Source of the DNA: an uncultured Spirochaetaceae bacterium
Lineage (GTDB): Bacteria > Spirochaetota > Spirochaetia > DSM-27196 > CAZPXH01
DNA length: 64,000 nt
Reading direction: 5' to 3'
Assembly (NCBI GenBank): GCA_964591085.1
Contig: CAZPXH010000003.1
Span: 158,426 to 222,425, forward strand
Every line of letters begins with the position of its first letter. Position 1 is the stretch's first letter. The translations under genes and the position numbers were made by a program. This document shows positions 1 through 64,000 of the stretch, piece after piece. The notes under the pieces were generated by a model. The model searched no databases. It saw nothing but the letters and a program-made list of their open reading frames with translations, and was not told the origin of the DNA.

Positions 1-739
1 CGTTTTCAGCAGCAGCAACACCGTCCACCGCGAGCTTGCCGGGCGAGCGAAGATCCTGTTCAGCAGCGCTTGAGCCCACTGCATCCCGGCCCGCTGACTT
101 CTCCGGCGCGGAACCAGGGGAGAATTGCTCCCCACGCTTGACACCGGACTCACCCGCCTGCCGGTCTACGGCAGCCTTCTCCGGTCTGCCTTCCGGCCTG
201 ACTGCGGTGAAGCCTTCAGTCAGCTCCGCCGAACCCGGTTTTTCGGACGGCGTTGCTGCGGTTGTGACCAGATCGCCGTCCTGGCCCGACGCGCCCTTTG
301 TCTGTTCCGAGCCATGCTTGCTCTTGGAATCCGCCTGTGAACCAGGCATGCGACCCTGGGAATCTGAGCCAGGCTTCCGAGGGACCTTGGCATCTGTATT
401 GTCCAGGGCACCCACCGGGATTGCATCGGCGGACTCGGGCACTGAATGGGCTTGAGACCCGGACCCGAAATCAGGCGCGGTGAACGCATGCTGATACTGT
501 TCGGGTCCGGCGGCAAAGTAGCCTGGCTGGGAGTGGGAAGTCCCGCTGGACGCAGCTGTCCTGGCCCTCTGTGCCTCTCCGAGCTGGTCAAGGTACGCGG
601 AAAAGCTCCCGGGGCCGTTATCGCCGCCGGACGGGGGACCAAGGCCGGCCAATTCCGGTGAAAGCGGCGCTACGCTGGTGGAGAGAGCACTCGGCCGCGG
701 GGGGCTGATGAGTGAGGAAATATCCGGCAGGCTTACCAT
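1..739 (-). CDS. fliK: Flagellar hook-length control protein FliK-like, N-terminal part (partial, runs off window edge)
   Basis: Manual minus-strand translation from the ATG at 739 is open to position 2 (MVSLPDISSLISPPRPSALSTSVAPLSPELAG...). The product is Pro/Ser/Gly/Ala-rich low complexity. It is absent from the ORF track because there is no stop inside the window. It lies directly downstream of flbB, where fliK sits in the Borrelia flgB operon (from memory). Confidence 0.4.
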   Translation of the reverse strand, partial: MVSLPDISSLISPPRPSALSTSVAPLSPELAGLGPPSGGDNGPGSFSAYLDQLGEAQRARTAASSGTSHSQPGYFAAGPEQYQHAFTAPDFGSGSQAHSVPESADAIPVGALDNTDAKVPRKPGSDSQGRMPGSQADSKSKHGSEQTKGASGQDGDLVTTAATPSEKPGSAELTEGFTAVRPEGRPEKAAVDRQAGESGVKRGEQFSPGSAPEKSAGRDAVGSSAAEQDLRSPGKLAVDGVAAAEN

Positions 740-782
740 GCCGTGGACCTCCGTTCGGCGCGCAGCCGCCGGAGGCCCCGTA

Positions 783-1412
783 TCAGGACTCGGCGGGCAC
801 CAGCGCCATCTTGCGCTGCAGTTCAGCTACCCGCTCGTCGGGTAGCTGGCTCAGCCAGAACGGCACCAGAGATGCCGTTCCGTTCTGCTGGGCAAGTTCC
901 TCCGTGACCCGCAGCACATCAATGAGGAACACGTCGTCGTATCCCTGCATGATGGCGACAGCGTTTGCCGGGGGCATTGCTGTCAGGTCCCGCGAGATCT
1001 GCACCAGGTTCGCTCTTCTATTGTCGTACCGGGCCACCCGCTCGTTGAACGAATTCTCACGGTCAGCCTGTGCCTGCTCCCGCTCCTGGAGTTCCGCGAG
1101 GCGCTGCTCGAAATCCGCCTGCGCTGCAGCGAGCTCCACTTCCCGATCCTCAAGCTCCTGTTCCCGAAACTGAAGCGCCTCCTGGTCCTTTGCCAGGCGT
1201 GCAGCATCCAGAAGAACAGGACTCTCCGCGGTAGCGGCGGGATCACGGCGTCCCTCTCCACCAAAGAGGCGGATGATGGGAGAGATCGTGTCTGTGATGT
1301 CTATCAGGCCAAGCACGTCAAACCACAGCGCGCCACCGGCAGTCAGACCCACCAGCAGGAGAAACAGAAGCAGAATGCGGGGGAAGGCACGAACCCGCCG
1401 AAGGTCAGCCAT
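783..1412 (-). CDS. flbB: Spirochaete flagellar collar protein FlbB (single N-terminal TM, coiled coil, MgtE-N/MotE-like C-terminal region)
   Basis: 209 aa. N-terminal TM FPRILLLFLLLVGLTAGGALWFDVLG, a central Glu/Gln/Arg coiled coil, and C-terminal PPANAVAIMQGYDD...LSQLPDERVAELQRKM. ATG at 1412 overlaps the fliJ stop by 8 nt. Position after fliJ matches the spirochaete flgB operon. Confidence 0.6.
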   Translation of the reverse strand: MADLRRVRAFPRILLLFLLLVGLTAGGALWFDVLGLIDITDTISPIIRLFGGEGRRDPAATAESPVLLDAARLAKDQEALQFREQELEDREVELAAAQADFEQRLAELQEREQAQADRENSFNERVARYDNRRANLVQISRDLTAMPPANAVAIMQGYDDVFLIDVLRVTEELAQQNGTASLVPFWLSQLPDERVAELQRKMALVPAES

Positions 1413-1842
1413 TTCCCGTGCTCCTCTCCCGGATCCAGCTCACGCCGGCGGCTTCCCCGAGTTCCCGGTCCTCAGCTTTCCGTTCTTCCCGGCGGTGCTC
1501 GTCCCGGCGGTGTTGGCGAAGACGCCGAAGCGCCTCACTGTCAGCGTAGTGCTGCTGGTAGGCCTGCGCGGCACGGTCTACTTCCGGCTGGAGCGTCTCG
1601 GCGAGTTCTGCGGCATGCCCGCGTGCGTCCGAAAGCATACGCCAGCGGTCCGATAGGTCTCCGCCTGACTGTAGGCTACCCGGCTCATGAAGGATGAGAT
1701 CCTGCAGCGTGGCGAGCTCGGCTTCCTGCTGGCGGTACTGGTTCTGTCGGGACAGCACGCGAGCGAGTTCAATCTCGGCCAGCTGTTCGCGGTACTCGCG
1801 GAGCCGGAGCACCGCCTCCAGGCCAAACCGAAAGCGCTTCAC
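1405..1842 (-). CDS. fliJ: Flagellar export chaperone FliJ
   Basis: 145 aa, all-helical and charged (MKRFRFGLEAVLRLREYREQLAEIELAR...). GTG start forms a GTGA overlap with the fliI stop. Canonical position after fliI. Confidence 0.7.
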   Translation of the reverse strand: MKRFRFGLEAVLRLREYREQLAEIELARVLSRQNQYRQQEAELATLQDLILHEPGSLQSGGDLSDRWRMLSDARGHAAELAETLQPEVDRAAQAYQQHYADSEALRRLRQHRRDEHRREERKAEDRELGEAAGVSWIRERSTGNG

Positions 1843-3242
1843 AGCTCACCCCCGCTGTCATCGGACCCGGAAAGACCGAGCGCCGCAAGCAACACGGCTT
1901 CAGCGGTGTTTCCCTCTCCACTGCTTGCTTCCGAGAGTCCAGCGGCCTGCCGGAGGCCGTTCAGTGTCTGCTCGGGCTCGCTCTTCTCCGTGATCCGCTG
2001 GCGCAGGAAGCCGTTGATCCCGTCAATCCTGGCAATGGCACGGTCTACCCTCGGATCGCTTCCTCGAGCGTAGGCACCAATGCTGATGAGATCCTCACGC
2101 TCGGTGTAGGCCGCCAGCAGGGACCGTAGCTCCCCTGCGGCTTCCTGCTGCGCCTGGTCCGTCACGCGGTTTTGGAGCCGGCTGATGGAGGAAAGCACGT
2201 CAACGGCCGGGTAATGGGAGCGCTCGGCCAGCCTGCGGCTTAGCACGAGGTGCCCATCCAGGATACCCCGGACCGTATCGCTGACCGGCTCGTCCAGGTC
2301 ATCGCCCTCCACCAGCACGGAGTAGAAGCCGGTTATGGTGCCCTTCGCCGATGTTCCGGCGCGTTCCAGCAGGCGCGGGAGCAGGGCAAACACAGAAGGC
2401 GGAAACCCGCGATTGGCGGGAGCCTCTCCCACGGAAAGGCCGATCTCCCGCTGCGCCCGCGCAAAGCGGGTAACGGAGTCAAAAAGCAGCATCACGTTCT
2501 TGCCGCGATCCCGGAAGTATTCGGCGATGGCAGTAGCAACGAATGCTCCACGGAGGCGAGCAAGCGGGGGCGTATCGGAGGTAGACACCACCACAACGCT
2601 CCGCTTGAGGCCTTCGGGACCGAGGTCGTTTTCCAGGAATTCCCGCACCTCCCGGGCTCGCTCTCCGATGAGTGCAACAACGTTCACATCGGCACTGGTG
2701 TTCCGCGCAATCATCCCCAGGAGCGTGGACTTGCCCACGCCGCTTGCGCTGAAGATTCCCATGCGCTGTCCCATGCCAACCGGAACAAGGGCGTCAATCG
2801 CGCGGACCCCGGTGTACAGCTTTTCAGTGATTGGTGCCCGTTCCATTGCTGGCGGCGGCGTAGCAAGAGCCGGATAGCTCCGGGTGGACGAGATCTCCCC
2901 GCGCCCGTCCGTGGGCCGCCCAAGCGAATCCAGAACCCGCCCCAGCAGCTTGTCGGAAACGGGAACGGACAGAGGGTAGCCCATGCCGATGACCGGTGTG
3001 CCAATCTCAATGCCCCCGGCCTCGGCAAAGGGCATGAGTTGTACGCGGCCGCCGTCCAGGCCAACAACCTCTGCCCACACGGTGCGTCCATCCGGGCGCT
3101 CCACCTGGGCAAGATCCCCGATCTGCGCCGGGGGACCTTCCGACTCAATCAGAAGGCCGCGCACCCGAACCACCCGGCCCATGTGCTTGATGGTGTCCAC
3201 GCCAGAGATGGCATCAACGTACTTCTGCAGGACGCTCGGCAT
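1839..3242 (-). CDS. fliI: Flagellum-specific ATPase FliI
   Basis: Walker A SASGVGKSTLLGMI, Walker B-type MLLFDSVTRFA, F1/T3SS ATPase-like throughout. The track ORF (to 3368) is over-extended. The ATG at 3242 (MPSVLQKYVDAI...) lies 1 nt after the fliH stop (3244-3246). Confidence 0.95.
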   Translation of the reverse strand: MPSVLQKYVDAISGVDTIKHMGRVVRVRGLLIESEGPPAQIGDLAQVERPDGRTVWAEVVGLDGGRVQLMPFAEAGGIEIGTPVIGMGYPLSVPVSDKLLGRVLDSLGRPTDGRGEISSTRSYPALATPPPAMERAPITEKLYTGVRAIDALVPVGMGQRMGIFSASGVGKSTLLGMIARNTSADVNVVALIGERAREVREFLENDLGPEGLKRSVVVVSTSDTPPLARLRGAFVATAIAEYFRDRGKNVMLLFDSVTRFARAQREIGLSVGEAPANRGFPPSVFALLPRLLERAGTSAKGTITGFYSVLVEGDDLDEPVSDTVRGILDGHLVLSRRLAERSHYPAVDVLSSISRLQNRVTDQAQQEAAGELRSLLAAYTEREDLISIGAYARGSDPRVDRAIARIDGINGFLRQRITEKSEPEQTLNGLRQAAGLSEASSGEGNTAEAVLLAALGLSGSDDSGGEL

Positions 3243-3243
3243 A

Positions 3244-4161
3244 TCAGCCCCCCGGAGCCCGAATTGGCGCGAGTTCGATGATCCTGTCCTCAATCTCGCG
3301 CAACTGGCTGGCGATTCTGGCGTCAATCTGGCCAAAGTCCGTTTCAATGATGGCGCCGCCGGGATCAACGGTGCTGTCTTCCATCACCGTGATGTTCCCC
3401 ACGCGCTCAATGGTGCGGGTCAGTTCTTCCGCGTGCTCAGTTGTCAGCTTGAGATCCGCGATGTTCACCCGGATCACAATGTCACTCCGGGACTTCAGCT
3501 TCCTGAGCGCCTGGACCACGTTGTTGATCACGATGTTGCGCTGATTCTCACTGATGACCTTCACGACCTTCTGGGCGATCTGCAGGACGAGGTGGATGAG
3601 CTGCCCTTCACTTTCCTCGATGATCTCGTTGCGGCGATCAATGGCGCGGTTGAGAATTCGGTGGAGGCGCTCAACGACGCGATCCACCTCCGCTCGACCG
3701 GACTCGTAGCCGGCTTCTTCGCCTGCTTCCCGTCCGCGCTTCTCGGCTTCCGCCTCAACTCCGGCGGCCTCCGAGCGGGCGCGGGCAACAATCTGCTCTG
3801 CCTCCGCTCTGGCCTTCTTCAGGATGTCATCTGCCTCTGTCTGCGCATCCGCGCGGATCTTCTGCGCCTGATCGTTCTTTGCCTTTACCTCATCAAAGGC
3901 GCGCTGCTCGGCATCCTGCCGGATCTGTTCGGCTTCGGACTCGGCCTCCGCAACCATCCGGGCCTTCTCTTCTTCCCAAGTCTTGCGGAAGGACTCCGCC
4001 TCCCGACGGAGATCGTCGGCGGTTGGCCCGGTGAACTCTTCCATCGCGTCCAGGGATTCCAGCTGGGCAAAGGCGGCCCGCCGTGGCGGCTCAGGAGGCG
4101 AGATGTGCACCTTGGCATCGGAGATCTTCACTTCGCCGGATCGGAATACGTTCTTTGCCAC
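3244..4161 (-). CDS. fliH: Flagellar assembly protein FliH
   Basis: 305 aa. Long Glu/Ala/Arg-rich helical region, then C-terminal ...DPGGAIIETDFGQIDARIASQLREIE typical of FliH. Lies between fliG and fliI. Confidence 0.85.
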   Translation of the reverse strand: MAKNVFRSGEVKISDAKVHISPPEPPRRAAFAQLESLDAMEEFTGPTADDLRREAESFRKTWEEEKARMVAEAESEAEQIRQDAEQRAFDEVKAKNDQAQKIRADAQTEADDILKKARAEAEQIVARARSEAAGVEAEAEKRGREAGEEAGYESGRAEVDRVVERLHRILNRAIDRRNEIIEESEGQLIHLVLQIAQKVVKVISENQRNIVINNVVQALRKLKSRSDIVIRVNIADLKLTTEHAEELTRTIERVGNITVMEDSTVDPGGAIIETDFGQIDARIASQLREIEDRIIELAPIRAPGG

Positions 4162-4182
4162 TCCCTGCTCCTATGCGGCCAC

Positions 4183-5262
4183 TCAGACCACCAGTTCGTC
4201 CTCGCCAGCGCGGGCAATCACAACCTCGCCCTGCTCCTCCAGCTTTCTGATGATGCTCACGATTTTCTGCTGGGACTCCTCCACGTCCTTCATGCGGATC
4301 GGTCCCATGAATTCCATGTCTTCCTTCAGCAGCGTAGCCGCTCGCTTTGACATATTGCGGAAGATCTTGTCCTGGACCTCGGTGTCTACCGACTTCAGGG
4401 CCTTGGCCAGCTCGTTGGTATCCACTTCCCGCATGACCTTCTGAATGGCCCTGTCGTCCAGCATGACGATGTCCTCGAACACGAACATGCGCTTCTTGAT
4501 GTCTTCTGCCAGCTCCGGATCTTCCTCTTCCAGGTTCTCGATGATGGACTTTTCCGTTGCGCGATCCACCAGGTTGAGGATTTCCACGATGCTTTCCACG
4601 CCACCTGCAGCGGTGTAGTCCTCGCTTGAGAGCGTGGAGAGCTTCTTCTCCAGCACCCGCTCAACCTCTCGCAGGGTTTCCGGCGAGGTCCGGTCCATCA
4701 TGGCAATTCTCTTTGCCACGTCAGACTGGATCTCGTGCGGCAGGCTGCCGAGGATCACAGAGGCCTTGTTCGGCTCAAGGTAGGCGAGAATCAGCGCAAT
4801 GGTCTGCGGGTGTTCCTGTTGGATGAAGTTCAGCAGGTGCATGGGATCGGTACGGCGGACAAAGTCAAAGGGCCTGACCTGCAGGCTGGAAGTCAGCCGG
4901 TTGATGATGTCAACTGCCTTCTGACTGCCGAGAGATTTCTCCAGGAGCTCCCGGGCATAGTCGATGCCGCCGGTGGTGATGAACTCCTGCGCGCGCATCA
5001 TCTCCCGGAACTCGTCCAGGACCATCTCACGTTCTTCCGAGTCAATGGTCTCAAGCCGCGCAATCTCGAACGTGAGGGTCTCTATTTCGTCCTCGCGCAG
5101 GTGCTTGAAGATCTCCGAGGAGATCTCGCTCCCCAGCGTTACCAGGAATACCGCTGCCTTCTGACGGCCGTTGAGTTCCCGCTTCACCCCACTCTTCTTG
5201 GACCCGCCACCGGCGCTGCGCTCTGCCGCGGGCTGTGCCTGTCTTGCCGTAGTCTTCGCCAT
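4183..5262 (-). CDS. fliG: Flagellar motor switch protein FliG
   Basis: 359 aa. GRQKAAVFLVTLGSEISSEIFKHLREDEIETLTFEIA... and C-terminal torque-helix region ...MSKRAATLLKEDMEFMGPIRMKDVEESQQKIV. Confidence 0.95.
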   Translation of the reverse strand: MAKTTARQAQPAAERSAGGGSKKSGVKRELNGRQKAAVFLVTLGSEISSEIFKHLREDEIETLTFEIARLETIDSEEREMVLDEFREMMRAQEFITTGGIDYARELLEKSLGSQKAVDIINRLTSSLQVRPFDFVRRTDPMHLLNFIQQEHPQTIALILAYLEPNKASVILGSLPHEIQSDVAKRIAMMDRTSPETLREVERVLEKKLSTLSSEDYTAAGGVESIVEILNLVDRATEKSIIENLEEEDPELAEDIKKRMFVFEDIVMLDDRAIQKVMREVDTNELAKALKSVDTEVQDKIFRNMSKRAATLLKEDMEFMGPIRMKDVEESQQKIVSIIRKLEEQGEVVIARAGEDELVV

Positions 5263-5265
5263 ATC

Positions 5266-6969
5266 CTACTCCTCCAGCAGCCAGGTCCGTACCAGGCGAG
5301 CAACGTCCTCCGGACGCTCCCTCGCAAGGTTGATGACGTCTTCCTGCAGTTCCAGGCGTGCGCGGTCTTCCACGCTCATCTCCACTTCCGCGCCTTCTTC
5401 CTCGGCGCTCCGGAGAGCGGCCTCACGCATTGCCTGGTGCTGACGCGCCAGCTCCTCCTCCCGGAGGCGGCGCCGGCGCTCAACTTCCCGAGACACCAGT
5501 CTAAAGATAATAAAGGCAACGAGCAGGATTGCGATGCTCAGGAGCGCGAGTAGCACGGCCCGCTGGACGTTCTGCTGCCGAAGCAGCGCCGCATCCTCCT
5601 CCTGGAACTCCTCAGTGCGGTCAAACTGGATGTTTCGCACGCTCACAGAGTCTCCGCGTGCCACGCTGTAACCAACAGCGTGCTCAACCAGGTCCCGTGC
5701 ATCGGCAATTTCCTCCGGGGTCAGCGCCGTGTACTGCCGCTGAACCTCACCGGCATCAACCACAATCTGCCCGTCTTCCTCCCGGAGGACCCGCCACACC
5801 CCGTCTATGGCAACGGCCGCAGACACCCGGCGCACTGAAGGCGTGCCTTCTTCCACCGTCACCTCGGAGTTGATCTCGTTGTTGACCACTGTCTGCTGGC
5901 GATCGTAGTCGCCGAAGATGTTGTCCAGGTCCTGGAAGGCTGGCGGAACCTGACCCTCAACCCCCGGAGGGCCTTCCGGGTTGATTCCGCTGCCCTGGAA
6001 GGTCTCCGAAAACTCCTCCCGGGAGCGCTCGATGGAGAGAACGAACTGCTCCTCGCTGAAGGGAGTTTCCGGGTTGTCCTCCACGGTCACGATAGGGCTG
6101 AACTCCTGACGCTCAGTGGTCCGGCGCCCAAAGTCCAGTTCCACGTCCAGGTTCACGATCTCAACGCGGTCTCTCCGGTAGATTGCGGAGAGCGAAGTGA
6201 GGATTGCGTCTATGTACTGTCGCTCAATGTCGCGTTCAATCTGCAGTTCACGCCGACGGCGCTCCAGATCATCAACATCCGCGAGGTTCTCAAAGTCGTT
6301 GAGGCGCACACCGGAGCTATCGTTGATGGTGATGTTCTCCGGCATCAGGCCTTCAATGGCAAACTGCACCAGGCGCTGGATGCCCTCCACCTTGGTCCGG
6401 TTCTCCCGGATGTCACTTCCCGGTCTTGGACTGATCACGATGCTTGCCGTCACCGGATCCTGATCCTCGGCAAACAGCTCGTCCTCCGGGAAGGTAAGGT
6501 TCACGCTTGCGGTATCAATGTCATCCAGGGCTTCCAGGTGCAGCTCAAGCTCACGCTGGATTGCCCGGCGGAGATTGATGTTCCGCTCAAAGTCAGTCTG
6601 GGTCCAACGCTCCACGTCAAAGAGATCCCAGGGATCCACATCCGCGGTGACAAGATCTTCCCTGATGAGGATTGCGCCGGCGCGCCTGGCTGTGATCTCG
6701 TCCGCTACGGTAATGAAACCTTCGGCGTTGGCGGAGGCGTCAATACCCTCCTCCTCCAGGCGGAGAAGAATCTGCGTGCGCTGTACAGGATCAGTTACTG
6801 GTACATCAAACACCCGTACCGAGGCGGGTGCGGTGCTGAACACAACAAGCAGCACAACCGCGAGGACAGCGGCACCAAGCACGCCGACCAGGATCAGCTT
6901 CTGCGTGGTGCTCCATTTCTGCCAGGTAGTCCTGATCTGTTCGATCAGGCGTCTGAGCCACTCGTTCAT
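5266..6969 (-). CDS. fliF: Flagellar MS-ring protein FliF
   Basis: 567 aa. N-terminal TM (LILVGVLGAAVLAVVLLVVF), a periplasmic ring region, a second TM (AVLLALLSIAILLVAFIIF) and a charged C-terminus. GGGAGGGG RBS before the ATG at 6969. Confidence 0.95.
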   Translation of the reverse strand: MNEWLRRLIEQIRTTWQKWSTTQKLILVGVLGAAVLAVVLLVVFSTAPASVRVFDVPVTDPVQRTQILLRLEEEGIDASANAEGFITVADEITARRAGAILIREDLVTADVDPWDLFDVERWTQTDFERNINLRRAIQRELELHLEALDDIDTASVNLTFPEDELFAEDQDPVTASIVISPRPGSDIRENRTKVEGIQRLVQFAIEGLMPENITINDSSGVRLNDFENLADVDDLERRRRELQIERDIERQYIDAILTSLSAIYRRDRVEIVNLDVELDFGRRTTERQEFSPIVTVEDNPETPFSEEQFVLSIERSREEFSETFQGSGINPEGPPGVEGQVPPAFQDLDNIFGDYDRQQTVVNNEINSEVTVEEGTPSVRRVSAAVAIDGVWRVLREEDGQIVVDAGEVQRQYTALTPEEIADARDLVEHAVGYSVARGDSVSVRNIQFDRTEEFQEEDAALLRQQNVQRAVLLALLSIAILLVAFIIFRLVSREVERRRRLREEELARQHQAMREAALRSAEEEGAEVEMSVEDRARLELQEDVINLARERPEDVARLVRTWLLEE

Positions 6970-7078
6970 AACCCCTCCCAGGAACGAGACACCCGCTCAA
7001 CGTGTGGGCGGGCTATGTCGGTGCCGCGGCCCCCGCCACGACGATCTGCCCGGCCGGATCCCCCGATCCCGCCGCGCG

Positions 7079-7099
7079 CCCCCACCAAAACGGTGGGAG
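7079..7099 (-). other. Stem-loop in the 146-nt fliE-fliF spacer
   Basis: Plus strand cc-cccacc-aaaac-ggtggg-ag. A 6-bp core stem (CCCACC/GGTGGG) with a 5-nt loop, extendable by 2 pairs. There is no flanking U-tract. Confidence 0.3.
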
Positions 7100-7115
7100 C
7101 CAGCCTCCGCTTCCC

Positions 7116-7499
7116 TTAGCGGAGGTTGATGATCTCGCGATACGCCTGCAGAACCCGGTCCACAACGTTTCGCGTGATACTGATGGCAGTCTGCGCCTTG
7201 GCAGCAGCCACCGTCAAATCATGCACGTCTACGCTCTGCGGGTCCAGTTGTGCCTGAATCGCAAGGTTGGTGTGCGTCTGCTCCAGATCGTTCACTTCGG
7301 AAAGCGAGTTGAACACCAGGTCCGCAAAACTGCGCCCCTGCTCAACCGCCGGCTGATTCGGTCCATCCGGCCGAATTCGGTCTGCATCTACAAGCTGGGA
7401 CTGGGGCGTCACCACCCGGTTCTGCCCGATGTGGCGCGGATTGGTCCGAACGAGCCCGATGTCAGCTCCCTGCAGATCCTGTGGGCCTAGAAACGTCAT
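7116..7499 (-). CDS. fliE: Flagellar hook-basal body protein FliE
   Basis: 127 aa. C-terminal ...DVHDLTVAAAKAQTAISITRNVVDRVLQAYREIINLR is the FliE signature region. Follows flgC. Confidence 0.85.
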   Translation of the reverse strand: MTFLGPQDLQGADIGLVRTNPRHIGQNRVVTPQSQLVDADRIRPDGPNQPAVEQGRSFADLVFNSLSEVNDLEQTHTNLAIQAQLDPQSVDVHDLTVAAAKAQTAISITRNVVDRVLQAYREIINLR

Positions 7500-7506
7500 T
7501 GTTCAG

Positions 7507-7965
7507 CTACCTCCCAATCTCCAGGGCTCGAGCAAACATGTTCTTGGCCCCTTCAATTACCTGAACGTTGGCCTCATAGCTCCGGCTTGCGGAGATGAGA
7601 TCCACCATTTCCTGCACGATGTTGATGTTGGGATACTGGACGTATCCCGCCTGTGGTCCGGTCTGAATGGCATCCGGGTGCGTGGGGTCATAGACCAGCC
7701 GAAGCTCTGCATCAAAGTCCTTGTCCACGCTGACCGCGCGCACACCCTGACCCACGCCGTCATCAAGGCCCTCGGGCAGAAATGCGCTCTCCCAGGTTGG
7801 CTGCTCCACGCGGGGACGGACGATGACTCGGCTCCGGCGGAACGCTTCACCGTTGGTGGTCCGGGTGGTTTCCGCGTTGGCAATGTTGTCAGCTATCACG
7901 TCCTGGCGGAGGCGCTGGACCGAGAGCCCGCTGGATGCGGTGTTGATTACGCTGAAGATACCCAT
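7507..7965 (-). CDS. flgC: Flagellar basal-body rod protein FlgC
   Basis: 152 aa. N-terminal rod motif SGLSVQRLRQDVIADNIANAETT and C-terminal YVQYPNINIVQEMVDLISASRSYEANVQVI. ATGA overlap with flgB. Confidence 0.93.
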   Translation of the reverse strand: MGIFSVINTASSGLSVQRLRQDVIADNIANAETTRTTNGEAFRRSRVIVRPRVEQPTWESAFLPEGLDDGVGQGVRAVSVDKDFDAELRLVYDPTHPDAIQTGPQAGYVQYPNINIVQEMVDLISASRSYEANVQVIEGAKNMFARALEIGR

Positions 7966-8420
7966 CAGCCAGCCCCCAGAACTATGTTGATCCGCCGGAA
8001 CTGCGCGGCAACCGAGTCCGTCATCAGCGTGTAGGCAAGCTGCTGATTCAGCAGGTTCATGCTCTCTGTTTCCAGGTCCACGTTGTTTCCGTTGTTGTCA
8101 CTGGTGGACAGGAAGTCGGTGACAGTTCGCGGTTGCACCTGACGATAGTCCACCGGGCGCTCAAACGGGATGTGGCGCTCGTTGGTGTAGTAGTTCCGGG
8201 AACTGCCGACCCGCGTCTCAAAGGTCTCCTGCTGCTCCAGTGCGGCCCGGAGTGAGGTCTCAAAGTTGAGCACTTCCCGCTTGAAGTTGGGCGTGTCCGC
8301 GTTGGCAATGTTGTGCGCCGTGACGTTTTGCCGCAGCAGATTCACGTCCATGAGCCGCTGCATGATGTCCAGGGATCGCCCGAAGCTGTTTCCTTCAAAC
8401 ATCCTTCCCCCCGTTGTCAT
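7965..8420 (-). CDS. flgB: Flagellar basal-body rod protein FlgB
   Basis: Rod motif LLRQNVTAHNIANADTPNFKR. The ATG at 8402 (MFEGNS...) is preceded by GGGGGGAAGG and may be the true start. The 8420 ATG has no visible RBS. Confidence 0.9.
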   Translation of the reverse strand: MTTGGRMFEGNSFGRSLDIMQRLMDVNLLRQNVTAHNIANADTPNFKREVLNFETSLRAALEQQETFETRVGSSRNYYTNERHIPFERPVDYRQVQPRTVTDFLSTSDNNGNNVDLETESMNLLNQQLAYTLMTDSVAAQFRRINIVLGAG

Positions 8421-8450
8421 GGTCGGCGCGGTGAGCGCGGGCTTGAGGCT

Positions 8451-9803
8451 TCACAGGATGTACCTCGAAAGGTCCTGATCCTGCACCACCTCGGAAAGGC
8501 GTTCCCTCACGTAGTCGGCGGTGATTGGGATGGCCTGGCCGGCGAGATCCGGGGCGTTGAAGGACAGGTCCTCAAGCAGAAGCTCAAGAACCGTGTGCAG
8601 ACGCCGGGCGCCGATGTTCTCCGTCCGCGAGTTCACTTCCGCGGCAATCCGGGCGATCTCCGCTATTGCATCAGGCCGGAAGTCCAGGGTTACGTCCTCT
8701 GTCTTGAGCAGCTCGGTGTACTGGCGGATCAGCGCGTTGTTCGGCTCGGTGAGGATTCGCTCGAAGTCGCCCTCAGTCAGATTCTTCAGCTCCACCCGTA
8801 TCGGGAAGCGGCCCTGGAGCTCCGGGATCAGATCGCTGGGCTTGCTGGTGTGGAACGCGCCGGCAGCAATGAACAGGATGTGAGACGTGTCCACCATGCC
8901 GTGCTTGGTGTTCACCTGGCTGCCTTCCACGATTGGGAGGATATCCCGCTGAACGCCTTCCCGGCTGACATCAACCCCTTGTCGGTTCTCCCGACTGGCC
9001 ACCTTATCTATCTCATCAATGAATATGATGCCCATCTGCTCCACGCGATCGCGAGCGAGCTCGGAGACCCGGTCGGTATCAACCAGCTTGTCCATCTCCT
9101 CGGACAGGATGATCTCCCGTGCTCGCTTCACAGTGGTGCGCTTGCGTTTCTTCTTCCCACCCAGCAGGCCACCGAGGTTGCCAAGATTAAGGTCCATTTC
9201 CTCAAACGTGGATCCGGAGAAGATCTCAATTGCCGGCGTCATGGACCGGTTCACGGTTACCTCAACCTCGCGCTCTTCCAGTTCGCCGTTTCTCAGTTTC
9301 TCCCGGAACTTCTCACGGGTACTGGTTCGGGATTCTCCGGATACAAAACCGGCGGTCTGTTTCTGGTCTTCATCCAGGCCCGGAAGCAGAAGGTCCAGTA
9401 GCTGCTCCTCGGCACGACGCTCTGCGTCGTCCTTGACCCGCTCCTGCATCTCCGTCTTCACCATTGTGACGGCAACGCCAACGAGGTCCCGGATCATGCT
9501 CTCCACATCACGCCCGACGTATCCGACCTCCGTGTACTTGGTTGCTTCTATCTTCAGAAACGGCGCACCGGTGAGGCGGGACAGGCGGCGGGCAATTTCG
9601 GTCTTCCCCACTCCGGTTGGCCCGATCATGATGATGTTCTTGGGAGAGATCTCGTCCCGCAGCTCATCGGGCAGGCGCTGCCGCCTGAGGCGATTGCGCA
9701 AGGCAACGGCAACGGCTCGCTTGGCGTCCTGCTGGCCAATGATGTAGCGGTCCAGTTCCCGGCAGATTTCGCTTGGAGTCAGATCTTCCAGAAGGTTGCT
9801 CAC
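8451..9803 (-). CDS. hslU: ATP-dependent protease ATPase subunit HslU
   Basis: 450 aa. Walker [16 protein letters not shown], Walker [11 protein letters not shown], ClpX/HslU-type I-domain. GTGA overlap with hslV. Confidence 0.97.
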
Positions 9804-10333
9804 GTAAGCTCCTCAACCGTCAGCGAGTCGTTGGTATAGATTCCGATGCGGGATGCAATCCGGAGTGATCGCTCCGCAATCTCGCGAGCTGACAGTTCTG
9901 AGCTGTCAAGGTACGCGAGCGCGGCAGCGCGGGCAAAGTTTCCTCCCGACCCCACGGCCAGGACTCCCTCCTCCGGCTCCACCACGTCTCCGGTTCCGGA
10001 GATGATAAACATCCGTGACCGATCCGCTACCAGAAGCATGGCCTCCAGTCGGCGAAGCATCCTGTCCGTGCGCCAGTCCTTTGCAAGCTCAACCGATGCT
10101 CGCGTGAGATCTCCCCCGTACTCGGAGACCCGGCTCTCAAAGCGCTCAAAGAGCGTGAAGGCATCCGCAGTAGCCCCGGCGAATCCCACGAGAATCCTGT
10201 CCTCGTAGATCCGCCGGACCTTGCGCGCGTTGCCCTTCATGATTGTATCGCCCAGCGTGACCTGGCCGTCTCCCGCCATTGCCACCGCGCCATTGCGCGA
10301 TACACAGCAGATTGTAGTTCCGTGCATGCTCAT
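9800..10333 (-). CDS. hslV: ATP-dependent protease subunit HslV
   Basis: 177 aa. N-terminal HGTTICCV with the catalytic Thr region, [24 protein letters not shown] overlap with xerC. Confidence 0.97.
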
Positions 10334-11289
10334 GCTGTCTCCTCGCTTGCCGACTGTCCGCTGCTGCGAACACGCCCCCGTGCGTGGGGATGGGCGTGCT
10401 CGTAGACCTCGCGGAGCCGTCCCAGGCCAACGTGGGTGTAGACCTGGGTTGTGGACAGGCTCGCATGTCCAAGCATTTCCTGCACTGCCCGCAGGTGAGC
10501 ACCCGCGTCCAGCATACTTGTGGCAAAGCTGTGGCGCATGGTGTGGGGCCCGACCGGCCGGTTGCTTTCGATCGATCGCCCGAAGTGCGCCATCATGTCA
10601 TACATGCTCCTGGGAGAGAGGCGCGTGCCGTTTCGGTTCACAAACAGCGCAAACTCGGCACTGGAGCGGCCCTTTGCCTGCAGCAGGACCGCGCGTGCCG
10701 GCAGGTAGCGGGCGAGTGCCGCGCGCGCTTCCCGGCCGAGGAAGACCATCCGGTCCCGTCCACCTTTGCCGTGAACGCGGACCCGGGTCCGCGCAGCGGC
10801 ATCCCGAGGGCTCACGTCGTCAAGGTCCAGGGCCGCCAGCTCGGATACCCGGCATCCGGTGGAAAACAGCACCTCTACCAGCGCACGCAAACGCAGATCA
10901 TCAAAGGTGTCACCAAGTTCTGAAACACCGTCCGCAATGGCACCGGGCCTGAGCACGTTTGGCAGCCGCCTGGGCTGTCGCACGCTGTGAAGCCCGTCTG
11001 TGGACACTTCCGGACGTCCCCGGTGGCGGGTTCGGAAGCGCAGGAATCCCCGGAGGGAAGACAGGACGCGGTTCACACTGGAAGCCGCCCGCCCGCTGCG
11101 GGACAGGCTGGCGAGGTAGCGCCGCAACAGATCGCGGTCCAGGACTACCTGCTCATCAGTTTCCCGGCCGAGCCAGCTCAGAAACTGCTCCAGGTCGGTG
11201 CGGTACGCTCGGACACTGTTGGCCGACAGGCCACGGACACCGCTCAAGTAGGAGAGGTAGTCCGTCAGATCCTGGGTTAGTTCGTCCAT
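10330..11289 (-). CDS. xerC: Tyrosine recombinase XerC (CodV-like position upstream of hslVU)
   Basis: 319 aa. N-terminal SAM-like core-binding domain ([27 protein letters not shown]) and catalytic region [39 protein letters not shown]. Confidence 0.85.
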
Positions 11290-12320
11290 GGTCCGGTACC
11301 CTCCATTCGGTCTGTTGTGCGAGTTCGGTCACCCGAAAGGACGAGTTCAGACACTTCCCCCGCCCCGCTGGAGCTCAGGTAGTTCGTGCTCTCATCCATC
11401 CCGCCTGCCGGAGGATCCGGGCGTAGAGCGGGACCAAGCAGTGAAATCACTTCGTCCGCATGTCCGATCACCGCCGCACCATCCCGGGCAAGCGCTGCCG
11501 CACCCTCTCCCCGGCTGCTTCCCAGTGCAACTGCTGTCACGGCGACGTCCCGGCCCTGGTCCAGCGCAAAATCCGCCGTAATCAGTGCGCCCGAGCGGGC
11601 GGGCGCTTCTACCACAACCGTCAGCGGAGAAAGGCCGGAGATGATCCGGTTTCGCGCCGGGAAGTGGTGTTTCAAGGGCGGGGTTCCCGGCGGGTACTCC
11701 GATACCAGGGCTCCTCCAGCCTTGAGGATGGCGCGCCCGAGGCCACGGTTGGAGGGCGGATAGATCACATCAACACCGCATCCGAGCACGGCAAGCGCCT
11801 TGCCGGACGCCGCAAGAGCCCCGGCGTGGGAGGCAGCGTCAATTCCACGGGCAAGCCCGGAGACTACCGGGATTCCCGCCTCGGCAAGCATGGCGCCGAG
11901 GTCCCAGGCCAGATCCCTGCCGGCGCCGGTCGGTTGCCGTGTCCCAACCACTGACACCGGACCAGGTCCCGCAGGTCTGAACTCGCTGATATCGGCCCCG
12001 CGGACAAAGAGGACCAGCGGCGCGTAGTGTATCTCGGTCAACAGCGAGGGATAGCCGCTGTCTCCGAGGACTACCACCGAGATCCCGGCTCGTTCGCAGG
12101 CGCGCAGGCAGCTCTCCGCGTCCCGGGCAAGCTGCGCCGGAGATTCAAAGCCATCCCGGGGCCACTCACCGGTCAGGTCATGGATATCTGAACGGCTCAG
12201 CCGGGCAAAGTCTCCGGTGTGCAGATGCTCACGAAGCAAGGACTCCCGACCGTTGCGGCTCAGGCCACTCGCCGAACGCAGCGCGAGGCCTACCAGAATC
12301 TGGTCATGCTGTGCGGTCAT
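11277..12320 (-). CDS. dprA: DNA-processing protein DprA (Smf)
   Basis: 347 aa. Rossmann-like core VSVVGTRQPTGAGRDLAWDLG...VVSGLARGIDAASHAGAL...FPARNRIISGLS typical of DprA. Confidence 0.9.
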   Translation of the reverse strand: MTAQHDQILVGLALRSASGLSRNGRESLLREHLHTGDFARLSRSDIHDLTGEWPRDGFESPAQLARDAESCLRACERAGISVVVLGDSGYPSLLTEIHYAPLVLFVRGADISEFRPAGPGPVSVVGTRQPTGAGRDLAWDLGAMLAEAGIPVVSGLARGIDAASHAGALAASGKALAVLGCGVDVIYPPSNRGLGRAILKAGGALVSEYPPGTPPLKHHFPARNRIISGLSPLTVVVEAPARSGALITADFALDQGRDVAVTAVALGSSRGEGAAALARDGAAVIGHADEVISLLGPALRPDPPAGGMDESTNYLSSSGAGEVSELVLSGDRTRTTDRMEGTGPWTN

Positions 12321-13054
12321 CTCAGCACCTCCCGGAGCTGTCGCTCGTTTTCACGCGCGGCGGCGCGCACCGCGTCACTGGACGCGCTTTGGGCAAGATC
12401 ACCGTAGACCTGCGCCGCGTCCGAGATTCGCCCAAGCTGCGCAAGAATGCGGCCGAGCAGGAGGCGAGCGCGCTCATCCCGGGGGTCAACGGAAAGAGCG
12501 ATCTGCACCGCCTCCAGCGCGGCCGCGGGTTGAGACAGTTCAAACGAGTAGAGCACAGCAAGCCCGTAGGCGGCCTCCTCGTACTCGGGATCAAGCTCCA
12601 ACGCGCGGGTGTACAGGAGCTCGGAATCCGAGAGGAGCCCGCTCTTTTCTTCATCATCCACCTGTGCCTGCGCATACCGCGCGCCGACAACCGCCGCGCG
12701 GTAGAAGACAATGGGGTTCTCCGGTTCCAGGTCCAGCACTTCCAGATAGGAGTCCCAGGCAAGCCCGAGGAACCCGTTTTCCTCGTAGGTTGTGGCGAGC
12801 AGCCTCAGGGCGGTTCGGAGATCGCCGGCAAGCTCAATGCGGTCCTCAAGCTGACCGCGGAGCCGGGCTACATCTGCTTCAATCTCTGCAATTCGTTCCT
12901 CGCTCACTTCTTCCCGGCCCAGTGAAGGCAGTTCGAGGTCAAGGACACGCTGAACGTCAGCTCCCCGGGGACGAGGACGGCACGACGCCAATCCGACGAT
13001 CAGCAGCCCGCAGAGCGCGAACTGCAGCGCGGCGCGGCGCCGTGATCCGGTCAC
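12317..13054 (-). CDS. Tetratricopeptide-repeat lipoprotein
   Basis: 245 aa. Lipobox LIVGLASC after a basic N-terminus. TPR-like repeats (AYGLAVLYSFELSQPAAALEAVQIALSVDPRDERARLLLGRILAQLGR). GTGA overlap with xerD, ATGA overlap with dprA. Confidence 0.7.
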   Translation of the reverse strand: MTGSRRRAALQFALCGLLIVGLASCRPRPRGADVQRVLDLELPSLGREEVSEERIAEIEADVARLRGQLEDRIELAGDLRTALRLLATTYEENGFLGLAWDSYLEVLDLEPENPIVFYRAAVVGARYAQAQVDDEEKSGLLSDSELLYTRALELDPEYEEAAYGLAVLYSFELSQPAAALEAVQIALSVDPRDERARLLLGRILAQLGRISDAAQVYGDLAQSASSDAVRAAARENERQLREVLR

Positions 13055-13965
13055 GATGGATCCCGCTCCCGGGGGTGGAATTCTCCGTGGATTCGCTCCA
13101 GCGAGCCGGTGTCCACGTGGGTGTAGATCTGCGTTGTGGCGATGTCCGAATGCCCCAGGAGTTCCTGGACGCTCCGGAGATCCGCACCTCCCTCCAGAAG
13201 GTGGGTGGCAAAGGAATGGCGCAGGGTGTGGACTTTCGCGGAGACACCGGTCTGCGCCACCAGCGAGCGAAATCGTTTCCAGATTCCTTTGCGGGACAGA
13301 CCGGTACCGAGGTGGTTGAGGAACACACGATCGGTCGGTCGGTCCACCCGGGCAAGGCGAGGACGACCGCGGGTGAGGTACATTCCGAGCCAGTCGCGGG
13401 CCTGGTCACCAAGCGGCACCAGGCGCTCCTTGTCGCCCTTTCCAAAAACTCGAACGATCCGGTCTTCCAGGAACACGTGGTCCAGCGTAAGTCCCGACGC
13501 CTCCGAAACACGGAGTCCGCAGGAGTAAATCAGCTCAAACAAGGCCCGGTCGCGCAGCCCAAGCGGTTTGTGGGTATCGATTGCGTCCAGGATGGACTCC
13601 ACTTCCTCCACGCGGAGGACCTCCGGAAGCCTGCGAACCTGCCTTGGGGAGTCAATGAGAGTCATGGGATTGGTGGCCCGCCGTTCGTCCAGGACCAGAA
13701 ACTGGAACAGTCCGCGCAGTGAGCTGATGACCCGTGCAATGGTCCGTGAATCCAGGCCCTCGCCCTCCCGGGCAACCAGATAATCAACAACATCTGTGGT
13801 CTCTGCAGAAGCAAGCGTCCGCTGCCGGTCCGCAAGAAAGCCCAGCAGAGACCTTGCTTCCCGGGCGTAGGTATCCACGGTACGAGCCGCAAGACGCAGC
13901 TCGTGCCTGAGATAGCCTTCGTACTCGCTAAGGACCTCGTCCAGGGCGGTGTCAGCCATTTCCAT
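13051..13965 (-). CDS. xerD: Tyrosine recombinase XerD
   Basis: Catalytic region [39 protein letters not shown]. The track ORF to 14040 is over-extended. The in-frame ATG at 13965 (or 13959) overlaps the ftsZ stop (13952-13954) by a few nt. Confidence 0.88.
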
Positions 13966-15148
13966 TGCGCACCTGACCACCACCGTTGCGGAGCACCGCC
14001 GGAATCCCGAGATTGTCATCCAGGTCAAAGTCGCTTGCAAGGAATTCGTCGGTCTCCGCCGCAGTCCTTCCCGTGGTCATCCGGATCCATGCATCAAGGG
14101 GGATTACCTCGGAACCTCCCGCGCTGCTTTGGACGGGAGCCTCCTCCGGCTTCTGGGCGAGGGGCTCGGGCTCACGGTCAAAGCCGGTGGCAATGACGGT
14201 GACCTTGATCCGCCCTTCCATGCTCTCTTCAATGGCGGTCCCGGAGATCACCAGCGCATCGTCATCAGCGTTCGCCGTGATGATGTTCAGGACTTCCTCG
14301 TACTCGCTGAGGGTGAGATCCGGACCTCCCGTGACGTTTACCAGGAGTCCGTTGGCCCCCTCTATTCTTGCGTCTTCCAGCAGGGGATTGTTGATGGCCG
14401 CCGTGGCGGCATCCACAGCCCGGTTGTCTCCGCGTGCCTCACCGATGCCCATCAGTGCATCGCCCTGGCCCTTCATGATGGTGCTGACATCTGCGAAGTC
14501 GGTGTTGATTTCACCGGGCTTGGTGATCAGGTCTGAGATGCCCTGCACGCTCTGGCGCAGCACGTCATCCGCCACCAGGAGTGCCTCTGTGATCACGGTC
14601 TTGCGCTCCACAATCTGCAGCAGGTGCTGGTTGGGGATAGTGATGAGGGTGTCCACACTGTCGCGAAGTTTGTTGATCCCGTCATCAGCAAGGCGTGCCT
14701 TCTTGCGGCCCTCAAATGTGAAGGGCCGGGTCACCACCGCAACGGTAAGGATTTCCAGCTCACGGGCAATGCGGGCAATGACGGGCGCTGCTCCGGTCCC
14801 GGTGCCGCCACCCATTCCCGCGGTGACAAACACCATGTCGGCGCCCGAAATCGCCTCCTTCAGCTCCTCCACGTTCTCCATGGCGGCCTGTTCGCCGATC
14901 TCCGGCTTACCTCCGGCCCCGAGGCCGCCGGTCAGCTTGTGTCCGATTGCCAGTTTCCGCCGAGCCCGGGCGTTGGACAGTGCCTGGACATCGGTGTTCA
15001 CGCAAATGAACTCCACGTCAGTCAGGCCTGCGGCGATCATCCGGTTGACGGCATTGCTTCCACCGCCGCCAACCCCAATGACCTTAATGACGGTGGGGCT
15101 GCCGGGCACTCCCCTGCTTTCGTCAACCTCGAATATCTCGATGTTCAT
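13952..15148 (-). CDS. ftsZ: Cell division GTPase FtsZ
   Basis: 398 aa. Tubulin signature [23 protein letters not shown]-terminal conserved peptide region ([10 protein letters not shown]). GGGAGGGG RBS. Confidence 0.98.
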
Positions 15149-15171
15149 GACCCCTCCCTTGCAAACTCATG

Positions 15172-16407
15172 CTATTCAAAGAACCTGCGCAGCCACCCCC
15201 GTAGCCCACGCAGAACTCCCGGTGTCTCGCCGTGTCTCCGGCGCTCCGGTTCCTCAAAGCTCAGGTGCTGGCGGGCGTATTCAATAAGCCCGACCGCGGT
15301 TGCAAACTCCGGACCGCTGACTTCTGCCACCAGTCCGGCTTCCGGGAGCGGCGTTCCCACCCTGGCTGGAAGGCTAAAGACCTCCTGTGCCAGGTCCACC
15401 ACTCCCGGAAGGGCTGCACCACCTCCGGTCAGCACAACCCCGCCGCCAATCCCACGGAGGATGTCCTGCTGCTCAAGCCGATCCCGTGCAAGACCAAAAA
15501 TCTCGGCTACCCTGGGCTGGATGATTGCGGCGATCTTCCGCCGGTCTATGGCGATTGGCGGACGGCCGCCGACCCCGGGAATGATGACCGGTTCATTTCC
15601 CGCAACCAGCGGAAGCCAGGCGCATCCCGCGCTGTGCTTGATCTCTCGGGCGGCCTGCAGCGGGGTCTTCAGCATGATGCTGAGATCGCTTGTGACCTGC
15701 GCCCCGCCCACGGGAAGAGAGCTGGTGAAGACCGGCGAACTGTCACGGTGGACCGAGATGTCGGTGGTCCCCTCGCCGAGGTCCAGTAGGAGAACCCCGA
15801 GCTCCTGCTCGTCCCGGCTCAGCACCGTCATCCCGGCGGCGACCGTATCCAGGATGATGGAGTCCACGCGGAATCCAGCCCGATTGATGCTGCGGACAAG
15901 ATTCTGCGCTGCGGTGGCGCTGGCGGTGATGATGTGCACGAGCGCTTCCAGACGGACGCCGATCATGTCCCGCGGATCCTTGATCCCGGCGTGGTTGTCA
16001 ACAATGAAGTCCTGAGGGATGACGTGGAGTATTTCCCGGTCCAGCGGGATTGCCACGCTCCGCGCCGTCTCCAGCACGCGCTCCACATCCTCATCGGTGA
16101 TTTCCCGGCTCTTGCCGGTGACCTTCACCACACCCTTGCTGTTGGTTCCTTCAATCTGTCCTCCGGAGATGCCGGCGTGAACACTGGCCACCTCCTGACC
16201 CGCCATCTGCTCCGCCTGCTCCACTGCAGCCTGGATGGCGCGAACCGTCGCTTCAATGTTTACAACAACGCCCTTGCGCAGCCCCTGCGACGGCTGCCGA
16301 CCAACACCGAGAATCTCCGGGAAACCAGCCTCCGAAATCTCGGAGATGACCACGGTGGTCCAGGCGGTTCCCACGTCCAGTCCGGTCAACACGATGTCGT
16401 TCTTCAT
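15172..16407 (-). CDS. ftsA: Cell division protein FtsA
   Basis: 411 aa, actin-like ATPase (LDVGTAWTTVVISE..., LLLDLGEGTTDISV, VVLTGGGAALPGV). Confidence 0.95.
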   Translation of the reverse strand: MKNDIVLTGLDVGTAWTTVVISEISEAGFPEILGVGRQPSQGLRKGVVVNIEATVRAIQAAVEQAEQMAGQEVASVHAGISGGQIEGTNSKGVVKVTGKSREITDEDVERVLETARSVAIPLDREILHVIPQDFIVDNHAGIKDPRDMIGVRLEALVHIITASATAAQNLVRSINRAGFRVDSIILDTVAAGMTVLSRDEQELGVLLLDLGEGTTDISVHRDSSPVFTSSLPVGGAQVTSDLSIMLKTPLQAAREIKHSAGCAWLPLVAGNEPVIIPGVGGRPPIAIDRRKIAAIIQPRVAEIFGLARDRLEQQDILRGIGGGVVLTGGGAALPGVVDLAQEVFSLPARVGTPLPEAGLVAEVSGPEFATAVGLIEYARQHLSFEEPERRRHGETPGVLRGLRGWLRRFFE

Positions 16408-17231
16408 CTGCCAGTCTCCACGTTCCGCAGAACAATTCCGCCGCTGCGCAAGTCCAGGAGCTGGCCGGCCGGGAGCCGCATGGATCCCGCCGCAATCAAG
16501 CCGGCCCGGAGGGCCTCCGCGGTGAAGCGCCCTTCCAGCCGGAATGCAACGGGCACCGACAGGGGGTAGGCCACAACCTCCACGGCCCCGCCTGCCACGG
16601 GGTCCACCCGGAACTCGCTGAAGGACAGAAGCAGATCCGGTGCGCTATCCCGCAGGATGTTGAGACTGTGCAGGACCGGGAGAAGCATCGCCTCTGCCTG
16701 CTGTCCCGGCGCAAGTCGCCGTATCAATCCGCCGGAGAGCAGGGGGAGTTCCCGCAGCTGCATCCGGCTTGCCGGTGAAAAGACCATCCCGGTCTCATCC
16801 ATGGCATAGAGGCGGGATCTCCGCGAATCGGGAACCAGCACGGACACCAGCGGCTGCCGGGCGTGCAGCTCCACAATCAACGTGTCGGGGAAGCGTAGCC
16901 CAAGGTTGGCATCTGCCACGGGCGCAAGGCTCTCCAGCCGACGTGCGGCGCGGTCCAGATCGTAGAGGAGGAGCGGCTCACCGGCGCGCAGGCCGATGAT
17001 GCTGCGCACTTCTGACTCAGTGATGTCCAGGTCCGAGCGGATGATGACCCGCTCAATTCCCGGCAGCAGCAGAAGCGTAGTTATCAACGCAACAAGCAGA
17101 ACCACCGCCAGCAGCAGGAGCGGGCCGCGACGCCGATTGCCCGCGTTCACCTCGGTGAGGCGCGGGCCGGGACTGCGGAGCTCGGTGGCCCGGTCTCTAC
17201 CGGGACCCCAGTTCCGAGCGGCTTCACTCAT
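16404..17231 (-). CDS. ftsQ: Cell division protein FtsQ/DivIB-like (POTRA)
   Basis: Single TM (LLLLAVVLLVALITTLLLL), then a POTRA-like region (IERVIIRSDLDITESEVRSIIGLRAGEPLL). I chose the ATG at 17231 (8-nt overlap with ftsW). The track start at 17255 is TTG. Confidence 0.7.
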   Translation of the reverse strand: MSEAARNWGPGRDRATELRSPGPRLTEVNAGNRRRGPLLLLAVVLLVALITTLLLLPGIERVIIRSDLDITESEVRSIIGLRAGEPLLLYDLDRAARRLESLAPVADANLGLRFPDTLIVELHARQPLVSVLVPDSRRSRLYAMDETGMVFSPASRMQLRELPLLSGGLIRRLAPGQQAEAMLLPVLHSLNILRDSAPDLLLSFSEFRVDPVAGGAVEVVAYPLSVPVAFRLEGRFTAEALRAGLIAAGSMRLPAGQLLDLRSGGIVLRNVETGR

Positions 17232-18351
17232 GTGATGCCCCCTGCTTGCGCGCAAGGTTCACCAGGAGCCCCGCCGCCACACCGGTGGCCAGCAGTGAAG
17301 AGCCACCCGCGCTGATCAGTGGAAGCGGAATTCCGGTTGAGGGCGCCAGGCCGGCAACCACCGCCATGTTCAGCAAGGCCTGCAGGATCACAGCGACGGT
17401 GAGGCCAAATGCCAGAAGTCGACCAAAGCCCGCCTGCTGATACATGCCCACGCGCATGCCCAGCCAACCGAGCAGACCAAAGAGCAACAGAATGAGGCTG
17501 ACCCCGAGGAATCCTGCTTCCTCGCCAACCACGGCAAAGATGAAGTCGCTTTCCGGCAGAGGCAGCAGCCCGAGCTTGGCCTCTCCGCCGCCAATCCCTG
17601 TCCCGAGCAGACCACCGGATTCAAGCGCGCGCTGTGCTGCAAGCATCTGGAATCCACTGCCCATCGGATCACGGTGCGGTTCCAGAAAGGCGATCACACG
17701 GCGGACCCGGTGTTCACGAGACAGCAACAGAATCGTCACTACCGGCACCGCCGCCAGAAGGGTCCCGACGAAGTAGCGCAGCGGGGCACCCGAAAGAAAG
17801 AAGAGCCCGAGCGCGAGGAGTCCAACGAAGATTGCGGTTGAGAAATCGTTCTGGAGAACAATGAGACCAGCCACCGCCGTGGACACGATGAAGGGCGGGA
17901 GCAGGTCACCAAGTGGATCCGTCCAATCACTGCGCGATGCGAGGATGTGCGCGAGGTACAGCACAAGGGCCGGTTTGGCAAACTCCGAGGGCTGGAAGCT
18001 CATCCCCGCCACGATGATCCACCGCCGGCCGCCGAGAAACTCCGCACCAATCCCAGGCACAAGCGTTGCGGCGAGCAGCACAATGACAAGAACCATAATC
18101 AGAGGTGAGAGCCTGCGGAGACGCTGCAGCGGGACGAATGCCGCCACCGCGCCAGCAAGGGAACTCAGCCCGAGCCACAGCATCTGCCGCCACACAAAGT
18201 ACAATCCGTCTCCAAACAGGCGCTCGGCGCGGAAGTGACTGGCCGACAGCAACGTAGCTAGCCCAAGACCGGCAAGCACTGCGAACACCGCAATCAGCGC
18301 AAGATCACTGCGGTCGGGCCTGATTGGATCCGGAAGGATTCGCTGACCCAT
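17224..18351 (-). CDS. ftsW: Peptidoglycan glycosyltransferase FtsW (SEDS family)
   Basis: About 375 aa with 10 predicted TM segments. SEDS motifs ...FQPSEFAKPALVLYLA..., PESDFIFAVVGEEAGFLG, GIPLPLISAGGSSL. ATGA overlap with mraY. Confidence 0.9.
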   Translation of the reverse strand: MGQRILPDPIRPDRSDLALIAVFAVLAGLGLATLLSASHFRAERLFGDGLYFVWRQMLWLGLSSLAGAVAAFVPLQRLRRLSPLIMVLVIVLLAATLVPGIGAEFLGGRRWIIVAGMSFQPSEFAKPALVLYLAHILASRSDWTDPLGDLLPPFIVSTAVAGLIVLQNDFSTAIFVGLLALGLFFLSGAPLRYFVGTLLAAVPVVTILLLSREHRVRRVIAFLEPHRDPMGSGFQMLAAQRALESGGLLGTGIGGGEAKLGLLPLPESDFIFAVVGEEAGFLGVSLILLLFGLLGWLGMRVGMYQQAGFGRLLAFGLTVAVILQALLNMAVVAGLAPSTGIPLPLISAGGSSLLATGVAAGLLVNLARKQGASHE

Positions 18352-19463
18352 CAACGAACCTTAAGGGTGGAGAGAGCCAGGATTGCAAAGAGCCCGCCCA
18401 GGATCCAGAAGCGCATTACTACCTTGGATTCAGGCCATCCCTTCAACTCGAAGTGATGATGCAGAGGTGCCATGAGGAAGACACGCTTGCCGGTTCTCCT
18501 GTAGCTCCACACCTGGATGATGACGCTCGCTGCCTCCAGGACAAAGACTCCGCCGGCGATGACCAGGATGAGTTCCTTCTTGATCATGAGGGAGATGGTC
18601 CCGATGATTCCCCCCAGCGCCAGGCTGCCGGTATCGCCCATCATGATTTCCGCCGGATGGGCGTTGTACCACAGAAAGCCGACGGAAGCTCCGGTGACGG
18701 CGAGGCAAAGCACGGCGAGCTCTCCGCCTCCGGGGATATAGGGAATCTGCAGGTAGGCACTCCAGTCCACCCGGCCGGCAACGTAGGAGAGCGCGGCAAA
18801 GGTGAGCCCCACCATGATCACCAGGCCCGTTGCCAGCCCATCCAGCCCGTCCGTCAGGTTGACGGCGTTGCTTGTTCCAACCAGAAGCACAACCGCGAAG
18901 GGAACGTAGAAGACCGAAAGGTCCACCAGAGGGTCCTTGAACAACGGAATGAAAAGCTGTGTCTGCTCCGGACCGCCGGTGAGCACCAGCGTGACCGAGA
19001 CTGCGGTACCGATCAGTACCTGCCCGATTATCTTCACCCGAGGGGATATTCCTTTCTTGTCGCCCAGGAAGACCTTCCGGTAGTCATCTGCAAAGCCCAG
19101 CGCACCAAAACCCAGGAGCGCTACCATCGCAATCCAGGTGTTGATGTGGTCCCAGGACATCCACAGGAATACGGAGACCAGGGTTGCGGCGATGATGAGC
19201 AAACCTCCCATGGTCGGCGTGCCGGACTTCACACTGTGACTCTCCGGTCCGACGCTCCGGATCCGTTCTCCGGCGTCGCGGTTTTTGAGTGTACGGATCA
19301 GCCAGGGCCCAAGGAGAAAGCAGATGAGAAGCGCGGTGACCGCAGCGTAGGCTGCCCGGAAAGTGATGTACTGAAAGATGTTGAACGGCGTAAAGAATCG
19401 CGTCAGCGGAAAGAGCAGGGCCTCAAGCACGGGACGCCTCCACAGATTGTGGGAGCTCGGCAC
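18351..19463 (-). CDS. mraY: Phospho-N-acetylmuramoyl-pentapeptide transferase MraY
   Basis: FNIFQYITFRAAYA, GTPTMGGLLI, NAVNLTDGLDGLA, HHHFEL motifs. An alternative GTG start at 19430 (8-nt overlap with murF) fits family N-termini better. Confidence 0.95.
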   Translation of the reverse strand: MPSSHNLWRRPVLEALLFPLTRFFTPFNIFQYITFRAAYAAVTALLICFLLGPWLIRTLKNRDAGERIRSVGPESHSVKSGTPTMGGLLIIAATLVSVFLWMSWDHINTWIAMVALLGFGALGFADDYRKVFLGDKKGISPRVKIIGQVLIGTAVSVTLVLTGGPEQTQLFIPLFKDPLVDLSVFYVPFAVVLLVGTSNAVNLTDGLDGLATGLVIMVGLTFAALSYVAGRVDWSAYLQIPYIPGGGELAVLCLAVTGASVGFLWYNAHPAEIMMGDTGSLALGGIIGTISLMIKKELILVIAGGVFVLEAASVIIQVWSYRRTGKRVFLMAPLHHHFELKGWPESKVVMRFWILGGLFAILALSTLKVR

Positions 19464-20784
19464 GGAGCACCCTGGCGAACTCCCCCAGTCCGAGGGAATT
19501 TGCCGCCTTGAGGTAGATCAGCACGCCTTCGCCGGGCTGGATGAGTGATTGCAATTCGCTCACATCTGCGGCGCGCTCCACTGTGACTGACAGACGTGGC
19601 GAAGGTTCGGGAACCCGTCCCACCAGAACAAGGCGTCCGGGCTCAAGCCGGGCCAACTCCGCGAACACGCTATCCCAGGCAGCACCCGCCCACTCGCCGA
19701 GCTCGGCCATCTCACCGAGCACCAGCCAGAGATCACGGTTCTCCCGGCGGGCCTGCGTTGCCGCCATGCGGATTCCGGCAAGCATGGAGGCTGGGGCCGC
19801 GTTGTAGGTGTCGTCTATCAGGGTGAAGAGACCACGGCTTATCTGCGCGCGCCCCGGAAGCTGCTGCATCGCCTCCAGCCCCGCTTTCCAGTCCGCAAAG
19901 GTGCAGCCGAAGAGCTGGGAAGCACGGATGGCACAGATGGCGTTTCGGGCGTGATGCCACCCCTGGTCGGAAAGCGTAATCAGTCCTTCCGCAAACCGCA
20001 GGACAACACCACCATCAGTTTCCACGATCTCCGTATCGTCGTGCCAGCGGATCTGGCCGCGCTGACTGGCCAGTGCGGAGCGGACCCGGGAATCGTCACC
20101 TGGTGCCACCACCGATACGTCAGCAGACCACACGATGGAGAGCTTTTCCTTCAACACGCCGTCAGGACCGCCAACCATTCCGGCATGCGCGGTCCCGATG
20201 TTGGTGATCACCACAGGATCCGGGCGGGCAATGGAGACAAGCTCCGCGATCTCGCCGGGCCGGTTCATTCCCATCTCCAGCACCGCAACTTCGGCGTCCT
20301 CCGGGAAACGAAGAACCTCCAGGGGAAGCCCGATTGCCGAATTGAAGTTTGCACGGGTCATGGCTGTCTTAACGCGTTGCCCGAGAATGGCGGCGAGTGC
20401 TTCCTTGGTGCCGGTTTTGCCCGTGCTACCGGTGATTCCCACGCGGCGGAGATCCGATCGGCGCAGCAACAGAAGCGAAGCGAGCTCCTGGAGCGTGGAA
20501 AGCACATCAGTGCACCGGATCACGCAGACGCCATCGGGCACATCACGCCGGGCAATGCGGTCGGCCCGCACAAGAACCACGCCGGCCCCGCGGTCTACGG
20601 CGTCCTGCACAAAACGGTGACCATCCGTGTGCGTGCCTGGTAGCGCGGCAAACGCAGACCCCGGACCCACGGAGCGGCTGTCAATGACAAACTCTCCCAG
20701 AGCCGAGTCCGCGCGCTGCAGCGGATCACCAATGACCTCGGTAACGGAGCTTAGTTCCCGGAAATCCGTGAGTCTGACCGTCAT
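19423..20784 (-). CDS. murF: UDP-MurNAc-tripeptide--D-Ala-D-Ala ligase MurF
   Basis: 453 aa. Mur ligase P-loop GITGSTGKTGTKE, central and C-terminal Mur ligase domains (DDTYNAAPASM). Confidence 0.92.
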   Translation of the reverse strand: MTVRLTDFRELSSVTEVIGDPLQRADSALGEFVIDSRSVGPGSAFAALPGTHTDGHRFVQDAVDRGAGVVLVRADRIARRDVPDGVCVIRCTDVLSTLQELASLLLLRRSDLRRVGITGSTGKTGTKEALAAILGQRVKTAMTRANFNSAIGLPLEVLRFPEDAEVAVLEMGMNRPGEIAELVSIARPDPVVITNIGTAHAGMVGGPDGVLKEKLSIVWSADVSVVAPGDDSRVRSALASQRGQIRWHDDTEIVETDGGVVLRFAEGLITLSDQGWHHARNAICAIRASQLFGCTFADWKAGLEAMQQLPGRAQISRGLFTLIDDTYNAAPASMLAGIRMAATQARRENRDLWLVLGEMAELGEWAGAAWDSVFAELARLEPGRLVLVGRVPEPSPRLSVTVERAADVSELQSLIQPGEGVLIYLKAANSLGLGEFARVLRAELPQSVEASRA

Positions 20785-21077
20785 CCCCCGCCCCCGGTGT
20801 CCCCATCGGTCTCCTGGTGCAGGCGCAGCAGAATCACAGCTTCGTCAGGAAGCACTTCCAGCCCCGCAGCCTCCGCAAGCGGCAGGATGCGCGCCGGCGA
20901 GCGAAGCTCCGCAATCTCTGCCAGAGCTTGCCGGTTTGCCTCCGCAAGGCGCTGCTGGGCAGCCAGGAGATTACTTACGCGCGATTCCAGCTGGTAGTAT
21001 CGGTATGCCTGCCAGGTGTTGATCCCGACCAGCCCAACAAGGCCTACCAGCAGCAGGGCAAGGACGGATCGCTTCAC
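20781..21077 (-). CDS. ftsL: FtsL-like cell division protein
   Basis: The GTG at 21077 forms a GTGA overlap with the rsmH stop. The 98-aa product has a basic N-terminus, TM VLALLLVGLVGLVGI and a coiled coil (NLLAAQQRLAEANRQALAEIAELRS). Canonical position after rsmH. The track ORF to 21194 overlaps rsmH and is over-extended. Confidence 0.55.
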   Translation of the reverse strand: MKRSVLALLLVGLVGLVGINTWQAYRYYQLESRVSNLLAAQQRLAEANRQALAEIAELRSPARILPLAEAAGLEVLPDEAVILLRLHQETDGDTGGGG

Positions 21078-22015
21078 GCGGCCTCCCCGGTCCGGCGGAT
21101 TGCGCGGAGATGAGCGCTGCGCGCAGCAGAATTTTCTTGCACTTCCAGCTCTCCGGGTGAAACCGGCTTTGCCGTGAGCAGCAGGTGTCCGCATTCCCGT
21201 GAAAAGCGGCGGAAGGCATGCTTCACAATGCGGTCCTCGCCGGAGTGAAAGCTTATAACAATGAGGGTTCCGCTTGGCCTCAGGAGTTCAAGCGCAGCAT
21301 CAAGCGCACGCTCCAGTCTGCCGTATTCGTCATTCACTGCAATTCTGAGCGCCTGGAAGGTCCGGGTAGCAGGGTGAATACGTCCGTTCCGGAACTGCGG
21401 CGGAACTTCCCGCCGGATAGCCTCCGCAACCTCGGCAGCGCTGATCTCCGGGTCCCGTTCCGCGCAGTCCTTGAGAACCCTGGCAATACGGCCGGTGAAG
21501 CGCTCGTCACTGTACAGGTGGATGAGCTCGGCAAGCCGATCCTCCGGCGTGGACCGGATGAACTGAACGGCGTCGGGCCCGGCAGAAGGATCGAGGCGCA
21601 AGTCCAGGGGAGCGTTCTCCGTGAAGGAAATCCCCAGGCCGCGCTCCCGCAGGTGGACCATTGAGATTCCCAGGTCCATCAACACGGCCCAGGACCGCCC
21701 GGGGCCCCCGCCCCGGTCGACCTCGTCCCTGAGTACGTCGTCGTACCAACCGTGCCGGAAGCGGACCCGCTCGCCGTAGCGCGCCAGTCGTTCCCGGGCC
21801 CGGGCCATCATCTGCACATCCGCGTCTATCGCCAGAATGCGCAGGGCAGGATAGCGCTGCAGGAGTACGGCCGAATGCCCGCCTTCTCCGACAGTGGCGT
21901 CAATGAGTTGTGCATCGGCCGGTGGGTATCCAAGGTGTTCAATCACCTCATCAACCATCACCGGCACGTGGATCGGCTGCACGGTTCCCCCTCCCAGTAG
22001 ACCGGTCCGCGACAC
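21074..22015 (-). CDS. rsmH: 16S rRNA (cytosine1402-N4)-methyltransferase RsmH (MraW)
   Basis: HVPVMVDEVIEHL, DATVGEGGHS, DLGISMVHL, ISFHSGEDRIVK motifs. Likely true start is the GTG at 21982 (MQPIHVPVM...), preceded by GGGAGGGGG. Confidence 0.95.
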   Translation of the reverse strand: MSRTGLLGGGTVQPIHVPVMVDEVIEHLGYPPADAQLIDATVGEGGHSAVLLQRYPALRILAIDADVQMMARARERLARYGERVRFRHGWYDDVLRDEVDRGGGPGRSWAVLMDLGISMVHLRERGLGISFTENAPLDLRLDPSAGPDAVQFIRSTPEDRLAELIHLYSDERFTGRIARVLKDCAERDPEISAAEVAEAIRREVPPQFRNGRIHPATRTFQALRIAVNDEYGRLERALDAALELLRPSGTLIVISFHSGEDRIVKHAFRRFSRECGHLLLTAKPVSPGELEVQENSAARSAHLRAIRRTGEAA

Positions 22016-22020
22016 CTCCG

Positions 22021-22461
22021 TCAGAACGAGACGAGTCCTCCCAGTTCTTCGGCCGCCTCCTGCAGCTCCCGCTCGCTTTCCTCTTCGTAAGCGGCGTAGC
22101 CTTCGCTATCCCACAGTTCCATGTACTTCTCCATGACCAGGAGCGTGACGTCCCGTTCCATGCCTGCTGACTCAAGCAGAGCGTTGGGAACGTTCACCCG
22201 CCCACTCCGGTCAATCTCAACCTCCTGCGCCGGAGCAATGATGCGCCGTTGCAGGAGCCTTCCTCGACGGGAGAACGGGGAGGCAGCCTTCAGCAGATCC
22301 TCCGCAACTCCCGTCCACACCGTCGGTGGGAAAATCCAGAGGCAGCGGTCCACCGCTCGGGTCACCACAACGGCTGCCCCGGCAATCTCTGCGCGCACCT
22401 TGGATGGAATCAGCAGGCGCCCCTTGTCATCCAGGGACAGGTGGAATTCACCGGTATTCAT
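22021..22461 (-). CDS. mraZ: Transcriptional regulator MraZ
   Basis: 146 aa. Duplicated SpoVT/AbrB-like halves with DDKGRLLIPSKVR and IDRSGRVNVPNALL. AGGAGG RBS (complement of 22473-22478). Confidence 0.93.
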   Translation of the reverse strand: MNTGEFHLSLDDKGRLLIPSKVRAEIAGAAVVVTRAVDRCLWIFPPTVWTGVAEDLLKAASPFSRRGRLLQRRIIAPAQEVEIDRSGRVNVPNALLESAGMERDVTLLVMEKYMELWDSEGYAAYEEESERELQEAAEELGGLVSF

Positions 22462-22481
22462 GACCGATTCGCCCTCCTGTT

Positions 22482-22516
22482 ACCACTGCCTGCCCCTCTC
22501 TGCCACTTTTTCCCAC
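22482..22516 (-). promoter_or_regulatory. Array of four MraZ-box-like direct repeats at exact 10-bp spacing
   Basis: Minus strand: GTGGG(22516-22512)-N5-GTGGC(22506-22502)-N5-GGGGC(22496-22492)-N5-GTGGT(22486-22482). The array sits between the candidate -10 and the mraZ RBS. It resembles the GTGG[GT]/TGGGN repeats bound by MraZ in E. coli and Mollicutes. Confidence 0.5.
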
Positions 22517-22527
22517 CAGTTGGTGAC

Positions 22528-22555
22528 AGCATACCGGGCCTGAGAGCGATGTCAA
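22528..22555 (-). promoter_or_regulatory. Candidate sigma70-type promoter of the mraZ/dcw operon
   Basis: The minus strand reads TTGACA (22555-22550), a 16-nt spacer, then TATGCT (22533-22528), about 70 nt upstream of the mraZ ATG. Confidence 0.5.
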
Positions 22556-22675
22556 CGTTGTCGACAGAACAAGGGCGCTGTTTTCGCCACGGGAGGAAGA
22601 AGTGCTTAACGCTTGTGTAGTAATGAATGTTCCGGCGGCGGAATCACCGGGGAATTACAGAGGCTGGAGCTAAGC

Positions 22676-24310
22676 TCAGACCGATATCTTGCCGAAGCCC
22701 ATCGGCGCGGACCCGTTGCTCCGGAAGCTTCGGTAGTCCAGTTCCGGGAAAACATTGTTCTTGCGCTCAATCCGGGTCAGCCACGCCGTGGCCACGTTGC
22801 CGCGACTGAGAGAGTCATAGATGCGGGTGAAGTTGTAGATGTGCTCCTTTACCCGCCGCACCGCATAGGACACGGAAGCGTCCCCGCGCATGATGAAAGG
22901 CCAGTCCGAGCCTTGCGCCAGCAGAACCTCTCTGGCAGCCTGATCAAGCGCGCGCTTCTTCAGCCCGTCCTGGTCGGGAAAGCGCTCGCAGAGCTCACTC
23001 ATCCGTTCCACCGCCTTGTGAAGGTGGCGGTATATCCAGTCATTCTTGCCGTCCAGCCACACCTCGCTGTAACCCTTGGTCCCCCAGCTGGAGAACTGCG
23101 CGTCCACCTGTGGGAACGATGTCAGGGAGTGGAGGACCTTCCCGGGGCTTGCGAGCTGCAGGTCATCGCGCCGGGCAAGCTGGATCGCGAGTTCATTGAT
23201 CCAGTCAATTCCCTCAAACCACCAGTGTCCAAAGAGCTCGGCATCAAAGGGAGCGGTCACAACCAGCGGCTGGTCCGGGAGCACCTCTCGGACATCGCGG
23301 AGCTGCGCTACCTGCTCCTCAATAAATCGCCGCGCATGCTCCCTCACCCGTTCCCGGGCATGGTCCGGCCGGTAGGGCACCTTTTCACCGGTACGCCCCG
23401 TGATGGCCCAGTACTTGAACCCGGTTGTGGTACGGATGCTTTCGTCGTGGACGTAGGGATGGATGTAGGGTCCGATGTAGTCAAGCGGGAGGTCATACCC
23501 GATGTCACGGTAGAAGTCCCGGTAGTCCGGATGGGCAGGAAAACCGTCATCCGGATTCCAGACCTGACGCGCGGACAGAACGTCACGCGGGAAGGCGTGC
23601 AGCCCGGACGGGAGCTGCACTGGCGCAAAGGTACCGGTGGGCGGAGGATCTCCACTGAGCAGAACCCCGTGCGCCGCCAGTACCGTGTATTCAATTCCGT
23701 GCTCCGACAGAGCCGGTTCCAACGCTGGGGTGAACCCGCATTCGGGCAACCACATTCCCCGCGGTAGCGAGCCAAAATTTCGCTGAAAGGTGTCCAGCCC
23801 GGCCTGCACCTGAGCGTGCACCGCCTGGGGCTTGTCCTCAAACAGCGGAAGGTACGGGTGCGTCCCCGGGCAGGTCAGCAGCTCAAGTCGGCCGCGCTTC
23901 TGGAGTAGATCAAACTGGCGGGCGATGTGACCCTCATATCGCTCAAAGTCTGCGATGTTGTCAGCGATGCGCCCATGGTACATCCGGGCAAGCGGCTCGA
24001 ATGCGGGGTCGCCGGCGCTACGCTGGAGTTCACGCTCGGAGAGCTCGCGCTGTCGCTGCATGAAGGCGCGATAGCGGTCCCGAAGCAACTCGTCCTCCAG
24101 CATCAGCAGTAAGGTAGGGCTCAGGCTGATGGCCAGCGGAGCTTCCACGCCGTCGGTCTCCAGCGTGGAGAGAACCCGGAGCAGAGGAAGGTAGGTCTCA
24201 GAAATCGCCTCAAAGAGCCAGATCTCCTCCAGGAAGTTGTCGTACTCCGGGTGCCGGATATACGGAAGGTGTGCGTGGAGCAGGAGAATGAGGCGGGCCG
24301 GTTGGGCCAT
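22676..24310 (-). CDS. GH57-family 1,4-alpha-glucan branching enzyme
   Basis: 544 aa. N-terminal LLLHAHLPYIRHPEY, ...WLPECGF..., FDAELFGHWWFEG typical of GH57 branching enzymes. Confidence 0.9.
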   Translation of the reverse strand: MAQPARLILLLHAHLPYIRHPEYDNFLEEIWLFEAISETYLPLLRVLSTLETDGVEAPLAISLSPTLLLMLEDELLRDRYRAFMQRQRELSERELQRSAGDPAFEPLARMYHGRIADNIADFERYEGHIARQFDLLQKRGRLELLTCPGTHPYLPLFEDKPQAVHAQVQAGLDTFQRNFGSLPRGMWLPECGFTPALEPALSEHGIEYTVLAAHGVLLSGDPPPTGTFAPVQLPSGLHAFPRDVLSARQVWNPDDGFPAHPDYRDFYRDIGYDLPLDYIGPYIHPYVHDESIRTTTGFKYWAITGRTGEKVPYRPDHARERVREHARRFIEEQVAQLRDVREVLPDQPLVVTAPFDAELFGHWWFEGIDWINELAIQLARRDDLQLASPGKVLHSLTSFPQVDAQFSSWGTKGYSEVWLDGKNDWIYRHLHKAVERMSELCERFPDQDGLKKRALDQAAREVLLAQGSDWPFIMRGDASVSYAVRRVKEHIYNFTRIYDSLSRGNVATAWLTRIERKNNVFPELDYRSFRSNGSAPMGFGKISV

Positions 24311-24960
24311 CAGCGGAGATCCGCTTCCAGACGCGCGAGTGCCTCGTCAGGGCGGTGCGCGAGCGACGTATAGAGAGACGGAAGCCCGGAAGCTTCCAGG
24401 ACCTGCCGAACAGCAGGATCCTTGCGAGGCAGCTCGTCCAGCCCGGGGGCGGGTACATCAATGGTGTTGGAAAGCGCGAGGCGGACTTCCCGTGATCCAA
24501 AGGTCATACCGAGTTCAACCGAATAGGTGGTTCCCTGCCGCGGCAGGTTGATGTACCAGGAGCTGTCTTCAGGGCTCAGTGGAATGGTGAACGCATCGCC
24601 AGCGCCGGCCGGCCCGAAGTGATCGATTACCCGGAGGAACAGGGACTCCTGGGTGGTCTTCCGGAGCCAACTGCGAAGGTCAAAGCGAAGGTTCCAGAAC
24701 GCGTATGCCCAGGATGGATCACGGAGGAGAAGCGTTATTTCGGTCTGGTTGTAGCTGTCCGGTAGCGCGGTTTCGTCGTCGGCGTCGTGGTCGGCCAGCA
24801 GCTCTTCCAGTTGCACATTGTTGTACTTAACCAGTTGAACCCGGACGTTCTCAGACTCGGTGCTTTCCCGCTCCAGGCGCGCCTCTTCAAGAGCCTCAAA
24901 GACAAGTTCTTCAAGGATTTCACGGCGAGCCCCTTCCGGAACGTCAATCCTGAAATGCAC
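24310..24960 (-). CDS. DUF4912-like protein (usual partner of GH57 branching enzymes)
   Basis: 216 aa. ITLLLRDPSWAYAFWNLRFDL core. ATGA overlap with the GH57 gene. GTG start. Confidence 0.6.
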   Translation of the reverse strand: MHFRIDVPEGARREILEELVFEALEEARLERESTESENVRVQLVKYNNVQLEELLADHDADDETALPDSYNQTEITLLLRDPSWAYAFWNLRFDLRSWLRKTTQESLFLRVIDHFGPAGAGDAFTIPLSPEDSSWYINLPRQGTTYSVELGMTFGSREVRLALSNTIDVPAPGLDELPRKDPAVRQVLEASGLPSLYTSLAHRPDEALARLEADLR

Positions 24961-25063
24961 GACAAGCTGCTCTATCAGCCTCGCGGGCGCACTTCGGAGA
25001 CGGTCGCGTGTCAGGCGGAACCCCCTTTGTGAGTGGAAGGGTAGGTAATGGGCAGAACCGGTG

Positions 25064-25987
25064 TCAAGGAGAGCGATTCAGGATGAACTCTGTGTCCCAC
25101 TGCCCTCCCGAGACATCACGCATGTGCAGTCGAAAGCGGATTTCAGTTCCGGGTGGAGTCCCCAGTCTGACGCCGCGGAGGAGAGAGGGCAGACTTCCGG
25201 CATCTAGCATGGCGGGGTCCGCGGGAGCAGCACGAAAGTCCCAGGAATAGATCACTGTTTCACCAGTATCCGGCTGTATCTCCAGCCGAAGCAGGTGAAT
25301 GCCTGCTGCGCTTTGTGCGGGCACAGCCAGCAGAAGCCAATCAGCGTACCAGTCCACCGCGCGGGCAACCCCGCCAGGCGCCGGGAGCACAAGCTCGCGC
25401 TCCACACGTTCCACCATCGGCTCAGCCCCGGCCTGGCCGCCGGTCCCGCCGGGCTCCTGGGCGCTTTCAGAACCCACGGAACTGTCGATAGCCCGCACAA
25501 TTTCCCCGCTGAGCGAAAGCAGCGGCATACCAACTCGCAGACCCGGCAGTGCCTGTGGGACGGAACCCGGTGTCGCGGCTTCGGGTTCCGGTGCCGAACT
25601 GAAGAACCGCGACGCTGCGTATCGCCGCTCACCGTCTGCGTCGGACACCCGAACCCTCGCAGGGTCTCCAGGTGTTTGGGGGAACTCCAGAACCAGGTTG
25701 AGTCCGTCCGGCATCCGGTAGACCAGGACAGGGCCGACAGGCTGCATGCCGTAGGGAATGGCAGGGTCAATTCTCGCCTGCTCCCGTGCCAGACTGTCCA
25801 TCTCCGGTGCAGGTGCGCTTTCCTGTGGAGGGCTCAGCGGCAAGCGAAAGCGAAGCTCGGGGTCCGGATCCTCCACGGATGCCGGCGGAAAGGGCCACGG
25901 CCAAGCGGCGAGCCGCGGAAACGGCACGACAAGCACAAGCAGTAGGACAATGCGGACCGTTAGCCAGGGCCGTAGGTTCTGCTTCAT
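25064..25987 (-). CDS. Hypothetical exported/membrane-anchored protein
   Basis: The ATG at 25987 forms an ATGA overlap with the upstream ORF stop. N-terminal hydrophobic segment LTVRIVLLLVLVVPFP. No family recognised. Confidence 0.6.
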   Translation of the reverse strand: MKQNLRPWLTVRIVLLLVLVVPFPRLAAWPWPFPPASVEDPDPELRFRLPLSPPQESAPAPEMDSLAREQARIDPAIPYGMQPVGPVLVYRMPDGLNLVLEFPQTPGDPARVRVSDADGERRYAASRFFSSAPEPEAATPGSVPQALPGLRVGMPLLSLSGEIVRAIDSSVGSESAQEPGGTGGQAGAEPMVERVERELVLPAPGGVARAVDWYADWLLLAVPAQSAAGIHLLRLEIQPDTGETVIYSWDFRAAPADPAMLDAGSLPSLLRGVRLGTPPGTEIRFRLHMRDVSGGQWDTEFILNRSP

Positions 25988-27042
25988 TGCCGATCCCACA
26001 AGAGCACCTGCACCTGGCCCCCGGTGTAGCCGAGCAGCACCCGGGACCCATCGGACTCCATGCTGGTTGCCGGCCCCGGCAGGGGATAGCTGAAACTGAT
26101 GCGACTATCCGAGTCCACCAGGTCCAGGATCGCGGTTCCGCTGTGCAGCGTCCGCAGGAGCAACAGCGAGCCATCGTCCAGAGGCAGGCTGTCTGTGAGG
26201 ATCCCCGGAAGGCTCCGGAGCAGGCGGAGCCGGGGGAGGCTCAGGACCAGGCTCTCCCCTGAGTGCGGGACCGCTGCAAGCCCCACCGCCGCCAGCCGAA
26301 GAGGCCGGGAGAGAGCGGGGTTGATCCCGTCAAGCCGCCGGAACTCGGGACCAGACCGTGCACCCGCGAGGGCTTCATTGGAAAGGACCGCTATCCAGGA
26401 CTCTCCGTCTGCAGCAATCCCCAGGACCGGTGCGCCGGTTTCCCGCCGGATTACTTGCGGCGGGGAGTTGTCAGGAGACGCAACAACGCTGACCAGAGCA
26501 CCGCTTGCAAAGCCCAGGTACAGCGTACCCTTCGGATCGCTCGCGACGGAGCTCAGTGGCATGGCATCAGCAACCCTCACGGGGTCGGCACCAGGGATGG
26601 GGACGGTGACCACACTTCCGCTCGCGTCCAGAAGCGCATGGGTGCCCGGAGGTATCAACGGGAATCCGTTGTGGGGTCCGTCTACCGCACCCCGGTTCCA
26701 CAGAAGGTGCTCATCCCTGCCCCGCATCACCGCAAGGCGATCTCCGTCCGTGACCGCACTGCCCGGCATAGTCGCAACGCGCAAGGGTTGGGGCAGCGGC
26801 ACCACTGTGCCGCTGGTCTCGGCTTCAGTTGGTCCCGGGACACCAACGATTTCGCCGTTTGGGAGGCGAAGGAGCAGATGCTCGCGCAGGCCAGCGGGGG
26901 AGATCTCACCAAGGTCGGAGGAAGAATGAAGCCGGCCCGCAGAAAGCCGCTGCCCGGGAGCGGGAGACAGCGGGAGAAGGAAGGCCCATGACAGCCCCAG
27001 AAGGGACAACAGAAAGCCGAGTAGTGCTCTGGCGGAGTTCAC
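25984..27042 (-). CDS. Hypothetical secreted protein (repetitive beta-rich, possibly propeller-like)
   Basis: 352 aa. Signal-peptide-like N-terminus ALLGFLLSLLGLSWAFLL. GTGA overlap with the upstream ORF. No family recognised. Confidence 0.6.
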   Translation of the reverse strand: MNSARALLGFLLSLLGLSWAFLLPLSPAPGQRLSAGRLHSSSDLGEISPAGLREHLLLRLPNGEIVGVPGPTEAETSGTVVPLPQPLRVATMPGSAVTDGDRLAVMRGRDEHLLWNRGAVDGPHNGFPLIPPGTHALLDASGSVVTVPIPGADPVRVADAMPLSSVASDPKGTLYLGFASGALVSVVASPDNSPPQVIRRETGAPVLGIAADGESWIAVLSNEALAGARSGPEFRRLDGINPALSRPLRLAAVGLAAVPHSGESLVLSLPRLRLLRSLPGILTDSLPLDDGSLLLLRTLHSGTAILDLVDSDSRISFSYPLPGPATSMESDGSRVLLGYTGGQVQVLLWDRQ

Positions 27043-27860
27043 GCGCCGGCAGAGCTGCGCCTGCCGGACTCCCGGTTCTGCTCGTCAGCTTCCATCCGGT
27101 TCTTCCACACCCCCGCCTGCCGCTTCACGCGCTCCGAATCGTCCGCCTCACCCAGAACCATGTGGATTCGGCGCAAGGCGTTCAAATATGCGATTGCCTG
27201 GCGGAAGTCATCCGCTCGCTGTGTGCTGAGCTCGTACTTCTCCCGATACCGATCCGCCGCGTGCTGGAGCAGCTGCTTTGCCAGATCCAGGTGGGCGAGG
27301 CGCTCGCGGTATCCTTCCACCCGCGGGTCCAGGCCGGCGACCACGGAGCGGAGGTTCATCAAGTTCTTCACCACTGCGGCGAGGCGGCCGTCCAGCTCAA
27401 CAAAGCTCCAGCGCCACTTTGACTCCTTGCCGTAGGCATCCTCCACCGCAGTAATTGTGTAGCCAAGCTTCCGCGCGATGTTGTAGCGCTGTTCCGTTGA
27501 GATGTTGGTGAGGCTCTCATGCCGGTCCTCGTACTCGGAGAACGGCACGTCTATGTAGTTGGTGACAACTTCCTCCAGCTTGATCACCGCGTCGTAGCAG
27601 ATCTTCCGGCCCTCGCCGAGATACTTCTCGTTCTTGACGCCAAGGAGGTTCTCAGAGGCGGCGTTCATCACCAGGTAGTGGCTGGCCACCGCAAGGCGCT
27701 TGTCAGCAACCATGAAGCGCTTGGCACTGGCTCCAGGATCCCCGTCAATGACTGACTGAGAGATTGAGTTCGCGCGTTGATCCAGCGCTTCTATTTCACG
27801 CTTGTACTGCTGAATCCTGCCGTTGAAGCGCTGTCTGGCTTCCTCGCTTACGCGTCCCAT
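27039..27860 (-). CDS. Hypothetical cytoplasmic all-helical protein
   Basis: 273 aa. No signal peptide, charged helical repeats, clean ATG 3 nt after the recN stop. No family recognised. Confidence 0.7.
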   Translation of the reverse strand: MGRVSEEARQRFNGRIQQYKREIEALDQRANSISQSVIDGDPGASAKRFMVADKRLAVASHYLVMNAASENLLGVKNEKYLGEGRKICYDAVIKLEEVVTNYIDVPFSEYEDRHESLTNISTEQRYNIARKLGYTITAVEDAYGKESKWRWSFVELDGRLAAVVKNLMNLRSVVAGLDPRVEGYRERLAHLDLAKQLLQHAADRYREKYELSTQRADDFRQAIAYLNALRRIHMVLGEADDSERVKRQAGVWKNRMEADEQNRESGRRSSAGA

Positions 27861-27863
27861 AGC

Positions 27864-29576
27864 CTACCCCGAGATATCGGCGGCTCGGAGCGCAGAACTG
27901 ACTTCCTTAAGCAGTTCTCGCGCGTGCTCAAGGGAGGCCGCAGTGCTGCTGTCTCCAGCAAGCATGCGAGCAATCTCGCTGACGCGGGAGTCCTGATCCA
28001 GGCCGTGCACTCTGGTGCGGGTTCTATCCTGCTCTACCACCTTCTCTACCCGGATGTGATTATCCGCCCCGGCCGCAACGCTCGCAAGGTGGGTGATGCA
28101 GAGCACCTGGTGACTGCGCCCGAGCCTGGCGAGGTAGCGACCAACGGCACGAGCAATCTCTCCACCGATTCCCGCGTCCACCTCGTCAAATACCAGTGTG
28201 TCTATGGTGTCAGCCGCGGATAGTGCCGTCTTCAGGGCAAGCATGACCCGGGAGATCTCACCGCCGGATGCAACGGTCTTCAGGGGCCGCGGGTCCTGGC
28301 CGGGATTGGCGGCAATGAGGAATCGCACGTCGTCCATGCCGTTTGCGCCCAGGCTGGGACCGCCGCTCGGCCCTGTTTTCTGCTCAACAGAGACAGCAAA
28401 GCGCGCGCGGTCCATTCCCAGTGCGGAAAGCCCCTCCAGCACCTTCTCTGCAAGCCCGCGAGCCGCAGTCTTCCGGTGCCCGGAAAGGGTCCGAGCCGCT
28501 TCCAGCGCGGCACGCTGCACCCGCTTCAGGCGGTCCTCCAGATCTCGGGTGTTGCCTTCCCAGTTCTCGAGGTCTGTTATCCGATCCTCCGACTGCTGCC
28601 GGTGCTCAAGGACCGCTTCCAGCGACCCTCCGTACTTCCGCTTCAGGTTCTGCAGGGTAGCCAGACGGGACTCCACAAACTCCAGCCGATCCGGATCAAA
28701 AGCCAGCCGATCAGCGTAGGTCGACAGTTCCGATGAGGCGTCACTGAACTCGTAGTAGAGGCTCTCAATCCTACCGGCGAGAGCGGACAGCTCCGAGTCA
28801 ATCTCGGCTGCGTCCTGCAGCCGCGCGCTCAGTGCTCGCATCCCGGAAACCAGCCCGCCATCTTCGCCGTTGGCACGCTCGCGGGCATCCGCCACGGTGG
28901 CATAGAGGCGCTCATACTGACCGAGCCGGGATCGCTCTCCCTCCAGTTCCTGATCCTCGCCGGGCTCAGGGGAGATGCGGTCAATCTCGTCTATGGCAAA
29001 GCGAGCGAGCTCCAGATCCCGATCCCGATCCGCAGCGCTCTGTTGCAGGGCTTCCAGGCGCCGCTTGATCTCGCTTACCTCGGCCACCTTCTCTCGCACC
29101 TCTGCCACCTCGGATTCCAGCTCGCCAAAGGCGTCCAGGAGTTCCCGGTGGCGGGACTCAACCAGCAGGCTCTGATGCTCATGCTGACCGTGCATGTCCA
29201 CCGCCAGCCCCATGAACACCGCGAGTTCCTCTCGCGTTACGGGATTGGACTGAACGTAGATCACACCCCTGCCCTGCTTCTTCACGCTCCGCCGAAGCAG
29301 AACCGAGCCTTCATCCGGCTCAATTGCGCGTTCGGCAAGCCAGGCGAGGGCGGGATGGCCGGCGGCAAAGGAAACCAGGGCGGAGACCACGGTCTCATCG
29401 CCGAACGGCCCAACGGTATCTCCGCTCGCCTTACCGCCAAAGAGGAGGGACAGCGCACCAACCAGCAGGGACTTGCCCGCGCCGGTCTCGCCGCTGATGA
29501 CGTTGAGCCCACCGGTGAACTCGATTGTTGCGCGATCGATGATCGCCAGGTTCTGTACGCTGAGCTGCTCAATCAT
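27864..29576 (-). CDS. recN: DNA repair protein RecN
   Basis: SMC-like. Walker A GETGAGKSLLVGAL, long coiled coils, signature ASGGEISRVMLALK, Walker B LVFDEVDAGIGG. I chose the ATG at 29576 (MIEQLSVQNLAII...), which overlaps nadK by 8 nt. Confidence 0.95.
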   Translation of the reverse strand: MIEQLSVQNLAIIDRATIEFTGGLNVISGETGAGKSLLVGALSLLFGGKASGDTVGPFGDETVVSALVSFAAGHPALAWLAERAIEPDEGSVLLRRSVKKQGRGVIYVQSNPVTREELAVFMGLAVDMHGQHEHQSLLVESRHRELLDAFGELESEVAEVREKVAEVSEIKRRLEALQQSAADRDRDLELARFAIDEIDRISPEPGEDQELEGERSRLGQYERLYATVADARERANGEDGGLVSGMRALSARLQDAAEIDSELSALAGRIESLYYEFSDASSELSTYADRLAFDPDRLEFVESRLATLQNLKRKYGGSLEAVLEHRQQSEDRITDLENWEGNTRDLEDRLKRVQRAALEAARTLSGHRKTAARGLAEKVLEGLSALGMDRARFAVSVEQKTGPSGGPSLGANGMDDVRFLIAANPGQDPRPLKTVASGGEISRVMLALKTALSAADTIDTLVFDEVDAGIGGEIARAVGRYLARLGRSHQVLCITHLASVAAGADNHIRVEKVVEQDRTRTRVHGLDQDSRVSEIARMLAGDSSTAASLEHARELLKEVSSALRAADISG

Positions 29577-30417
29577 CGGCGCCACCCGACCAACTCAGTT
29601 TCTGACGCAGCACTTCATAGAAGGTACGGCGATCCGACTGCACAACGCGCGCCGGCATATCCGCCGATCTGACGGAGATCCGATCACCGCGGGCGAGCGG
29701 CACAACGGTCTGCCCGTCCAAGGTGAGTATGAGGTCCGTCCGCTGCTGCTGCTCAACATCAATGAAGACGATTTCTTCCCCCGGCACAACCAGAGGCCGG
29801 TGACTGATGGAGAACGCGCAGATCGGGATGAGAATCATTGCGGCCATTTCCGGGTGCAGGATGGGGCCGCCGGCAGCGGCGCTGTAGGCCGTTGATCCAG
29901 TGGGAGTTGCTACAATGACCCCATCCGCCCGGTACTTCCCGATCGGCGTGTCCCGCAGGCTCGCCGAAAGGCGCACCAGCTTGGAGATTCCGGCAGAGGA
30001 AATGACCACGTCATTGAGAGCAAGAAATCGATGTACCAGCGAATCGTTCCGGGAGACATCCACGCTCACCATCAGCCGCTCGCCGACGCGGAGCTTCCCG
30101 GCGAAATAGCTGTCTACCGCCGCAAGGACCTCGTCCAGTGCCACCTCGGTGATGAAGCCGAAGTCCCCAAGGTTGACCGGAAGTATCGGCACACCCAGGG
30201 GGGCCATACTCCGCGCCGCATACAACACGGTGCCGTCTCCGCCGAGGCTGATGGCAAGGTCAAAGGATTGCTGGGGCACGGAGCCCGGCTGACCGCGAAA
30301 CCCGAACTTTTGCACCGCAAAGCCGGCAGCTGCAAGCTCTGCTGATATCCGCGTTGACTCGGACTCGGCACCCGGTTTGTCAAAGTTGGCGATCAACAGG
30401 ATGGATCGGGTGCCCAT
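29569..30417 (-). CDS. nadK: NAD kinase
   Basis: 282 aa. GGDGTVLYAAR motif, NLGDFGFIT, PTGSTAYSAAAGGPI. Confidence 0.92.
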   Translation of the reverse strand: MGTRSILLIANFDKPGAESESTRISAELAAAGFAVQKFGFRGQPGSVPQQSFDLAISLGGDGTVLYAARSMAPLGVPILPVNLGDFGFITEVALDEVLAAVDSYFAGKLRVGERLMVSVDVSRNDSLVHRFLALNDVVISSAGISKLVRLSASLRDTPIGKYRADGVIVATPTGSTAYSAAAGGPILHPEMAAMILIPICAFSISHRPLVVPGEEIVFIDVEQQQRTDLILTLDGQTVVPLARGDRISVRSADMPARVVQSDRRTFYEVLRQKLSWSGGADD

Positions 30418-30462
30418 ACCGCATCTAATCCTTTCCGCGCGCTCCGATGCAAGCTTCTGCGG

Positions 30463-31473
30463 CTATGGCAGCGTTGCCACCACCCGGCTCACCTGGGAGA
30501 GCTCCTCGTTTGTCATGGCGGGGTACAGCGGGAAGCGAACACAGCTCATGGCAAGACGCGCCGCCACGGGGACCTCATCCTCCGGAACCAGCCCGCGCGC
30601 GACAACGCTGTTCTCAAACGCCAGCGCCGCGGAGACCTCCTGCCGAGCGGCGTAGGAGATTGCTTCTCCGGCCCCGCGGTCCACGCGCAACGCCAGGCTG
30701 AATGGCAGCAACCCTTCCCCGTCCGGTAGGAGCACCTGCCGCCCTGCCCGGCGGGCCTGCTCCAGCAGCACGCGCGCAAGCTCCTTTCGCCGCCCAAGCA
30801 TTGCATCCAGCTCCCGAAGCTGCGCACTGGCGAGCGCGGCGTTCATGTCAGACATCAGGCTGCTCGTTCCGAGCCTTCCAAGCTCCCGGCTCAGTGCGGT
30901 GTAATCGCGCTTGCTCCGCAAGCTGACGACCGCACCTCCACCTGCGGTGATTACCGCGTCTTCGCCGAGTCCCATGACGGCCACCCGGGCGCGGCTGCCC
31001 GCGTACACACCTTCAACCACTGATCCAAGAGACTCTGTGATGTCCTCCACAACCGGGATTCCGCCGTCCAGAAGGGCGGGACCGGGAGCAAGCCCCAGGC
31101 GGCCGTCCAATACCAACGCTGCCAGCCCCAGGTCAGCAACGCTGTTCGGATCCGGTTGTCCGCTGTGTTCCGCCACGTCCAGGGCCACAGGCTCAAGGCC
31201 TGCTTCTTCTGTTGCCGTCCAGTACTCGGCACGGGAAAGAGCAGGGATGCCAATCCGGCTCTCCGGCTCAAGACCAAGAATCCGCAGGGCCACCGATGCG
31301 GCGCGGGTGTGCTCAGCCAGAGCCATGCCCCGGCCGTGTCCCAGCCATGCAGGGAACTCTCGGCTGAAGGCACGGGAAAGCTCCCCCGGTCCGACGAGGT
31401 CGGCCACCAGTGAATTGAGCACGGCAAGGAGATCCGTCCGGCGAATGAGCGGACGGTTGGAGGGTACGGCCAC
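30463..31473 (-). CDS. DegT/DnrJ/EryC1-like (fold-type I aminotransferase-like) protein, possibly non-catalytic
   Basis: 336 aa. VVEDITESLGS...AVMGLGEDAVITAGGGAVV aligns by eye to the DegT region ...ED.AQA.G...SF...K.iT..EGG. GTG start. Confidence 0.65.
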   Translation of the reverse strand: MAVPSNRPLIRRTDLLAVLNSLVADLVGPGELSRAFSREFPAWLGHGRGMALAEHTRAASVALRILGLEPESRIGIPALSRAEYWTATEEAGLEPVALDVAEHSGQPDPNSVADLGLAALVLDGRLGLAPGPALLDGGIPVVEDITESLGSVVEGVYAGSRARVAVMGLGEDAVITAGGGAVVSLRSKRDYTALSRELGRLGTSSLMSDMNAALASAQLRELDAMLGRRKELARVLLEQARRAGRQVLLPDGEGLLPFSLALRVDRGAGEAISYAARQEVSAALAFENSVVARGLVPEDEVPVAARLAMSCVRFPLYPAMTNEELSQVSRVVATLP

Positions 31474-31475
31474 TA

Positions 31476-31955
31476 TCAGACCTGGATTGATTCTATCTGG
31501 GCAAGTTCGCGAAGGTCGAAGAGGCGTTGAACGTCCAGGATGATGAGGTAACCTTCCTCCTGCTTCACCACTCCCTCTATGTATTCTGCCCCGATTCCGG
31601 TCAGCATCTGCGGGGGCGGCTGCACTTCCTGTGCTCCGACGTGCACGACGCGGAGCACCCGATCGATGATGATGGCAAGGTGCATCTCATCAATCTGGAC
31701 GATGATGAAGCCAGACAGCAGCTGGTCTTCCTCGCTGAGGTCCAGCTTCTTCAGGTGGAAGCGACGATGCAGGTTGATGACCGGGATGATGTCACCCCGG
31801 AGATTGAAGATTCCTTCCACGTAGGCGGGAGCATTCGGAATGGCGCGCACGTCCTCAATCTGGACAATACCCTCCACATCCATGATGTCAATCCCGTAGC
31901 GTTCGCCACTCAGCTGGAACGTAACCAGCTGCAGATCATCTGTACCGGCCATCAC
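31476..31955 (-). CDS. cheW: Chemotaxis coupling protein CheW
   Basis: 159 aa. QLVTFQLSGERYGIDIMDVEGI...IFNLRGDIIPVINLHRRF typical CheW. Confidence 0.9.
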   Translation of the reverse strand: MMAGTDDLQLVTFQLSGERYGIDIMDVEGIVQIEDVRAIPNAPAYVEGIFNLRGDIIPVINLHRRFHLKKLDLSEEDQLLSGFIIVQIDEMHLAIIIDRVLRVVHVGAQEVQPPPQMLTGIGAEYIEGVVKQEEGYLIILDVQRLFDLRELAQIESIQV

Positions 31956-31992
31956 TTACACAATAGTGGAGCCCGCAAAGGCAATCAAGAAG

Positions 31993-33048
31993 CTAGGCGC
32001 GAGACAATCCCTCCAGCAGTTCGCGCCAGTCAGGCCGCTCGGGCTGACCGGGCTTGCGTGCACCGAAGAACTGGAGCACCAGCCTCCCCTCCCGGTCCAG
32101 GATCTCCACGGACCTGACTTCCCCGTCCCTGGTGGGCTTGCGCACGAGCCAGGCCTCTCGCAGCAGCTCCTCCCGGATGTGAAGGTTGAAGCGCTCATCC
32201 AGCACGTTGAACCATCCATCCGCGCCCTCTACCTTCTGCACCGGCCCGCTGTAGATCTGAATGCAGGCAGGGTTTCCCACAAAGGCCATGATGGGCTGAC
32301 CGCTCGCCGCAGCCGCCTCCAGGACCTCGCGATGTGCGGTTGTTGCCAGCGGGTGCGCCCACTCACCCTGAACCGCGCGCATCAACCGAGTCCTGGGCAG
32401 CCGGAACTTGGCGACGAGGCTGGCAAAGTGGTGGGTATCCTGTAGCGCAGACCACGCTGCGCTTATCCCTTCTCGCTCCGATTGATCCGGTTGCCGGTCC
32501 TCGTACACCGGGTAGAAGCCCGAGCCGGGCTCGCCGCGCTCAATGACCGAGGGCTCGGCAAGCGCAAATCGGGAACGGATCTGGTTGAACGTTTCCCAGG
32601 ACGGCTTTCGGAGGAAGTACACCTTGTGGATTGCCGTTCCGGACGCATCGTAGAACTGCAGGCTCCGGAGCCGGCGCTGGGGCAGCTTGAGATCCACGGA
32701 CCAGACCCGCTTCCACAGAGACGTGAAGATGCGGAGGTCTATGTCCTCTGTTACCAGTCCAGGCCCCTTGCCAAACTCCGGATTGACGTAGGCGTCCTTC
32801 CGCTCGTGGACCACAGCATCATTGCGGGTGATGGCCATGATCTCTCCAGCATCCCGGAGCATGGCAAAGATCCCCGGAATATCGGGCTGCAGGCGGACGA
32901 TGTCCTCACCCTGTTCAAGCTCCAGGAGTGCTTCCTCCGGCACGCCGAGAACGGATGCCTGTTCCCGGGCGTGCAGGTGCGGTTGCTCCTGCTTCAGCTT
33001 CTCCCGCGCTTCGCACAGTTCCGTCTCATGCGCCCCGCGCTGATTCAT
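31993..33048 (-). CDS. hmuS: Hemin-degrading/heme-shuttle protein (HemS/ChuS/HmuS family)
   Basis: Two-repeat architecture. SLQFYDASGTAIHKVY and FVGNPACIQIYSGPVQKV motifs. The ATG at 33048 (1 nt after the hmuV stop) gives a 351-aa product of typical family length. The track ORF to 33105 overlaps hmuV. Confidence 0.8.
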   Translation of the reverse strand: MNQRGAHETELCEAREKLKQEQPHLHAREQASVLGVPEEALLELEQGEDIVRLQPDIPGIFAMLRDAGEIMAITRNDAVVHERKDAYVNPEFGKGPGLVTEDIDLRIFTSLWKRVWSVDLKLPQRRLRSLQFYDASGTAIHKVYFLRKPSWETFNQIRSRFALAEPSVIERGEPGSGFYPVYEDRQPDQSEREGISAAWSALQDTHHFASLVAKFRLPRTRLMRAVQGEWAHPLATTAHREVLEAAAASGQPIMAFVGNPACIQIYSGPVQKVEGADGWFNVLDERFNLHIREELLREAWLVRKPTRDGEVRSVEILDREGRLVLQFFGARKPGQPERPDWRELLEGLSRA

Positions 33049-33069
33049 CTCATGCGCCTCGCGCTGACC
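33022..33069. repeat. Imperfect 24-bp tandem duplication (2 copies, 20/24 identical) at the hmuV stop / hmuS start junction
   Basis: Copy 1 at 33022-33045 is cgtctcatgcgccccgcgctgatt. Copy 2 at 33046-33069 is catctcatgcgcctcgcgctgacc. Confidence 0.85.
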
Positions 33070-33880
33070 CGTGGTTGTTGTCATTCCAGCTCCTTTCGTC
33101 CGCAAGTCCTACCGCCACAATAAGCGGACAGGTATCACAGGGGTGCTTTGTGATGAGTACTTCCGTGCCAAACACGGCCCGGATCGTTTCACTGGTGAAA
33201 ACCGTGGCGGGAGGGCCCGTCATGGCTGTGGTGCCCTCGTGCATCATGCACACGACATCAGCGTACTGTGACGCGAGATTCAAATCGTGAACCACCGCAA
33301 GCACACCGCGTCCTTGCCGAGCGAGGCCGCGTGCCACTGCAAGCACCCGGTGCTGGTGCTGCAGATCAAGGCTGGAAGTGGGTTCATCCAGGAGCAGGTA
33401 GGCGCTGGAAAGCCCGGTTATCTGCGCTAGCGCGCGGGCAAGGTGGACGCGCTGCTGCTCCCCGCCGGACAAGCTCGGGTACAGCCTTTCAGAAAAGGCA
33501 GAGGTACCGGTCCTGAGCATTGCGCTGTCAATGGCCGCCGCATCCGCGCCGTGGGAAACGCGTCCCCGGTGAGGCGTTCGCCCCAGCTCCACCACCGAGC
33601 GAGCGCGGAAGGCCGCCTGCAGCATGGAGGACTGCGGAAGAACGGCGCGCCTGCGGGCAAGGTCTCCGCTGTCCATGGCCGTTATGTCATCTCCGTCCAA
33701 CGTGACCGCGCCGGAGCTCGTGGTAATCTCCCCGGCAAGCGCGCGCAGGAGCGTGGACTTCCCGGCACCGTTTGGCCCAACCACCACGGTGAGGCGCCCA
33801 GGCTCTACGCTGAGATCACAGGATCTGAGGATCTGCGCCTCTCCCACCTGGTAGGAAACGCTGAGGGCCTCCAATGCCAT
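33050..33880 (-). CDS. hmuV: Heme ABC transporter ATP-binding protein
   Basis: Walker A GPNGAGKSTLL, signature LSGGEQQRVHLA, Walker B LLLDEPTS. The ATG at 33880 forms an ATGA overlap with hmuU. The track ORF to 34141 is an Arg/Gly-rich over-extension. Confidence 0.9.
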   Translation of the reverse strand: MALEALSVSYQVGEAQILRSCDLSVEPGRLTVVVGPNGAGKSTLLRALAGEITTSSGAVTLDGDDITAMDSGDLARRRAVLPQSSMLQAAFRARSVVELGRTPHRGRVSHGADAAAIDSAMLRTGTSAFSERLYPSLSGGEQQRVHLARALAQITGLSSAYLLLDEPTSSLDLQHQHRVLAVARGLARQGRGVLAVVHDLNLASQYADVVCMMHEGTTAMTGPPATVFTSETIRAVFGTEVLITKHPCDTCPLIVAVGLADERSWNDNNHGSARGA

Positions 33881-34935
33881 CAATGAACCTCCGTTCGGAA
33901 TAGCAGGTACAGGAAGAACGGTGCGCCGATGAACGCCGTCACAATTCCCACCGGGAGTTCGGCCGGCGCGAGCACCAGGCGGCTGAGCGTATCGGCAACC
34001 ACCAGCAGCAGCGCCCCGGTCAGTGTTGAGGCCGGAAGCAGCAGCCGATGATCCGGCCCCAGGACCAGGCGCACCAGGTGCGGGGCTACCAGACCGATGA
34101 AGCCGATGATACCGGTAGCGGCAACCACTGCGCCGACGCACGCGGCCCCCGCAATCACAAGGCGCCTGCGCACCCGGGAGACCGCTATTCCAAGGTGCCC
34201 GGCTTCCCGGTCACCAAGGAGCAGCGCGTTCAGCTGTGGTGCGGAGAGCAGCATCACAAAGCCGGCTGGAACCGCCAGGGCAGCGCTGCTCCAAAGCGCT
34301 CCCCAGGTGGCACCTCCAAGCGAGCCCAAAGTCCAGAAGGTGATGTCACGCAGCTGGGCATCGGTAGCGAAGTAGGTGAAGAACCCGGTCAGGGCGCCGG
34401 CCATGGCGTTAACGGCGATTCCGGCCAGCAGCAGCGTTGCAACGGATTGCCCGCGGCGGCCGATGGTGTAAACCACGGCACTCACAGCGAGGCTTCCGGC
34501 AAAGGCCGCAAGCGGCAGGGACCAAATGGGCATGCGCGCACGGAGCCCGGCACCGGCAACAATCAGGATCACCGCGCCAAGCGCCCCGCCGCTGGAGACC
34601 CCGATCAGCGCCGGTTCTGCCAGGGGGTTGCGGAACAGACCCTGCATGGTTGCCCCGGCAATTCCCAGGCTTGCGCCGGACAGAACCGCCATCAGAACGC
34701 GCGGAATGCGGATTGAGAGAAGGATTCCCGTAGAGCGGGCGCCCAGCGAGACGGGCAGTCCAAGCATCCGGCCGAATCCGCGGATTACGTCTCCGGCAGG
34801 GATTCGCACCGCACCCAAAGCGGAGGAGCCGAGGACTGCTGCAAGCAGGAGGCCTGACAGCAGCCCCAGGGCAAGCAGCGGCTTTGGAAGACGCCGGGCG
34901 GTATTCTCCCTGGCGGCCAAAGTCTGCTGGTTCAC
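33880..34935 (-). CDS. hmuU: Heme ABC transporter permease (FecCD family)
   Basis: FecCD-type polytopic protein (...LLAGIAVNAMAGAL..., GIIGFIGLVAPHLVR, VGIVTAFIGAPFFLYLL). Start set to the GTG at 34935, the first in-frame start after the hmuT stop, with a GGTGGA RBS. The start is uncertain. Confidence 0.9.
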   Translation of the reverse strand: MNQQTLAARENTARRLPKPLLALGLLSGLLLAAVLGSSALGAVRIPAGDVIRGFGRMLGLPVSLGARSTGILLSIRIPRVLMAVLSGASLGIAGATMQGLFRNPLAEPALIGVSSGGALGAVILIVAGAGLRARMPIWSLPLAAFAGSLAVSAVVYTIGRRGQSVATLLLAGIAVNAMAGALTGFFTYFATDAQLRDITFWTLGSLGGATWGALWSSAALAVPAGFVMLLSAPQLNALLLGDREAGHLGIAVSRVRRRLVIAGAACVGAVVAATGIIGFIGLVAPHLVRLVLGPDHRLLLPASTLTGALLLVVADTLSRLVLAPAELPVGIVTAFIGAPFFLYLLFRTEVH

Positions 34936-34978
34936 ACTGATTCCACCACTGAACGGGTCCCGGTCAACACCGGTGCCG

Positions 34979-35914
34979 TCAATCCCTGGAGACCGATGCC
35001 AGCAGCTCCGCGAGGTCAGCGACGGCCGCGCCCGTTCGCGGACCAAACCCCAGCAGGTACAGGTCCTCCATGCTGAGAATGGCGGGTGAACCAAGCTCAA
35101 ACAGCACGTTCAGGCCGGGAACCCCGCGAGCCGCCTCCGGTCCACCCAGGCTGGCAAGCCCGCTGGTGGTGAAGAGAATCACATCGGGCTCGGCCGCTGC
35201 CGCCGCCTCCGGTGTGAGCGGGCGGTAGTCCCGATAACCGCTGATGACGTTCCGGCCGCCGGCAAGCTCAATCATCGCCTCGGCAGAAGTATCGGTTCCG
35301 GATGCAAGCAGGGTCCCCGCCCCTCTGGCGTAGATGAACAGGACCCGCGGCTCGGTTCCCGCTGCAGCGGCAATCTCCGTTCCGCGCTCAATATCGGCTT
35401 CCATCTCTGCAATCAGATCTGCGGCACGGTCCGGTGTACCGAGCACCTCGCCGATGACCTGGACGCGCTCCACCGCACCGGCAAAGCTGTCTTCACCCGG
35501 CACCACAAAGACCGGAACACCCACGGCAGAGAGCTGGTCCAGGGCTTCCGGGGGTCCGAGGTCCTCGGTAGTGATCACCAGCTCCGGCTCAAGGGAGAGG
35601 AGGCCCTCCACTGATACCTGCCGGACATATCCCACGGTGGGCTTGTCCTCGGTTGCACGTGGCGGGTACAGGCTGGACTCGTCCACGCCGACAATCCGTT
35701 CTTCCGCACCCAGGGCATAGGCGGTCTCCGTCACCGCTCCACCCAGAGTGACGATGCGGTTGGTGGCGGGGACCGCTACGGTGACACCCCGTGCGTCTAC
35801 CAGTGCGCGGACGGCAGCACCGTCCGCGCTATCATCAGCCGACTCCCCTGCGCCGCCGGCAAAGGCCAGACCGGCAAGCAGCAGCAGAAGCGGCAGAAAT
35901 GCTCGTTGCTTCAT
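34979..35914 (-). CDS. hmuT: Periplasmic heme-binding protein of ABC transporter (HmuT/ChuT-like, cluster A SBP)
   Basis: The ATG at 35914 gives signal peptide MKQRAFLPLLLLLAGLAFAGGAG. Body is typical of PBP cluster A (IVTLGGAVTETAYALG..., PDVILFT...). Confidence 0.8.
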   Translation of the reverse strand: MKQRAFLPLLLLLAGLAFAGGAGESADDSADGAAVRALVDARGVTVAVPATNRIVTLGGAVTETAYALGAEERIVGVDESSLYPPRATEDKPTVGYVRQVSVEGLLSLEPELVITTEDLGPPEALDQLSAVGVPVFVVPGEDSFAGAVERVQVIGEVLGTPDRAADLIAEMEADIERGTEIAAAAGTEPRVLFIYARGAGTLLASGTDTSAEAMIELAGGRNVISGYRDYRPLTPEAAAAAEPDVILFTTSGLASLGGPEAARGVPGLNVLFELGSPAILSMEDLYLLGFGPRTGAAVADLAELLASVSRD

Positions 35915-36134
35915 GGCTCTATCATGCCCTAGCGTCCACAACTTGTCAATATTCCTGACTGCTGTAGTCAAGAATTAGACCGAGTTGGAGTGTGTGCAAG
36001 TACGCCTTGCGCAGCAATTCCTCGCCGAGGATCAGCTCAGCTCTGCGAAAGAAGCTTCCTCAGGGACGATCCAAGCTGCTGCAGCCGGGATCAGAAGCAC
36101 GCTCGGTACCGGCGTGTCTGCCAAGCGCGGGCAA

Positions 36135-36335
36135 TCACCCCGCAACCAGGATCGCGCCAGCGCTAGAAGCAAGCTCTCGGGCAGCGTCATCTGAGTCAGC
36201 ATCCGCGACAATCCTCTCGCAGCCCTCGGCGGTCTGGCGCGCGAGATCTCGCAGCAGATCGGGGAGCAAGTCCTCTCCATTGAACGCGGGAATGATTATG
36301 CTTGCGGTCTCAAAGGGCGCACGTGGCAAAAACAC
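36135..36335 (-). pseudogene. Relic N-terminal fragment of a family-2 glycosyltransferase
   Basis: The 66-aa ORF MFLPRAPFETASIIIPAFNGEDLLPDLLRDLARQTAEGCERIVADADSDDAARELASSAGAILVAG* matches the GT2 N-terminal pattern (sIIIPayNee..L...L.sL..Qt....EiIVvDdgStD.t.e.a). It stops after about 66 aa. None of the three downstream frames, read by eye, continues the family. Confidence 0.4.
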
Positions 36336-36372
36336 ACCAACGGGCCCGGAAGGCCGCAGCCGTCATACGGCG

Positions 36373-38265
36373 ATGCTTTTTCTCATTGCGCAACCCCCTG
36401 CCTGTCCGTATCGTCCGCTGGTGACCAGCCCCCCAGTTAGAAACATTGCAATCATCGCCCACGTAGACCACGGCAAGACAACGCTTGTGGATGCCATGTT
36501 CCGCACCTCCGGCATCTTCCGCGAAGGCAAGGTGGTAGAGGAACGGCTCATGGATCGCATGGATCTTGAGCGGGAGCGTGGCATCACCATCGCAGCCAAG
36601 AATTGCGCCATCAACTGGAAGAACACCAAGATCAACATCATCGATACGCCGGGTCACGCGGACTTTGGGGGCGAGGTGGAGCGCGCGCTCTCCATGGCCG
36701 ATGGTGCCTTGCTGCTCGTGGACGCGGCGGAGGGACCGTTGCCGCAAACTCGATTTGTCCTGCGAAAGACGCTGGAAGCCGGGCTTCCGGTCATTGTAGT
36801 GGTGAACAAGCTGGACCGGAAGGACGCGCGCCCGGAAGTGGTATTGGATCAGATCTCTGATCTCTTCATTGACCTGGATGCAAGCGAGGAGCAGTACCAC
36901 TTCCCTCTGCTGTATGCAGTTGCGCGGGACGGTATTGCTGCGCCGGAACCCGCCGGTGTCGGCTTTGTGAATGGGGCGTTCTCCGGCATCCCGGATGGCG
37001 CAACGCTGCAGCCGCTGCTGGATGCAATCCTTGAAACGGTCCCAGCTCCAGCACTTGATCCTGCAGGCGACTTCCAGATGCTGGTGAGCGACCTCGGGTA
37101 TTCCGATTACCTCGGGCGTCTGGCAATCGGTCGGATCCACGCGGGTGTGGTTCGCTCCGCGGATCAGCTCGCGCGGATTGATTCAGACGGGAACATCAGC
37201 CCGCTGCGGGTGACGCGCCTCCAGGTGTACGACGGGATCTCCATTGTTGAGGCGGAGGAGGTCTCAGCTGGGGACGTGGTGGTGCTTTCCGGCATAGACG
37301 AGGTGCACATCGGAGACACAATCTGCAAGCGCTCGGCTCCCAAGGCACTCCGGCGAATCACCGTAGACGAACCGACGGTCACCATGCTCTTCCTGCGAAA
37401 CTCCGGGCCGCTGTCCGGGACGGAAGGCAAACTGGTGCAGTCCACCCGCATCCGCGAACGCCTGGACAAGGAGACGCTGTCCAATGTGTCACTCCGGGTT
37501 GACGATGCGCCCGGCCAGGACGGCTTTGTGGTCATGGGTCGTGGCGAGTTTCAGATGGCTATCCTCATAGAGACCATGCGGCGCGAGGGCTTTGAGCTGT
37601 GCGTTGGCCGACCCCGCGTGATCACCCGGAAGGCCGCTGACGGCACGCTGGAAGAGCCAATCGAACGACTGTTTGTGGATACCGCCGAAGAGTACACGGG
37701 AATCGTTACGGAGAAGCTCTCTATCCGCAAAGGGCGGCTGGTGAACCTGACAAACCACTCGCGCGGCCGCACCCGTCTTGAGTTCAGCATCCCCTCCCGC
37801 GCCCTCATCGGCTTCCGGGATGAGCTGCTCACCGACACCCGCGGGACCGGAATCATGAACGCGTACCTTGAAGGCTACGAGGCATGGCGCGGAGACTTTC
37901 CCAGCCGCCAGACCGGCTCGCTTGTCAGCGATAGAGAGGGCGTCACCGTTCCCTACGCGCTGTTCAACCTGGAACCGCGCGGACAGCTCTTTGTGGGCCC
38001 CGGCCAGAAGGTCTACGAGGGAATGGTTGTGGGCGAGCACAACCGGGACAATGACCTGGACGTGAACCCCTGCAAGACCAAGAAGCTCACCAACATGCGG
38101 GCGGCCGGGCGCGATGAGAACGTGATCCTCACACCCTACCGGGCGATGACACTGGAGATGGCAATCAACTTCATCCGTGACGATGAGCTGGTTGAGGTCA
38201 CGCCCAGGTCCATCCGGATGAGAAAAGCAGAACTCCTGCAGACCGAACGGAAGCGCCAGCGTTAG
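36373..38265 (+). CDS. typA: Translational GTPase TypA/BipA
   Basis: [40 protein letters not shown]-like domains. The track ORF from 35992 is over-extended. Candidate starts are the ATG at 36373 or the GTG at 36421 ([12 protein letters not shown]...). The latter matches family N-terminal length better. Confidence 0.93.
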
Positions 38266-38316
38266 CGGACCGGGAAGCCTTCTCACAGGCAGGTTGCCGT
38301 AGTACAAAAGGAAAGC

Positions 38317-39888
38317 ATGCAGGCGGAGCACCCGTTCCGGGGCCGTTCGGTCACAGCAATCCGTGATCTCAACCGGGACGAGCGGCTCTATCTGTACCGC
38401 CGGACCCGGGAGCTCAAGACGCTTCTTCTGCAGGGCGAGTCAGCGGATCTGTTTCGGATAAACCATCCGGATTTTGGTATGTACGAAATCTTTTTGGAGG
38501 ACAGCACCCGTACACGGGAGTCCTTCAAGAACGCCGCGATGTTTCACCGGATCAAGGTGTCCGAGCTGAACGCCGGCAGTTCATCCTTCAACAAAAAGGA
38601 AAGCTACGCAGACACCATCGCCAACCTCATTGGCTACGGCAACCGGGTGTTCGTACTGCGGACCACCCTTGAGGGCGTCTGCCGTCACCTGGTGGAGCAA
38701 ACCGAGCACTATCGCAAGCGCCACGGCCTGCAGCACGGAATCTCCTTCATCAATGCGGGTGACGGACTCCACGAGCACCCCACCCAGGAACTGCTGGACG
38801 AGTTCACGTTCCTGGAAGACCTGGACTGGTCTCCACAGCGGATCCACCTGGCGCTGGTCGGCGACCTCTATCACGGACGCACGGTGCACTCCAAGGTGTA
38901 CGGGCTGGACCTGTTTGAGTCGGTGAAGGTGGATCTGGTTGCTCCCGCGGAGCTTGCAATGCCAGCGGCCTACGTCCGGGCAATGGAGCGGCAGGGCTTT
39001 GCGGTGCAGAGCTTCCCGTCAATAGATGCGTATCTGGAGTCCGGGGACGTAGCACCACAATGGTACTTCACACGCCCGCAGCTTGAGCGAATGGGAGACC
39101 GGATCCTGCGTCGGCAGGCGGAACTCCGGGCGGCAATCACCTTCACCGAGGACAAGATCGGCCGCGTGTCCGCCAGCACCCGCTTCTACCACCCGCTTCC
39201 CCGCCACCGCGAGCACCCCACAATCCCCGCAGCACTGGACGCAACCCACCTCAATGGCTGGGAACGCCAGTCTGCCAACGGATACCTGGTGCGAATTGTG
39301 CTTCTGGCAATGGTGGCAGGACGCATCGGTGATGATTATCACGGGCCGATCGCGAGCCCCCGCCCGCTTCCGCGCGACTACATCACGGAGGTGGAGCCGA
39401 CCCACAGCAAGCCAAAGCGCTACTCGGAGGGCGTTCGCCCAATCCACGACGGCGTGGTGATAGACCACATATGCAGCGGAGACCCTCCCCAGGAGATTCG
39501 CCGGCACATGGTAACCTTGCAGGCGGTTGCGCGCCTTCACGGCCGCGGTGGTGAGTGGGTGTCGACCGGCTCAGACGGAAGCCACAAGGGAATTCTTTTC
39601 CGGCCCGAGTTCGGCGAATTGAGCGACGACCAGATGGAAACGCTGGCGGCGGTTGTACCGGGCGCAACGGTGAACGTGATTTCGGGAGGCGAGGTGAAGC
39701 GGAAGGTTCGGCTCAGTCGCCCGCCCCGCATTGCAGCAATTCCAGGCCTCCGGTGTGGGAACCCCAACTGCATCACCCACCCGGACCACGCGGAGGGAAT
39801 CATCCCGAGTTTTCAGCGTACTGAAGATGACAGCTACGCGTGCGAGTACTGCAGCCGAGAGCACACCTTCAAGGAGATCTGGGTTTGA
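38317..39888 (+). CDS. pyrBI: Fused aspartate carbamoyltransferase catalytic + regulatory chains (PyrB-PyrI)
   Basis: 523 aa. ATCase motifs STRTR, HEHPTQ and HPLPR in aa 1-330. A roughly 35-aa linker follows. Then PyrI-like GVVIDHI... and a Zn domain CGNPNC...CEYC. Confidence 0.9.
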   Translation: MQAEHPFRGRSVTAIRDLNRDERLYLYRRTRELKTLLLQGESADLFRINHPDFGMYEIFLEDSTRTRESFKNAAMFHRIKVSELNAGSSSFNKKESYADTIANLIGYGNRVFVLRTTLEGVCRHLVEQTEHYRKRHGLQHGISFINAGDGLHEHPTQELLDEFTFLEDLDWSPQRIHLALVGDLYHGRTVHSKVYGLDLFESVKVDLVAPAELAMPAAYVRAMERQGFAVQSFPSIDAYLESGDVAPQWYFTRPQLERMGDRILRRQAELRAAITFTEDKIGRVSASTRFYHPLPRHREHPTIPAALDATHLNGWERQSANGYLVRIVLLAMVAGRIGDDYHGPIASPRPLPRDYITEVEPTHSKPKRYSEGVRPIHDGVVIDHICSGDPPQEIRRHMVTLQAVARLHGRGGEWVSTGSDGSHKGILFRPEFGELSDDQMETLAAVVPGATVNVISGGEVKRKVRLSRPPRIAAIPGLRCGNPNCITHPDHAEGIIPSFQRTEDDSYACEYCSREHTFKEIWV

Positions 39889-41477
39889 GTTCTGTCTCTG
39901 AGGAAGTGATTTCCGCGGCGCGTGAGGCAGGTGCCCTCAGCATCCAGACTGACCCGCCGTTCCGCTGGGCCTCCGGCGCCATGATGCCGGTGTACAACGA
40001 CAATCGCATCCTCATGGCCACGCCCCGTGGTCGCCGCGCTGTCCTTGGCGGCTTTGCTGCGATCATCGCGAAGAATGGGCTGGACTTTGATGGGGTAGCC
40101 GGGACGGCGAGCGCCGGCATAGCGCCAGCCACGCTGGTGGCCGAACACTTTCAGTGCCCGCTCTACTACGTCCGCGCGGAAAGCAAGGGCCACGGCCGGG
40201 AACGGCTGATTGAGGGAGCTCCCGAGGCAGGCCTGGACGGACAGCGGATCCTCCTGATTGAAGATCTCATCTCTACGGGGGGCAGCAGCACGCGTGCTGC
40301 AGAGGCCCTGATCCGCGCCGGCGCTCGGGTCACGGCCTGCCTGGCAATCTTCAGCTACGGGTTTGCCGGCGCCGCAGAGCGCATTCAGACACTTCCCGGC
40401 TCGCCACCGCTGCGGGTGCTTGCCTCTGTCACGGACCTTGTTCGGGATGGCAGGACGCGCGGCTGGCTATCGGCCGAGGATGGTGAGATCATTGACGAGT
40501 GGCTCGCAGATCCCTTTGGGTGGTGGGAAGCCCGGCAGGCCCTGTCACCGGTGCCCGCGACTATCACGGTGGACCAGCCCGACAAGGCAGCGGCCCGCGC
40601 GGCTGACATCGCTTCCCGCCTGAGTACCGCAGCCACGTCCGCAGGCCACCTGTTGTGCGTGGGCATTGATCCCCGGCCGGAGCTGCTCCCGGCGGGGATG
40701 GACGTTGCTGAGTTCCTGACGGGGGTGCTGGAAGAGATTTCTGCTAGCGGGCCGCCTCCTGCGGCCTTCAAGCCCAACATCGCGTACTTCCACCAGCTCG
40801 ACCGTCCCCTGGAAGAGGATTTCAGTGGCACCCGGGCGCTCGCTGCAACGATCAGTCATATCCGCTCCTCGTTCCCTGAAATCCCGGTGATACTGGACGC
40901 CAAGCGCGCGGACATCGCGGCAAGCAGCGCCGCGTACGCCAGGGAGGCCTTTGGAGCGTGGCACGCCGATGCGCTCACCGTCTCACCCTTCATGGGAGAC
41001 GATTCGGTAGCCCCCTTCCTTACGGCGGCGGCGGAGGCAGACACCGCCCGCTGGGTGTACGTGCTCAACCGGACAAGCAATCCCGGGGCACAGCGCTTCC
41101 AGGACAACGCTGACAGCAGTACCGGCCGTCCCTTGTTTGAGTCGGTAGCGCATGCAATTCAGGCCTGGCAGCGCGAGTACGGGACCGCGGGTGCCGTGAT
41201 TGGCGCTACGGCGCCCGAAGAGCTTGAACGGCTTCTGCAGCTGCACTCGGCGCTTCCCCTGCCGATTCTAGTGCCGGGCGTTGGCGCTCAGGGTGGTTCA
41301 GCCGCGGGAGTCATGGACGCCATTTCCCGCTCCGGCTTCCCGGCGGGTCTTGTCCGAATCTCTGCGTCCAGGCAAATCCTCGCGCCGTGGGGCGACCGGG
41401 GTGCCCCCAGGACCTGGCGCCGAGAAGTTGCGGCGAGCTATGCGAATCTGGCCACGGAGTGCGCGTGGCAGGGTTGA
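39885..41477 (+). CDS. pyrEF: Fused orotate phosphoribosyltransferase + OMP decarboxylase (PyrE-PyrF, UMP-synthase-like)
   Basis: The N-terminal half has the PRTase motif ILLIEDLISTGGSS. The C-terminal half is a type-2 OMP decarboxylase (LCVGIDPR, ILDAKRADIAASS, PGVGAQGG). The TTG at 39885 is preceded by AAGGAGA with a 7-nt spacer and overlaps the pyrBI stop (TTGA). Confidence 0.9.
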   Translation: MSSVSEEVISAAREAGALSIQTDPPFRWASGAMMPVYNDNRILMATPRGRRAVLGGFAAIIAKNGLDFDGVAGTASAGIAPATLVAEHFQCPLYYVRAESKGHGRERLIEGAPEAGLDGQRILLIEDLISTGGSSTRAAEALIRAGARVTACLAIFSYGFAGAAERIQTLPGSPPLRVLASVTDLVRDGRTRGWLSAEDGEIIDEWLADPFGWWEARQALSPVPATITVDQPDKAAARAADIASRLSTAATSAGHLLCVGIDPRPELLPAGMDVAEFLTGVLEEISASGPPPAAFKPNIAYFHQLDRPLEEDFSGTRALAATISHIRSSFPEIPVILDAKRADIAASSAAYAREAFGAWHADALTVSPFMGDDSVAPFLTAAAEADTARWVYVLNRTSNPGAQRFQDNADSSTGRPLFESVAHAIQAWQREYGTAGAVIGATAPEELERLLQLHSALPLPILVPGVGAQGGSAAGVMDAISRSGFPAGLVRISASRQILAPWGDRGAPRTWRREVAASYANLATECAWQG

Positions 41478-43291
41478 GCCCGGCGGAAGCGCGCGCCGCG
41501 GCAGCGGAGTCTCGTGCAAACAGGCTGCGCGCCATGATCCGCGAACGCGCCTCCAGCAGAAGCGGCGCACCCGACGGTTCCGCCTCCATTCCCATAGCAA
41601 CGGTGAGCGGCATTGCTTCCACAACGGCGGGCATGATTGCGTGGTTTGACCGCGCCACTGCGGTCACAATCATCACCACCAAGAGTTTTCAGCTGCAGCC
41701 CAACCCCGGCAACGGAGAACCAATCATCACGGAAGCCAGGCCCGGATGCTTTGGCAACGCGGTGGGTCTGCGCAACCCCGGAATTCGGACCGGGATATCG
41801 CAGCTTGCGGCGCTCCGTGCAAGCACCGACATCTCCGCCCTGCTGCTGGTATCGCTGTCCGGGACCACTGCGGATGAGTTTGCACAGCTCGCCCGGCGTG
41901 CCGCGTCGGTCGCAGACATGGTGGAGCTCAACTACTCCTGCCCGCACGCCACCAAGGGCTATGGGGCGGACATCGGCAAGGACCGGGATCTTATCCAGCA
42001 GATCACGGCGGTGGTTGTAGAAGCAGTCGGGGAGATCCCGGTCATCGTCAAGCTCACACCCAACGTTCCGGACATTGCTGCAATGGCGGAAGCGGCAATT
42101 CTGGGCGGAGCGGCGGGTGTCAGCGCAATCAACACCGTGGGACCGGCCACCTACCCCCACCCGGGGGCTGGAGCGCAGATCCTCACAAACCCTCCTGACG
42201 GGCGCGGTGGCCAGAGTGGCGAGTGGGTCCGGGAGGTGGCAGTACATGCGGTCCGCAGCATCCGTGAGAGAATTGGCGGTTTCCCCGTCATCATCGCAAT
42301 GGGCGGAGTAGCCACACCGCAGGATGCGGAAGCCCTTGCGAGCGCCGGTGCTGATGTGGTGGGCGTGGGCAGCGCACTTGCCCGAATCCACCAACGCGAG
42401 TGGCCGTTGTACCTGCGTTCGCTCGCAACCGGCGCCAAATCCACCATATCCACGGAGCCGTCACCGCCATCCCTGCCGTCCCTGCGGGCGGCTGCCGGAA
42501 TGGAGCTCAGGCCACACCAGGTCTTTGCCATCCGGGAGATTGGTGGTGATCTGGTTGAGCTGGACGTCCAGTTGCCCCTGGAGTTTGCGCCGGGACAGAG
42601 CGTGTTCATCTGGATCCCAGGAGTCGGTGAGAAGCCCTTTGCTCCCGCCATCACCACGGCAGGAAGCGATTCCTCAGGCGGCGTTACTACTTTCCTGATC
42701 AAGCGCAGGGGCCCGGTGACCCGCGCTATCGCAGCAAGCCGTGCCGGTGACTCTGTGTACATCCGAGGTCCCTACGGAGATGCCTGGAGTCCAGCGACAC
42801 CGGAGCAGGCGGTGCGAGCTCCGGTGGCTGGCGGCAGCGCCCTCCTCCTTGCGGCCGGAAGTGGGATGGCAACGCTTCCCGGTGTGGCGGAGCGCTATCA
42901 CCGCGCCGGATACTCGGTGCACGCGGCAATTGGTGTGCGGACCGCCATTGCCGGGAGCTCCGTACTTGCATCGCTGGAGCGTTGGGCATCCGTGGAGGTG
43001 GTGCCGGATCAGGGCCAGGAGGCCCGGGTGCTGCAACAGATTGCCTCCCTGCTGTCTGGCCGCGCAGCGGAGAACAGGCCAGTACAGCGGGCGTGGGTGT
43101 GCGGTCCGGAGCGATTCATGCAGAGGGCCATGGAGACCTTGCGTGCCGCCGGGCTGCCTCCAGGGCAGATTCAGCTCTCCCTGGAGCGGATGATGCGATG
43201 CGGTGTGGGAATGTGCGGCGAGTGCCACCACAAGGGACTGCTAACCTGCCAGTTTGGAACAGTGATAACCGCGGAGGAGATTGGACAATGA
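41465..43291 (+). CDS. pyrDK: Fused dihydroorotate dehydrogenase catalytic subunit + electron-transfer subunit (PyrD-PyrK)
   Basis: The N-terminal part is a class-1B-like DHODH TIM barrel (TTKSFQLQPNPGNGEPI, GNAVGLRNPG, ELNYSCPHA, IAMGGVATPQDA). A Ser/Pro linker follows. Then a PyrK-like FAD/NAD domain and a 2Fe-2S motif MRCGVGMCGECHH...C. The start is uncertain: GTG at 41465 (GGAG 5 nt upstream), TTG at 41474 (TTGA overlap) or ATG at 41534. Confidence 0.85.
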   Translation: MAGLSPAEARAAAAESRANRLRAMIRERASSRSGAPDGSASIPIATVSGIASTTAGMIAWFDRATAVTIITTKSFQLQPNPGNGEPIITEARPGCFGNAVGLRNPGIRTGISQLAALRASTDISALLLVSLSGTTADEFAQLARRAASVADMVELNYSCPHATKGYGADIGKDRDLIQQITAVVVEAVGEIPVIVKLTPNVPDIAAMAEAAILGGAAGVSAINTVGPATYPHPGAGAQILTNPPDGRGGQSGEWVREVAVHAVRSIRERIGGFPVIIAMGGVATPQDAEALASAGADVVGVGSALARIHQREWPLYLRSLATGAKSTISTEPSPPSLPSLRAAAGMELRPHQVFAIREIGGDLVELDVQLPLEFAPGQSVFIWIPGVGEKPFAPAITTAGSDSSGGVTTFLIKRRGPVTRAIAASRAGDSVYIRGPYGDAWSPATPEQAVRAPVAGGSALLLAAGSGMATLPGVAERYHRAGYSVHAAIGVRTAIAGSSVLASLERWASVEVVPDQGQEARVLQQIASLLSGRAAENRPVQRAWVCGPERFMQRAMETLRAAGLPPGQIQLSLERMMRCGVGMCGECHHKGLLTCQFGTVITAEEIGQ

Positions 43292-44346
43292 TTGATCCCC
43301 ACGTGCACCTGCGGGACTGGGCCCAGAGCGAGAAGGAAACGCTCGCCCACGGACTCTCATTCGCGTGGCGCATCGGTCTCTCCGGAGTTTTTGAGATGCC
43401 AAACACGAATCCCCCACTTACCACCAGAGATGCGATAGCGCGGCGCCTTGCGGACGCGGATCGGGCCAGGGCGGAGATCAACTCCCCCATCTTCCACGGC
43501 CTGTACTTTGGCGCCACGCCGGATCCCGATCAGCTTGCCGAGGTTGTTGCCGCGCACGCCGAGTTCTTTCCCCGCGTTGTGGGGATGAAGCTCTTTGCCG
43601 CGCACAGCACCGGACGGATGGGAGTGATCACGCGGGACGCGCAGTGGCGGGTCTGGAGCAGGCTTGCAGAGCTGGACTACCGCGGCGTGGTTGCCGTGCA
43701 CGCGGAGACGGAGGATCTGTGTTACCCGGAACTCTGGGATCCGGCCGATCCCATCAGCCACGGAACGGTGCGCCCGGTGGCCGCGGAGATACACTCGGTC
43801 AGGCAACAGATTGAGCTTGCAAGCGAGGCAGGATTCCGGGGCAGCCTGCACATCGTGCACGTCACCACCCCGGATGTGCTGGACATCATCAATGAGGCAC
43901 GCGGCAGCCATTCCTTTGCCATCCGCGGTGGCGTGACGCCGCACCACGCGCTCCTGAATGATTCGCTCCTGCGGAAGTCCGTTGTTCCGGAGTGGAAGGT
44001 GAACCCGCCGATCCGGCCGCCGGCCATCCAGGAAGTCATGTACCAGCGCGTCATGTCCGGGTCCATTGACTGGATTGAGAGCGACCACGCTCCCCACACG
44101 CTGGAAGACAAGCGCGCCGGCGCGAGTGGCATCCCCGGCATCCCGGCCTTCCGCCTGCTCACCGACATGCTGCGTGAAAGGCTATCTCCCGATGATGCGG
44201 ACCGCCTCACCCACCAGGCCGTGATAGACGCGTTCCAGATCCCGGCAGATACATTCCCGGAGAATCCTGCAGCACACGCTCCCTGGTCCTACACCGACGC
44301 CGCAACGGAATACCCCTGGGATCCCTACCGCTTCCTGGTGGGATAG
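43288..44346 (+). CDS. pyrC: Dihydroorotase
   Basis: MIDPHVHLRDW, MPNTNPP, VGMKLF, AVHAE, HIVHVTT, NPPIR, SDHAPH motifs. The ATG at 43288 forms an ATGA overlap with pyrDK, with a GGAGGAG RBS. The track ORF from 42982 is over-extended. Confidence 0.88.
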   Translation: MIDPHVHLRDWAQSEKETLAHGLSFAWRIGLSGVFEMPNTNPPLTTRDAIARRLADADRARAEINSPIFHGLYFGATPDPDQLAEVVAAHAEFFPRVVGMKLFAAHSTGRMGVITRDAQWRVWSRLAELDYRGVVAVHAETEDLCYPELWDPADPISHGTVRPVAAEIHSVRQQIELASEAGFRGSLHIVHVTTPDVLDIINEARGSHSFAIRGGVTPHHALLNDSLLRKSVVPEWKVNPPIRPPAIQEVMYQRVMSGSIDWIESDHAPHTLEDKRAGASGIPGIPAFRLLTDMLRERLSPDDADRLTHQAVIDAFQIPADTFPENPAAHAPWSYTDAATEYPWDPYRFLVG

Positions 44347-44669
44347 CGTGGGTTCTGTTACGTGTGGGTTTCCGCTGGCCTGGTGAGAACCGGCGCCACC
44401 CGGACCGGGCGGGCTTTTGAGTACAACCTGGAGAGATGATTGCTGAAAACAGTCAGGCGCCTGGAGTACACGGGCTGTAAGGCGGCGGTTCCGTCAACGA
44501 ATGACTGCAGAACGGTCCGATCGTTTCCCGCAGCCCGGCGTGGACAAATGATTCGGTGGGAATACGCAACATAACACTGCTGAGCGGTCGAAGGTCACCG
44601 TGGAGCAGCGAACGATCCGATGCGTCCAGCTTTTTAGACGCGTCTAGAAATTTGCCCTGTTTCGGCGCC

Positions 44670-46349
44670 TTACTGCGTCGTAACCCTTGCGTTTAGTCGG
44701 CTTACAAGGCGCCTGGAAATGGTGTTGACCGCAAGTACAATTAGAACGAGTATCGTAGCCGTTGCAAACGCATTCGGAATAGAGATGGTCTCACGAACCA
44801 GCAGGTAGAGGTGCACGGAGAGCACCCGCAACGGCGAGTTCAGGCTGCTCAGAAGAGCCAGATTGCTGCCCATTGTAAAAAGAACAGCGGCCGTCTCACC
44901 AATGGCACGACCAATACCAAGGATCATTCCGGTCACAATTCCTGGAGCCGCGCTGGGAAGGGTGACCCTGAAGATGGTCTGCATCTTGCTCGCCCCAAGC
45001 GCCAGACTTCCCTCACGGTAAGCCGCTGGAACGCTGAGAAGCGCCTCTTCGGCGGTACGCACAATGGTAGGAAGGATCATCAGGGTCAGTGTGAATGAGC
45101 CGGCAAGCAGCCCGGTCTGTAAGCCCAGAGCCTGACTGAAGAAGACCAGCCCAAACAGGCCAAAGATGATGGACGGCACACCGGCAAGCGTGTCGGTACC
45201 AATACGCAGCGCGGTCAGCAGCCGACCCTGCTTGGCGTACTCCACCATGTATATGGCAGCCGCCACACCAATAGGGGTTGCAATCAGCACAACAAATACA
45301 ATCACCGCCAGGGTATTGAGGATAATCGTGCTGATTCCTCCCACCTCTCCCGCGCGGCTTGGCGCTTCCCAGAGAAACGAGGGCCTGAGATTTGCCGAAT
45401 GCTTGACAAATCGAACGTCGACAACAGGCAGATCATACTGGACCGTCTCCCGGCTCCGTAACAGAGCAAAGGCACCCCGTGTCTCACGGAGAAACTGCGC
45501 CGCCTGTTCAAGCGAAGCCGCCGAGCGATAGCCATTCTGCATCTCCTCATCCGCGAACGCTGCCTGGGCCGAGCGCTCCGCGGTGCCAATGGATTGCGAG
45601 AGCTGGATCATCCGGATTGGTATACCGGTCGGAGCTGTCGACACAAAACCATCACGCGTCGCCTCATCCCACGATTCAAGCTCCCCCCGAAGGATGGCAG
45701 GAATCTGGGACTCGTCCACACTGTTCAGACGTCGGCCATCAACAAGATCGGTGACCGACGGGTGTATGGCCACGCTGTACTGCCGCACACCCACCGTGCG
45801 CACACCGCGGAGCTCGTCCGTAATCTCTCTCGGCACCAGCACAACGGCACCGGACGAACCGTCAAGAAACTGATTGAGCGCTTCAACGGAGCGTATTCGG
45901 GAAATGGTCTGGGGCAAGCCCGATTCACCGAGCAGCAGATAGTCCGTAACCCCAGCAACAAAGCGTGGTTGGGCAGACCAGATCGCGGCGTCAATCGTAC
46001 GATCCTGGCCGGTCAGAAATCCCCAATATCCGTTTTCGCCAGAGAACATGTCCCGCAGATCGTGGTAGGAGAGACGGGGGAGGCGCAGCGACCCGCTTGC
46101 AATTACGGAAAACTCAACATCCGGATACTCGCCACCCACAACAACCGACTCATCCGCCAGGGATGTCACCGGATCTTGCTCCACAGAACGGGTGTAGAAG
46201 CCATTCACCAGAATATAGCCAATGATCATAACCAGCACGGTAAGTGTCAGTGCCGCGGCTACCCAGAGTCCGCCCTTTGCAATGACGTTCCACCGGCGAA
46301 CCACCAGCGTATGGGGCGCGCGGGACAGGTATGCATCTTTCGTCTTCAT
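44670..46349 (-). CDS. pstA: Phosphate ABC transporter permease PstA with large periplasmic insertion
   Basis: 559 aa. C-terminal 230 aa are typical PstA (IGVAAAIYMVEYAKQGRL..., TLAGVPSIIFGLFG, EALLSVPAAYREGSLALGASKMQT). About 280 hydrophilic residues lie between TM1 and TM2. Confidence 0.9.
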   Translation of the reverse strand: MKTKDAYLSRAPHTLVVRRWNVIAKGGLWVAAALTLTVLVMIIGYILVNGFYTRSVEQDPVTSLADESVVVGGEYPDVEFSVIASGSLRLPRLSYHDLRDMFSGENGYWGFLTGQDRTIDAAIWSAQPRFVAGVTDYLLLGESGLPQTISRIRSVEALNQFLDGSSGAVVLVPREITDELRGVRTVGVRQYSVAIHPSVTDLVDGRRLNSVDESQIPAILRGELESWDEATRDGFVSTAPTGIPIRMIQLSQSIGTAERSAQAAFADEEMQNGYRSAASLEQAAQFLRETRGAFALLRSRETVQYDLPVVDVRFVKHSANLRPSFLWEAPSRAGEVGGISTIILNTLAVIVFVVLIATPIGVAAAIYMVEYAKQGRLLTALRIGTDTLAGVPSIIFGLFGLVFFSQALGLQTGLLAGSFTLTLMILPTIVRTAEEALLSVPAAYREGSLALGASKMQTIFRVTLPSAAPGIVTGMILGIGRAIGETAAVLFTMGSNLALLSSLNSPLRVLSVHLYLLVRETISIPNAFATATILVLIVLAVNTISRRLVSRLNARVTTQ

Positions 46350-47266
46350 CAGGCCAGTCTCATCCGGGACCGATGCACGATGATCTGCACAACGGTGTTG
46401 ATCAGCATAATGAACATGAATAGAACGATTGCTATTGTGAACAGCGTCACCCGATGGTCTCCAGCGGCATAACCCATGTCATTGATGATGGCCATGGTCA
46501 GCGTCCGAACCCGGGAATAGACGCCGTCGGTCGGCATGGTCGGCTGATTACCCGCAACCATGAGCACTGCCAACGTCTCCCCGACCGCCCGGCCAGTCCC
46601 CAGCAGGACACCCGTAATGATACCTCTTCGGGCTCCAGGAACCAGCACCCGGGAGATTGTCTGCCAGTGCGTAGAGCCGAGCGCTATGCTTGCCTCGGCG
46701 TACTCCCTGGGGACGGATCGCACGGAGACTTCCGTGATGTTGATGATTGTCGGAAGTGTCATTACCGCAAGGATTGCCATAGCAGAGAAAGCATTGTAGT
46801 TGACCAGGGGGTTGGGAACGTTCCGCAGAAAAAAGCCGATCATCATGACACCAAAGAATCCGTAAACAACTGATGGGATGCCAGCAAGGACCTCAGTGGC
46901 GGAGCGCAGAATGCCCCGCCACTTCCCGGTCGCCACCTCCGCTATAAAAACACCAACGGACACCCCTATGGGGACCGCCATCAGGAGGGCGCCGGCTGTT
47001 ACCATCAGAGAGGCCACTATGAACGGTGCAATACCCAAATCCGGGGGATAACCAATCGGATACCACTCGGTGCCAAAGAGGAACTGGCCAACCGACGGAG
47101 GTATATTTCCGTCTACTGATCGAAAGAAGAGGGGCAACCCCTCCTGAAACACAAAGACAGTAATGAACAGGACGCTCAGCGCAGATAGTGCCGCGCAGGA
47201 GAGGAATACGCCCTTACCGGTAGACTCAAAGAACGCTCGGGTTTTCACCGTTACCTCCACCACCAC
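46349..47266 (-). CDS. pstC: Phosphate ABC transporter permease PstC
   Basis: 305 aa. VFIAEVATGKWRGILRSATEVLAGIPSVVYGFFG, SVPREYAEASIALGSTHWQT. GTG start, 1-nt overlap with pstA. Confidence 0.9.
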   Translation of the reverse strand: MVVEVTVKTRAFFESTGKGVFLSCAALSALSVLFITVFVFQEGLPLFFRSVDGNIPPSVGQFLFGTEWYPIGYPPDLGIAPFIVASLMVTAGALLMAVPIGVSVGVFIAEVATGKWRGILRSATEVLAGIPSVVYGFFGVMMIGFFLRNVPNPLVNYNAFSAMAILAVMTLPTIINITEVSVRSVPREYAEASIALGSTHWQTISRVLVPGARRGIITGVLLGTGRAVGETLAVLMVAGNQPTMPTDGVYSRVRTLTMAIINDMGYAAGDHRVTLFTIAIVLFMFIMLINTVVQIIVHRSRMRLA

Positions 47267-47273
47267 ATGCGCA

Positions 47274-48155
47274 TTACCGGACCGGGAGGAAGCCTACGTC
47301 ACGAACGATATCCTGGCCGATCTCACCAAGTAGAAAGTCAAGGAAGACCTGACGCTGGCCCGTCGGCTCCCCCGCGAACACCACGTTCAATGGCCGGACT
47401 ATGGGGTACTCTCCTGTGGCGACGGTCTCAATGGAGTTCTGCACGCCGTTGACCGAGATCGCTTTCCCGCCTTCCGCCAGGACGCGTCGCATGGTAACCA
47501 GTGATACATACCCAATTGCATATGGTGTCTGCGTTACCATGGTTGCCATATTGCCGTTACTTTCAGTCACAAGGGCGCGGCGAATGTAGCGGGCATCGTC
47601 TCCATAGGTCCGCACCAGTACTGCCTCCATGAACGCGCCAAAGGTGCCACTGGCCTGATCCCTTCTCACCACAATGATCTCTTGATCCGGACCACCGAAC
47701 TCCTGCCAGTTCTGTATCTCTCCCACGAAGATCTTTGCCAGATCCGCCAGGCTGATATCGTCTATCGGCACGGTAGGGTGGGCAACAACCGCAAGGCCGT
47801 CTACCGCAATGGTGATCTCACTCAGCCCCTGCTCACGCTCGCGGATGTAGAGCGCACGACTAGCCGCGCCCACGTCATAGACTCCGTTCAGGGTCCCCTG
47901 AATCCCGGCGGTAGAACCGGGAGCGTCGTAAGACAGCTCTGCTGAGGGATCAATCTCCGTCAGGTAGCGCTCCACCGCAGAGCTCATCACCGGATCCATT
48001 GTGGTGGACCCGCCCATAGAAAGCCGAAAGCCCCCACCCTCCTGCTGACCCTCTGCAAACAGCAATACCGGGACAAGCACCAGTACCGTCAACAGGAGAA
48101 GCTTCCCCCGTGGACGGGCAACGCCGGCACGCCCATATGTAACCAATGACTGCAT
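47274..48155 (-). CDS. pstS: Phosphate-binding protein PstS (PBP type 2)
   Basis: GGSTTMDP, GSTAGIQG, AASRAL..E, IAVDGLAVVAHP, LAKIFVGEIQNWQEFGGPDQEIIVVRRDQASGT. The ATG at 48155 is preceded by AGGAGA (48167-48162). The track start at 48185 would leave only a 6-nt gap to the TBDR stop. Confidence 0.9.
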   Translation of the reverse strand: MQSLVTYGRAGVARPRGKLLLLTVLVLVPVLLFAEGQQEGGGFRLSMGGSTTMDPVMSSAVERYLTEIDPSAELSYDAPGSTAGIQGTLNGVYDVGAASRALYIREREQGLSEITIAVDGLAVVAHPTVPIDDISLADLAKIFVGEIQNWQEFGGPDQEIIVVRRDQASGTFGAFMEAVLVRTYGDDARYIRRALVTESNGNMATMVTQTPYAIGYVSLVTMRRVLAEGGKAISVNGVQNSIETVATGEYPIVRPLNVVFAGEPTGQRQVFLDFLLGEIGQDIVRDVGFLPVR

Positions 48156-48191
48156 CCAACATCTCCTCTTTCTGTATACCATCATAATATT

Positions 48192-51100
48192 CTATAGCGA
48201 AAGCTTGGCGGACAAACTGTATACCCGACCAAGGCGCCGGGACTCAACTACGTTGCTCCCGTCTGCGGACCGCTCACTGCTCAGGGTAGTCTCAGACAAC
48301 GGATCAAGGATGTTTTCAACACTGAACCCGATAGAGAAGTACTGAGAGAAGCTTTGGTTCAGCACAACATTCAGGCGCTGGAACGGCTGCTCATAGATAT
48401 CCGGCACGCCGTTTGTGCCAATGGTCACGATCCGGGGACCAAAGACGTTATAGTTGAAAAAGAGTGACGTGTACTGGTCCCGATTCTGTGACCATGAAAC
48501 GGTGTTCCGATACCCCAGCGAAACATTCACAACGTAGGGAGACTGGCCTTCCAGTGGTCGGGTTGCATTGGTGTTCGCCACCGCCTTGTCCTCCGTCAGG
48601 CCCGAGTTGGGATCCGTGAGTGTGAGGACAAACTCCGAAGAATCAATCTGCGATGCGATGTAGGCAAAGTTGCCGGTCAGGGTGAGATCCCGGAAGACCC
48701 CGGCCACACCCCCAAGCAGCTGCCGGCGGCGAAGTGTCTGATCAAGCGTAGGGGCGTTCACGTTGATCACCGCGCGGCGGATCAAGTCTCCCACGTAGCG
48801 TCCGGTCAGTTGCCACTCAAGCTCTGCACCCACGTTCTGCGCCGTGGGGATGTTCCCAAGGGTAGTAAGCAGCTCTCCACCCCCGCGGTTGAGCTGAAAG
48901 CGCTCAACCGGGTTCTGGAAGTACTTGTAAAAGCCACCAAGGCTTATAAATTCACGCTCCGCGATATACCACTCCCATCGGGCGTCTGCGTTGTACAGCC
49001 GAGCGATTTTCAGAGTCGGATTCCCCTGGAAAGAGCCTGATCCGGGCGCGCCGCTGTATTTCTCCTGCGGGGAGAGCTCATTGAGATCCGGCCGGTTCAG
49101 CGTAGCGCTTACTCCCAGACGCAGTTGAGTGTCATCCCCAGTGGGAACGGTGAGATTCACCGCCGGCAGCAGCATGTCCAGGATAGATGCCGGTACCAGC
49201 ACCTGTGCAGGGGCCGGGTCACCGGTGAACCGGTCAAAGGAACTGACCGCCTGTCGTGACCACTCCACCCGTACTCCGGTGGAGAGCCGTGAGCTGCCAA
49301 AGAGCAGGATGTCGGCCTTTGTGTAGCCAGACAGTACAAGCTGCCTACTGCTTATGTTGTCCGTCGGCAGGGTGAACTCCGCAAAGTCAAAGATCCCGTC
49401 CGGCCCAATATTCTCCGAGGTAAAGAAGTCGTCAGGGTCCCCCGACACTATGTCTTTGTTCGTGCCCGCGTCGTCGTAGTCGTATCCAAAGCGTCGGGTC
49501 TCTGACGAACGCGTCTGATAGAACGCCTGCAGCCCAAAATCCACAAAGTCCGCGGAGGCGTTTCCGAACCAGCCCACCGGAATTGAAAGAGAGAGCCCCC
49601 CGTCGTGCACAAAGTCATTCACATCGGTGAAGATGCGGCGGGTGGACGTCTGATCCTGCCAGAGGTAGGACTCTTCTTCTATAAAGTCCCCGTTATCCGT
49701 ATCCTCCCGGAACACGTAGTAACGGCGATCAGGCTGATAACTGCGGGCAAAGGAGAAACCGTAGCTCCACACAAGCTGCGAACCACCCAGGCCGGGCAAC
49801 CGGTGCCGACCGCGCAGCGCCTGATTCAGAAGCGTCTGCTCCACCCAGAGCGTCTCCGTCTCCCCTATGTCAAACTGCTCGGACCCGTATTCACCCTGCA
49901 GCTTCTCAACCGTTGCGTCGGTGGCTCGCACCGCAAGTGAACTGGATTCCAGCCGGAAGGCGCGGGTGTCCTCGTAGACAAGCTCAACCAGAGCACCTAT
50001 ATCAATGTCACGCGTGTTCAGCCTGACGTCGTAGTCATGGATCGGACGTCCGAGTGTATCCGGGTCATTGGACGGCTCGTAGAAGGTCTGACGCTCGGTG
50101 ATGGAGTTCCAGCTGTCCTTCATGGTGAGGCTGGCGGTAAATCCAAAGTTGTGAAACTCAGACAGCTCAACTTTGTCACGAACAGAGACACTTCCGCTGT
50201 AGTCAAGCGGGATCATTCGTGGGGCCGGTGACCACGTACGCGCGAACGACTCACCAAACGCTTCCCGTTCCTCTTCATCGTAGCCCTCGCCGCCAATTCC
50301 ACCCGCCGGACCAATAAGAAACTCTGAATCATCAATCGATTCGGGCAGCGCGCGCGTTCCATCGTCAAATCCCAGGAAGTCAAACGCCCCACCCTCTTCA
50401 AAGAGTTCGGTAGTGAAGGTGGTGTTTTCTTTGTAGGAGAGAGAGAAAGAGACATCCGTGCGCAGGCGGCGGCGGTACTGATCGTCCGGCAGACCAATTG
50501 TCTCTACGTTTATGGCGCCACCGCCAAACTGACCGGGAAGCTCGGGAGAGTAGGTCTTCTGAACGGCCAGGGTCTCTATAATGCCGGCCGGGAAGAGATT
50601 CAGTGGCACCACCCGCTTGTCCACCTCCGGGCTTGGAAGGCCGGCTCCGTTCAAGTAGGAGCTTGAGTAGCGCTCTCCCATCCCACGCACGTAGACAAAG
50701 CGGCCGCCTACAATGGTGAGCCCGGTTATACGGCGCAGAGCACCTGCGGCATCTGAGTCTCCGCTCCTGCCGATCTGCTCCTGACCAATAAAGTTCACCA
50801 CCGCGTCTGAGTCCGCCATCTCTTCAATGAGCTTGGCAATGCCACCCTCCACGCGAACCTCTTCCACCGCAAAGACCGTCTGCTCGGCTAGCGCGACCGC
50901 CTGGGGCGTGAGCTCAACGTCCACGGTGGTCTCACCGTCGGCAACAACCTCCACCTCGCTGATTGTCTGAGTGGAGAAGTCCGGCTGAATCACCGAGAAG
51001 GTATGTAAGCCTTCGGGTAGCTCAACCTGGAACCGGCCGTCGTCATCCGTAGTCGCTTCGCGATCAATCCCACGAAACACAATGGTTGCTCCCGCGATCG

Positions 51101-51554
51101 GAGAGCCGTCCTCCAGTGCCGTCACGCGGCCGGTGATCAGACCCGGGTCGGCGTCCTCGTCGAACGTCGAGTCAGTTCCGCCTTCAGCGGCATCGGGAGC
51201 CTCGTCAGAGAGCAGACTGTCGGCCGCGCCGGCGGTGACAATAGCCTCGGTGACGGACCCCTGACGCACGGAGAGCCCCACGGTCACAATAAGTGCGTCT
51301 TCAAAGTACAGATCAAACTCATGAGAGCCGGGAGGGTAGGTGAAGTTAATAAGCCCGCTTCTGTTGGAAACCACGGTTCTCTCCGGGAGACGGACCTCCA
51401 CCCCCTCAAGCGGAGCGCCGTCCTGTGAAAAGATGTAGATCTGCACCTCACCGCGATTATCCTGCGCAGAGACCGTCACAAGCCCTGCTGTGAGCGTGAG
51501 GACCATCACTGCTGCCAGAAAAATATTCCGTTTTATCATATGACCTCTCTCCAT
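48192..51554 (-). CDS. Giant TonB-dependent outer-membrane receptor with N-terminal carboxypeptidase-regulatory-like domains (Oar/SusC-like architecture)
   Basis: 1120 aa. Signal peptide ...LVTVSA/QD, then two beta-sandwich-like repeats. Plug region DSDAAGALRRITGLTIVGGRFVYVRGMGERYSSSYLNGAGLPS, then a long Gly/Asp/Tyr/Phe-rich barrel. Confidence 0.9.
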   Translation of the reverse strand: MERGHMIKRNIFLAAVMVLTLTAGLVTVSAQDNRGEVQIYIFSQDGAPLEGVEVRLPERTVVSNRSGLINFTYPPGSHEFDLYFEDALIVTVGLSVRQGSVTEAIVTAGAADSLLSDEAPDAAEGGTDSTFDEDADPGLITGRVTALEDGSPIAGATIVFRGIDREATTDDDGRFQVELPEGLHTFSVIQPDFSTQTISEVEVVADGETTVDVELTPQAVALAEQTVFAVEEVRVEGGIAKLIEEMADSDAVVNFIGQEQIGRSGDSDAAGALRRITGLTIVGGRFVYVRGMGERYSSSYLNGAGLPSPEVDKRVVPLNLFPAGIIETLAVQKTYSPELPGQFGGGAINVETIGLPDDQYRRRLRTDVSFSLSYKENTTFTTELFEEGGAFDFLGFDDGTRALPESIDDSEFLIGPAGGIGGEGYDEEEREAFGESFARTWSPAPRMIPLDYSGSVSVRDKVELSEFHNFGFTASLTMKDSWNSITERQTFYEPSNDPDTLGRPIHDYDVRLNTRDIDIGALVELVYEDTRAFRLESSSLAVRATDATVEKLQGEYGSEQFDIGETETLWVEQTLLNQALRGRHRLPGLGGSQLVWSYGFSFARSYQPDRRYYVFREDTDNGDFIEEESYLWQDQTSTRRIFTDVNDFVHDGGLSLSIPVGWFGNASADFVDFGLQAFYQTRSSETRRFGYDYDDAGTNKDIVSGDPDDFFTSENIGPDGIFDFAEFTLPTDNISSRQLVLSGYTKADILLFGSSRLSTGVRVEWSRQAVSSFDRFTGDPAPAQVLVPASILDMLLPAVNLTVPTGDDTQLRLGVSATLNRPDLNELSPQEKYSGAPGSGSFQGNPTLKIARLYNADARWEWYIAEREFISLGGFYKYFQNPVERFQLNRGGGELLTTLGNIPTAQNVGAELEWQLTGRYVGDLIRRAVINVNAPTLDQTLRRRQLLGGVAGVFRDLTLTGNFAYIASQIDSSEFVLTLTDPNSGLTEDKAVANTNATRPLEGQSPYVVNVSLGYRNTVSWSQNRDQYTSLFFNYNVFGPRIVTIGTNGVPDIYEQPFQRLNVVLNQSFSQYFSIGFSVENILDPLSETTLSSERSADGSNVVESRRLGRVYSLSAKLSL

Positions 51555-51568
51555 TATTTTGAAATCTC

Positions 51569-52756
51569 CTACAACTGTTCCGCTTCTGATTCAATAATCT
51601 GACGGAGCTCCACCGCGCGGCGGAACATCTCCGGATCTGAAATCCCCTGCAGGTATCCTCTCGCTCGCTCCAGTTGACCGGTGCGGAAGTACGCATAGGC
51701 AAGGGAATAGCGAATCTCATCTTCTTCATCCGCAGACTGACGAACCAGGCGCGGCTCCATGGCAACGGCCTCTTCAAAGCGCTCGGAGGCAAGCAAAAGG
51801 CGAAACCGTTGCCGTGTCTTCTGCTCTCCGTCCAAAACCTGGGTGTTCAGGTAAAACGCCTTCTGCAGGTCACCGGCACGCCGGTAAAGCTCAGCCGCCT
51901 CAAAGTAGAGGGAAAAATCTCCAGCCGCGGCCTCCTCTACCAGTCTGGCGGCGGTACGGGGCATCTCCTGCTCAAGGTAGCTCTGCGCCAGCAGCAACCG
52001 CACCTCACGTGAGGCGGGGAAGCGGATCCTCGCCTCCTCCAACACCCGAATAGCGGTCTCCCTCTCTCCGCCCTGACGCAGCGCCTGACCAATGGTGAGG
52101 TAACTCTCCGGTTCCGGCGGCGCACTTTCAAGGAACGCCACACTGCGGCGAGCGGCTTCCTGTGAGAGACCCAGCTCAAGCAGGTATACAATCTGCTGGC
52201 GCCCAAAGCTGTCTATGTCCGGAAAAAGCAGTTGCGCACGCGAGAGCGTCTGGAAGGCACGCTCCCATTGACCGAGGTTCCATTCCGCGGCAGCCCGCAC
52301 GCTGTAAAGGCTTGGGAACTCCCGCAGACTCGGCAATCGGTTGATAGCTTCAATGGTCTGCTCAAATGAGCCGGTCAGGTAGTACGCCTGGGCAAGGTAC
52401 GCGTTTATGGACGGATCTTCCTGTCCGTTCTCAAGAGCGTCCTGCAGGGAAGTGATTGCCTGTTCGGCGTCTCCCCTGCGCAGGGCAAGCAATCCCTGCA
52501 GCGTGTAGAACCGGGCAAGATCAACATCCGGGGCCTGCACATCCACGTTGGCCAGCGCGCTTTCTGCCCGAGAGAGATTGCCGTCTCTCAGCATAAGGGC
52601 CGCAATTGCTACGTAGTCCACATCAGCACCGGCTGATTCTCCCGGCGTCTCGCTCTCCTGACCGCCGGAAGCGTACAGAGGCACGAAAGCACTTGTGAAC
52701 ATGATCATACACAGCAGCAGCGGTATTCCGGTGGAGTTGATTCTTGCCGTGCGCAT
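51569..52756 (-). CDS. TPR-repeat protein (TtpD-like position after tonB)
   Basis: 395 aa. N-terminal signal/anchor IPLLLCMIMFTSAFVPLYASG. Multiple TPR-like units (FYTLQGLLALRRGDAEQAITSLQDALE..., AYLAQAYYLTGSFEQTIEAI...). 1-nt overlap with tonB. Confidence 0.75.
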   Translation of the reverse strand: MRTARINSTGIPLLLCMIMFTSAFVPLYASGGQESETPGESAGADVDYVAIAALMLRDGNLSRAESALANVDVQAPDVDLARFYTLQGLLALRRGDAEQAITSLQDALENGQEDPSINAYLAQAYYLTGSFEQTIEAINRLPSLREFPSLYSVRAAAEWNLGQWERAFQTLSRAQLLFPDIDSFGRQQIVYLLELGLSQEAARRSVAFLESAPPEPESYLTIGQALRQGGERETAIRVLEEARIRFPASREVRLLLAQSYLEQEMPRTAARLVEEAAAGDFSLYFEAAELYRRAGDLQKAFYLNTQVLDGEQKTRQRFRLLLASERFEEAVAMEPRLVRQSADEEDEIRYSLAYAYFRTGQLERARGYLQGISDPEMFRRAVELRQIIESEAEQL

Positions 52757-53403
52757 CAGTTCAACCGAAATGGAATCGGTATTTGCGCCCAGGTCTGCAC
52801 CGGATCACCCTGGTACTTTGCCGGCTCAAAAGTCCAGTTGGGAACGGAGCTCAAAACAACGGCATCAAAAACATTCGGCGGATCAGCCTCCAATATCTTC
52901 ACCTCGCGAACTCTTCCATCAACGCCAATGAGAACAGAAACAATTACAGTCCCCTCTATCCGCCGCTGCCGGGCGCGGTCGGGGTACTCAAGCGGGCGGT
53001 TCTGCGGGATCGGCTTGGTGTCAACCTGGTCCTCAGTGAGAGCAACGTTGTCAAGGTCCCCCAACAGCGAATCCCGAACGTTGGTCAGGCCCTGTACCTG
53101 AAAGTCGGGCACGGAAACCGAAATTCCGGACAGCGCCCCGCCAAGGCTCGGCGCGGGAGCAACCGGTGCACGGTTGGGGTTGCGGACCGCCTCCCGGCGC
53201 TGTGGAGGTGGCGGGGGTGGCTCAGTTTCCGGCGGAGTGGGAACGGTGAAGTCTATCGCCGTTGGGCGTTCTTCCCGTTGCGGTTGCTCAACCTCACGGT
53301 TCATAAAGACAAGCGCCCCAACCACCGCCCCGAATCCAAGCACCGTGGTCAGGGCGGCAGCCGCTACGCGGACGGCCATCCCTGCCGGGCTACCGTAGTT
53401 CAT
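52756..53403 (-). CDS. tonB: Energy transducer TonB
   Basis: 215 aa. N-terminal TM, Pro-rich spacer PTPPETEPPPPPPQ, and C-terminal TonB domain YPDRARQRRIEGTVIVSVLIGVDGRVREVKILEADPPNVFD. Confidence 0.85.
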   Translation of the reverse strand: MNYGSPAGMAVRVAAAALTTVLGFGAVVGALVFMNREVEQPQREERPTAIDFTVPTPPETEPPPPPPQRREAVRNPNRAPVAPAPSLGGALSGISVSVPDFQVQGLTNVRDSLLGDLDNVALTEDQVDTKPIPQNRPLEYPDRARQRRIEGTVIVSVLIGVDGRVREVKILEADPPNVFDAVVLSSVPNWTFEPAKYQGDPVQTWAQIPIPFRLN

Positions 53404-53804
53404 GGGGCTGCCTGCTCCGTAGCCACACCCACCTCTTCCGCGCCCGCCAGGCGCGCCTGGTCTACTACGTCAATCAGGAGTTCTGCGGGCGTGCGCCGGT
53501 CTGCAATAATCAGCACACTTGAAGAGGCCCCTACGGAGAGCTCATCCCGCACCAGGGACTGAACCATCCATGAATTGACCGGTTGCTCACCAACGTAGAT
53601 GGTCCCACCCTGCTCAATGTAAATCCGGACGGTATCAGAGTCCGACGGTACGGCGGACTCCGCACTCGGGCGCTCCAGTGCAACGTCCAGATCACGAACA
53701 AACGTAGTGGACACGGCAAAAAAGATGAGCAGGATAAAAACCATGTCAATCAGCGGGGAAATGTTGAGCTCTTCTACCTCGTGCTTCTTGGGGAGAAACT
53801 TCAC
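53400..53804 (-). CDS. exbD: Biopolymer transport protein ExbD/TolR
   Basis: 134 aa. LNISPLIDMVFILLIFF TM with the conserved Asp, then a periplasmic domain. GTGA and ATGA overlaps on both sides. Confidence 0.9.
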   Translation of the reverse strand: MKFLPKKHEVEELNISPLIDMVFILLIFFAVSTTFVRDLDVALERPSAESAVPSDSDTVRIYIEQGGTIYVGEQPVNSWMVQSLVRDELSVGASSSVLIIADRRTPAELLIDVVDQARLAGAEEVGVATEQAAP

Positions 53805-54391
53805 GCACCGGCCTCCGTAATCAACAGTTCTTTCAGTTGCGCAATATCATCCCGGATCCTGCGCTCCCGACGGTCTACCAGAGAGCCCACGAGCATGCCC
53901 GGTATCGCAATTACCAGCCCGAACTGAGTGGTGAATAGCGCTTGAGAGATTCCCTGTGCTACGCCCCCCGACTGCGAGTAGAAGTTCTGATTACCAAGAG
54001 ACTCAAACATCTCTATCATCCCGCTTACGGTTCCCAGCAGACCCAAAAGCGGCGCAATTACGATAATCGTGCGCACCAGGGTCCGGTAGCGATGCAGATC
54101 CTCTTCAACGCCGAACAACTCATCATCAAGAAGCGCCTGCATGCGGCGCGTTCCCGGAGCGTGCACCCGAAGACCGCGGTAAACCGCCTCTTCAAGGGAG
54201 CCCCGTGGTTGCTCTGGAAGTTGCGCCCGCGCCTGTGCAAGAAGCTCACGTACCGGAAGCGACGTGCCGCGTCTGATAAAGAAGGCCCGGTAGGAGATGC
54301 CGAACCACAGAAGCAAGGCCAGAAAGAGAAGCGGCCACATGACAAAACCGCCCTGGCCGATAGATCTACCAAGCTCCGCGATCCAGTTCAT
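53801..54391 (-). CDS. exbB: MotA/TolQ/ExbB proton-channel protein (small ExbB)
   Basis: 196 aa, three TMs, APLLGLLGTVSGMIEMF and ALFTTQFGLVIAIP motifs. Confidence 0.9.
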   Translation of the reverse strand: MNWIAELGRSIGQGGFVMWPLLFLALLLWFGISYRAFFIRRGTSLPVRELLAQARAQLPEQPRGSLEEAVYRGLRVHAPGTRRMQALLDDELFGVEEDLHRYRTLVRTIIVIAPLLGLLGTVSGMIEMFESLGNQNFYSQSGGVAQGISQALFTTQFGLVIAIPGMLVGSLVDRRERRIRDDIAQLKELLITEAGA

Positions 54392-55842
54392 CAGCCAGCA
54401 TCCCTTGCCGCGGCGGTCTGGGCTCCGGAGGAGACATTCACTAATCGCAGCGCAGAGACCTCCATGTTGGAGGTAATCCTGTCACTCCAGGAAGAAAGCA
54501 GATTTCCCAGCAACAGGGTCGGGATGGCGACTATCAGACCAAACTCAGTAGTTATAAGCGCTTCCGAGATTCCTCCGGAGAGCAGAGTGGGATCACCGGT
54601 CCCGAACTGGGTAATGACATCAAACGTGGTGATCATTCCGGTAACGGTACCAAGGAGGCCCAACAGAGGGGCAACCGCGGCAAACACACCCAGCGCAGTG
54701 CGGAAGCGGTCAAGAGCCGGTTGCTCGTTGAGAACGCTCTCTGCGATAACGTCCTCTACCTCCTGGGGGTTGTACCGAAGGCCCTCAACGGTTGCACTGA
54801 GCACTCGCCCAAGCGCCCCCGGTATTCGCTCGGCCTCCGCGCGGGCCGCCTCTTCCTTACCTTCCCGGACGAGCTCGGTAACCCTCTGGGCTCCCCCGCC
54901 TTTCGCCCCGCGAGATGCACGGGCAAGCAGCATAAGGCGAGCAGCTCCAAGGAGAAGCGCAAGGACACCAATGCCGACAATGACGTATCCAATGGCCCCG
55001 GCCGCCTGAAGCGTCTCCGCGAATGAGCTGCCCTCGTCTACCTCTACCAGGGAATCCCGGGACTCAAACACGAACAACGGAAGCGTTGCTTCTTCCGCAG
55101 CTCCGTCTTCGCTCAAGAGTGACCGGGCTACCGGCGCTGTATCACGGTCAATGAGTCTCAGCATTCCATCACCGGCCGGAGCGAGGGTACCGCTACCCTG
55201 CTCTGAGACCCCATACGCCGCAATGCGGCCTACCGAAACAACACTGCCGCTTACCTGGGCGCCGTCTTCCAGAAAGAACTCGCCGGGAGAGCGGGTTATT
55301 CGGGAGCTGCTATCAAGCACAGAGAACGACTGGTCAATGACATAGTCCAGTTCCGCGGCGAGGCGCTGAGCGCCTTCTACACTGCTCTCAAACGGCGCTA
55401 CGTCAAACTCTTCAAGACGTCCGTTTGCCTGCTCCACCACCTGCTGCACCACGTCATCGGTGTTGCGCGTGGCGGCAGCCTCATCCAGCAGTACGTTCAG
55501 CTCCTCCTGCCGCCGATCAACGGACCTGCGCAGCTCCAGGAGCTCCTCTTCCAGCGCGTCAAGACGAGCACGGCTCTGCCGCACCCGCTGCTCACCCGAG
55601 GCCGTTGCCTCCTCAAGACGGCTTGTCAGCAACCGAATCTCGCTGTCCAGAAAGACAAATTCCCGCTGATAGGCCGCCTGCAGGGAATCAAGCGCCTGCT
55701 CACTCGCGTTCTCCTGGTTTTCCTGGGCCACAAGTACGAAGGCCGGCCCGGCCAGAAGCCCAACGCCAAGAAGAACGGCGACTATCCCACGTGGCCCCGT
55801 GGAACATCTGCGTGCGTTTCTGTTCATTGTGTTCCTTCTCAT
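54391..55842 (-). CDS. Large MotA/TolQ/ExbB-family protein with long periplasmic coiled-coil N-domain (TonB2-system accessory type)
   Basis: 483 aa. Signal/anchor, then about 300 aa of periplasmic region (coiled-coil stretch LEEATASGEQRVRQSRARLDALEEELLELRR). C-terminal channel module APLLGLLGTVTGMITTF, ALITTEFGLIVAIP. Confidence 0.8.
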   Translation of the reverse strand: MRRNTMNRNARRCSTGPRGIVAVLLGVGLLAGPAFVLVAQENQENASEQALDSLQAAYQREFVFLDSEIRLLTSRLEEATASGEQRVRQSRARLDALEEELLELRRSVDRRQEELNVLLDEAAATRNTDDVVQQVVEQANGRLEEFDVAPFESSVEGAQRLAAELDYVIDQSFSVLDSSSRITRSPGEFFLEDGAQVSGSVVSVGRIAAYGVSEQGSGTLAPAGDGMLRLIDRDTAPVARSLLSEDGAAEEATLPLFVFESRDSLVEVDEGSSFAETLQAAGAIGYVIVGIGVLALLLGAARLMLLARASRGAKGGGAQRVTELVREGKEEAARAEAERIPGALGRVLSATVEGLRYNPQEVEDVIAESVLNEQPALDRFRTALGVFAAVAPLLGLLGTVTGMITTFDVITQFGTGDPTLLSGGISEALITTEFGLIVAIPTLLLGNLLSSWSDRITSNMEVSALRLVNVSSGAQTAAARDAG

Positions 55843-56627
55843 CCGTCGTACCCCGGATTGGGCAGCGGAAAGAAGCCCTGGCGGACGTTTCGCCGCAGCT
55901 CCCCGAACAGGGCATCTATCTGTTCCTGCGAGCGCCGGTCATCCACAATCGTGTAGACGTACCGTCCATCCTGCTGCTCCACGTATCCAAGCTCACCGGT
56001 CAGAGTTCTGAAGTACATGTAGATCATGCCAAGCCTGGCAACCTCCGCCAATCTCTCTTCTCCGTCTATGACAACGGGCTGCCTGTAGAGACCGGAGTCT
56101 GAGAGAAGGCGGAACTCGGAGTCCACCAGATTCCACAGACGGGTAAGCGCCGTCTGATCACCCAGCGTTCCGTCCTGCCGCAGGCGCGCGATGGTATCAA
56201 GCGCCCCAAGCCGCTGGCTGCGTTGGAAAGGAAGGCCATTGTCAACATGCTCGCGCAGCATGCTCTCCAGTCGGTCCACCACCGGGGTGACGTCAACGGA
56301 ACCCTCTGAGGCACGCTCGATTCGCGATTGAGCCTCTGCAATCTCACGTTCCAACTGCTCAAGCTGGAGCGCCTCCCGGTTCACCAGCGCCTCAACGTCC
56401 GCCGTTTGTGTGGCCAGGGAGCGAAGCTGCTCACCGTACTCGGTTTTCACCAGATCAAGCTCATCGGAGAGCGTCTCAAGCTGTGAGCGCTGTTCGGCAA
56501 TTCTCTGTGCCAGATTCTGCAGTTGCTCGCTCTGTGCGCTCACCGCTCCGGCGCCAATCAGCAGCACGACAGCCAGCAGCGTAGCGCGCGCCCACGATTC
56601 TCTTTTGCCTGTTTTTCTGACGTACAC
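55839..56627 (-). CDS. DUF3450-like periplasmic coiled-coil protein (first gene of TonB2-type clusters)
   Basis: 262 aa. GTG start, signal peptide ...GAGAVSA/QS, coiled coil, then C-terminal GLPFQRSQRL...ALTRLWNLVDSEFRL...GMIYMYFRTLTGELGYV. ATGA overlap with the next gene. Confidence 0.7.
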   Translation of the reverse strand: MYVRKTGKRESWARATLLAVVLLIGAGAVSAQSEQLQNLAQRIAEQRSQLETLSDELDLVKTEYGEQLRSLATQTADVEALVNREALQLEQLEREIAEAQSRIERASEGSVDVTPVVDRLESMLREHVDNGLPFQRSQRLGALDTIARLRQDGTLGDQTALTRLWNLVDSEFRLLSDSGLYRQPVVIDGEERLAEVARLGMIYMYFRTLTGELGYVEQQDGRYVYTIVDDRRSQEQIDALFGELRRNVRQGFFPLPNPGYDG

Positions 56628-56722
56628 GTGTTCCCCGTTTCCCGCAACCCTGTGTCAAAAACTTCTACCGTTCGTTTCTGCAGCGGGCCCTCACCGCGCC
56701 CCGTTCCAGAAACGTGATCCGC

Positions 56723-56741
56723 CGGCGGGCAAAGCCCGCCG
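56723..56741 (-). terminator. GC-rich hairpin (candidate attenuator/partial terminator) between lipoprotein gene and energiser genes
   Basis: cggcgggc-aaa-gcccgccg forms a perfect 8-bp stem with a 3-nt loop, about 36 nt downstream of the lipoprotein stop. Only a short TTT follows on the minus strand, so this is not a canonical intrinsic terminator. Confidence 0.4.
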
Positions 56742-56776
56742 ACGAATCACCGTGAGATCTGATCTATCCCGAACGA

Positions 56777-58204
56777 TTAGTTCGCGGGAGTTTCGATCCA
56801 GGCGCTCCACCAGTCAGTCGTTCCGTCGTACGCACCAATGTAGTCGGTGGCCACGAGGGCGTTGCCCGCGGGATCGGTTGCGGGGAGGGTCTCCGCAGCA
56901 AAGGTGCCGGCAGTTGGCTCTACATCAAAGTCGGCTGACCAGACGCCGCCCGAGAGCGTCGCAACCGCACCTTCGATACCCGAGCCCGAAGGGCGCAGCT
57001 CGTTTCCGCTAGTGGGAGTCTCGAGGTCTAGGTTGTCGGAAATTTTATTGCCGTCATCGTCGGTTACGGTATTGTCACCACCAACAATGAGTGTTCCGAA
57101 GTAGTCGATGGTCGCTCCACCCTTGTCGGCGTAGGGAGCCTGGCTGTTCGCCTCCTGCATGTCCAGGACGCTGTTGTAGACGTCGTAGTTCGCGTCACTC
57201 TTGAAGTCAAAGCCGGCACTCGCGGCCGAGCCTGCGATAGCGGTAATGTTCGCAAGTATTGCGTTGGACGGGGGGAAGACGTCGGTGGCGTCTCCGTCCG
57301 CCTCTACAATGGAACCCGCGTCATCGCTGTAGCTCTGGAGAATCACGAACTGTGCCGAGCCGTTCCAGCCGTCGTCGCCGTCAAGCGAGTCATCCTGGAT
57401 GCCGGTTGCAACGTAGTACCTGACTCCAACGCTTCCGCCAAAGAACTCAATACCGTCGTCCGCGTTGCGGTGAACCTGGAAGTACTCCGCGGTAGTTCCA
57501 CTGCCAACAGCCTGGAAGACAATACCGTTGAGCTCGTTGTCCGGGGTGAAGAGCTTGCCGCCGAACTGCACGCGGACATAGCGGATTGTTCCGGAGTCGT
57601 CATCATCGATGGGCTCCTCGCCGCCGCCGTACTCACCGGTGCCGCCTTCGCCTTCAGCGTAACCACCCTGCACGCGAGCGTATCCATTGATGATCAGCCC
57701 GCCCCAGTCGCCGGCTTGACGGTCACCGGGTTCGTTGGCGGAGGTGAACGTAATAGGATTGGCCGCGGTGCCGTCCGCGTTGATCTTGGAGCCGCGGGTG
57801 ATGATCAGAACGCCGGGATTCGCCGAACTGGTGTCCCCGCGAACGGTCGTTCCGGGCTCAATGGTAAGCGTGTTTCCACTTGCCTCATCGGGATTCTGTG
57901 CGTTGTTCCCGATGAAGACCGATCCGGCGAGATACCAGGCCTTGTCCGCGGTAAACGTGATGTCCTCGGTAAACGTGCCCTGAACCAACACCTGGGTCTC
58001 TTCTGCTCCGTCGAACTCACTGTCGCGCTCTGCAAACAGGCCCTGCCCGTTGCTGTCAACGAAAGTGACTACCCAGCCACCGGTGATTTCGTCACCAACT
58101 ACTGCAATTGGGCCCGCATCAGGCCCTGCGGTGTCACAGCCGACCAGGACCAGAATGCCTGCAACCAGCAGACCAAGCAGTACCCGTACTGTTTTGATAC
58201 TCAT
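56777..58204 (-). CDS. Predicted lipoprotein with parallel-beta-helix-like repeats
   Basis: 475 aa. Lipobox LVLVGC. Gly/Asp/Thr/Asn-rich. Motifs LTIEPGTTVRG...GVLIITRGSKINADGTAANPITFTS...GDWGGLIINGYA...SGTIRYVRVQFGG...ELNGIVFQAVGSGTTAEYFQVHRNADDGIEFFGGSVGVRY. GAGGAGG RBS. Confidence 0.75.
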   Translation of the reverse strand: MSIKTVRVLLGLLVAGILVLVGCDTAGPDAGPIAVVGDEITGGWVVTFVDSNGQGLFAERDSEFDGAEETQVLVQGTFTEDITFTADKAWYLAGSVFIGNNAQNPDEASGNTLTIEPGTTVRGDTSSANPGVLIITRGSKINADGTAANPITFTSANEPGDRQAGDWGGLIINGYARVQGGYAEGEGGTGEYGGGEEPIDDDDSGTIRYVRVQFGGKLFTPDNELNGIVFQAVGSGTTAEYFQVHRNADDGIEFFGGSVGVRYYVATGIQDDSLDGDDGWNGSAQFVILQSYSDDAGSIVEADGDATDVFPPSNAILANITAIAGSAASAGFDFKSDANYDVYNSVLDMQEANSQAPYADKGGATIDYFGTLIVGGDNTVTDDDGNKISDNLDLETPTSGNELRPSGSGIEGAVATLSGGVWSADFDVEPTAGTFAAETLPATDPAGNALVATDYIGAYDGTTDWWSAWIETPAN

Positions 58205-58223
58205 GGTATCCTCCTCGTAGATT

Positions 58224-58243
58224 TATCCAGATAGCTATCCAGA
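58224..58243. promoter_or_regulatory. Direct repeat TATCCAGA-N4-TATCCAGA (12-bp period) with embedded 12-bp palindrome GGATAGCTATCC, 20-40 nt upstream of the lipoprotein start
   Basis: The plus strand has tatccaga at 58224-58231 and tatccaga at 58236-58243. The minus strand reads TCTGGATAgctaTCTGGATAaatctacGAGGAGGataccATG. Confidence 0.35.
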
Positions 58244-58387
58244 CGTACGGAGCGTATCACTGCTTCTGTTAGGCTTGGGTTAGTGTTGAAGGCGGAATTG
58301 GTAAATTTGGGTTAGGCCCCCAACCCGAACGCCACAGGGGCGAGGAGGAGGAACGCGGGAATGAGCAGCACTGCCGTGATCCGGAGC

Positions 58388-58407
58388 GGATTAATCCAAT
58401 CTTAATC
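58388..58407. promoter_or_regulatory. Perfect 10-bp palindrome GGATTAATCC plus second TTAATC at 11-bp period, upstream of the peptide-type ABC operon
   Basis: GGATTAATCC at 58388-58397. TTAATC at 58391-58396 and 58402-58407. About 40-55 nt upstream of the ATG at 58443, in an AT-rich patch. Confidence 0.3.
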
Positions 58408-58442
58408 GCGGGGCACCATGCTCCTGGCACGAGGAGATACTC

Positions 58443-59936
58443 ATGAAACAGACATCACTACGATGGTTGCTTGCACTCAGCTTTGTACTGTTGCTGGCGC
58501 TCAGCGCGTCCGCTACCGGGGCACAGGAGGACGAGGAGACGGCTGAACCGGTCACCTTTGCGCTGACCATGAACTCAGACCCCGACTCGCTCGACCCGCA
58601 CCTGTCGTCGGCCTCGATCACCGAACAGGTGATGCTCAACGTCTTCGACGGGCTTGTTAACCCGACGCCGGACGGGGGCGTGGAGCCGGCAATCGCAGAG
58701 AGCTATTCGGTCTCACCGGACGGCCTTACCTATACCTTCCGGCTTCGGGACAACGTCTTCTTCCACAACGGGGACGAGGTAACGGTCGACGACCTGACCT
58801 ATACATTTGAGCGTCTGCAGGAGCTCTCTTCGGAGTTTGCCGATGTAGTAGAGCTTGACGCGCCGGATGAGCGCACATTTGTCATCACGCTCGGACAGCC
58901 GAACTCGTCCTTTGAGACGTTCCTCTACCGAGCCGTAATCCCGGCCGGCTACGACGATCACGCAAACCAGCCTATCGGCGCCGGCCCGTACCGTTTTGTG
59001 GAGTACATCCCGCAGAACCGGCTTGTCCTCGAGCGTAACGAGCGCTACTACAAGGAGATCGGAGACGTAGACAGAGTTGAGATTCGCATCATCGGAGACC
59101 CCGATGCACGGCTGCTTGCGCTTCGCTCCGGCGAGGTCGACTTCACCGGCGTCAGCACCCAGCGGGTGGACGAAGTTGCGGATGACTTCAGAGTAATCAC
59201 ATCTCAGGCGAACTCGGTCTTCATCTTCGGCATGAACAACCAACAGGAGGCGCTGTCCGACCTGCGCGTGCGGCAGGCTATCAACTACGCGATCGATCGC
59301 GACGAGATCATCGACTTTGTCTTTAACGGGTACGCCGTTGAGCTTGTCTCCAGCATGAGTCCCGCGATGGCCGAATTCTTTGACGCATCGTTGCTCGGTA
59401 GCTACGAGACGGATCTCTCCCGTGCCCGTCAGCTCCTGGCGGAGGCGGGCTATCCGAACGGCTTCCCGCTTACGCTTCGGGTCTCCGGTCACAGCGAGAT
59501 CTACTCCGACACGGCTCAGGTCATTCAGCAGCAGCTAGCGCCGGTTGGGATTGACGTGACGATAGAGGTGATTGAGTTCAGCATGTGGCTCTCGGACATC
59601 TACACCGACCGGAACTTTGAAGCCACCCTGATCGACTTCACCGGCAAGCTTGATCCCTACCCGGTACTTCGCCGCTACATCAGCGATTACCGCCGCAACT
59701 TCCTGAACTTCGACAGCCCGGAGTACGACCGGGTCATGGAGGCAGCCCTCCGATCGCCGGTCGCTGAAGAGCGCGTCGCGTTGTACAGGGAGGCGCAAGG
59801 CATCCTCGTGGAGCAGGTGCCGGCGGCCTTCCTCGCCGACTACCAGTTTACGTGGGCGATGAATCGGCAGTTTGACGGGTACACTTCCTATCCGTTCTTC
59901 TTCCACGATATCTCGCGAATTGTGATTGCTGATTGA
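58443..59936 (+). CDS. ABC transporter substrate-binding protein, family 5 (peptide/nickel/opine type)
   Basis: 497 aa. Signal peptide LLALSFVLLLALSASATGAQ. SBP_bac_5-like body (TFALTMNSDPDSLDPH..., GAGPYRFVEY...). GAGGAG RBS. Confidence 0.9.
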   Translation: MKQTSLRWLLALSFVLLLALSASATGAQEDEETAEPVTFALTMNSDPDSLDPHLSSASITEQVMLNVFDGLVNPTPDGGVEPAIAESYSVSPDGLTYTFRLRDNVFFHNGDEVTVDDLTYTFERLQELSSEFADVVELDAPDERTFVITLGQPNSSFETFLYRAVIPAGYDDHANQPIGAGPYRFVEYIPQNRLVLERNERYYKEIGDVDRVEIRIIGDPDARLLALRSGEVDFTGVSTQRVDEVADDFRVITSQANSVFIFGMNNQQEALSDLRVRQAINYAIDRDEIIDFVFNGYAVELVSSMSPAMAEFFDASLLGSYETDLSRARQLLAEAGYPNGFPLTLRVSGHSEIYSDTAQVIQQQLAPVGIDVTIEVIEFSMWLSDIYTDRNFEATLIDFTGKLDPYPVLRRYISDYRRNFLNFDSPEYDRVMEAALRSPVAEERVALYREAQGILVEQVPAAFLADYQFTWAMNRQFDGYTSYPFFFHDISRIVIAD

Positions 59937-59944
59937 AAACTCCT

Positions 59945-59976
59945 GGCCCGGGCAGACGACGCCCGGGCCGGTTTTT
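59945..59976 (+). terminator. Intrinsic terminator/attenuator after the SBP gene
   Basis: ggcccgggc(59945-59953)-agacgac-gcccgggcc(59961-59969) forms a perfect 9-bp GC stem. It is followed by GGTTTTTG, 9 nt after the stop codon and 24 nt before the permease ATG. Confidence 0.75.
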
Positions 59977-59999
59977 GCTAGACTCCGACAGAGCAGACA

Positions 60000-60947
60000 A
60001 TGAACACCGCTTACGTTGTGAAGAGACTCTTCACACTCGTCGGGACGCTGATCGTAGTCTCACTCACCACCTTCGTGGTCTTTGAGATCATACCGGGGGA
60101 CCCGATTCTCACCATGCTCGGGCCCGATGCCGATCCCGCTGTTGTAGAGCTCATGCAGGAAGAGTACGGGACCGATCAACCGCTTCTCATCCGGCTCGGG
60201 ACCTGGTTCGCCGGGGTGTTCACCGGGGACCTGGGCACATCAATCCGCTTCACACGGCCGGTTTCCTCGCTCATCCTTGAACGAGTGGTACTCTCACTGA
60301 TGATTGCGACACTCGCCATTGTCATGGTGGTAGTCATCGCCATTCCAGTCGGAGTGCTTCTGGCGATCCATCGCCGGCACTGGAGTGAGCCGATCGTCTC
60401 AATGGGAATCCAGGTGGGGATGGCGATTCCATCGTTCTGGCTCGGAATCATCCTCATTTCCGTGTTCGGCCTGACGCTGGGACTCTTCCCGACCGGCGGA
60501 TTCATTCCGCCCAGCGAGGGCCTGCTCCGTTCGCTGCACTCAGTGACGCTGCCGGCAATCGCGATCGCGGTGCCGCTCATTGCCGTTGTGGTGCGCTACA
60601 CCCGCAACTCGATCATCGACCAGCTCAGTCAGGACTACGTGCGAACCGCGCGCAGCAAGGGCTTCCCGGTGCAAACGGTCGTGTACCGTCACGTAATCCG
60701 CAATGCGGCTCTGCCGGTGATTACGGTGCTGGGAATGATCTTCTCCAACGTCATCGTCGGCACGATCATCATTGAGCAGGTCTTTGCGCTGCCGGGCCTT
60801 GGCCTGCTCCTGGTAAACGCGGTGAGCGCGCGCGATTTCCCACTCATCCAGGGACTGATCCTGTACATCACCTTCACGGTGGCGTTCTTCAATCTGCTCG
60901 TTGATCTCGCGTACCACGTTGTGGATCCGAGGATTGAGCTTGCATGA
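60000..60947 (+). CDS. ABC transporter permease (DppB/OppB-like)
   Basis: 315 aa. N-terminal YVVKRLFTLVGTLIVVSLTTFVVFEIIPGDP, EAA-loop region YVRTARSKGFPVQTVVYRHVIRNA. Confidence 0.92.
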   Translation: MNTAYVVKRLFTLVGTLIVVSLTTFVVFEIIPGDPILTMLGPDADPAVVELMQEEYGTDQPLLIRLGTWFAGVFTGDLGTSIRFTRPVSSLILERVVLSLMIATLAIVMVVVIAIPVGVLLAIHRRHWSEPIVSMGIQVGMAIPSFWLGIILISVFGLTLGLFPTGGFIPPSEGLLRSLHSVTLPAIAIAVPLIAVVVRYTRNSIIDQLSQDYVRTARSKGFPVQTVVYRHVIRNAALPVITVLGMIFSNVIVGTIIIEQVFALPGLGLLLVNAVSARDFPLIQGLILYITFTVAFFNLLVDLAYHVVDPRIELA

Positions 60948-61774
60948 GACGGACCAGGTCTCAAGGCGCTAACGTCAATCTGATCATCGGCATATCTATT
61001 ATAGGTGCCATCGCGCTGTTGACCCTCGTGAGCTTCTTTTACACCCCGCACGACGTCAATGAGATGAACCGGGAACACCGATTCGAGGGGCCAAGTGCCC
61101 AATTTATCCTTGGCACTGACAACTTTGGCCGGGACATCTTCAGTCGACTCATGTACGGCGGTCGCACAGCTTTCTTTGTCGGCTTCATAGCAGTCGGAAT
61201 AGGGCTGGTCGCAGGAACAATCATAGGGGGAGTAGCAGGGTACCTTGGATCGTGGGTGGACGAGCTGTCCATGCGGGTGATGGACGGGCTACTCGCCTTC
61301 CCGGGGCTTATCATGGCGCTCATGGTGATTGCCATTGCCGGACCAGGAACATTGAACACAGCGTTTGCCATTGGCATCATGAGCGTCCCAGGAATATCAC
61401 GAATCGCCAGAAGTGGGTTTCTCCAGTTTCGGAATATCGATTTCGTTCAGTCGGCACGAACTATCGGAGTGCGACCGGTTGTGATTATGGCAAAGCACAT
61501 CCTGCCGAACATGATGAGCTCGCTCGTTATCGCCGGTTCGGTCGCGTTCGCCGGCGCGATCCTCAGCGAAGCCGGACTGAGCTACCTGGGGCTTGGGGTT
61601 CAACTACCGGACCCAAGCTGGGGGAGAATGCTCAGGGAGGCACAGGGACACTTCACCCGAAGCCCATGGTTCACGCTGGGTCCCGGTCTTGCAATTACGC
61701 TCATGGTGCTTGGCTTCTACACGCTCAGCAACGGAATACGCGACGCGATCGACGTACGGCAACAGCACCAGTGA
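60944..61774 (+). CDS. ABC transporter permease (DppC/OppC-like)
   Basis: 276 aa. ILGTDNFGRDIFSRLMYG, FVQSARTIGVRPVVIMAKHILPN. 4-nt overlaps on both sides. Confidence 0.92.
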   Translation: MRRTRSQGANVNLIIGISIIGAIALLTLVSFFYTPHDVNEMNREHRFEGPSAQFILGTDNFGRDIFSRLMYGGRTAFFVGFIAVGIGLVAGTIIGGVAGYLGSWVDELSMRVMDGLLAFPGLIMALMVIAIAGPGTLNTAFAIGIMSVPGISRIARSGFLQFRNIDFVQSARTIGVRPVVIMAKHILPNMMSSLVIAGSVAFAGAILSEAGLSYLGLGVQLPDPSWGRMLREAQGHFTRSPWFTLGPGLAITLMVLGFYTLSNGIRDAIDVRQQHQ

Positions 61775-62808
61775 GTGACGACACGCTCATCATTGAGAAT
61801 CTGCGCACCTGGTTTCCCCAGGGGCGGAGGCCCTCAGATGGACTGACGCCGATCAAGGCGGTCGATGGGCTAGACCTGCGGATCGGGCGGAATGAGACGG
61901 TCGCGCTTGTGGGCGAATCCGGAAGCGGCAAGAGCATGACCGGTCTGTCGATCATGGGGCTGGTCCCCTCGGGAGGGCGGATCGAGTCAGGCAGCATTCG
62001 CCTCGGCGGCCAGGAGCTGACGGAGCTGTCGGAGAGCGAAATGAGCCACATCCGAGGACGAAACGTCTCAATGGTGTTTCAGGAGCCAATGACATCCCTC
62101 AATCCGCTGATGACAATCGGCGAGCAGATCATGGAGATGACCCGCTACCATCTCGGCCATACACCCGCGCGAGCCCGGACTCGCGCGATAGAGCTGCTGG
62201 ACATGGTCGGATTCTCCAATCCGACGCGCTATCTTGGCGAGTATCCCCACCGCCTGTCCGGCGGAATGCGGCAACGGGTCATGATTGCCATTGCGATCGC
62301 CTGCGAACCGCAGCTACTCATCGCCGACGAACCGACAACGGCGCTTGACGTTACAATACAGGCGCAGATACTCCAGCTGCTGCAGGACCTCGCACAGCGC
62401 GTCTCAACGGCCATTCTTCTTATCACGCACGATCTGGCCGTTGTCTCTGAGGTTGCAGACCGTGTGGCCGTCATGTACGCCGGGCAGGCGGTGGAGACCG
62501 GCCAGGCCGGCGAGCTGTTCGACAATCCCCGGCACCCCTACACACGAGGGCTTGTTGGGTGCATTCCAACGATTGATGGCCCGGTGGATCGGCTGAATGC
62601 CATTCCAGGCAGCGTTCCACGCCCCGATTCACTTCCCACCGGTTGTCGATTTGCACCAAGGTGCCCACACGCCTTCGATCGCTGTCCCACCGCGATTCCT
62701 CCGTTCTATGCGATTGGCGGTAATCAAGCGGCGCGTTGCTTCCTGTACGACGAATCGACAGGGTCTGAACGGGCGCAGCAATCGACAGACCGGGAAGACT
62801 CACCATGA
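61771..62808 (+). CDS. ABC transporter ATP-binding protein (DppD/OppD-like)
   Basis: The GTG at 61771 forms a GTGA overlap with the permease stop. Walker A GESGSGKSMTG, signature LSGGMRQRVMIA, Walker B LLIADEPTTALD, C-terminal oligopeptide-type extension with CRFAPRCP. The track ORF from 61252 is an over-extension through the permease gene. Confidence 0.93.
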   Translation: MSDDTLIIENLRTWFPQGRRPSDGLTPIKAVDGLDLRIGRNETVALVGESGSGKSMTGLSIMGLVPSGGRIESGSIRLGGQELTELSESEMSHIRGRNVSMVFQEPMTSLNPLMTIGEQIMEMTRYHLGHTPARARTRAIELLDMVGFSNPTRYLGEYPHRLSGGMRQRVMIAIAIACEPQLLIADEPTTALDVTIQAQILQLLQDLAQRVSTAILLITHDLAVVSEVADRVAVMYAGQAVETGQAGELFDNPRHPYTRGLVGCIPTIDGPVDRLNAIPGSVPRPDSLPTGCRFAPRCPHAFDRCPTAIPPFYAIGGNQAARCFLYDESTGSERAQQSTDREDSP

Positions 62809-63803
62809 GCGAACCGCTACTGAGTGTGGAAAGCCTGTCGATGACCTTTCCCGTCAAGAGCGGACTCCTCCAACGGACCCGCGGCCATGTCTACGCGGTT
62901 TCACAGCTGAGCTTCAAACTGCCTCGGGGACGCACGATCGGGATCGTCGGGGAGTCGGGGAGCGGTAAATCCACCGTCGCAAAATGCGTTATCCGGCTCC
63001 ATGAGCCGACCGGAGGCACAATCCGGTTCGCCGGAACGGAAATCACACATACGCGCGAGTCCGAACTGCGAACGGAGGTTCGCTCAAGGATTCAGTTGAT
63101 CTTTCAGGACCCATACTCTTCGTTGAATCCCAGACAGAGCCTGTACTCCATCATCGAGGAGCCGCTGCGTGTTCATCAACGACTTCATGGGGCCGATCGA
63201 GTGGCGTGGATCGAGCATCTGATTGAGCGAGTTGGCCTTGACCCCTCACAGCGTGATCGGCTCCCCCATGAGTTCTCAGGCGGACAGCGACAGCGCATCG
63301 CCATCGCCCGAGCCCTCGCCCTGAAGCCCGAACTGATCATTGCAGACGAACCGGTCTCCGCACTCGACGTATCGGTTCAGGCGCAGATCGTCAACCTCCT
63401 TGAAGATCTTCAAAAGGAGTTTGGTCTCACTTACATCTTTATTTCACACGACCTGAGCGTCGTGCGTCACATATCCAACGACGTCCTGGTGATGTATCTC
63501 GGTCGGCCGATGGAACTCGCTCCACGGGACCTGCTCTTCGGTGGCTACCGTCATCCCTACACACAGGCGCTTCTGTCGGCAGTCCCGTCGGTCCGCAAGA
63601 GCAAGGCGCCGCAACGCACGCGTATTGTGCTCGGCGGCGACGTTCCTGACTCTTCCTCTCCACCGACCGGGTGCGTCTTTCACACGCGATGCCCCTACGC
63701 TCAGGAGCGCTGCCGGCGGGAGGTTCCCGTTGTACGGGAGATAGACTCCGGGCACCAGATTGCGTGCCACTTCCCACTACAGGATCGTGACCGCATCCCA
63801 TGA
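62805..63803 (+). CDS. ABC transporter ATP-binding protein (DppF/OppF-like)
   Basis: 332 aa. Walker A GESGSGKSTVA, signature FSGGQRQRIAIA, Walker B LIIADEPVSALD, C-terminal CVFHTRCP motif. Confidence 0.93.
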   Translation: MSEPLLSVESLSMTFPVKSGLLQRTRGHVYAVSQLSFKLPRGRTIGIVGESGSGKSTVAKCVIRLHEPTGGTIRFAGTEITHTRESELRTEVRSRIQLIFQDPYSSLNPRQSLYSIIEEPLRVHQRLHGADRVAWIEHLIERVGLDPSQRDRLPHEFSGGQRQRIAIARALALKPELIIADEPVSALDVSVQAQIVNLLEDLQKEFGLTYIFISHDLSVVRHISNDVLVMYLGRPMELAPRDLLFGGYRHPYTQALLSAVPSVRKSKAPQRTRIVLGGDVPDSSSPPTGCVFHTRCPYAQERCRREVPVVREIDSGHQIACHFPLQDRDRIP

Positions 63804-64000
63804 CCCAAGCACTTCCCACATTGTAGAAATACGGCAGCTTCCGCTCCGAACGAATCCGACTCAAGCCTTGCGTCCGGCCGGTTTTGCCGCGTTCACGTTT
63901 GCTATCGGTGGGCATCGATGCTTTGGCGATTCGGTCAGTGTTTCCGGAGGAAGGTCCGGGTGACAGGTTGGTGCAGTGCAAAAAAGGATGCGCAACGCGG

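Follow-up and report, generated by a model that had tools for sequence, protein, structure and literature searches.

A four-gene pyr operon with PyrB-PyrI, PyrE-PyrF and PyrD-PyrK fusions in an Alkalispirochaeta-related spirochaete, predicted to be a stepwise-fused form of the spirochaetal five-gene operon

In a 64,000-nucleotide stretch of DNA from an uncultured Spirochaetaceae bacterium (hereafter, the window), positions 38317–44346 contain four co-directional plus-strand genes, pyrBI, pyrEF, pyrDK and pyrC. The initial annotation described the first three as continuous-frame fusions of polypeptides that are usually separate in bacteria, considered three in one operon unusual, and proposed systematic selection across the whole pathway. 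The locus thus raises the question of whether the fusions are genuine, how far each is shared by relatives, and whether the operon was compressed in one event or in steps. Our reading, to which we assign a probability of about 0.82, is that the locus is a predicted functional de novo UMP operon representing a four-gene local form of a five-gene spirochaetal operon, reached by stepwise fusion. Its products would cover steps 2–6 of the pathway, from carbamoyl phosphate and aspartate to the RNA/DNA precursor UMP, in a high-GC relative of Alkalispirochaeta. These are five catalytic steps rather than the "seven activities" first counted, as the PyrI chain is regulatory and the PyrK subunit transfers electrons.

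The plus-strand open reading frames of the region (GC content 61–66%) lie at 38317–39888 (523 aa), 39840–41477, 41387–43291 and 42982–44346. Within them, pyrBI occupies 38317–39888 (523 aa), pyrEF 39885–41477 (530 aa), pyrDK 41465–43291 (608 aa) and pyrC 43288–44346 (352 aa), and the NCBI gene calls on the same contig agree in every length and start, including TTG at 39885 for pyrEF and GTG at 41465 for pyrDK. At the plus-strand pyrBI/pyrEF junction (39871–39888), this in-frame TTG overlaps the pyrBI stop codon TGA (39886–39888) and follows the Shine-Dalgarno sequence AAGGAGA (39871–39877), located inside the end of pyrBI; the resulting N-terminus lines up with those of 10 homologues. At the pyrEF/pyrDK junction (41456–41477, plus strand), pyrEF ends with TGA at 41475–41477 and the in-frame GTG gives a 13-nt overlap, with GGAG at 41456–41459, 5 nt upstream of it. 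TTG at 41474 is an alternative pyrDK start that would give a 4-nt overlap; the N-terminus from the GTG (MAGL...) is common to a 73% identical homologue (P0130). At the pyrDK/pyrC junction (43273–43291, plus strand), the pyrC ATG at 43288 overlaps the pyrDK TGA (43289–43291), with GGAGGAG (43273–43279) inside the end of pyrDK. The overlaps and ribosome-binding sites reported earlier were thus all found in the sequence. Such overlaps are typical of coupling, and the pyr genes are probably translationally coupled: ribosomes ending one gene would restart at the next overlapping start, aided by the Shine-Dalgarno sequences, and output would be near-equimolar.

Pfam and NCBIfam searches identified OTCace_N/OTCace with PyrI/PyrI_C, Pribosyltran (OPRT) with OMPdecase, DHO_dh with a PyrK-like module, and dihydroorotase in the four products. 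All four proteins fell below the curated NCBIfam cutoffs for their closest equivalogs and are therefore divergent. In PyrBI, the catalytic chain (about aa 1–335; OTCace_N 10–167, OTCace 176–331) is joined by a linker (about aa 336–372, nt 39322–39432) to the regulatory chain (aa 373–523; PyrI 373–466, PyrI_C 478–521). The NF009916 profile matched it end to end (3–523 of 525), and NCBI names its homologues bifunctional aspartate carbamoyltransferase catalytic/regulatory subunit. Among 30 homologues, the motifs STRTR, HPTQ and HPLPR and the zinc cysteines C480, C485, C509 and C512 were invariant. The AF2 monomer model (pLDDT 87.8, pTM 0.83) was confident in both halves, with its lowest confidence in the linker.

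PyrEF comprises an OPRT domain (about aa 7–219), a linker (nt ~40540–40610) and an OMP decarboxylase of the pyrF_sub2 type (about aa 243–500). The PyrE half matched NF001729 and TIGR00336; the PyrF half scored 176.9 bits against TIGR02127 (pyrF_sub2; cutoff 110.6) and far worse against TIGR01740 (28.4 bits, under the cutoff of 92.3). The closest solved chain, Leishmania UMP synthase 3qw4_B, has the opposite domain order. In an alignment of PyrEF proteins (A1), the domains were conserved and the linker differed greatly in length.

PyrC starts right at the HxH metal motif, without the roughly 50 N-terminal residues of type-I enzymes. It matched TIGR00857 with an E-value of 8.4e-47, yet under the cutoff, and no Pfam family matched it. 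It aligns from residue ~53–55 of the dihydroorotases 7uof and 3mpg, retaining HxH, Lys, His, His and Asp, and the start M-[IV]-D-x-H-V-H and all ligands are kept in 27 relatives.

In PyrDK the D half precedes the K half, the opposite of the Bacillus gene order pyrK-pyrD. The protein consists of an N-terminal helix (aa 6–33), a PyrD barrel (about aa 43–307; DHO_dh, NF005574), a linker (about aa 308–349, nt 42386–42511) and a PyrK-like module with FAD/NAD and 2Fe-2S regions (about aa 350–608; NF000796). The catalytic cysteine of the SCPH motif (C159) and the cluster cysteines C579, C584, C587 and C595 were invariant in 34 homologues. The AF2 monomer (pLDDT 91.5, pTM 0.91) was confident in both halves, and Foldseek matched it to DHODB PyrD (5ksw_A, 1ep1_A) and PyrK-family chains (9nf0_C, 5jca_S).

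The identity of the C-terminal half requires more care, as it could be another FNR-like/2Fe-2S member (NfnA, SudB or hydrogenase-gamma type) rather than a true PyrK, using an acceptor such as ferredoxin or NADP+. Its best solved sequence matches, over residues 371–589, are sulfhydrogenase gamma 9nez_C (1e-16) and the NfnA-like chains 4ylf_A and 5jca_S; L. lactis PyrK was not among the 60 sequence matches listed for this half, and Foldseek ranked the structures alike. DHODB_Fe-S_bind was detected at only 18.7 bits, below its cutoff of 23.9. The half is also divergent from L. lactis PyrK in that its fourth cluster cysteine lies 8 residues past the third, closer than in the L. lactis protein, where this spacing is longer. 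Against this, among curated families the PyrK equivalog NF000796 matches best (8e-33), with hydrogenase gamma (NF006220) weaker at 2e-23, the four cysteines and a GxGxA nucleotide-binding motif are conserved, and in all surveyed genomes the module is covalently joined to a class-1B-type PyrD within a pyr operon. We therefore consider a non-PyrK identity unlikely and retain the PyrK assignment, under which NAD+ would be the electron acceptor. The acceptor is uncertain because the closest solved relatives are of the hydrogenase-gamma/NfnA type; like the oligomeric state of the operon's enzymes, it is something that we infer.

Could the fusions be artefacts, in which adjacent genes were merged by stops or frameshifts missed in a high-GC metagenome-assembled genome? 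The contig does come from an uncultured organism, and at 61–66% GC random stops are rare and long spurious ORFs common, and many antisense ORFs are present. However, the same fusions are present in independent JGI, ENA, NCBI and Logan assemblies at 50–79% identity, in both halves of each fused protein the catalytic sites are conserved residue for residue, and the linkers vary among relatives in length and sequence with the frame always kept. With the same architecture in at least eight independent assemblies and catalytic and metal-binding residues conserved, an artefact is extremely improbable and effectively refuted. The three fusions are genuine, in frame and conserved, and the linkers lie where the initial annotation placed them, in agreement with domain boundaries and with low-confidence stretches of the structure models.

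To place the fusions among relatives, we surveyed 83 related loci retrieved through PyrE motifs (the best 80 of 304 were kept, and frequencies are valid for that sample), scoring fusion by blastp, domain by domain, on stop-to-stop ORFs. In this sample, B and I shared a single ORF in 78 of the 79 loci that yielded both halves, and D and K did so in all 74 informative loci. E and F were joined only in the window and in seven other loci (L001–L006 and L023), representing about five distinct lineages. The four-gene layout recurs, with overlaps of 4, 10 and 4 nt, in a 53% identical relative with a different genomic neighbourhood. About 80 surveyed genomes, from Sphaerochaetaceae, Alkalispirochaeta and relatives, carry the five-gene operon pyrBI-pyrE-pyrF-pyrDK-pyrC. 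In loci that keep pyrE and pyrF separate, the two genes adjoin, through an ATGA-type overlap or with a Shine-Dalgarno sequence and ATG within ~10 nt.

In a neighbour-joining tree of PyrBI, all E-F-fused loci formed one clade, and its sister group consisted of split Alkalispirochaeta loci. PyrE-PyrF appears to be the sole clade-specific fusion, with a single origin in an Alkalispirochaeta-like lineage, as judged from this simple tree of one protein. Since B-I and D-K are fused in nearly every relative and E-F in one small clade, the compression was stepwise and not one systematic event, and the proposal of selection across the whole pathway was overstated. The rarity of the fusions was likewise overestimated: PyrBI has a curated family (NF009916), PyrDK is represented by more than 120 protein clusters, with the cultured Sediminispirochaeta smaragdinae among its carriers (we found no curated family and no publication for this fusion), and other bacteria have independent PyrE-then-PyrF fusions that lie outside pyr operons. 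The prevalence of PyrBI and PyrDK in relatives lowers the novelty of the locus; PyrEF is restricted to its clade, and the call itself stands. The B-I fusion puts both chains of aspartate carbamoyltransferase, catalytic and regulatory, on one polypeptide, and the D-K fusion does so for the catalytic and electron-transfer subunits of a class-1B dihydroorotate dehydrogenase; in each case the partners belong to an obligate 1:1 hetero-oligomer. Loss of the stop between tightly abutting pyrE and pyrF, in the ancestor of the small clade, would then have produced a UMP-synthase-like protein and left an operon of four genes.

Fixed stoichiometry or channelling of OMP could plausibly be beneficial. The fusions, though real, could instead be essentially neutral and persist through drift and the low frequency of stops at high GC rather than through selection for either property, a reading that we rate somewhat below even odds. 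Stop loss costs little where adjoining or overlapping genes encode products that already function together, and translational coupling of pyrE and pyrF is already in place in split relatives, such that a single stop-codon change fuses them. PyrEF linkers are unconserved and very variable in length, either domain order of PyrE/PyrF fusion occurs in bacteria, and in one locus nested in the fused clade (L045) the two genes are separate again, with a TGATG junction and a GGAGGAG Shine-Dalgarno sequence. The E-F-fused loci are also among the most GC-rich (0.66–0.72 versus a split-locus mean of 0.50), although GC content cannot be separated from phylogeny for a fusion that happened once, and two high-GC sister loci (L048 and L051) are split. 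Retention of B-I and D-K across deep, diverse genomes (38–79% identity) suggests that these fusions are at least not disfavoured, and the repeated origin of PyrE-PyrF fusion, in other bacteria and in eukaryotic UMPS, argues for some advantage.

Upstream, 51 nt (38266–38316, plus strand) separate the typA stop (38265) from the pyrBI ATG (38317), with the Shine-Dalgarno-like AAGGAAAG at 38308–38315. This spacer matched no Rfam family, its predicted RNA fold was not better than shuffled sequences (z = +1.8), and it contained neither a promoter-like nor a plus-strand terminator-like site. carAB and pyrR are absent from the operon and its vicinity; no CarB-sized, CarB-like ORF occurs anywhere in the window, where the sole ORF above 1000 aa is TonB-receptor-like. 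These results bear out the earlier remarks on the missing genes, the absence of a visible leader and the short distance to typA. The four pyr genes are most likely transcribed together; as no promoter or terminator was found, the transcription unit is a predicted one, and typA may belong to it, since nothing separates typA from pyrBI.

Overall, the operon represents a modest variation on the architecture of known enzymes, in which PyrBI and PyrDK are common to related bacteria and PyrE-PyrF is a recent addition in a small group. Its closest counterpart is the five-gene operon of Sphaerochaeta, Pleomorphochaeta, Bullifex, Sediminispirochaeta and many MAGs, which shares its gene order, B-I and D-K fusions, short PyrC and closely spaced or overlapping junctions, but has separate pyrE and pyrF. 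PyrBI resembles the bifunctional catalytic/regulatory subunit NF009916/PRK13376 in its PyrB-then-PyrI order, equal length, catalytic motifs and zinc-binding cysteines, and is a divergent member at 693 bits against a curated cutoff of 800. PyrEF, like eukaryotic UMP synthase (OPRT-ODCase), carries steps 5 and 6 on a single chain, with the E-then-F order of animal UMPS. It shares the ODCase subtype (TIGR02127, pyrF_sub2) with bacterial and kinetoplastid ODCase-OPRT proteins (NF004034/PRK05500; 3QW4), in which the order is reversed, and differs from known UMP synthases in its apparently independent origin in a spirochaete pyr operon and its long, variable linker. PyrC finds its best sequence matches in type-I dihydroorotases (7UOF, 3MPG; Aquifex 3D6N) and shares their HxH, carboxylated Lys, two His and Asp ligands, but at 352 aa it is about 70–100 residues shorter, scores below all curated cutoffs and, because it starts at HxH, lacks the N-terminal part of the adjacent beta-domain. 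PyrDK shares with the class-1B L. lactis PyrD2-PyrK2 heterotetramer (PDB 1EP1; PMC8097209) the FMN barrel with its catalytic cysteine and an FNR-like FAD module with a C-terminal 2Fe-2S cluster, the PyrD half being alike in sequence and fold to 1ep1_A and 5ksw_A; it differs in being a single chain, D then K, with an extra N-terminal helix.

The ORF listing showed that positions 38317-44346 of the plus strand are filled by four co-directional open frames, whose domains were assigned with Pfam and NCBIfam. The first, pyrBI (38317-39888, 523 aa), encodes aspartate/ornithine carbamoyltransferase domains at residues 10-167 and 176-331, followed by the allosteric (373-466) and zinc (478-521) domains of the ATCase regulatory chain. 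The second, pyrEF (39885-41477), encodes a PyrE-type phosphoribosyltransferase and then a pyrF_sub2-type OMP decarboxylase (TIGR02127, 176.9 bits, above the curated cutoff). In the third, pyrDK (41465-43291), a class-1 dihydroorotate dehydrogenase barrel precedes a PyrK-type FAD/2Fe-2S module (NF000796, 8e-33; residues 398-632 of the long ORF), and the fourth, pyrC (43288-44346, 352 aa), was assigned by NCBIfam as a dihydroorotase (TIGR00857, 8e-47). The initial annotation had counted seven activities here; seven modules are present, of which five catalyse steps of the pathway and the other two are a regulatory chain and an electron-transfer subunit. Judged from sequence, steps 2-6 of UMP synthesis are covered by complete enzymes that appear active.

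At the pyrBI/pyrEF junction, a TTG at 39885 overlaps the TGA at 39886-39888, with AAGGAGA at 39871-39877; at the pyrDK/pyrC junction, an ATG at 43288 overlaps the TGA at 43289-43291, with GGAGGAG at 43273-43279. Between them, pyrEF ends with the TGA at 41475-41477, and pyrDK has two in-frame candidate starts, GTG at 41465 and TTG at 41474, with GGAG 5 nt ahead of the GTG. These overlaps, and the Shine-Dalgarno (SD) motifs inside the upstream gene ends, are exactly as initially described. The NCBI gene calls on the 236.8-kb contig (523, 530, 608, and 352 aa) correspond to the starts TTG 39885, GTG 41465, and ATG 43288, and the GTG is also favoured because the resulting N-terminus, MAGL..., is common to a 73%-identical homologue.

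The 51-nt gap between the end of typA and the start of pyrBI contained no Rfam family (scan at E<=1), no significant fold, and no promoter-like or plus-strand terminator-like site. The 3' flank folded no better than shuffled sequence and had no match in the Rfam and promoter/terminator scans, so a leader or attenuator was rejected. No carA, carB, or pyrR was found near the operon, the sole ORF of more than 1000 aa within the 64-kb window being TonB-receptor-like; the earlier reading of this neighbourhood, including the distance to typA, was thus borne out. A candidate carA-carB pair at 48192-52756 on the minus strand (395 and 1120 aa) was rejected, as Pfam identified the first as a TPR protein and the second as TonB-receptor-like with CarboxypepD_reg/Plug domains. 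The 1120-aa protein, with its CarboxypepD_reg and TonB-Plug domains, lies beside the 395-aa TPR protein and adjoins pstSCA; a TonB-dependent-receptor-like protein is not the default expectation for a spirochaete. The genes flanking the operon are pstSCA and an iron-siderophore-type ABC system. The typA frame (35992-38265, 757 aa) has about 150 open codons ahead of the GTPase G1 motif; TypA is usually roughly 600 aa long, and the true start probably lies well downstream of 35992.

The three in-frame fusions are real, as the initial annotation had proposed. A 53%-identical PyrEF from JGI metagenomes belongs to an operon of the same four-gene layout (551, 606, 613, and 350 aa; overlaps of 4, 10, and 4 nt) whose surroundings differ, the preceding gene being an Hpt gene and not typA. 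In alignments of homologues, functional residues were invariant on either side of every linker, whereas both the length and the sequence of the linkers differed widely; among PyrEF homologues, the PRPP-binding and ODCase cores were kept. AlphaFold2 models of PyrDK and PyrBI, built from homologue alignments, were confident in both halves and weak only at the linkers. The relatives with the same layout, the invariant residues flanking the linkers, and the confident two-half models together exclude, for practical purposes, an assembly artefact as the origin of the fusions.

By sequence, PyrBI has the architecture of NF009916 (bifunctional ATCase catalytic/regulatory subunit) in divergent form: residues 5-522 align to profile positions 3-523 of 525 and the Pfam order is OTCace_N, OTCace, PyrI, PyrI_C, with a score of 693.3 bits against a curated cutoff of 800. 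The catalytic motifs STRTR (S63-T66), HPTQ (H154-Q157), and HPLPR (H292-R296) and the Zn-binding cysteines C480, C485, C509, and C512 were invariant in 30 homologues, and the AlphaFold2 monomer model had a pLDDT of 87.8 and a pTM of 0.83. The best 120 database clusters were all full-length fusions, including that of cultured Parasphaerochaeta coccoides, and several are named bifunctional by NCBI. A pyrB-pyrI fusion has reportedly been noted in Treponema denticola.

PyrDK retains an invariant SCPH motif with the catalytic C159 in the homologue alignment, and four cysteines of the 2Fe-2S site are invariant in its PyrK half. Its AlphaFold2 model (pLDDT 91.5, pTM 0.91) matched PDB chains of DHODB PyrD and of the PyrK family, and the DHODB PyrD chains were the best matches of the PyrD half in both sequence and fold. 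Both halves score below the equivalog cutoffs (NF005574, 171.9 vs 269; NF000796, 113.7 vs 224). Which acceptor takes electrons from the PyrK-like half is uncertain, since the solved structures nearest to it are hydrogenase-gamma and NfnA-type chains. The N-terminal extension at residues 6-33 (41480-41563) is poorly conserved in sequence and is modelled as a long helix with confidence (block pLDDT 82-96). The best 120 clusters covered at least 90% of the query and included Sediminispirochaeta smaragdinae; apart from a few misnamed by NCBI, such as P0184 ("nitronate monooxygenase") and P0215 ("tRNA-dihydrouridine synthase"), these carry just the name "dihydroorotate dehydrogenase". For the homologues P0129-P0248, precomputed Pfam shows the PyrD half only and misses the PyrK half (42512-43288 in the window) in essentially all cases. 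Neither a curated family nor a describing paper was found for this fusion.

PyrC starts with M-I-D-P-H-V-H, directly at the HxH motif, and this start corresponds to about residue 53-55 of type-I enzymes. It begins at profile positions 41-58 of the curated models and is missing the N-terminal segment of the adjacent beta-domain. It scored 160 bits against a cutoff of 279 (TIGR00857 and related models), below every NCBIfam cutoff, and had no Pfam match at E<=0.01. The metal ligands H5, H7, K101, H138, H191, and D266 were invariant in 27 sequences and align to the ligand positions of 7uof and 3mpg. Because the start position and all ligands are shared by the 27 relatives, the short protein is a clade-wide form and not a truncation; on sequence grounds, it appears to be a so far unclassified branch of the type-I DHOases that consists of the barrel only.

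PyrEF is one open frame encoding a complete OPRT and then a complete ODCase, and the fusion is kept in 11 protein clusters. In long-ORF numbering, residues 22-234 align to NF001729 profile positions 15-225 of 231, and residues 258-515 to TIGR02127 positions 2-249 of 261, above its cutoff; the ODCase is thus of the TIGR02127 and not the TIGR01740 subtype. A separate PyrF start inside the linker was considered, and no evidence for it was found: the linker holds just two in-frame GTG codons, neither with an SD. Only the 11 clusters (at 90% identity) showed the full E-then-F architecture with good identity. They were followed by stand-alone PyrF proteins and then by hundreds of 460-490-aa matches covering the PyrF half only, which fit the F-then-E architecture of NF004034 and carry the JGI name "uridine monophosphate synthetase". 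An exhaustive HMMER search of 1.84 billion representatives at 50% identity recovered about seven clusters matching E-then-F end to end, one being the clade of the window and six others lying at 32-35% identity. In two of these six, pyrEF stands alone outside any pyr operon; therefore, the E-then-F order has arisen independently in other bacteria. One such unrelated bacterium, L084 (5518-6837, minus strand, and 7001-8545), has next to its pyrEF a gene for a 439-aa fusion of SAICAR synthetase and AIR carboxylase (PurC-PurE) that resembles eukaryotic PAICS.

To place the fusions among relatives, one genome per GTDB species was scanned with the fused-PyrEF alignment. Relatives were found in 304 species, and the 80 best of these loci were fetched. 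The window proteins were cut into seven domain queries and compared by blastp with the stop-to-stop ORFs of all loci. Within this best-80 sample, the order B-I, E, F, D-K, C was found in nearly all loci; B and I shared one ORF in 78 of 79 informative loci, as did D and K in all 74. E and F shared one ORF only in the window, L001-L006, and L023, the latter seven being Alkalispirochaeta-like and "Spirochaeta sp." MAGs. Two abutting genes, pyrE and pyrF, occur instead in Sphaerochaeta, Pleomorphochaeta, Bullifex, Sediminispirochaeta, Haliotispira, and a few Marinimicrobia/Fidelibacterota bins; they meet at an ATGA-type overlap or have an SD plus ATG spaced within about 10 nt. The same frame was shared in 39 of 76 split loci, and an in-frame stop with read-through was considered; every case had a normal stop, SD, and start, and the idea was rejected. 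The excess is accounted for by the ranking, as tblastn favours same-frame loci and the sample comprised just the top 80 of 304.

A neighbour-joining tree of PyrBI placed every E-F-fused locus in one clade, with the split Alkalispirochaeta loci L048, L050, and L051 as sister. Nested within the fused clade, L045 (2676-2810) is split; its clean TGATG junction with a GGAGGAG SD and the linker-like N-terminal extension retained by its PyrF suggest a secondary fission, not an error. The survey and tree therefore indicate that the four-gene state arose stepwise, from two old subunit fusions and then a recent fusion of sequential enzymes. As for common descent with eukaryotic UMPS, the survey and the PyrBI tree map the E-F fusion to one recent spirochaete clade whose relatives are split, and the ODCase is of the TIGR02127 and not the TIGR01740 subtype. 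Several loci differ locally: an ISL3 transposase lies just upstream of pyrBI in L003 (4982-6205) and is not present in L001 and L002, about 1.5 kb separates pyrDK from pyrC in L051 (11418-12989), and about 600 nt separates pyrBI from pyrE in L020 (7400-8001). The same operon type occurs in L027, L035, L046, L064, and L081, from bins labelled Neomarinimicrobiota, Fidelibacterota, Peribacteria, Ruminococcaceae, and Oscillospiraceae, which reflects either horizontal transfer or mis-binned spirochaete contigs.

The four genes probably share a single transcript, and their three overlaps would couple termination to reinitiation and so yield near-equimolar synthesis. E. coli ATCase is an obligate hetero-oligomer (c6r6). 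L. lactis DHODB is a PyrD2PyrK2 assembly in which each subunit is destabilised without the other (PMC8097209). The B-I and D-K fusions would hard-wire the 1:1 subunit ratio of such obligate hetero-oligomers. Hand-over of OMP has been proposed for UMPS, and the E-F fusion may favour it. The initial annotation invoked selection for stoichiometry or channelling; alternatively, the fusions may be the nearly neutral outcome of stop-codon loss between already-coupled genes. The E-F-fused loci are also the most GC-rich (0.66-0.72 vs a mean of 0.50), but high GC was rejected as the cause, since a single phylogenetic event confounds the correlation and the two genes are split in high-GC sister loci. 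Aquifex ATCase activates DHOase. We consider it quite improbable that the three fused chains and the short PyrC assemble into one pathway-level complex, for example with a PyrBI oligomer docking the barrel-only PyrC and the other chains handing over carbamoyl aspartate, dihydroorotate, and OMP. If they did, the clade would be a bacterial counterpart of eukaryotic CAD/UMPS, reached via subunit fusions and a sequential-enzyme fusion, and the short PyrC, without the adjacent-domain segment, would need PyrBI for activity.

A full-text literature search found no paper describing the spirochaete pyr fusions or operon. The anatomy of three fusions stands, but the significance first attached to it shrinks: B-I and D-K are widespread and the regional norm, B-I is already catalogued (NF009916), and E-F is a recent event in a single clade. 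The operon offers a clean, datable natural series on enzyme fusion: among close relatives with the same operon, pyrE and pyrF occur as separate genes, as a fusion, or in a state that looks re-split, and the two older subunit fusions, ATCase c-r and DHODH D-K, are fixed throughout a wide clade. Annotation gaps also come to light, namely a PyrK half unseen by precomputed Pfam in several hundred proteins, the misnaming of some PyrDK homologues, and a short PyrC lacking a Pfam match. As single chains, ATCase and class-1B DHODH could suit structural or biotechnological work.

Compared with known systems, PyrBI has the catalytic motifs STRTR, HPTQ, and HPLPR and the four regulatory-domain Zn cysteines of the E. 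coli class B type of ATCase, and PyrDK is predicted to have the FMN barrel with catalytic Cys and the FNR-like FAD/NAD plus four-Cys module of class-1B dihydroorotate dehydrogenase. PyrC shares the binuclear-metal ligands (HxH, carboxylated Lys, His, His, Asp) of type-I dihydroorotases, whereas the N-terminal beta-domain segment is theirs only. PyrEF runs E then F, unlike the bifunctional ODCase/OPRT of NF004034, a model requiring 656 bits and the F-then-E order, against which it scored 143.1 bits in two stretches; the closest solved structure, Leishmania UMP synthase, likewise has the opposite domain order. Fusions like E-F, here a recent event confined to one clade, are known from eukaryotes and other bacteria, and the operon is a modest variation on known kinds and otherwise an ordinary biosynthetic operon.
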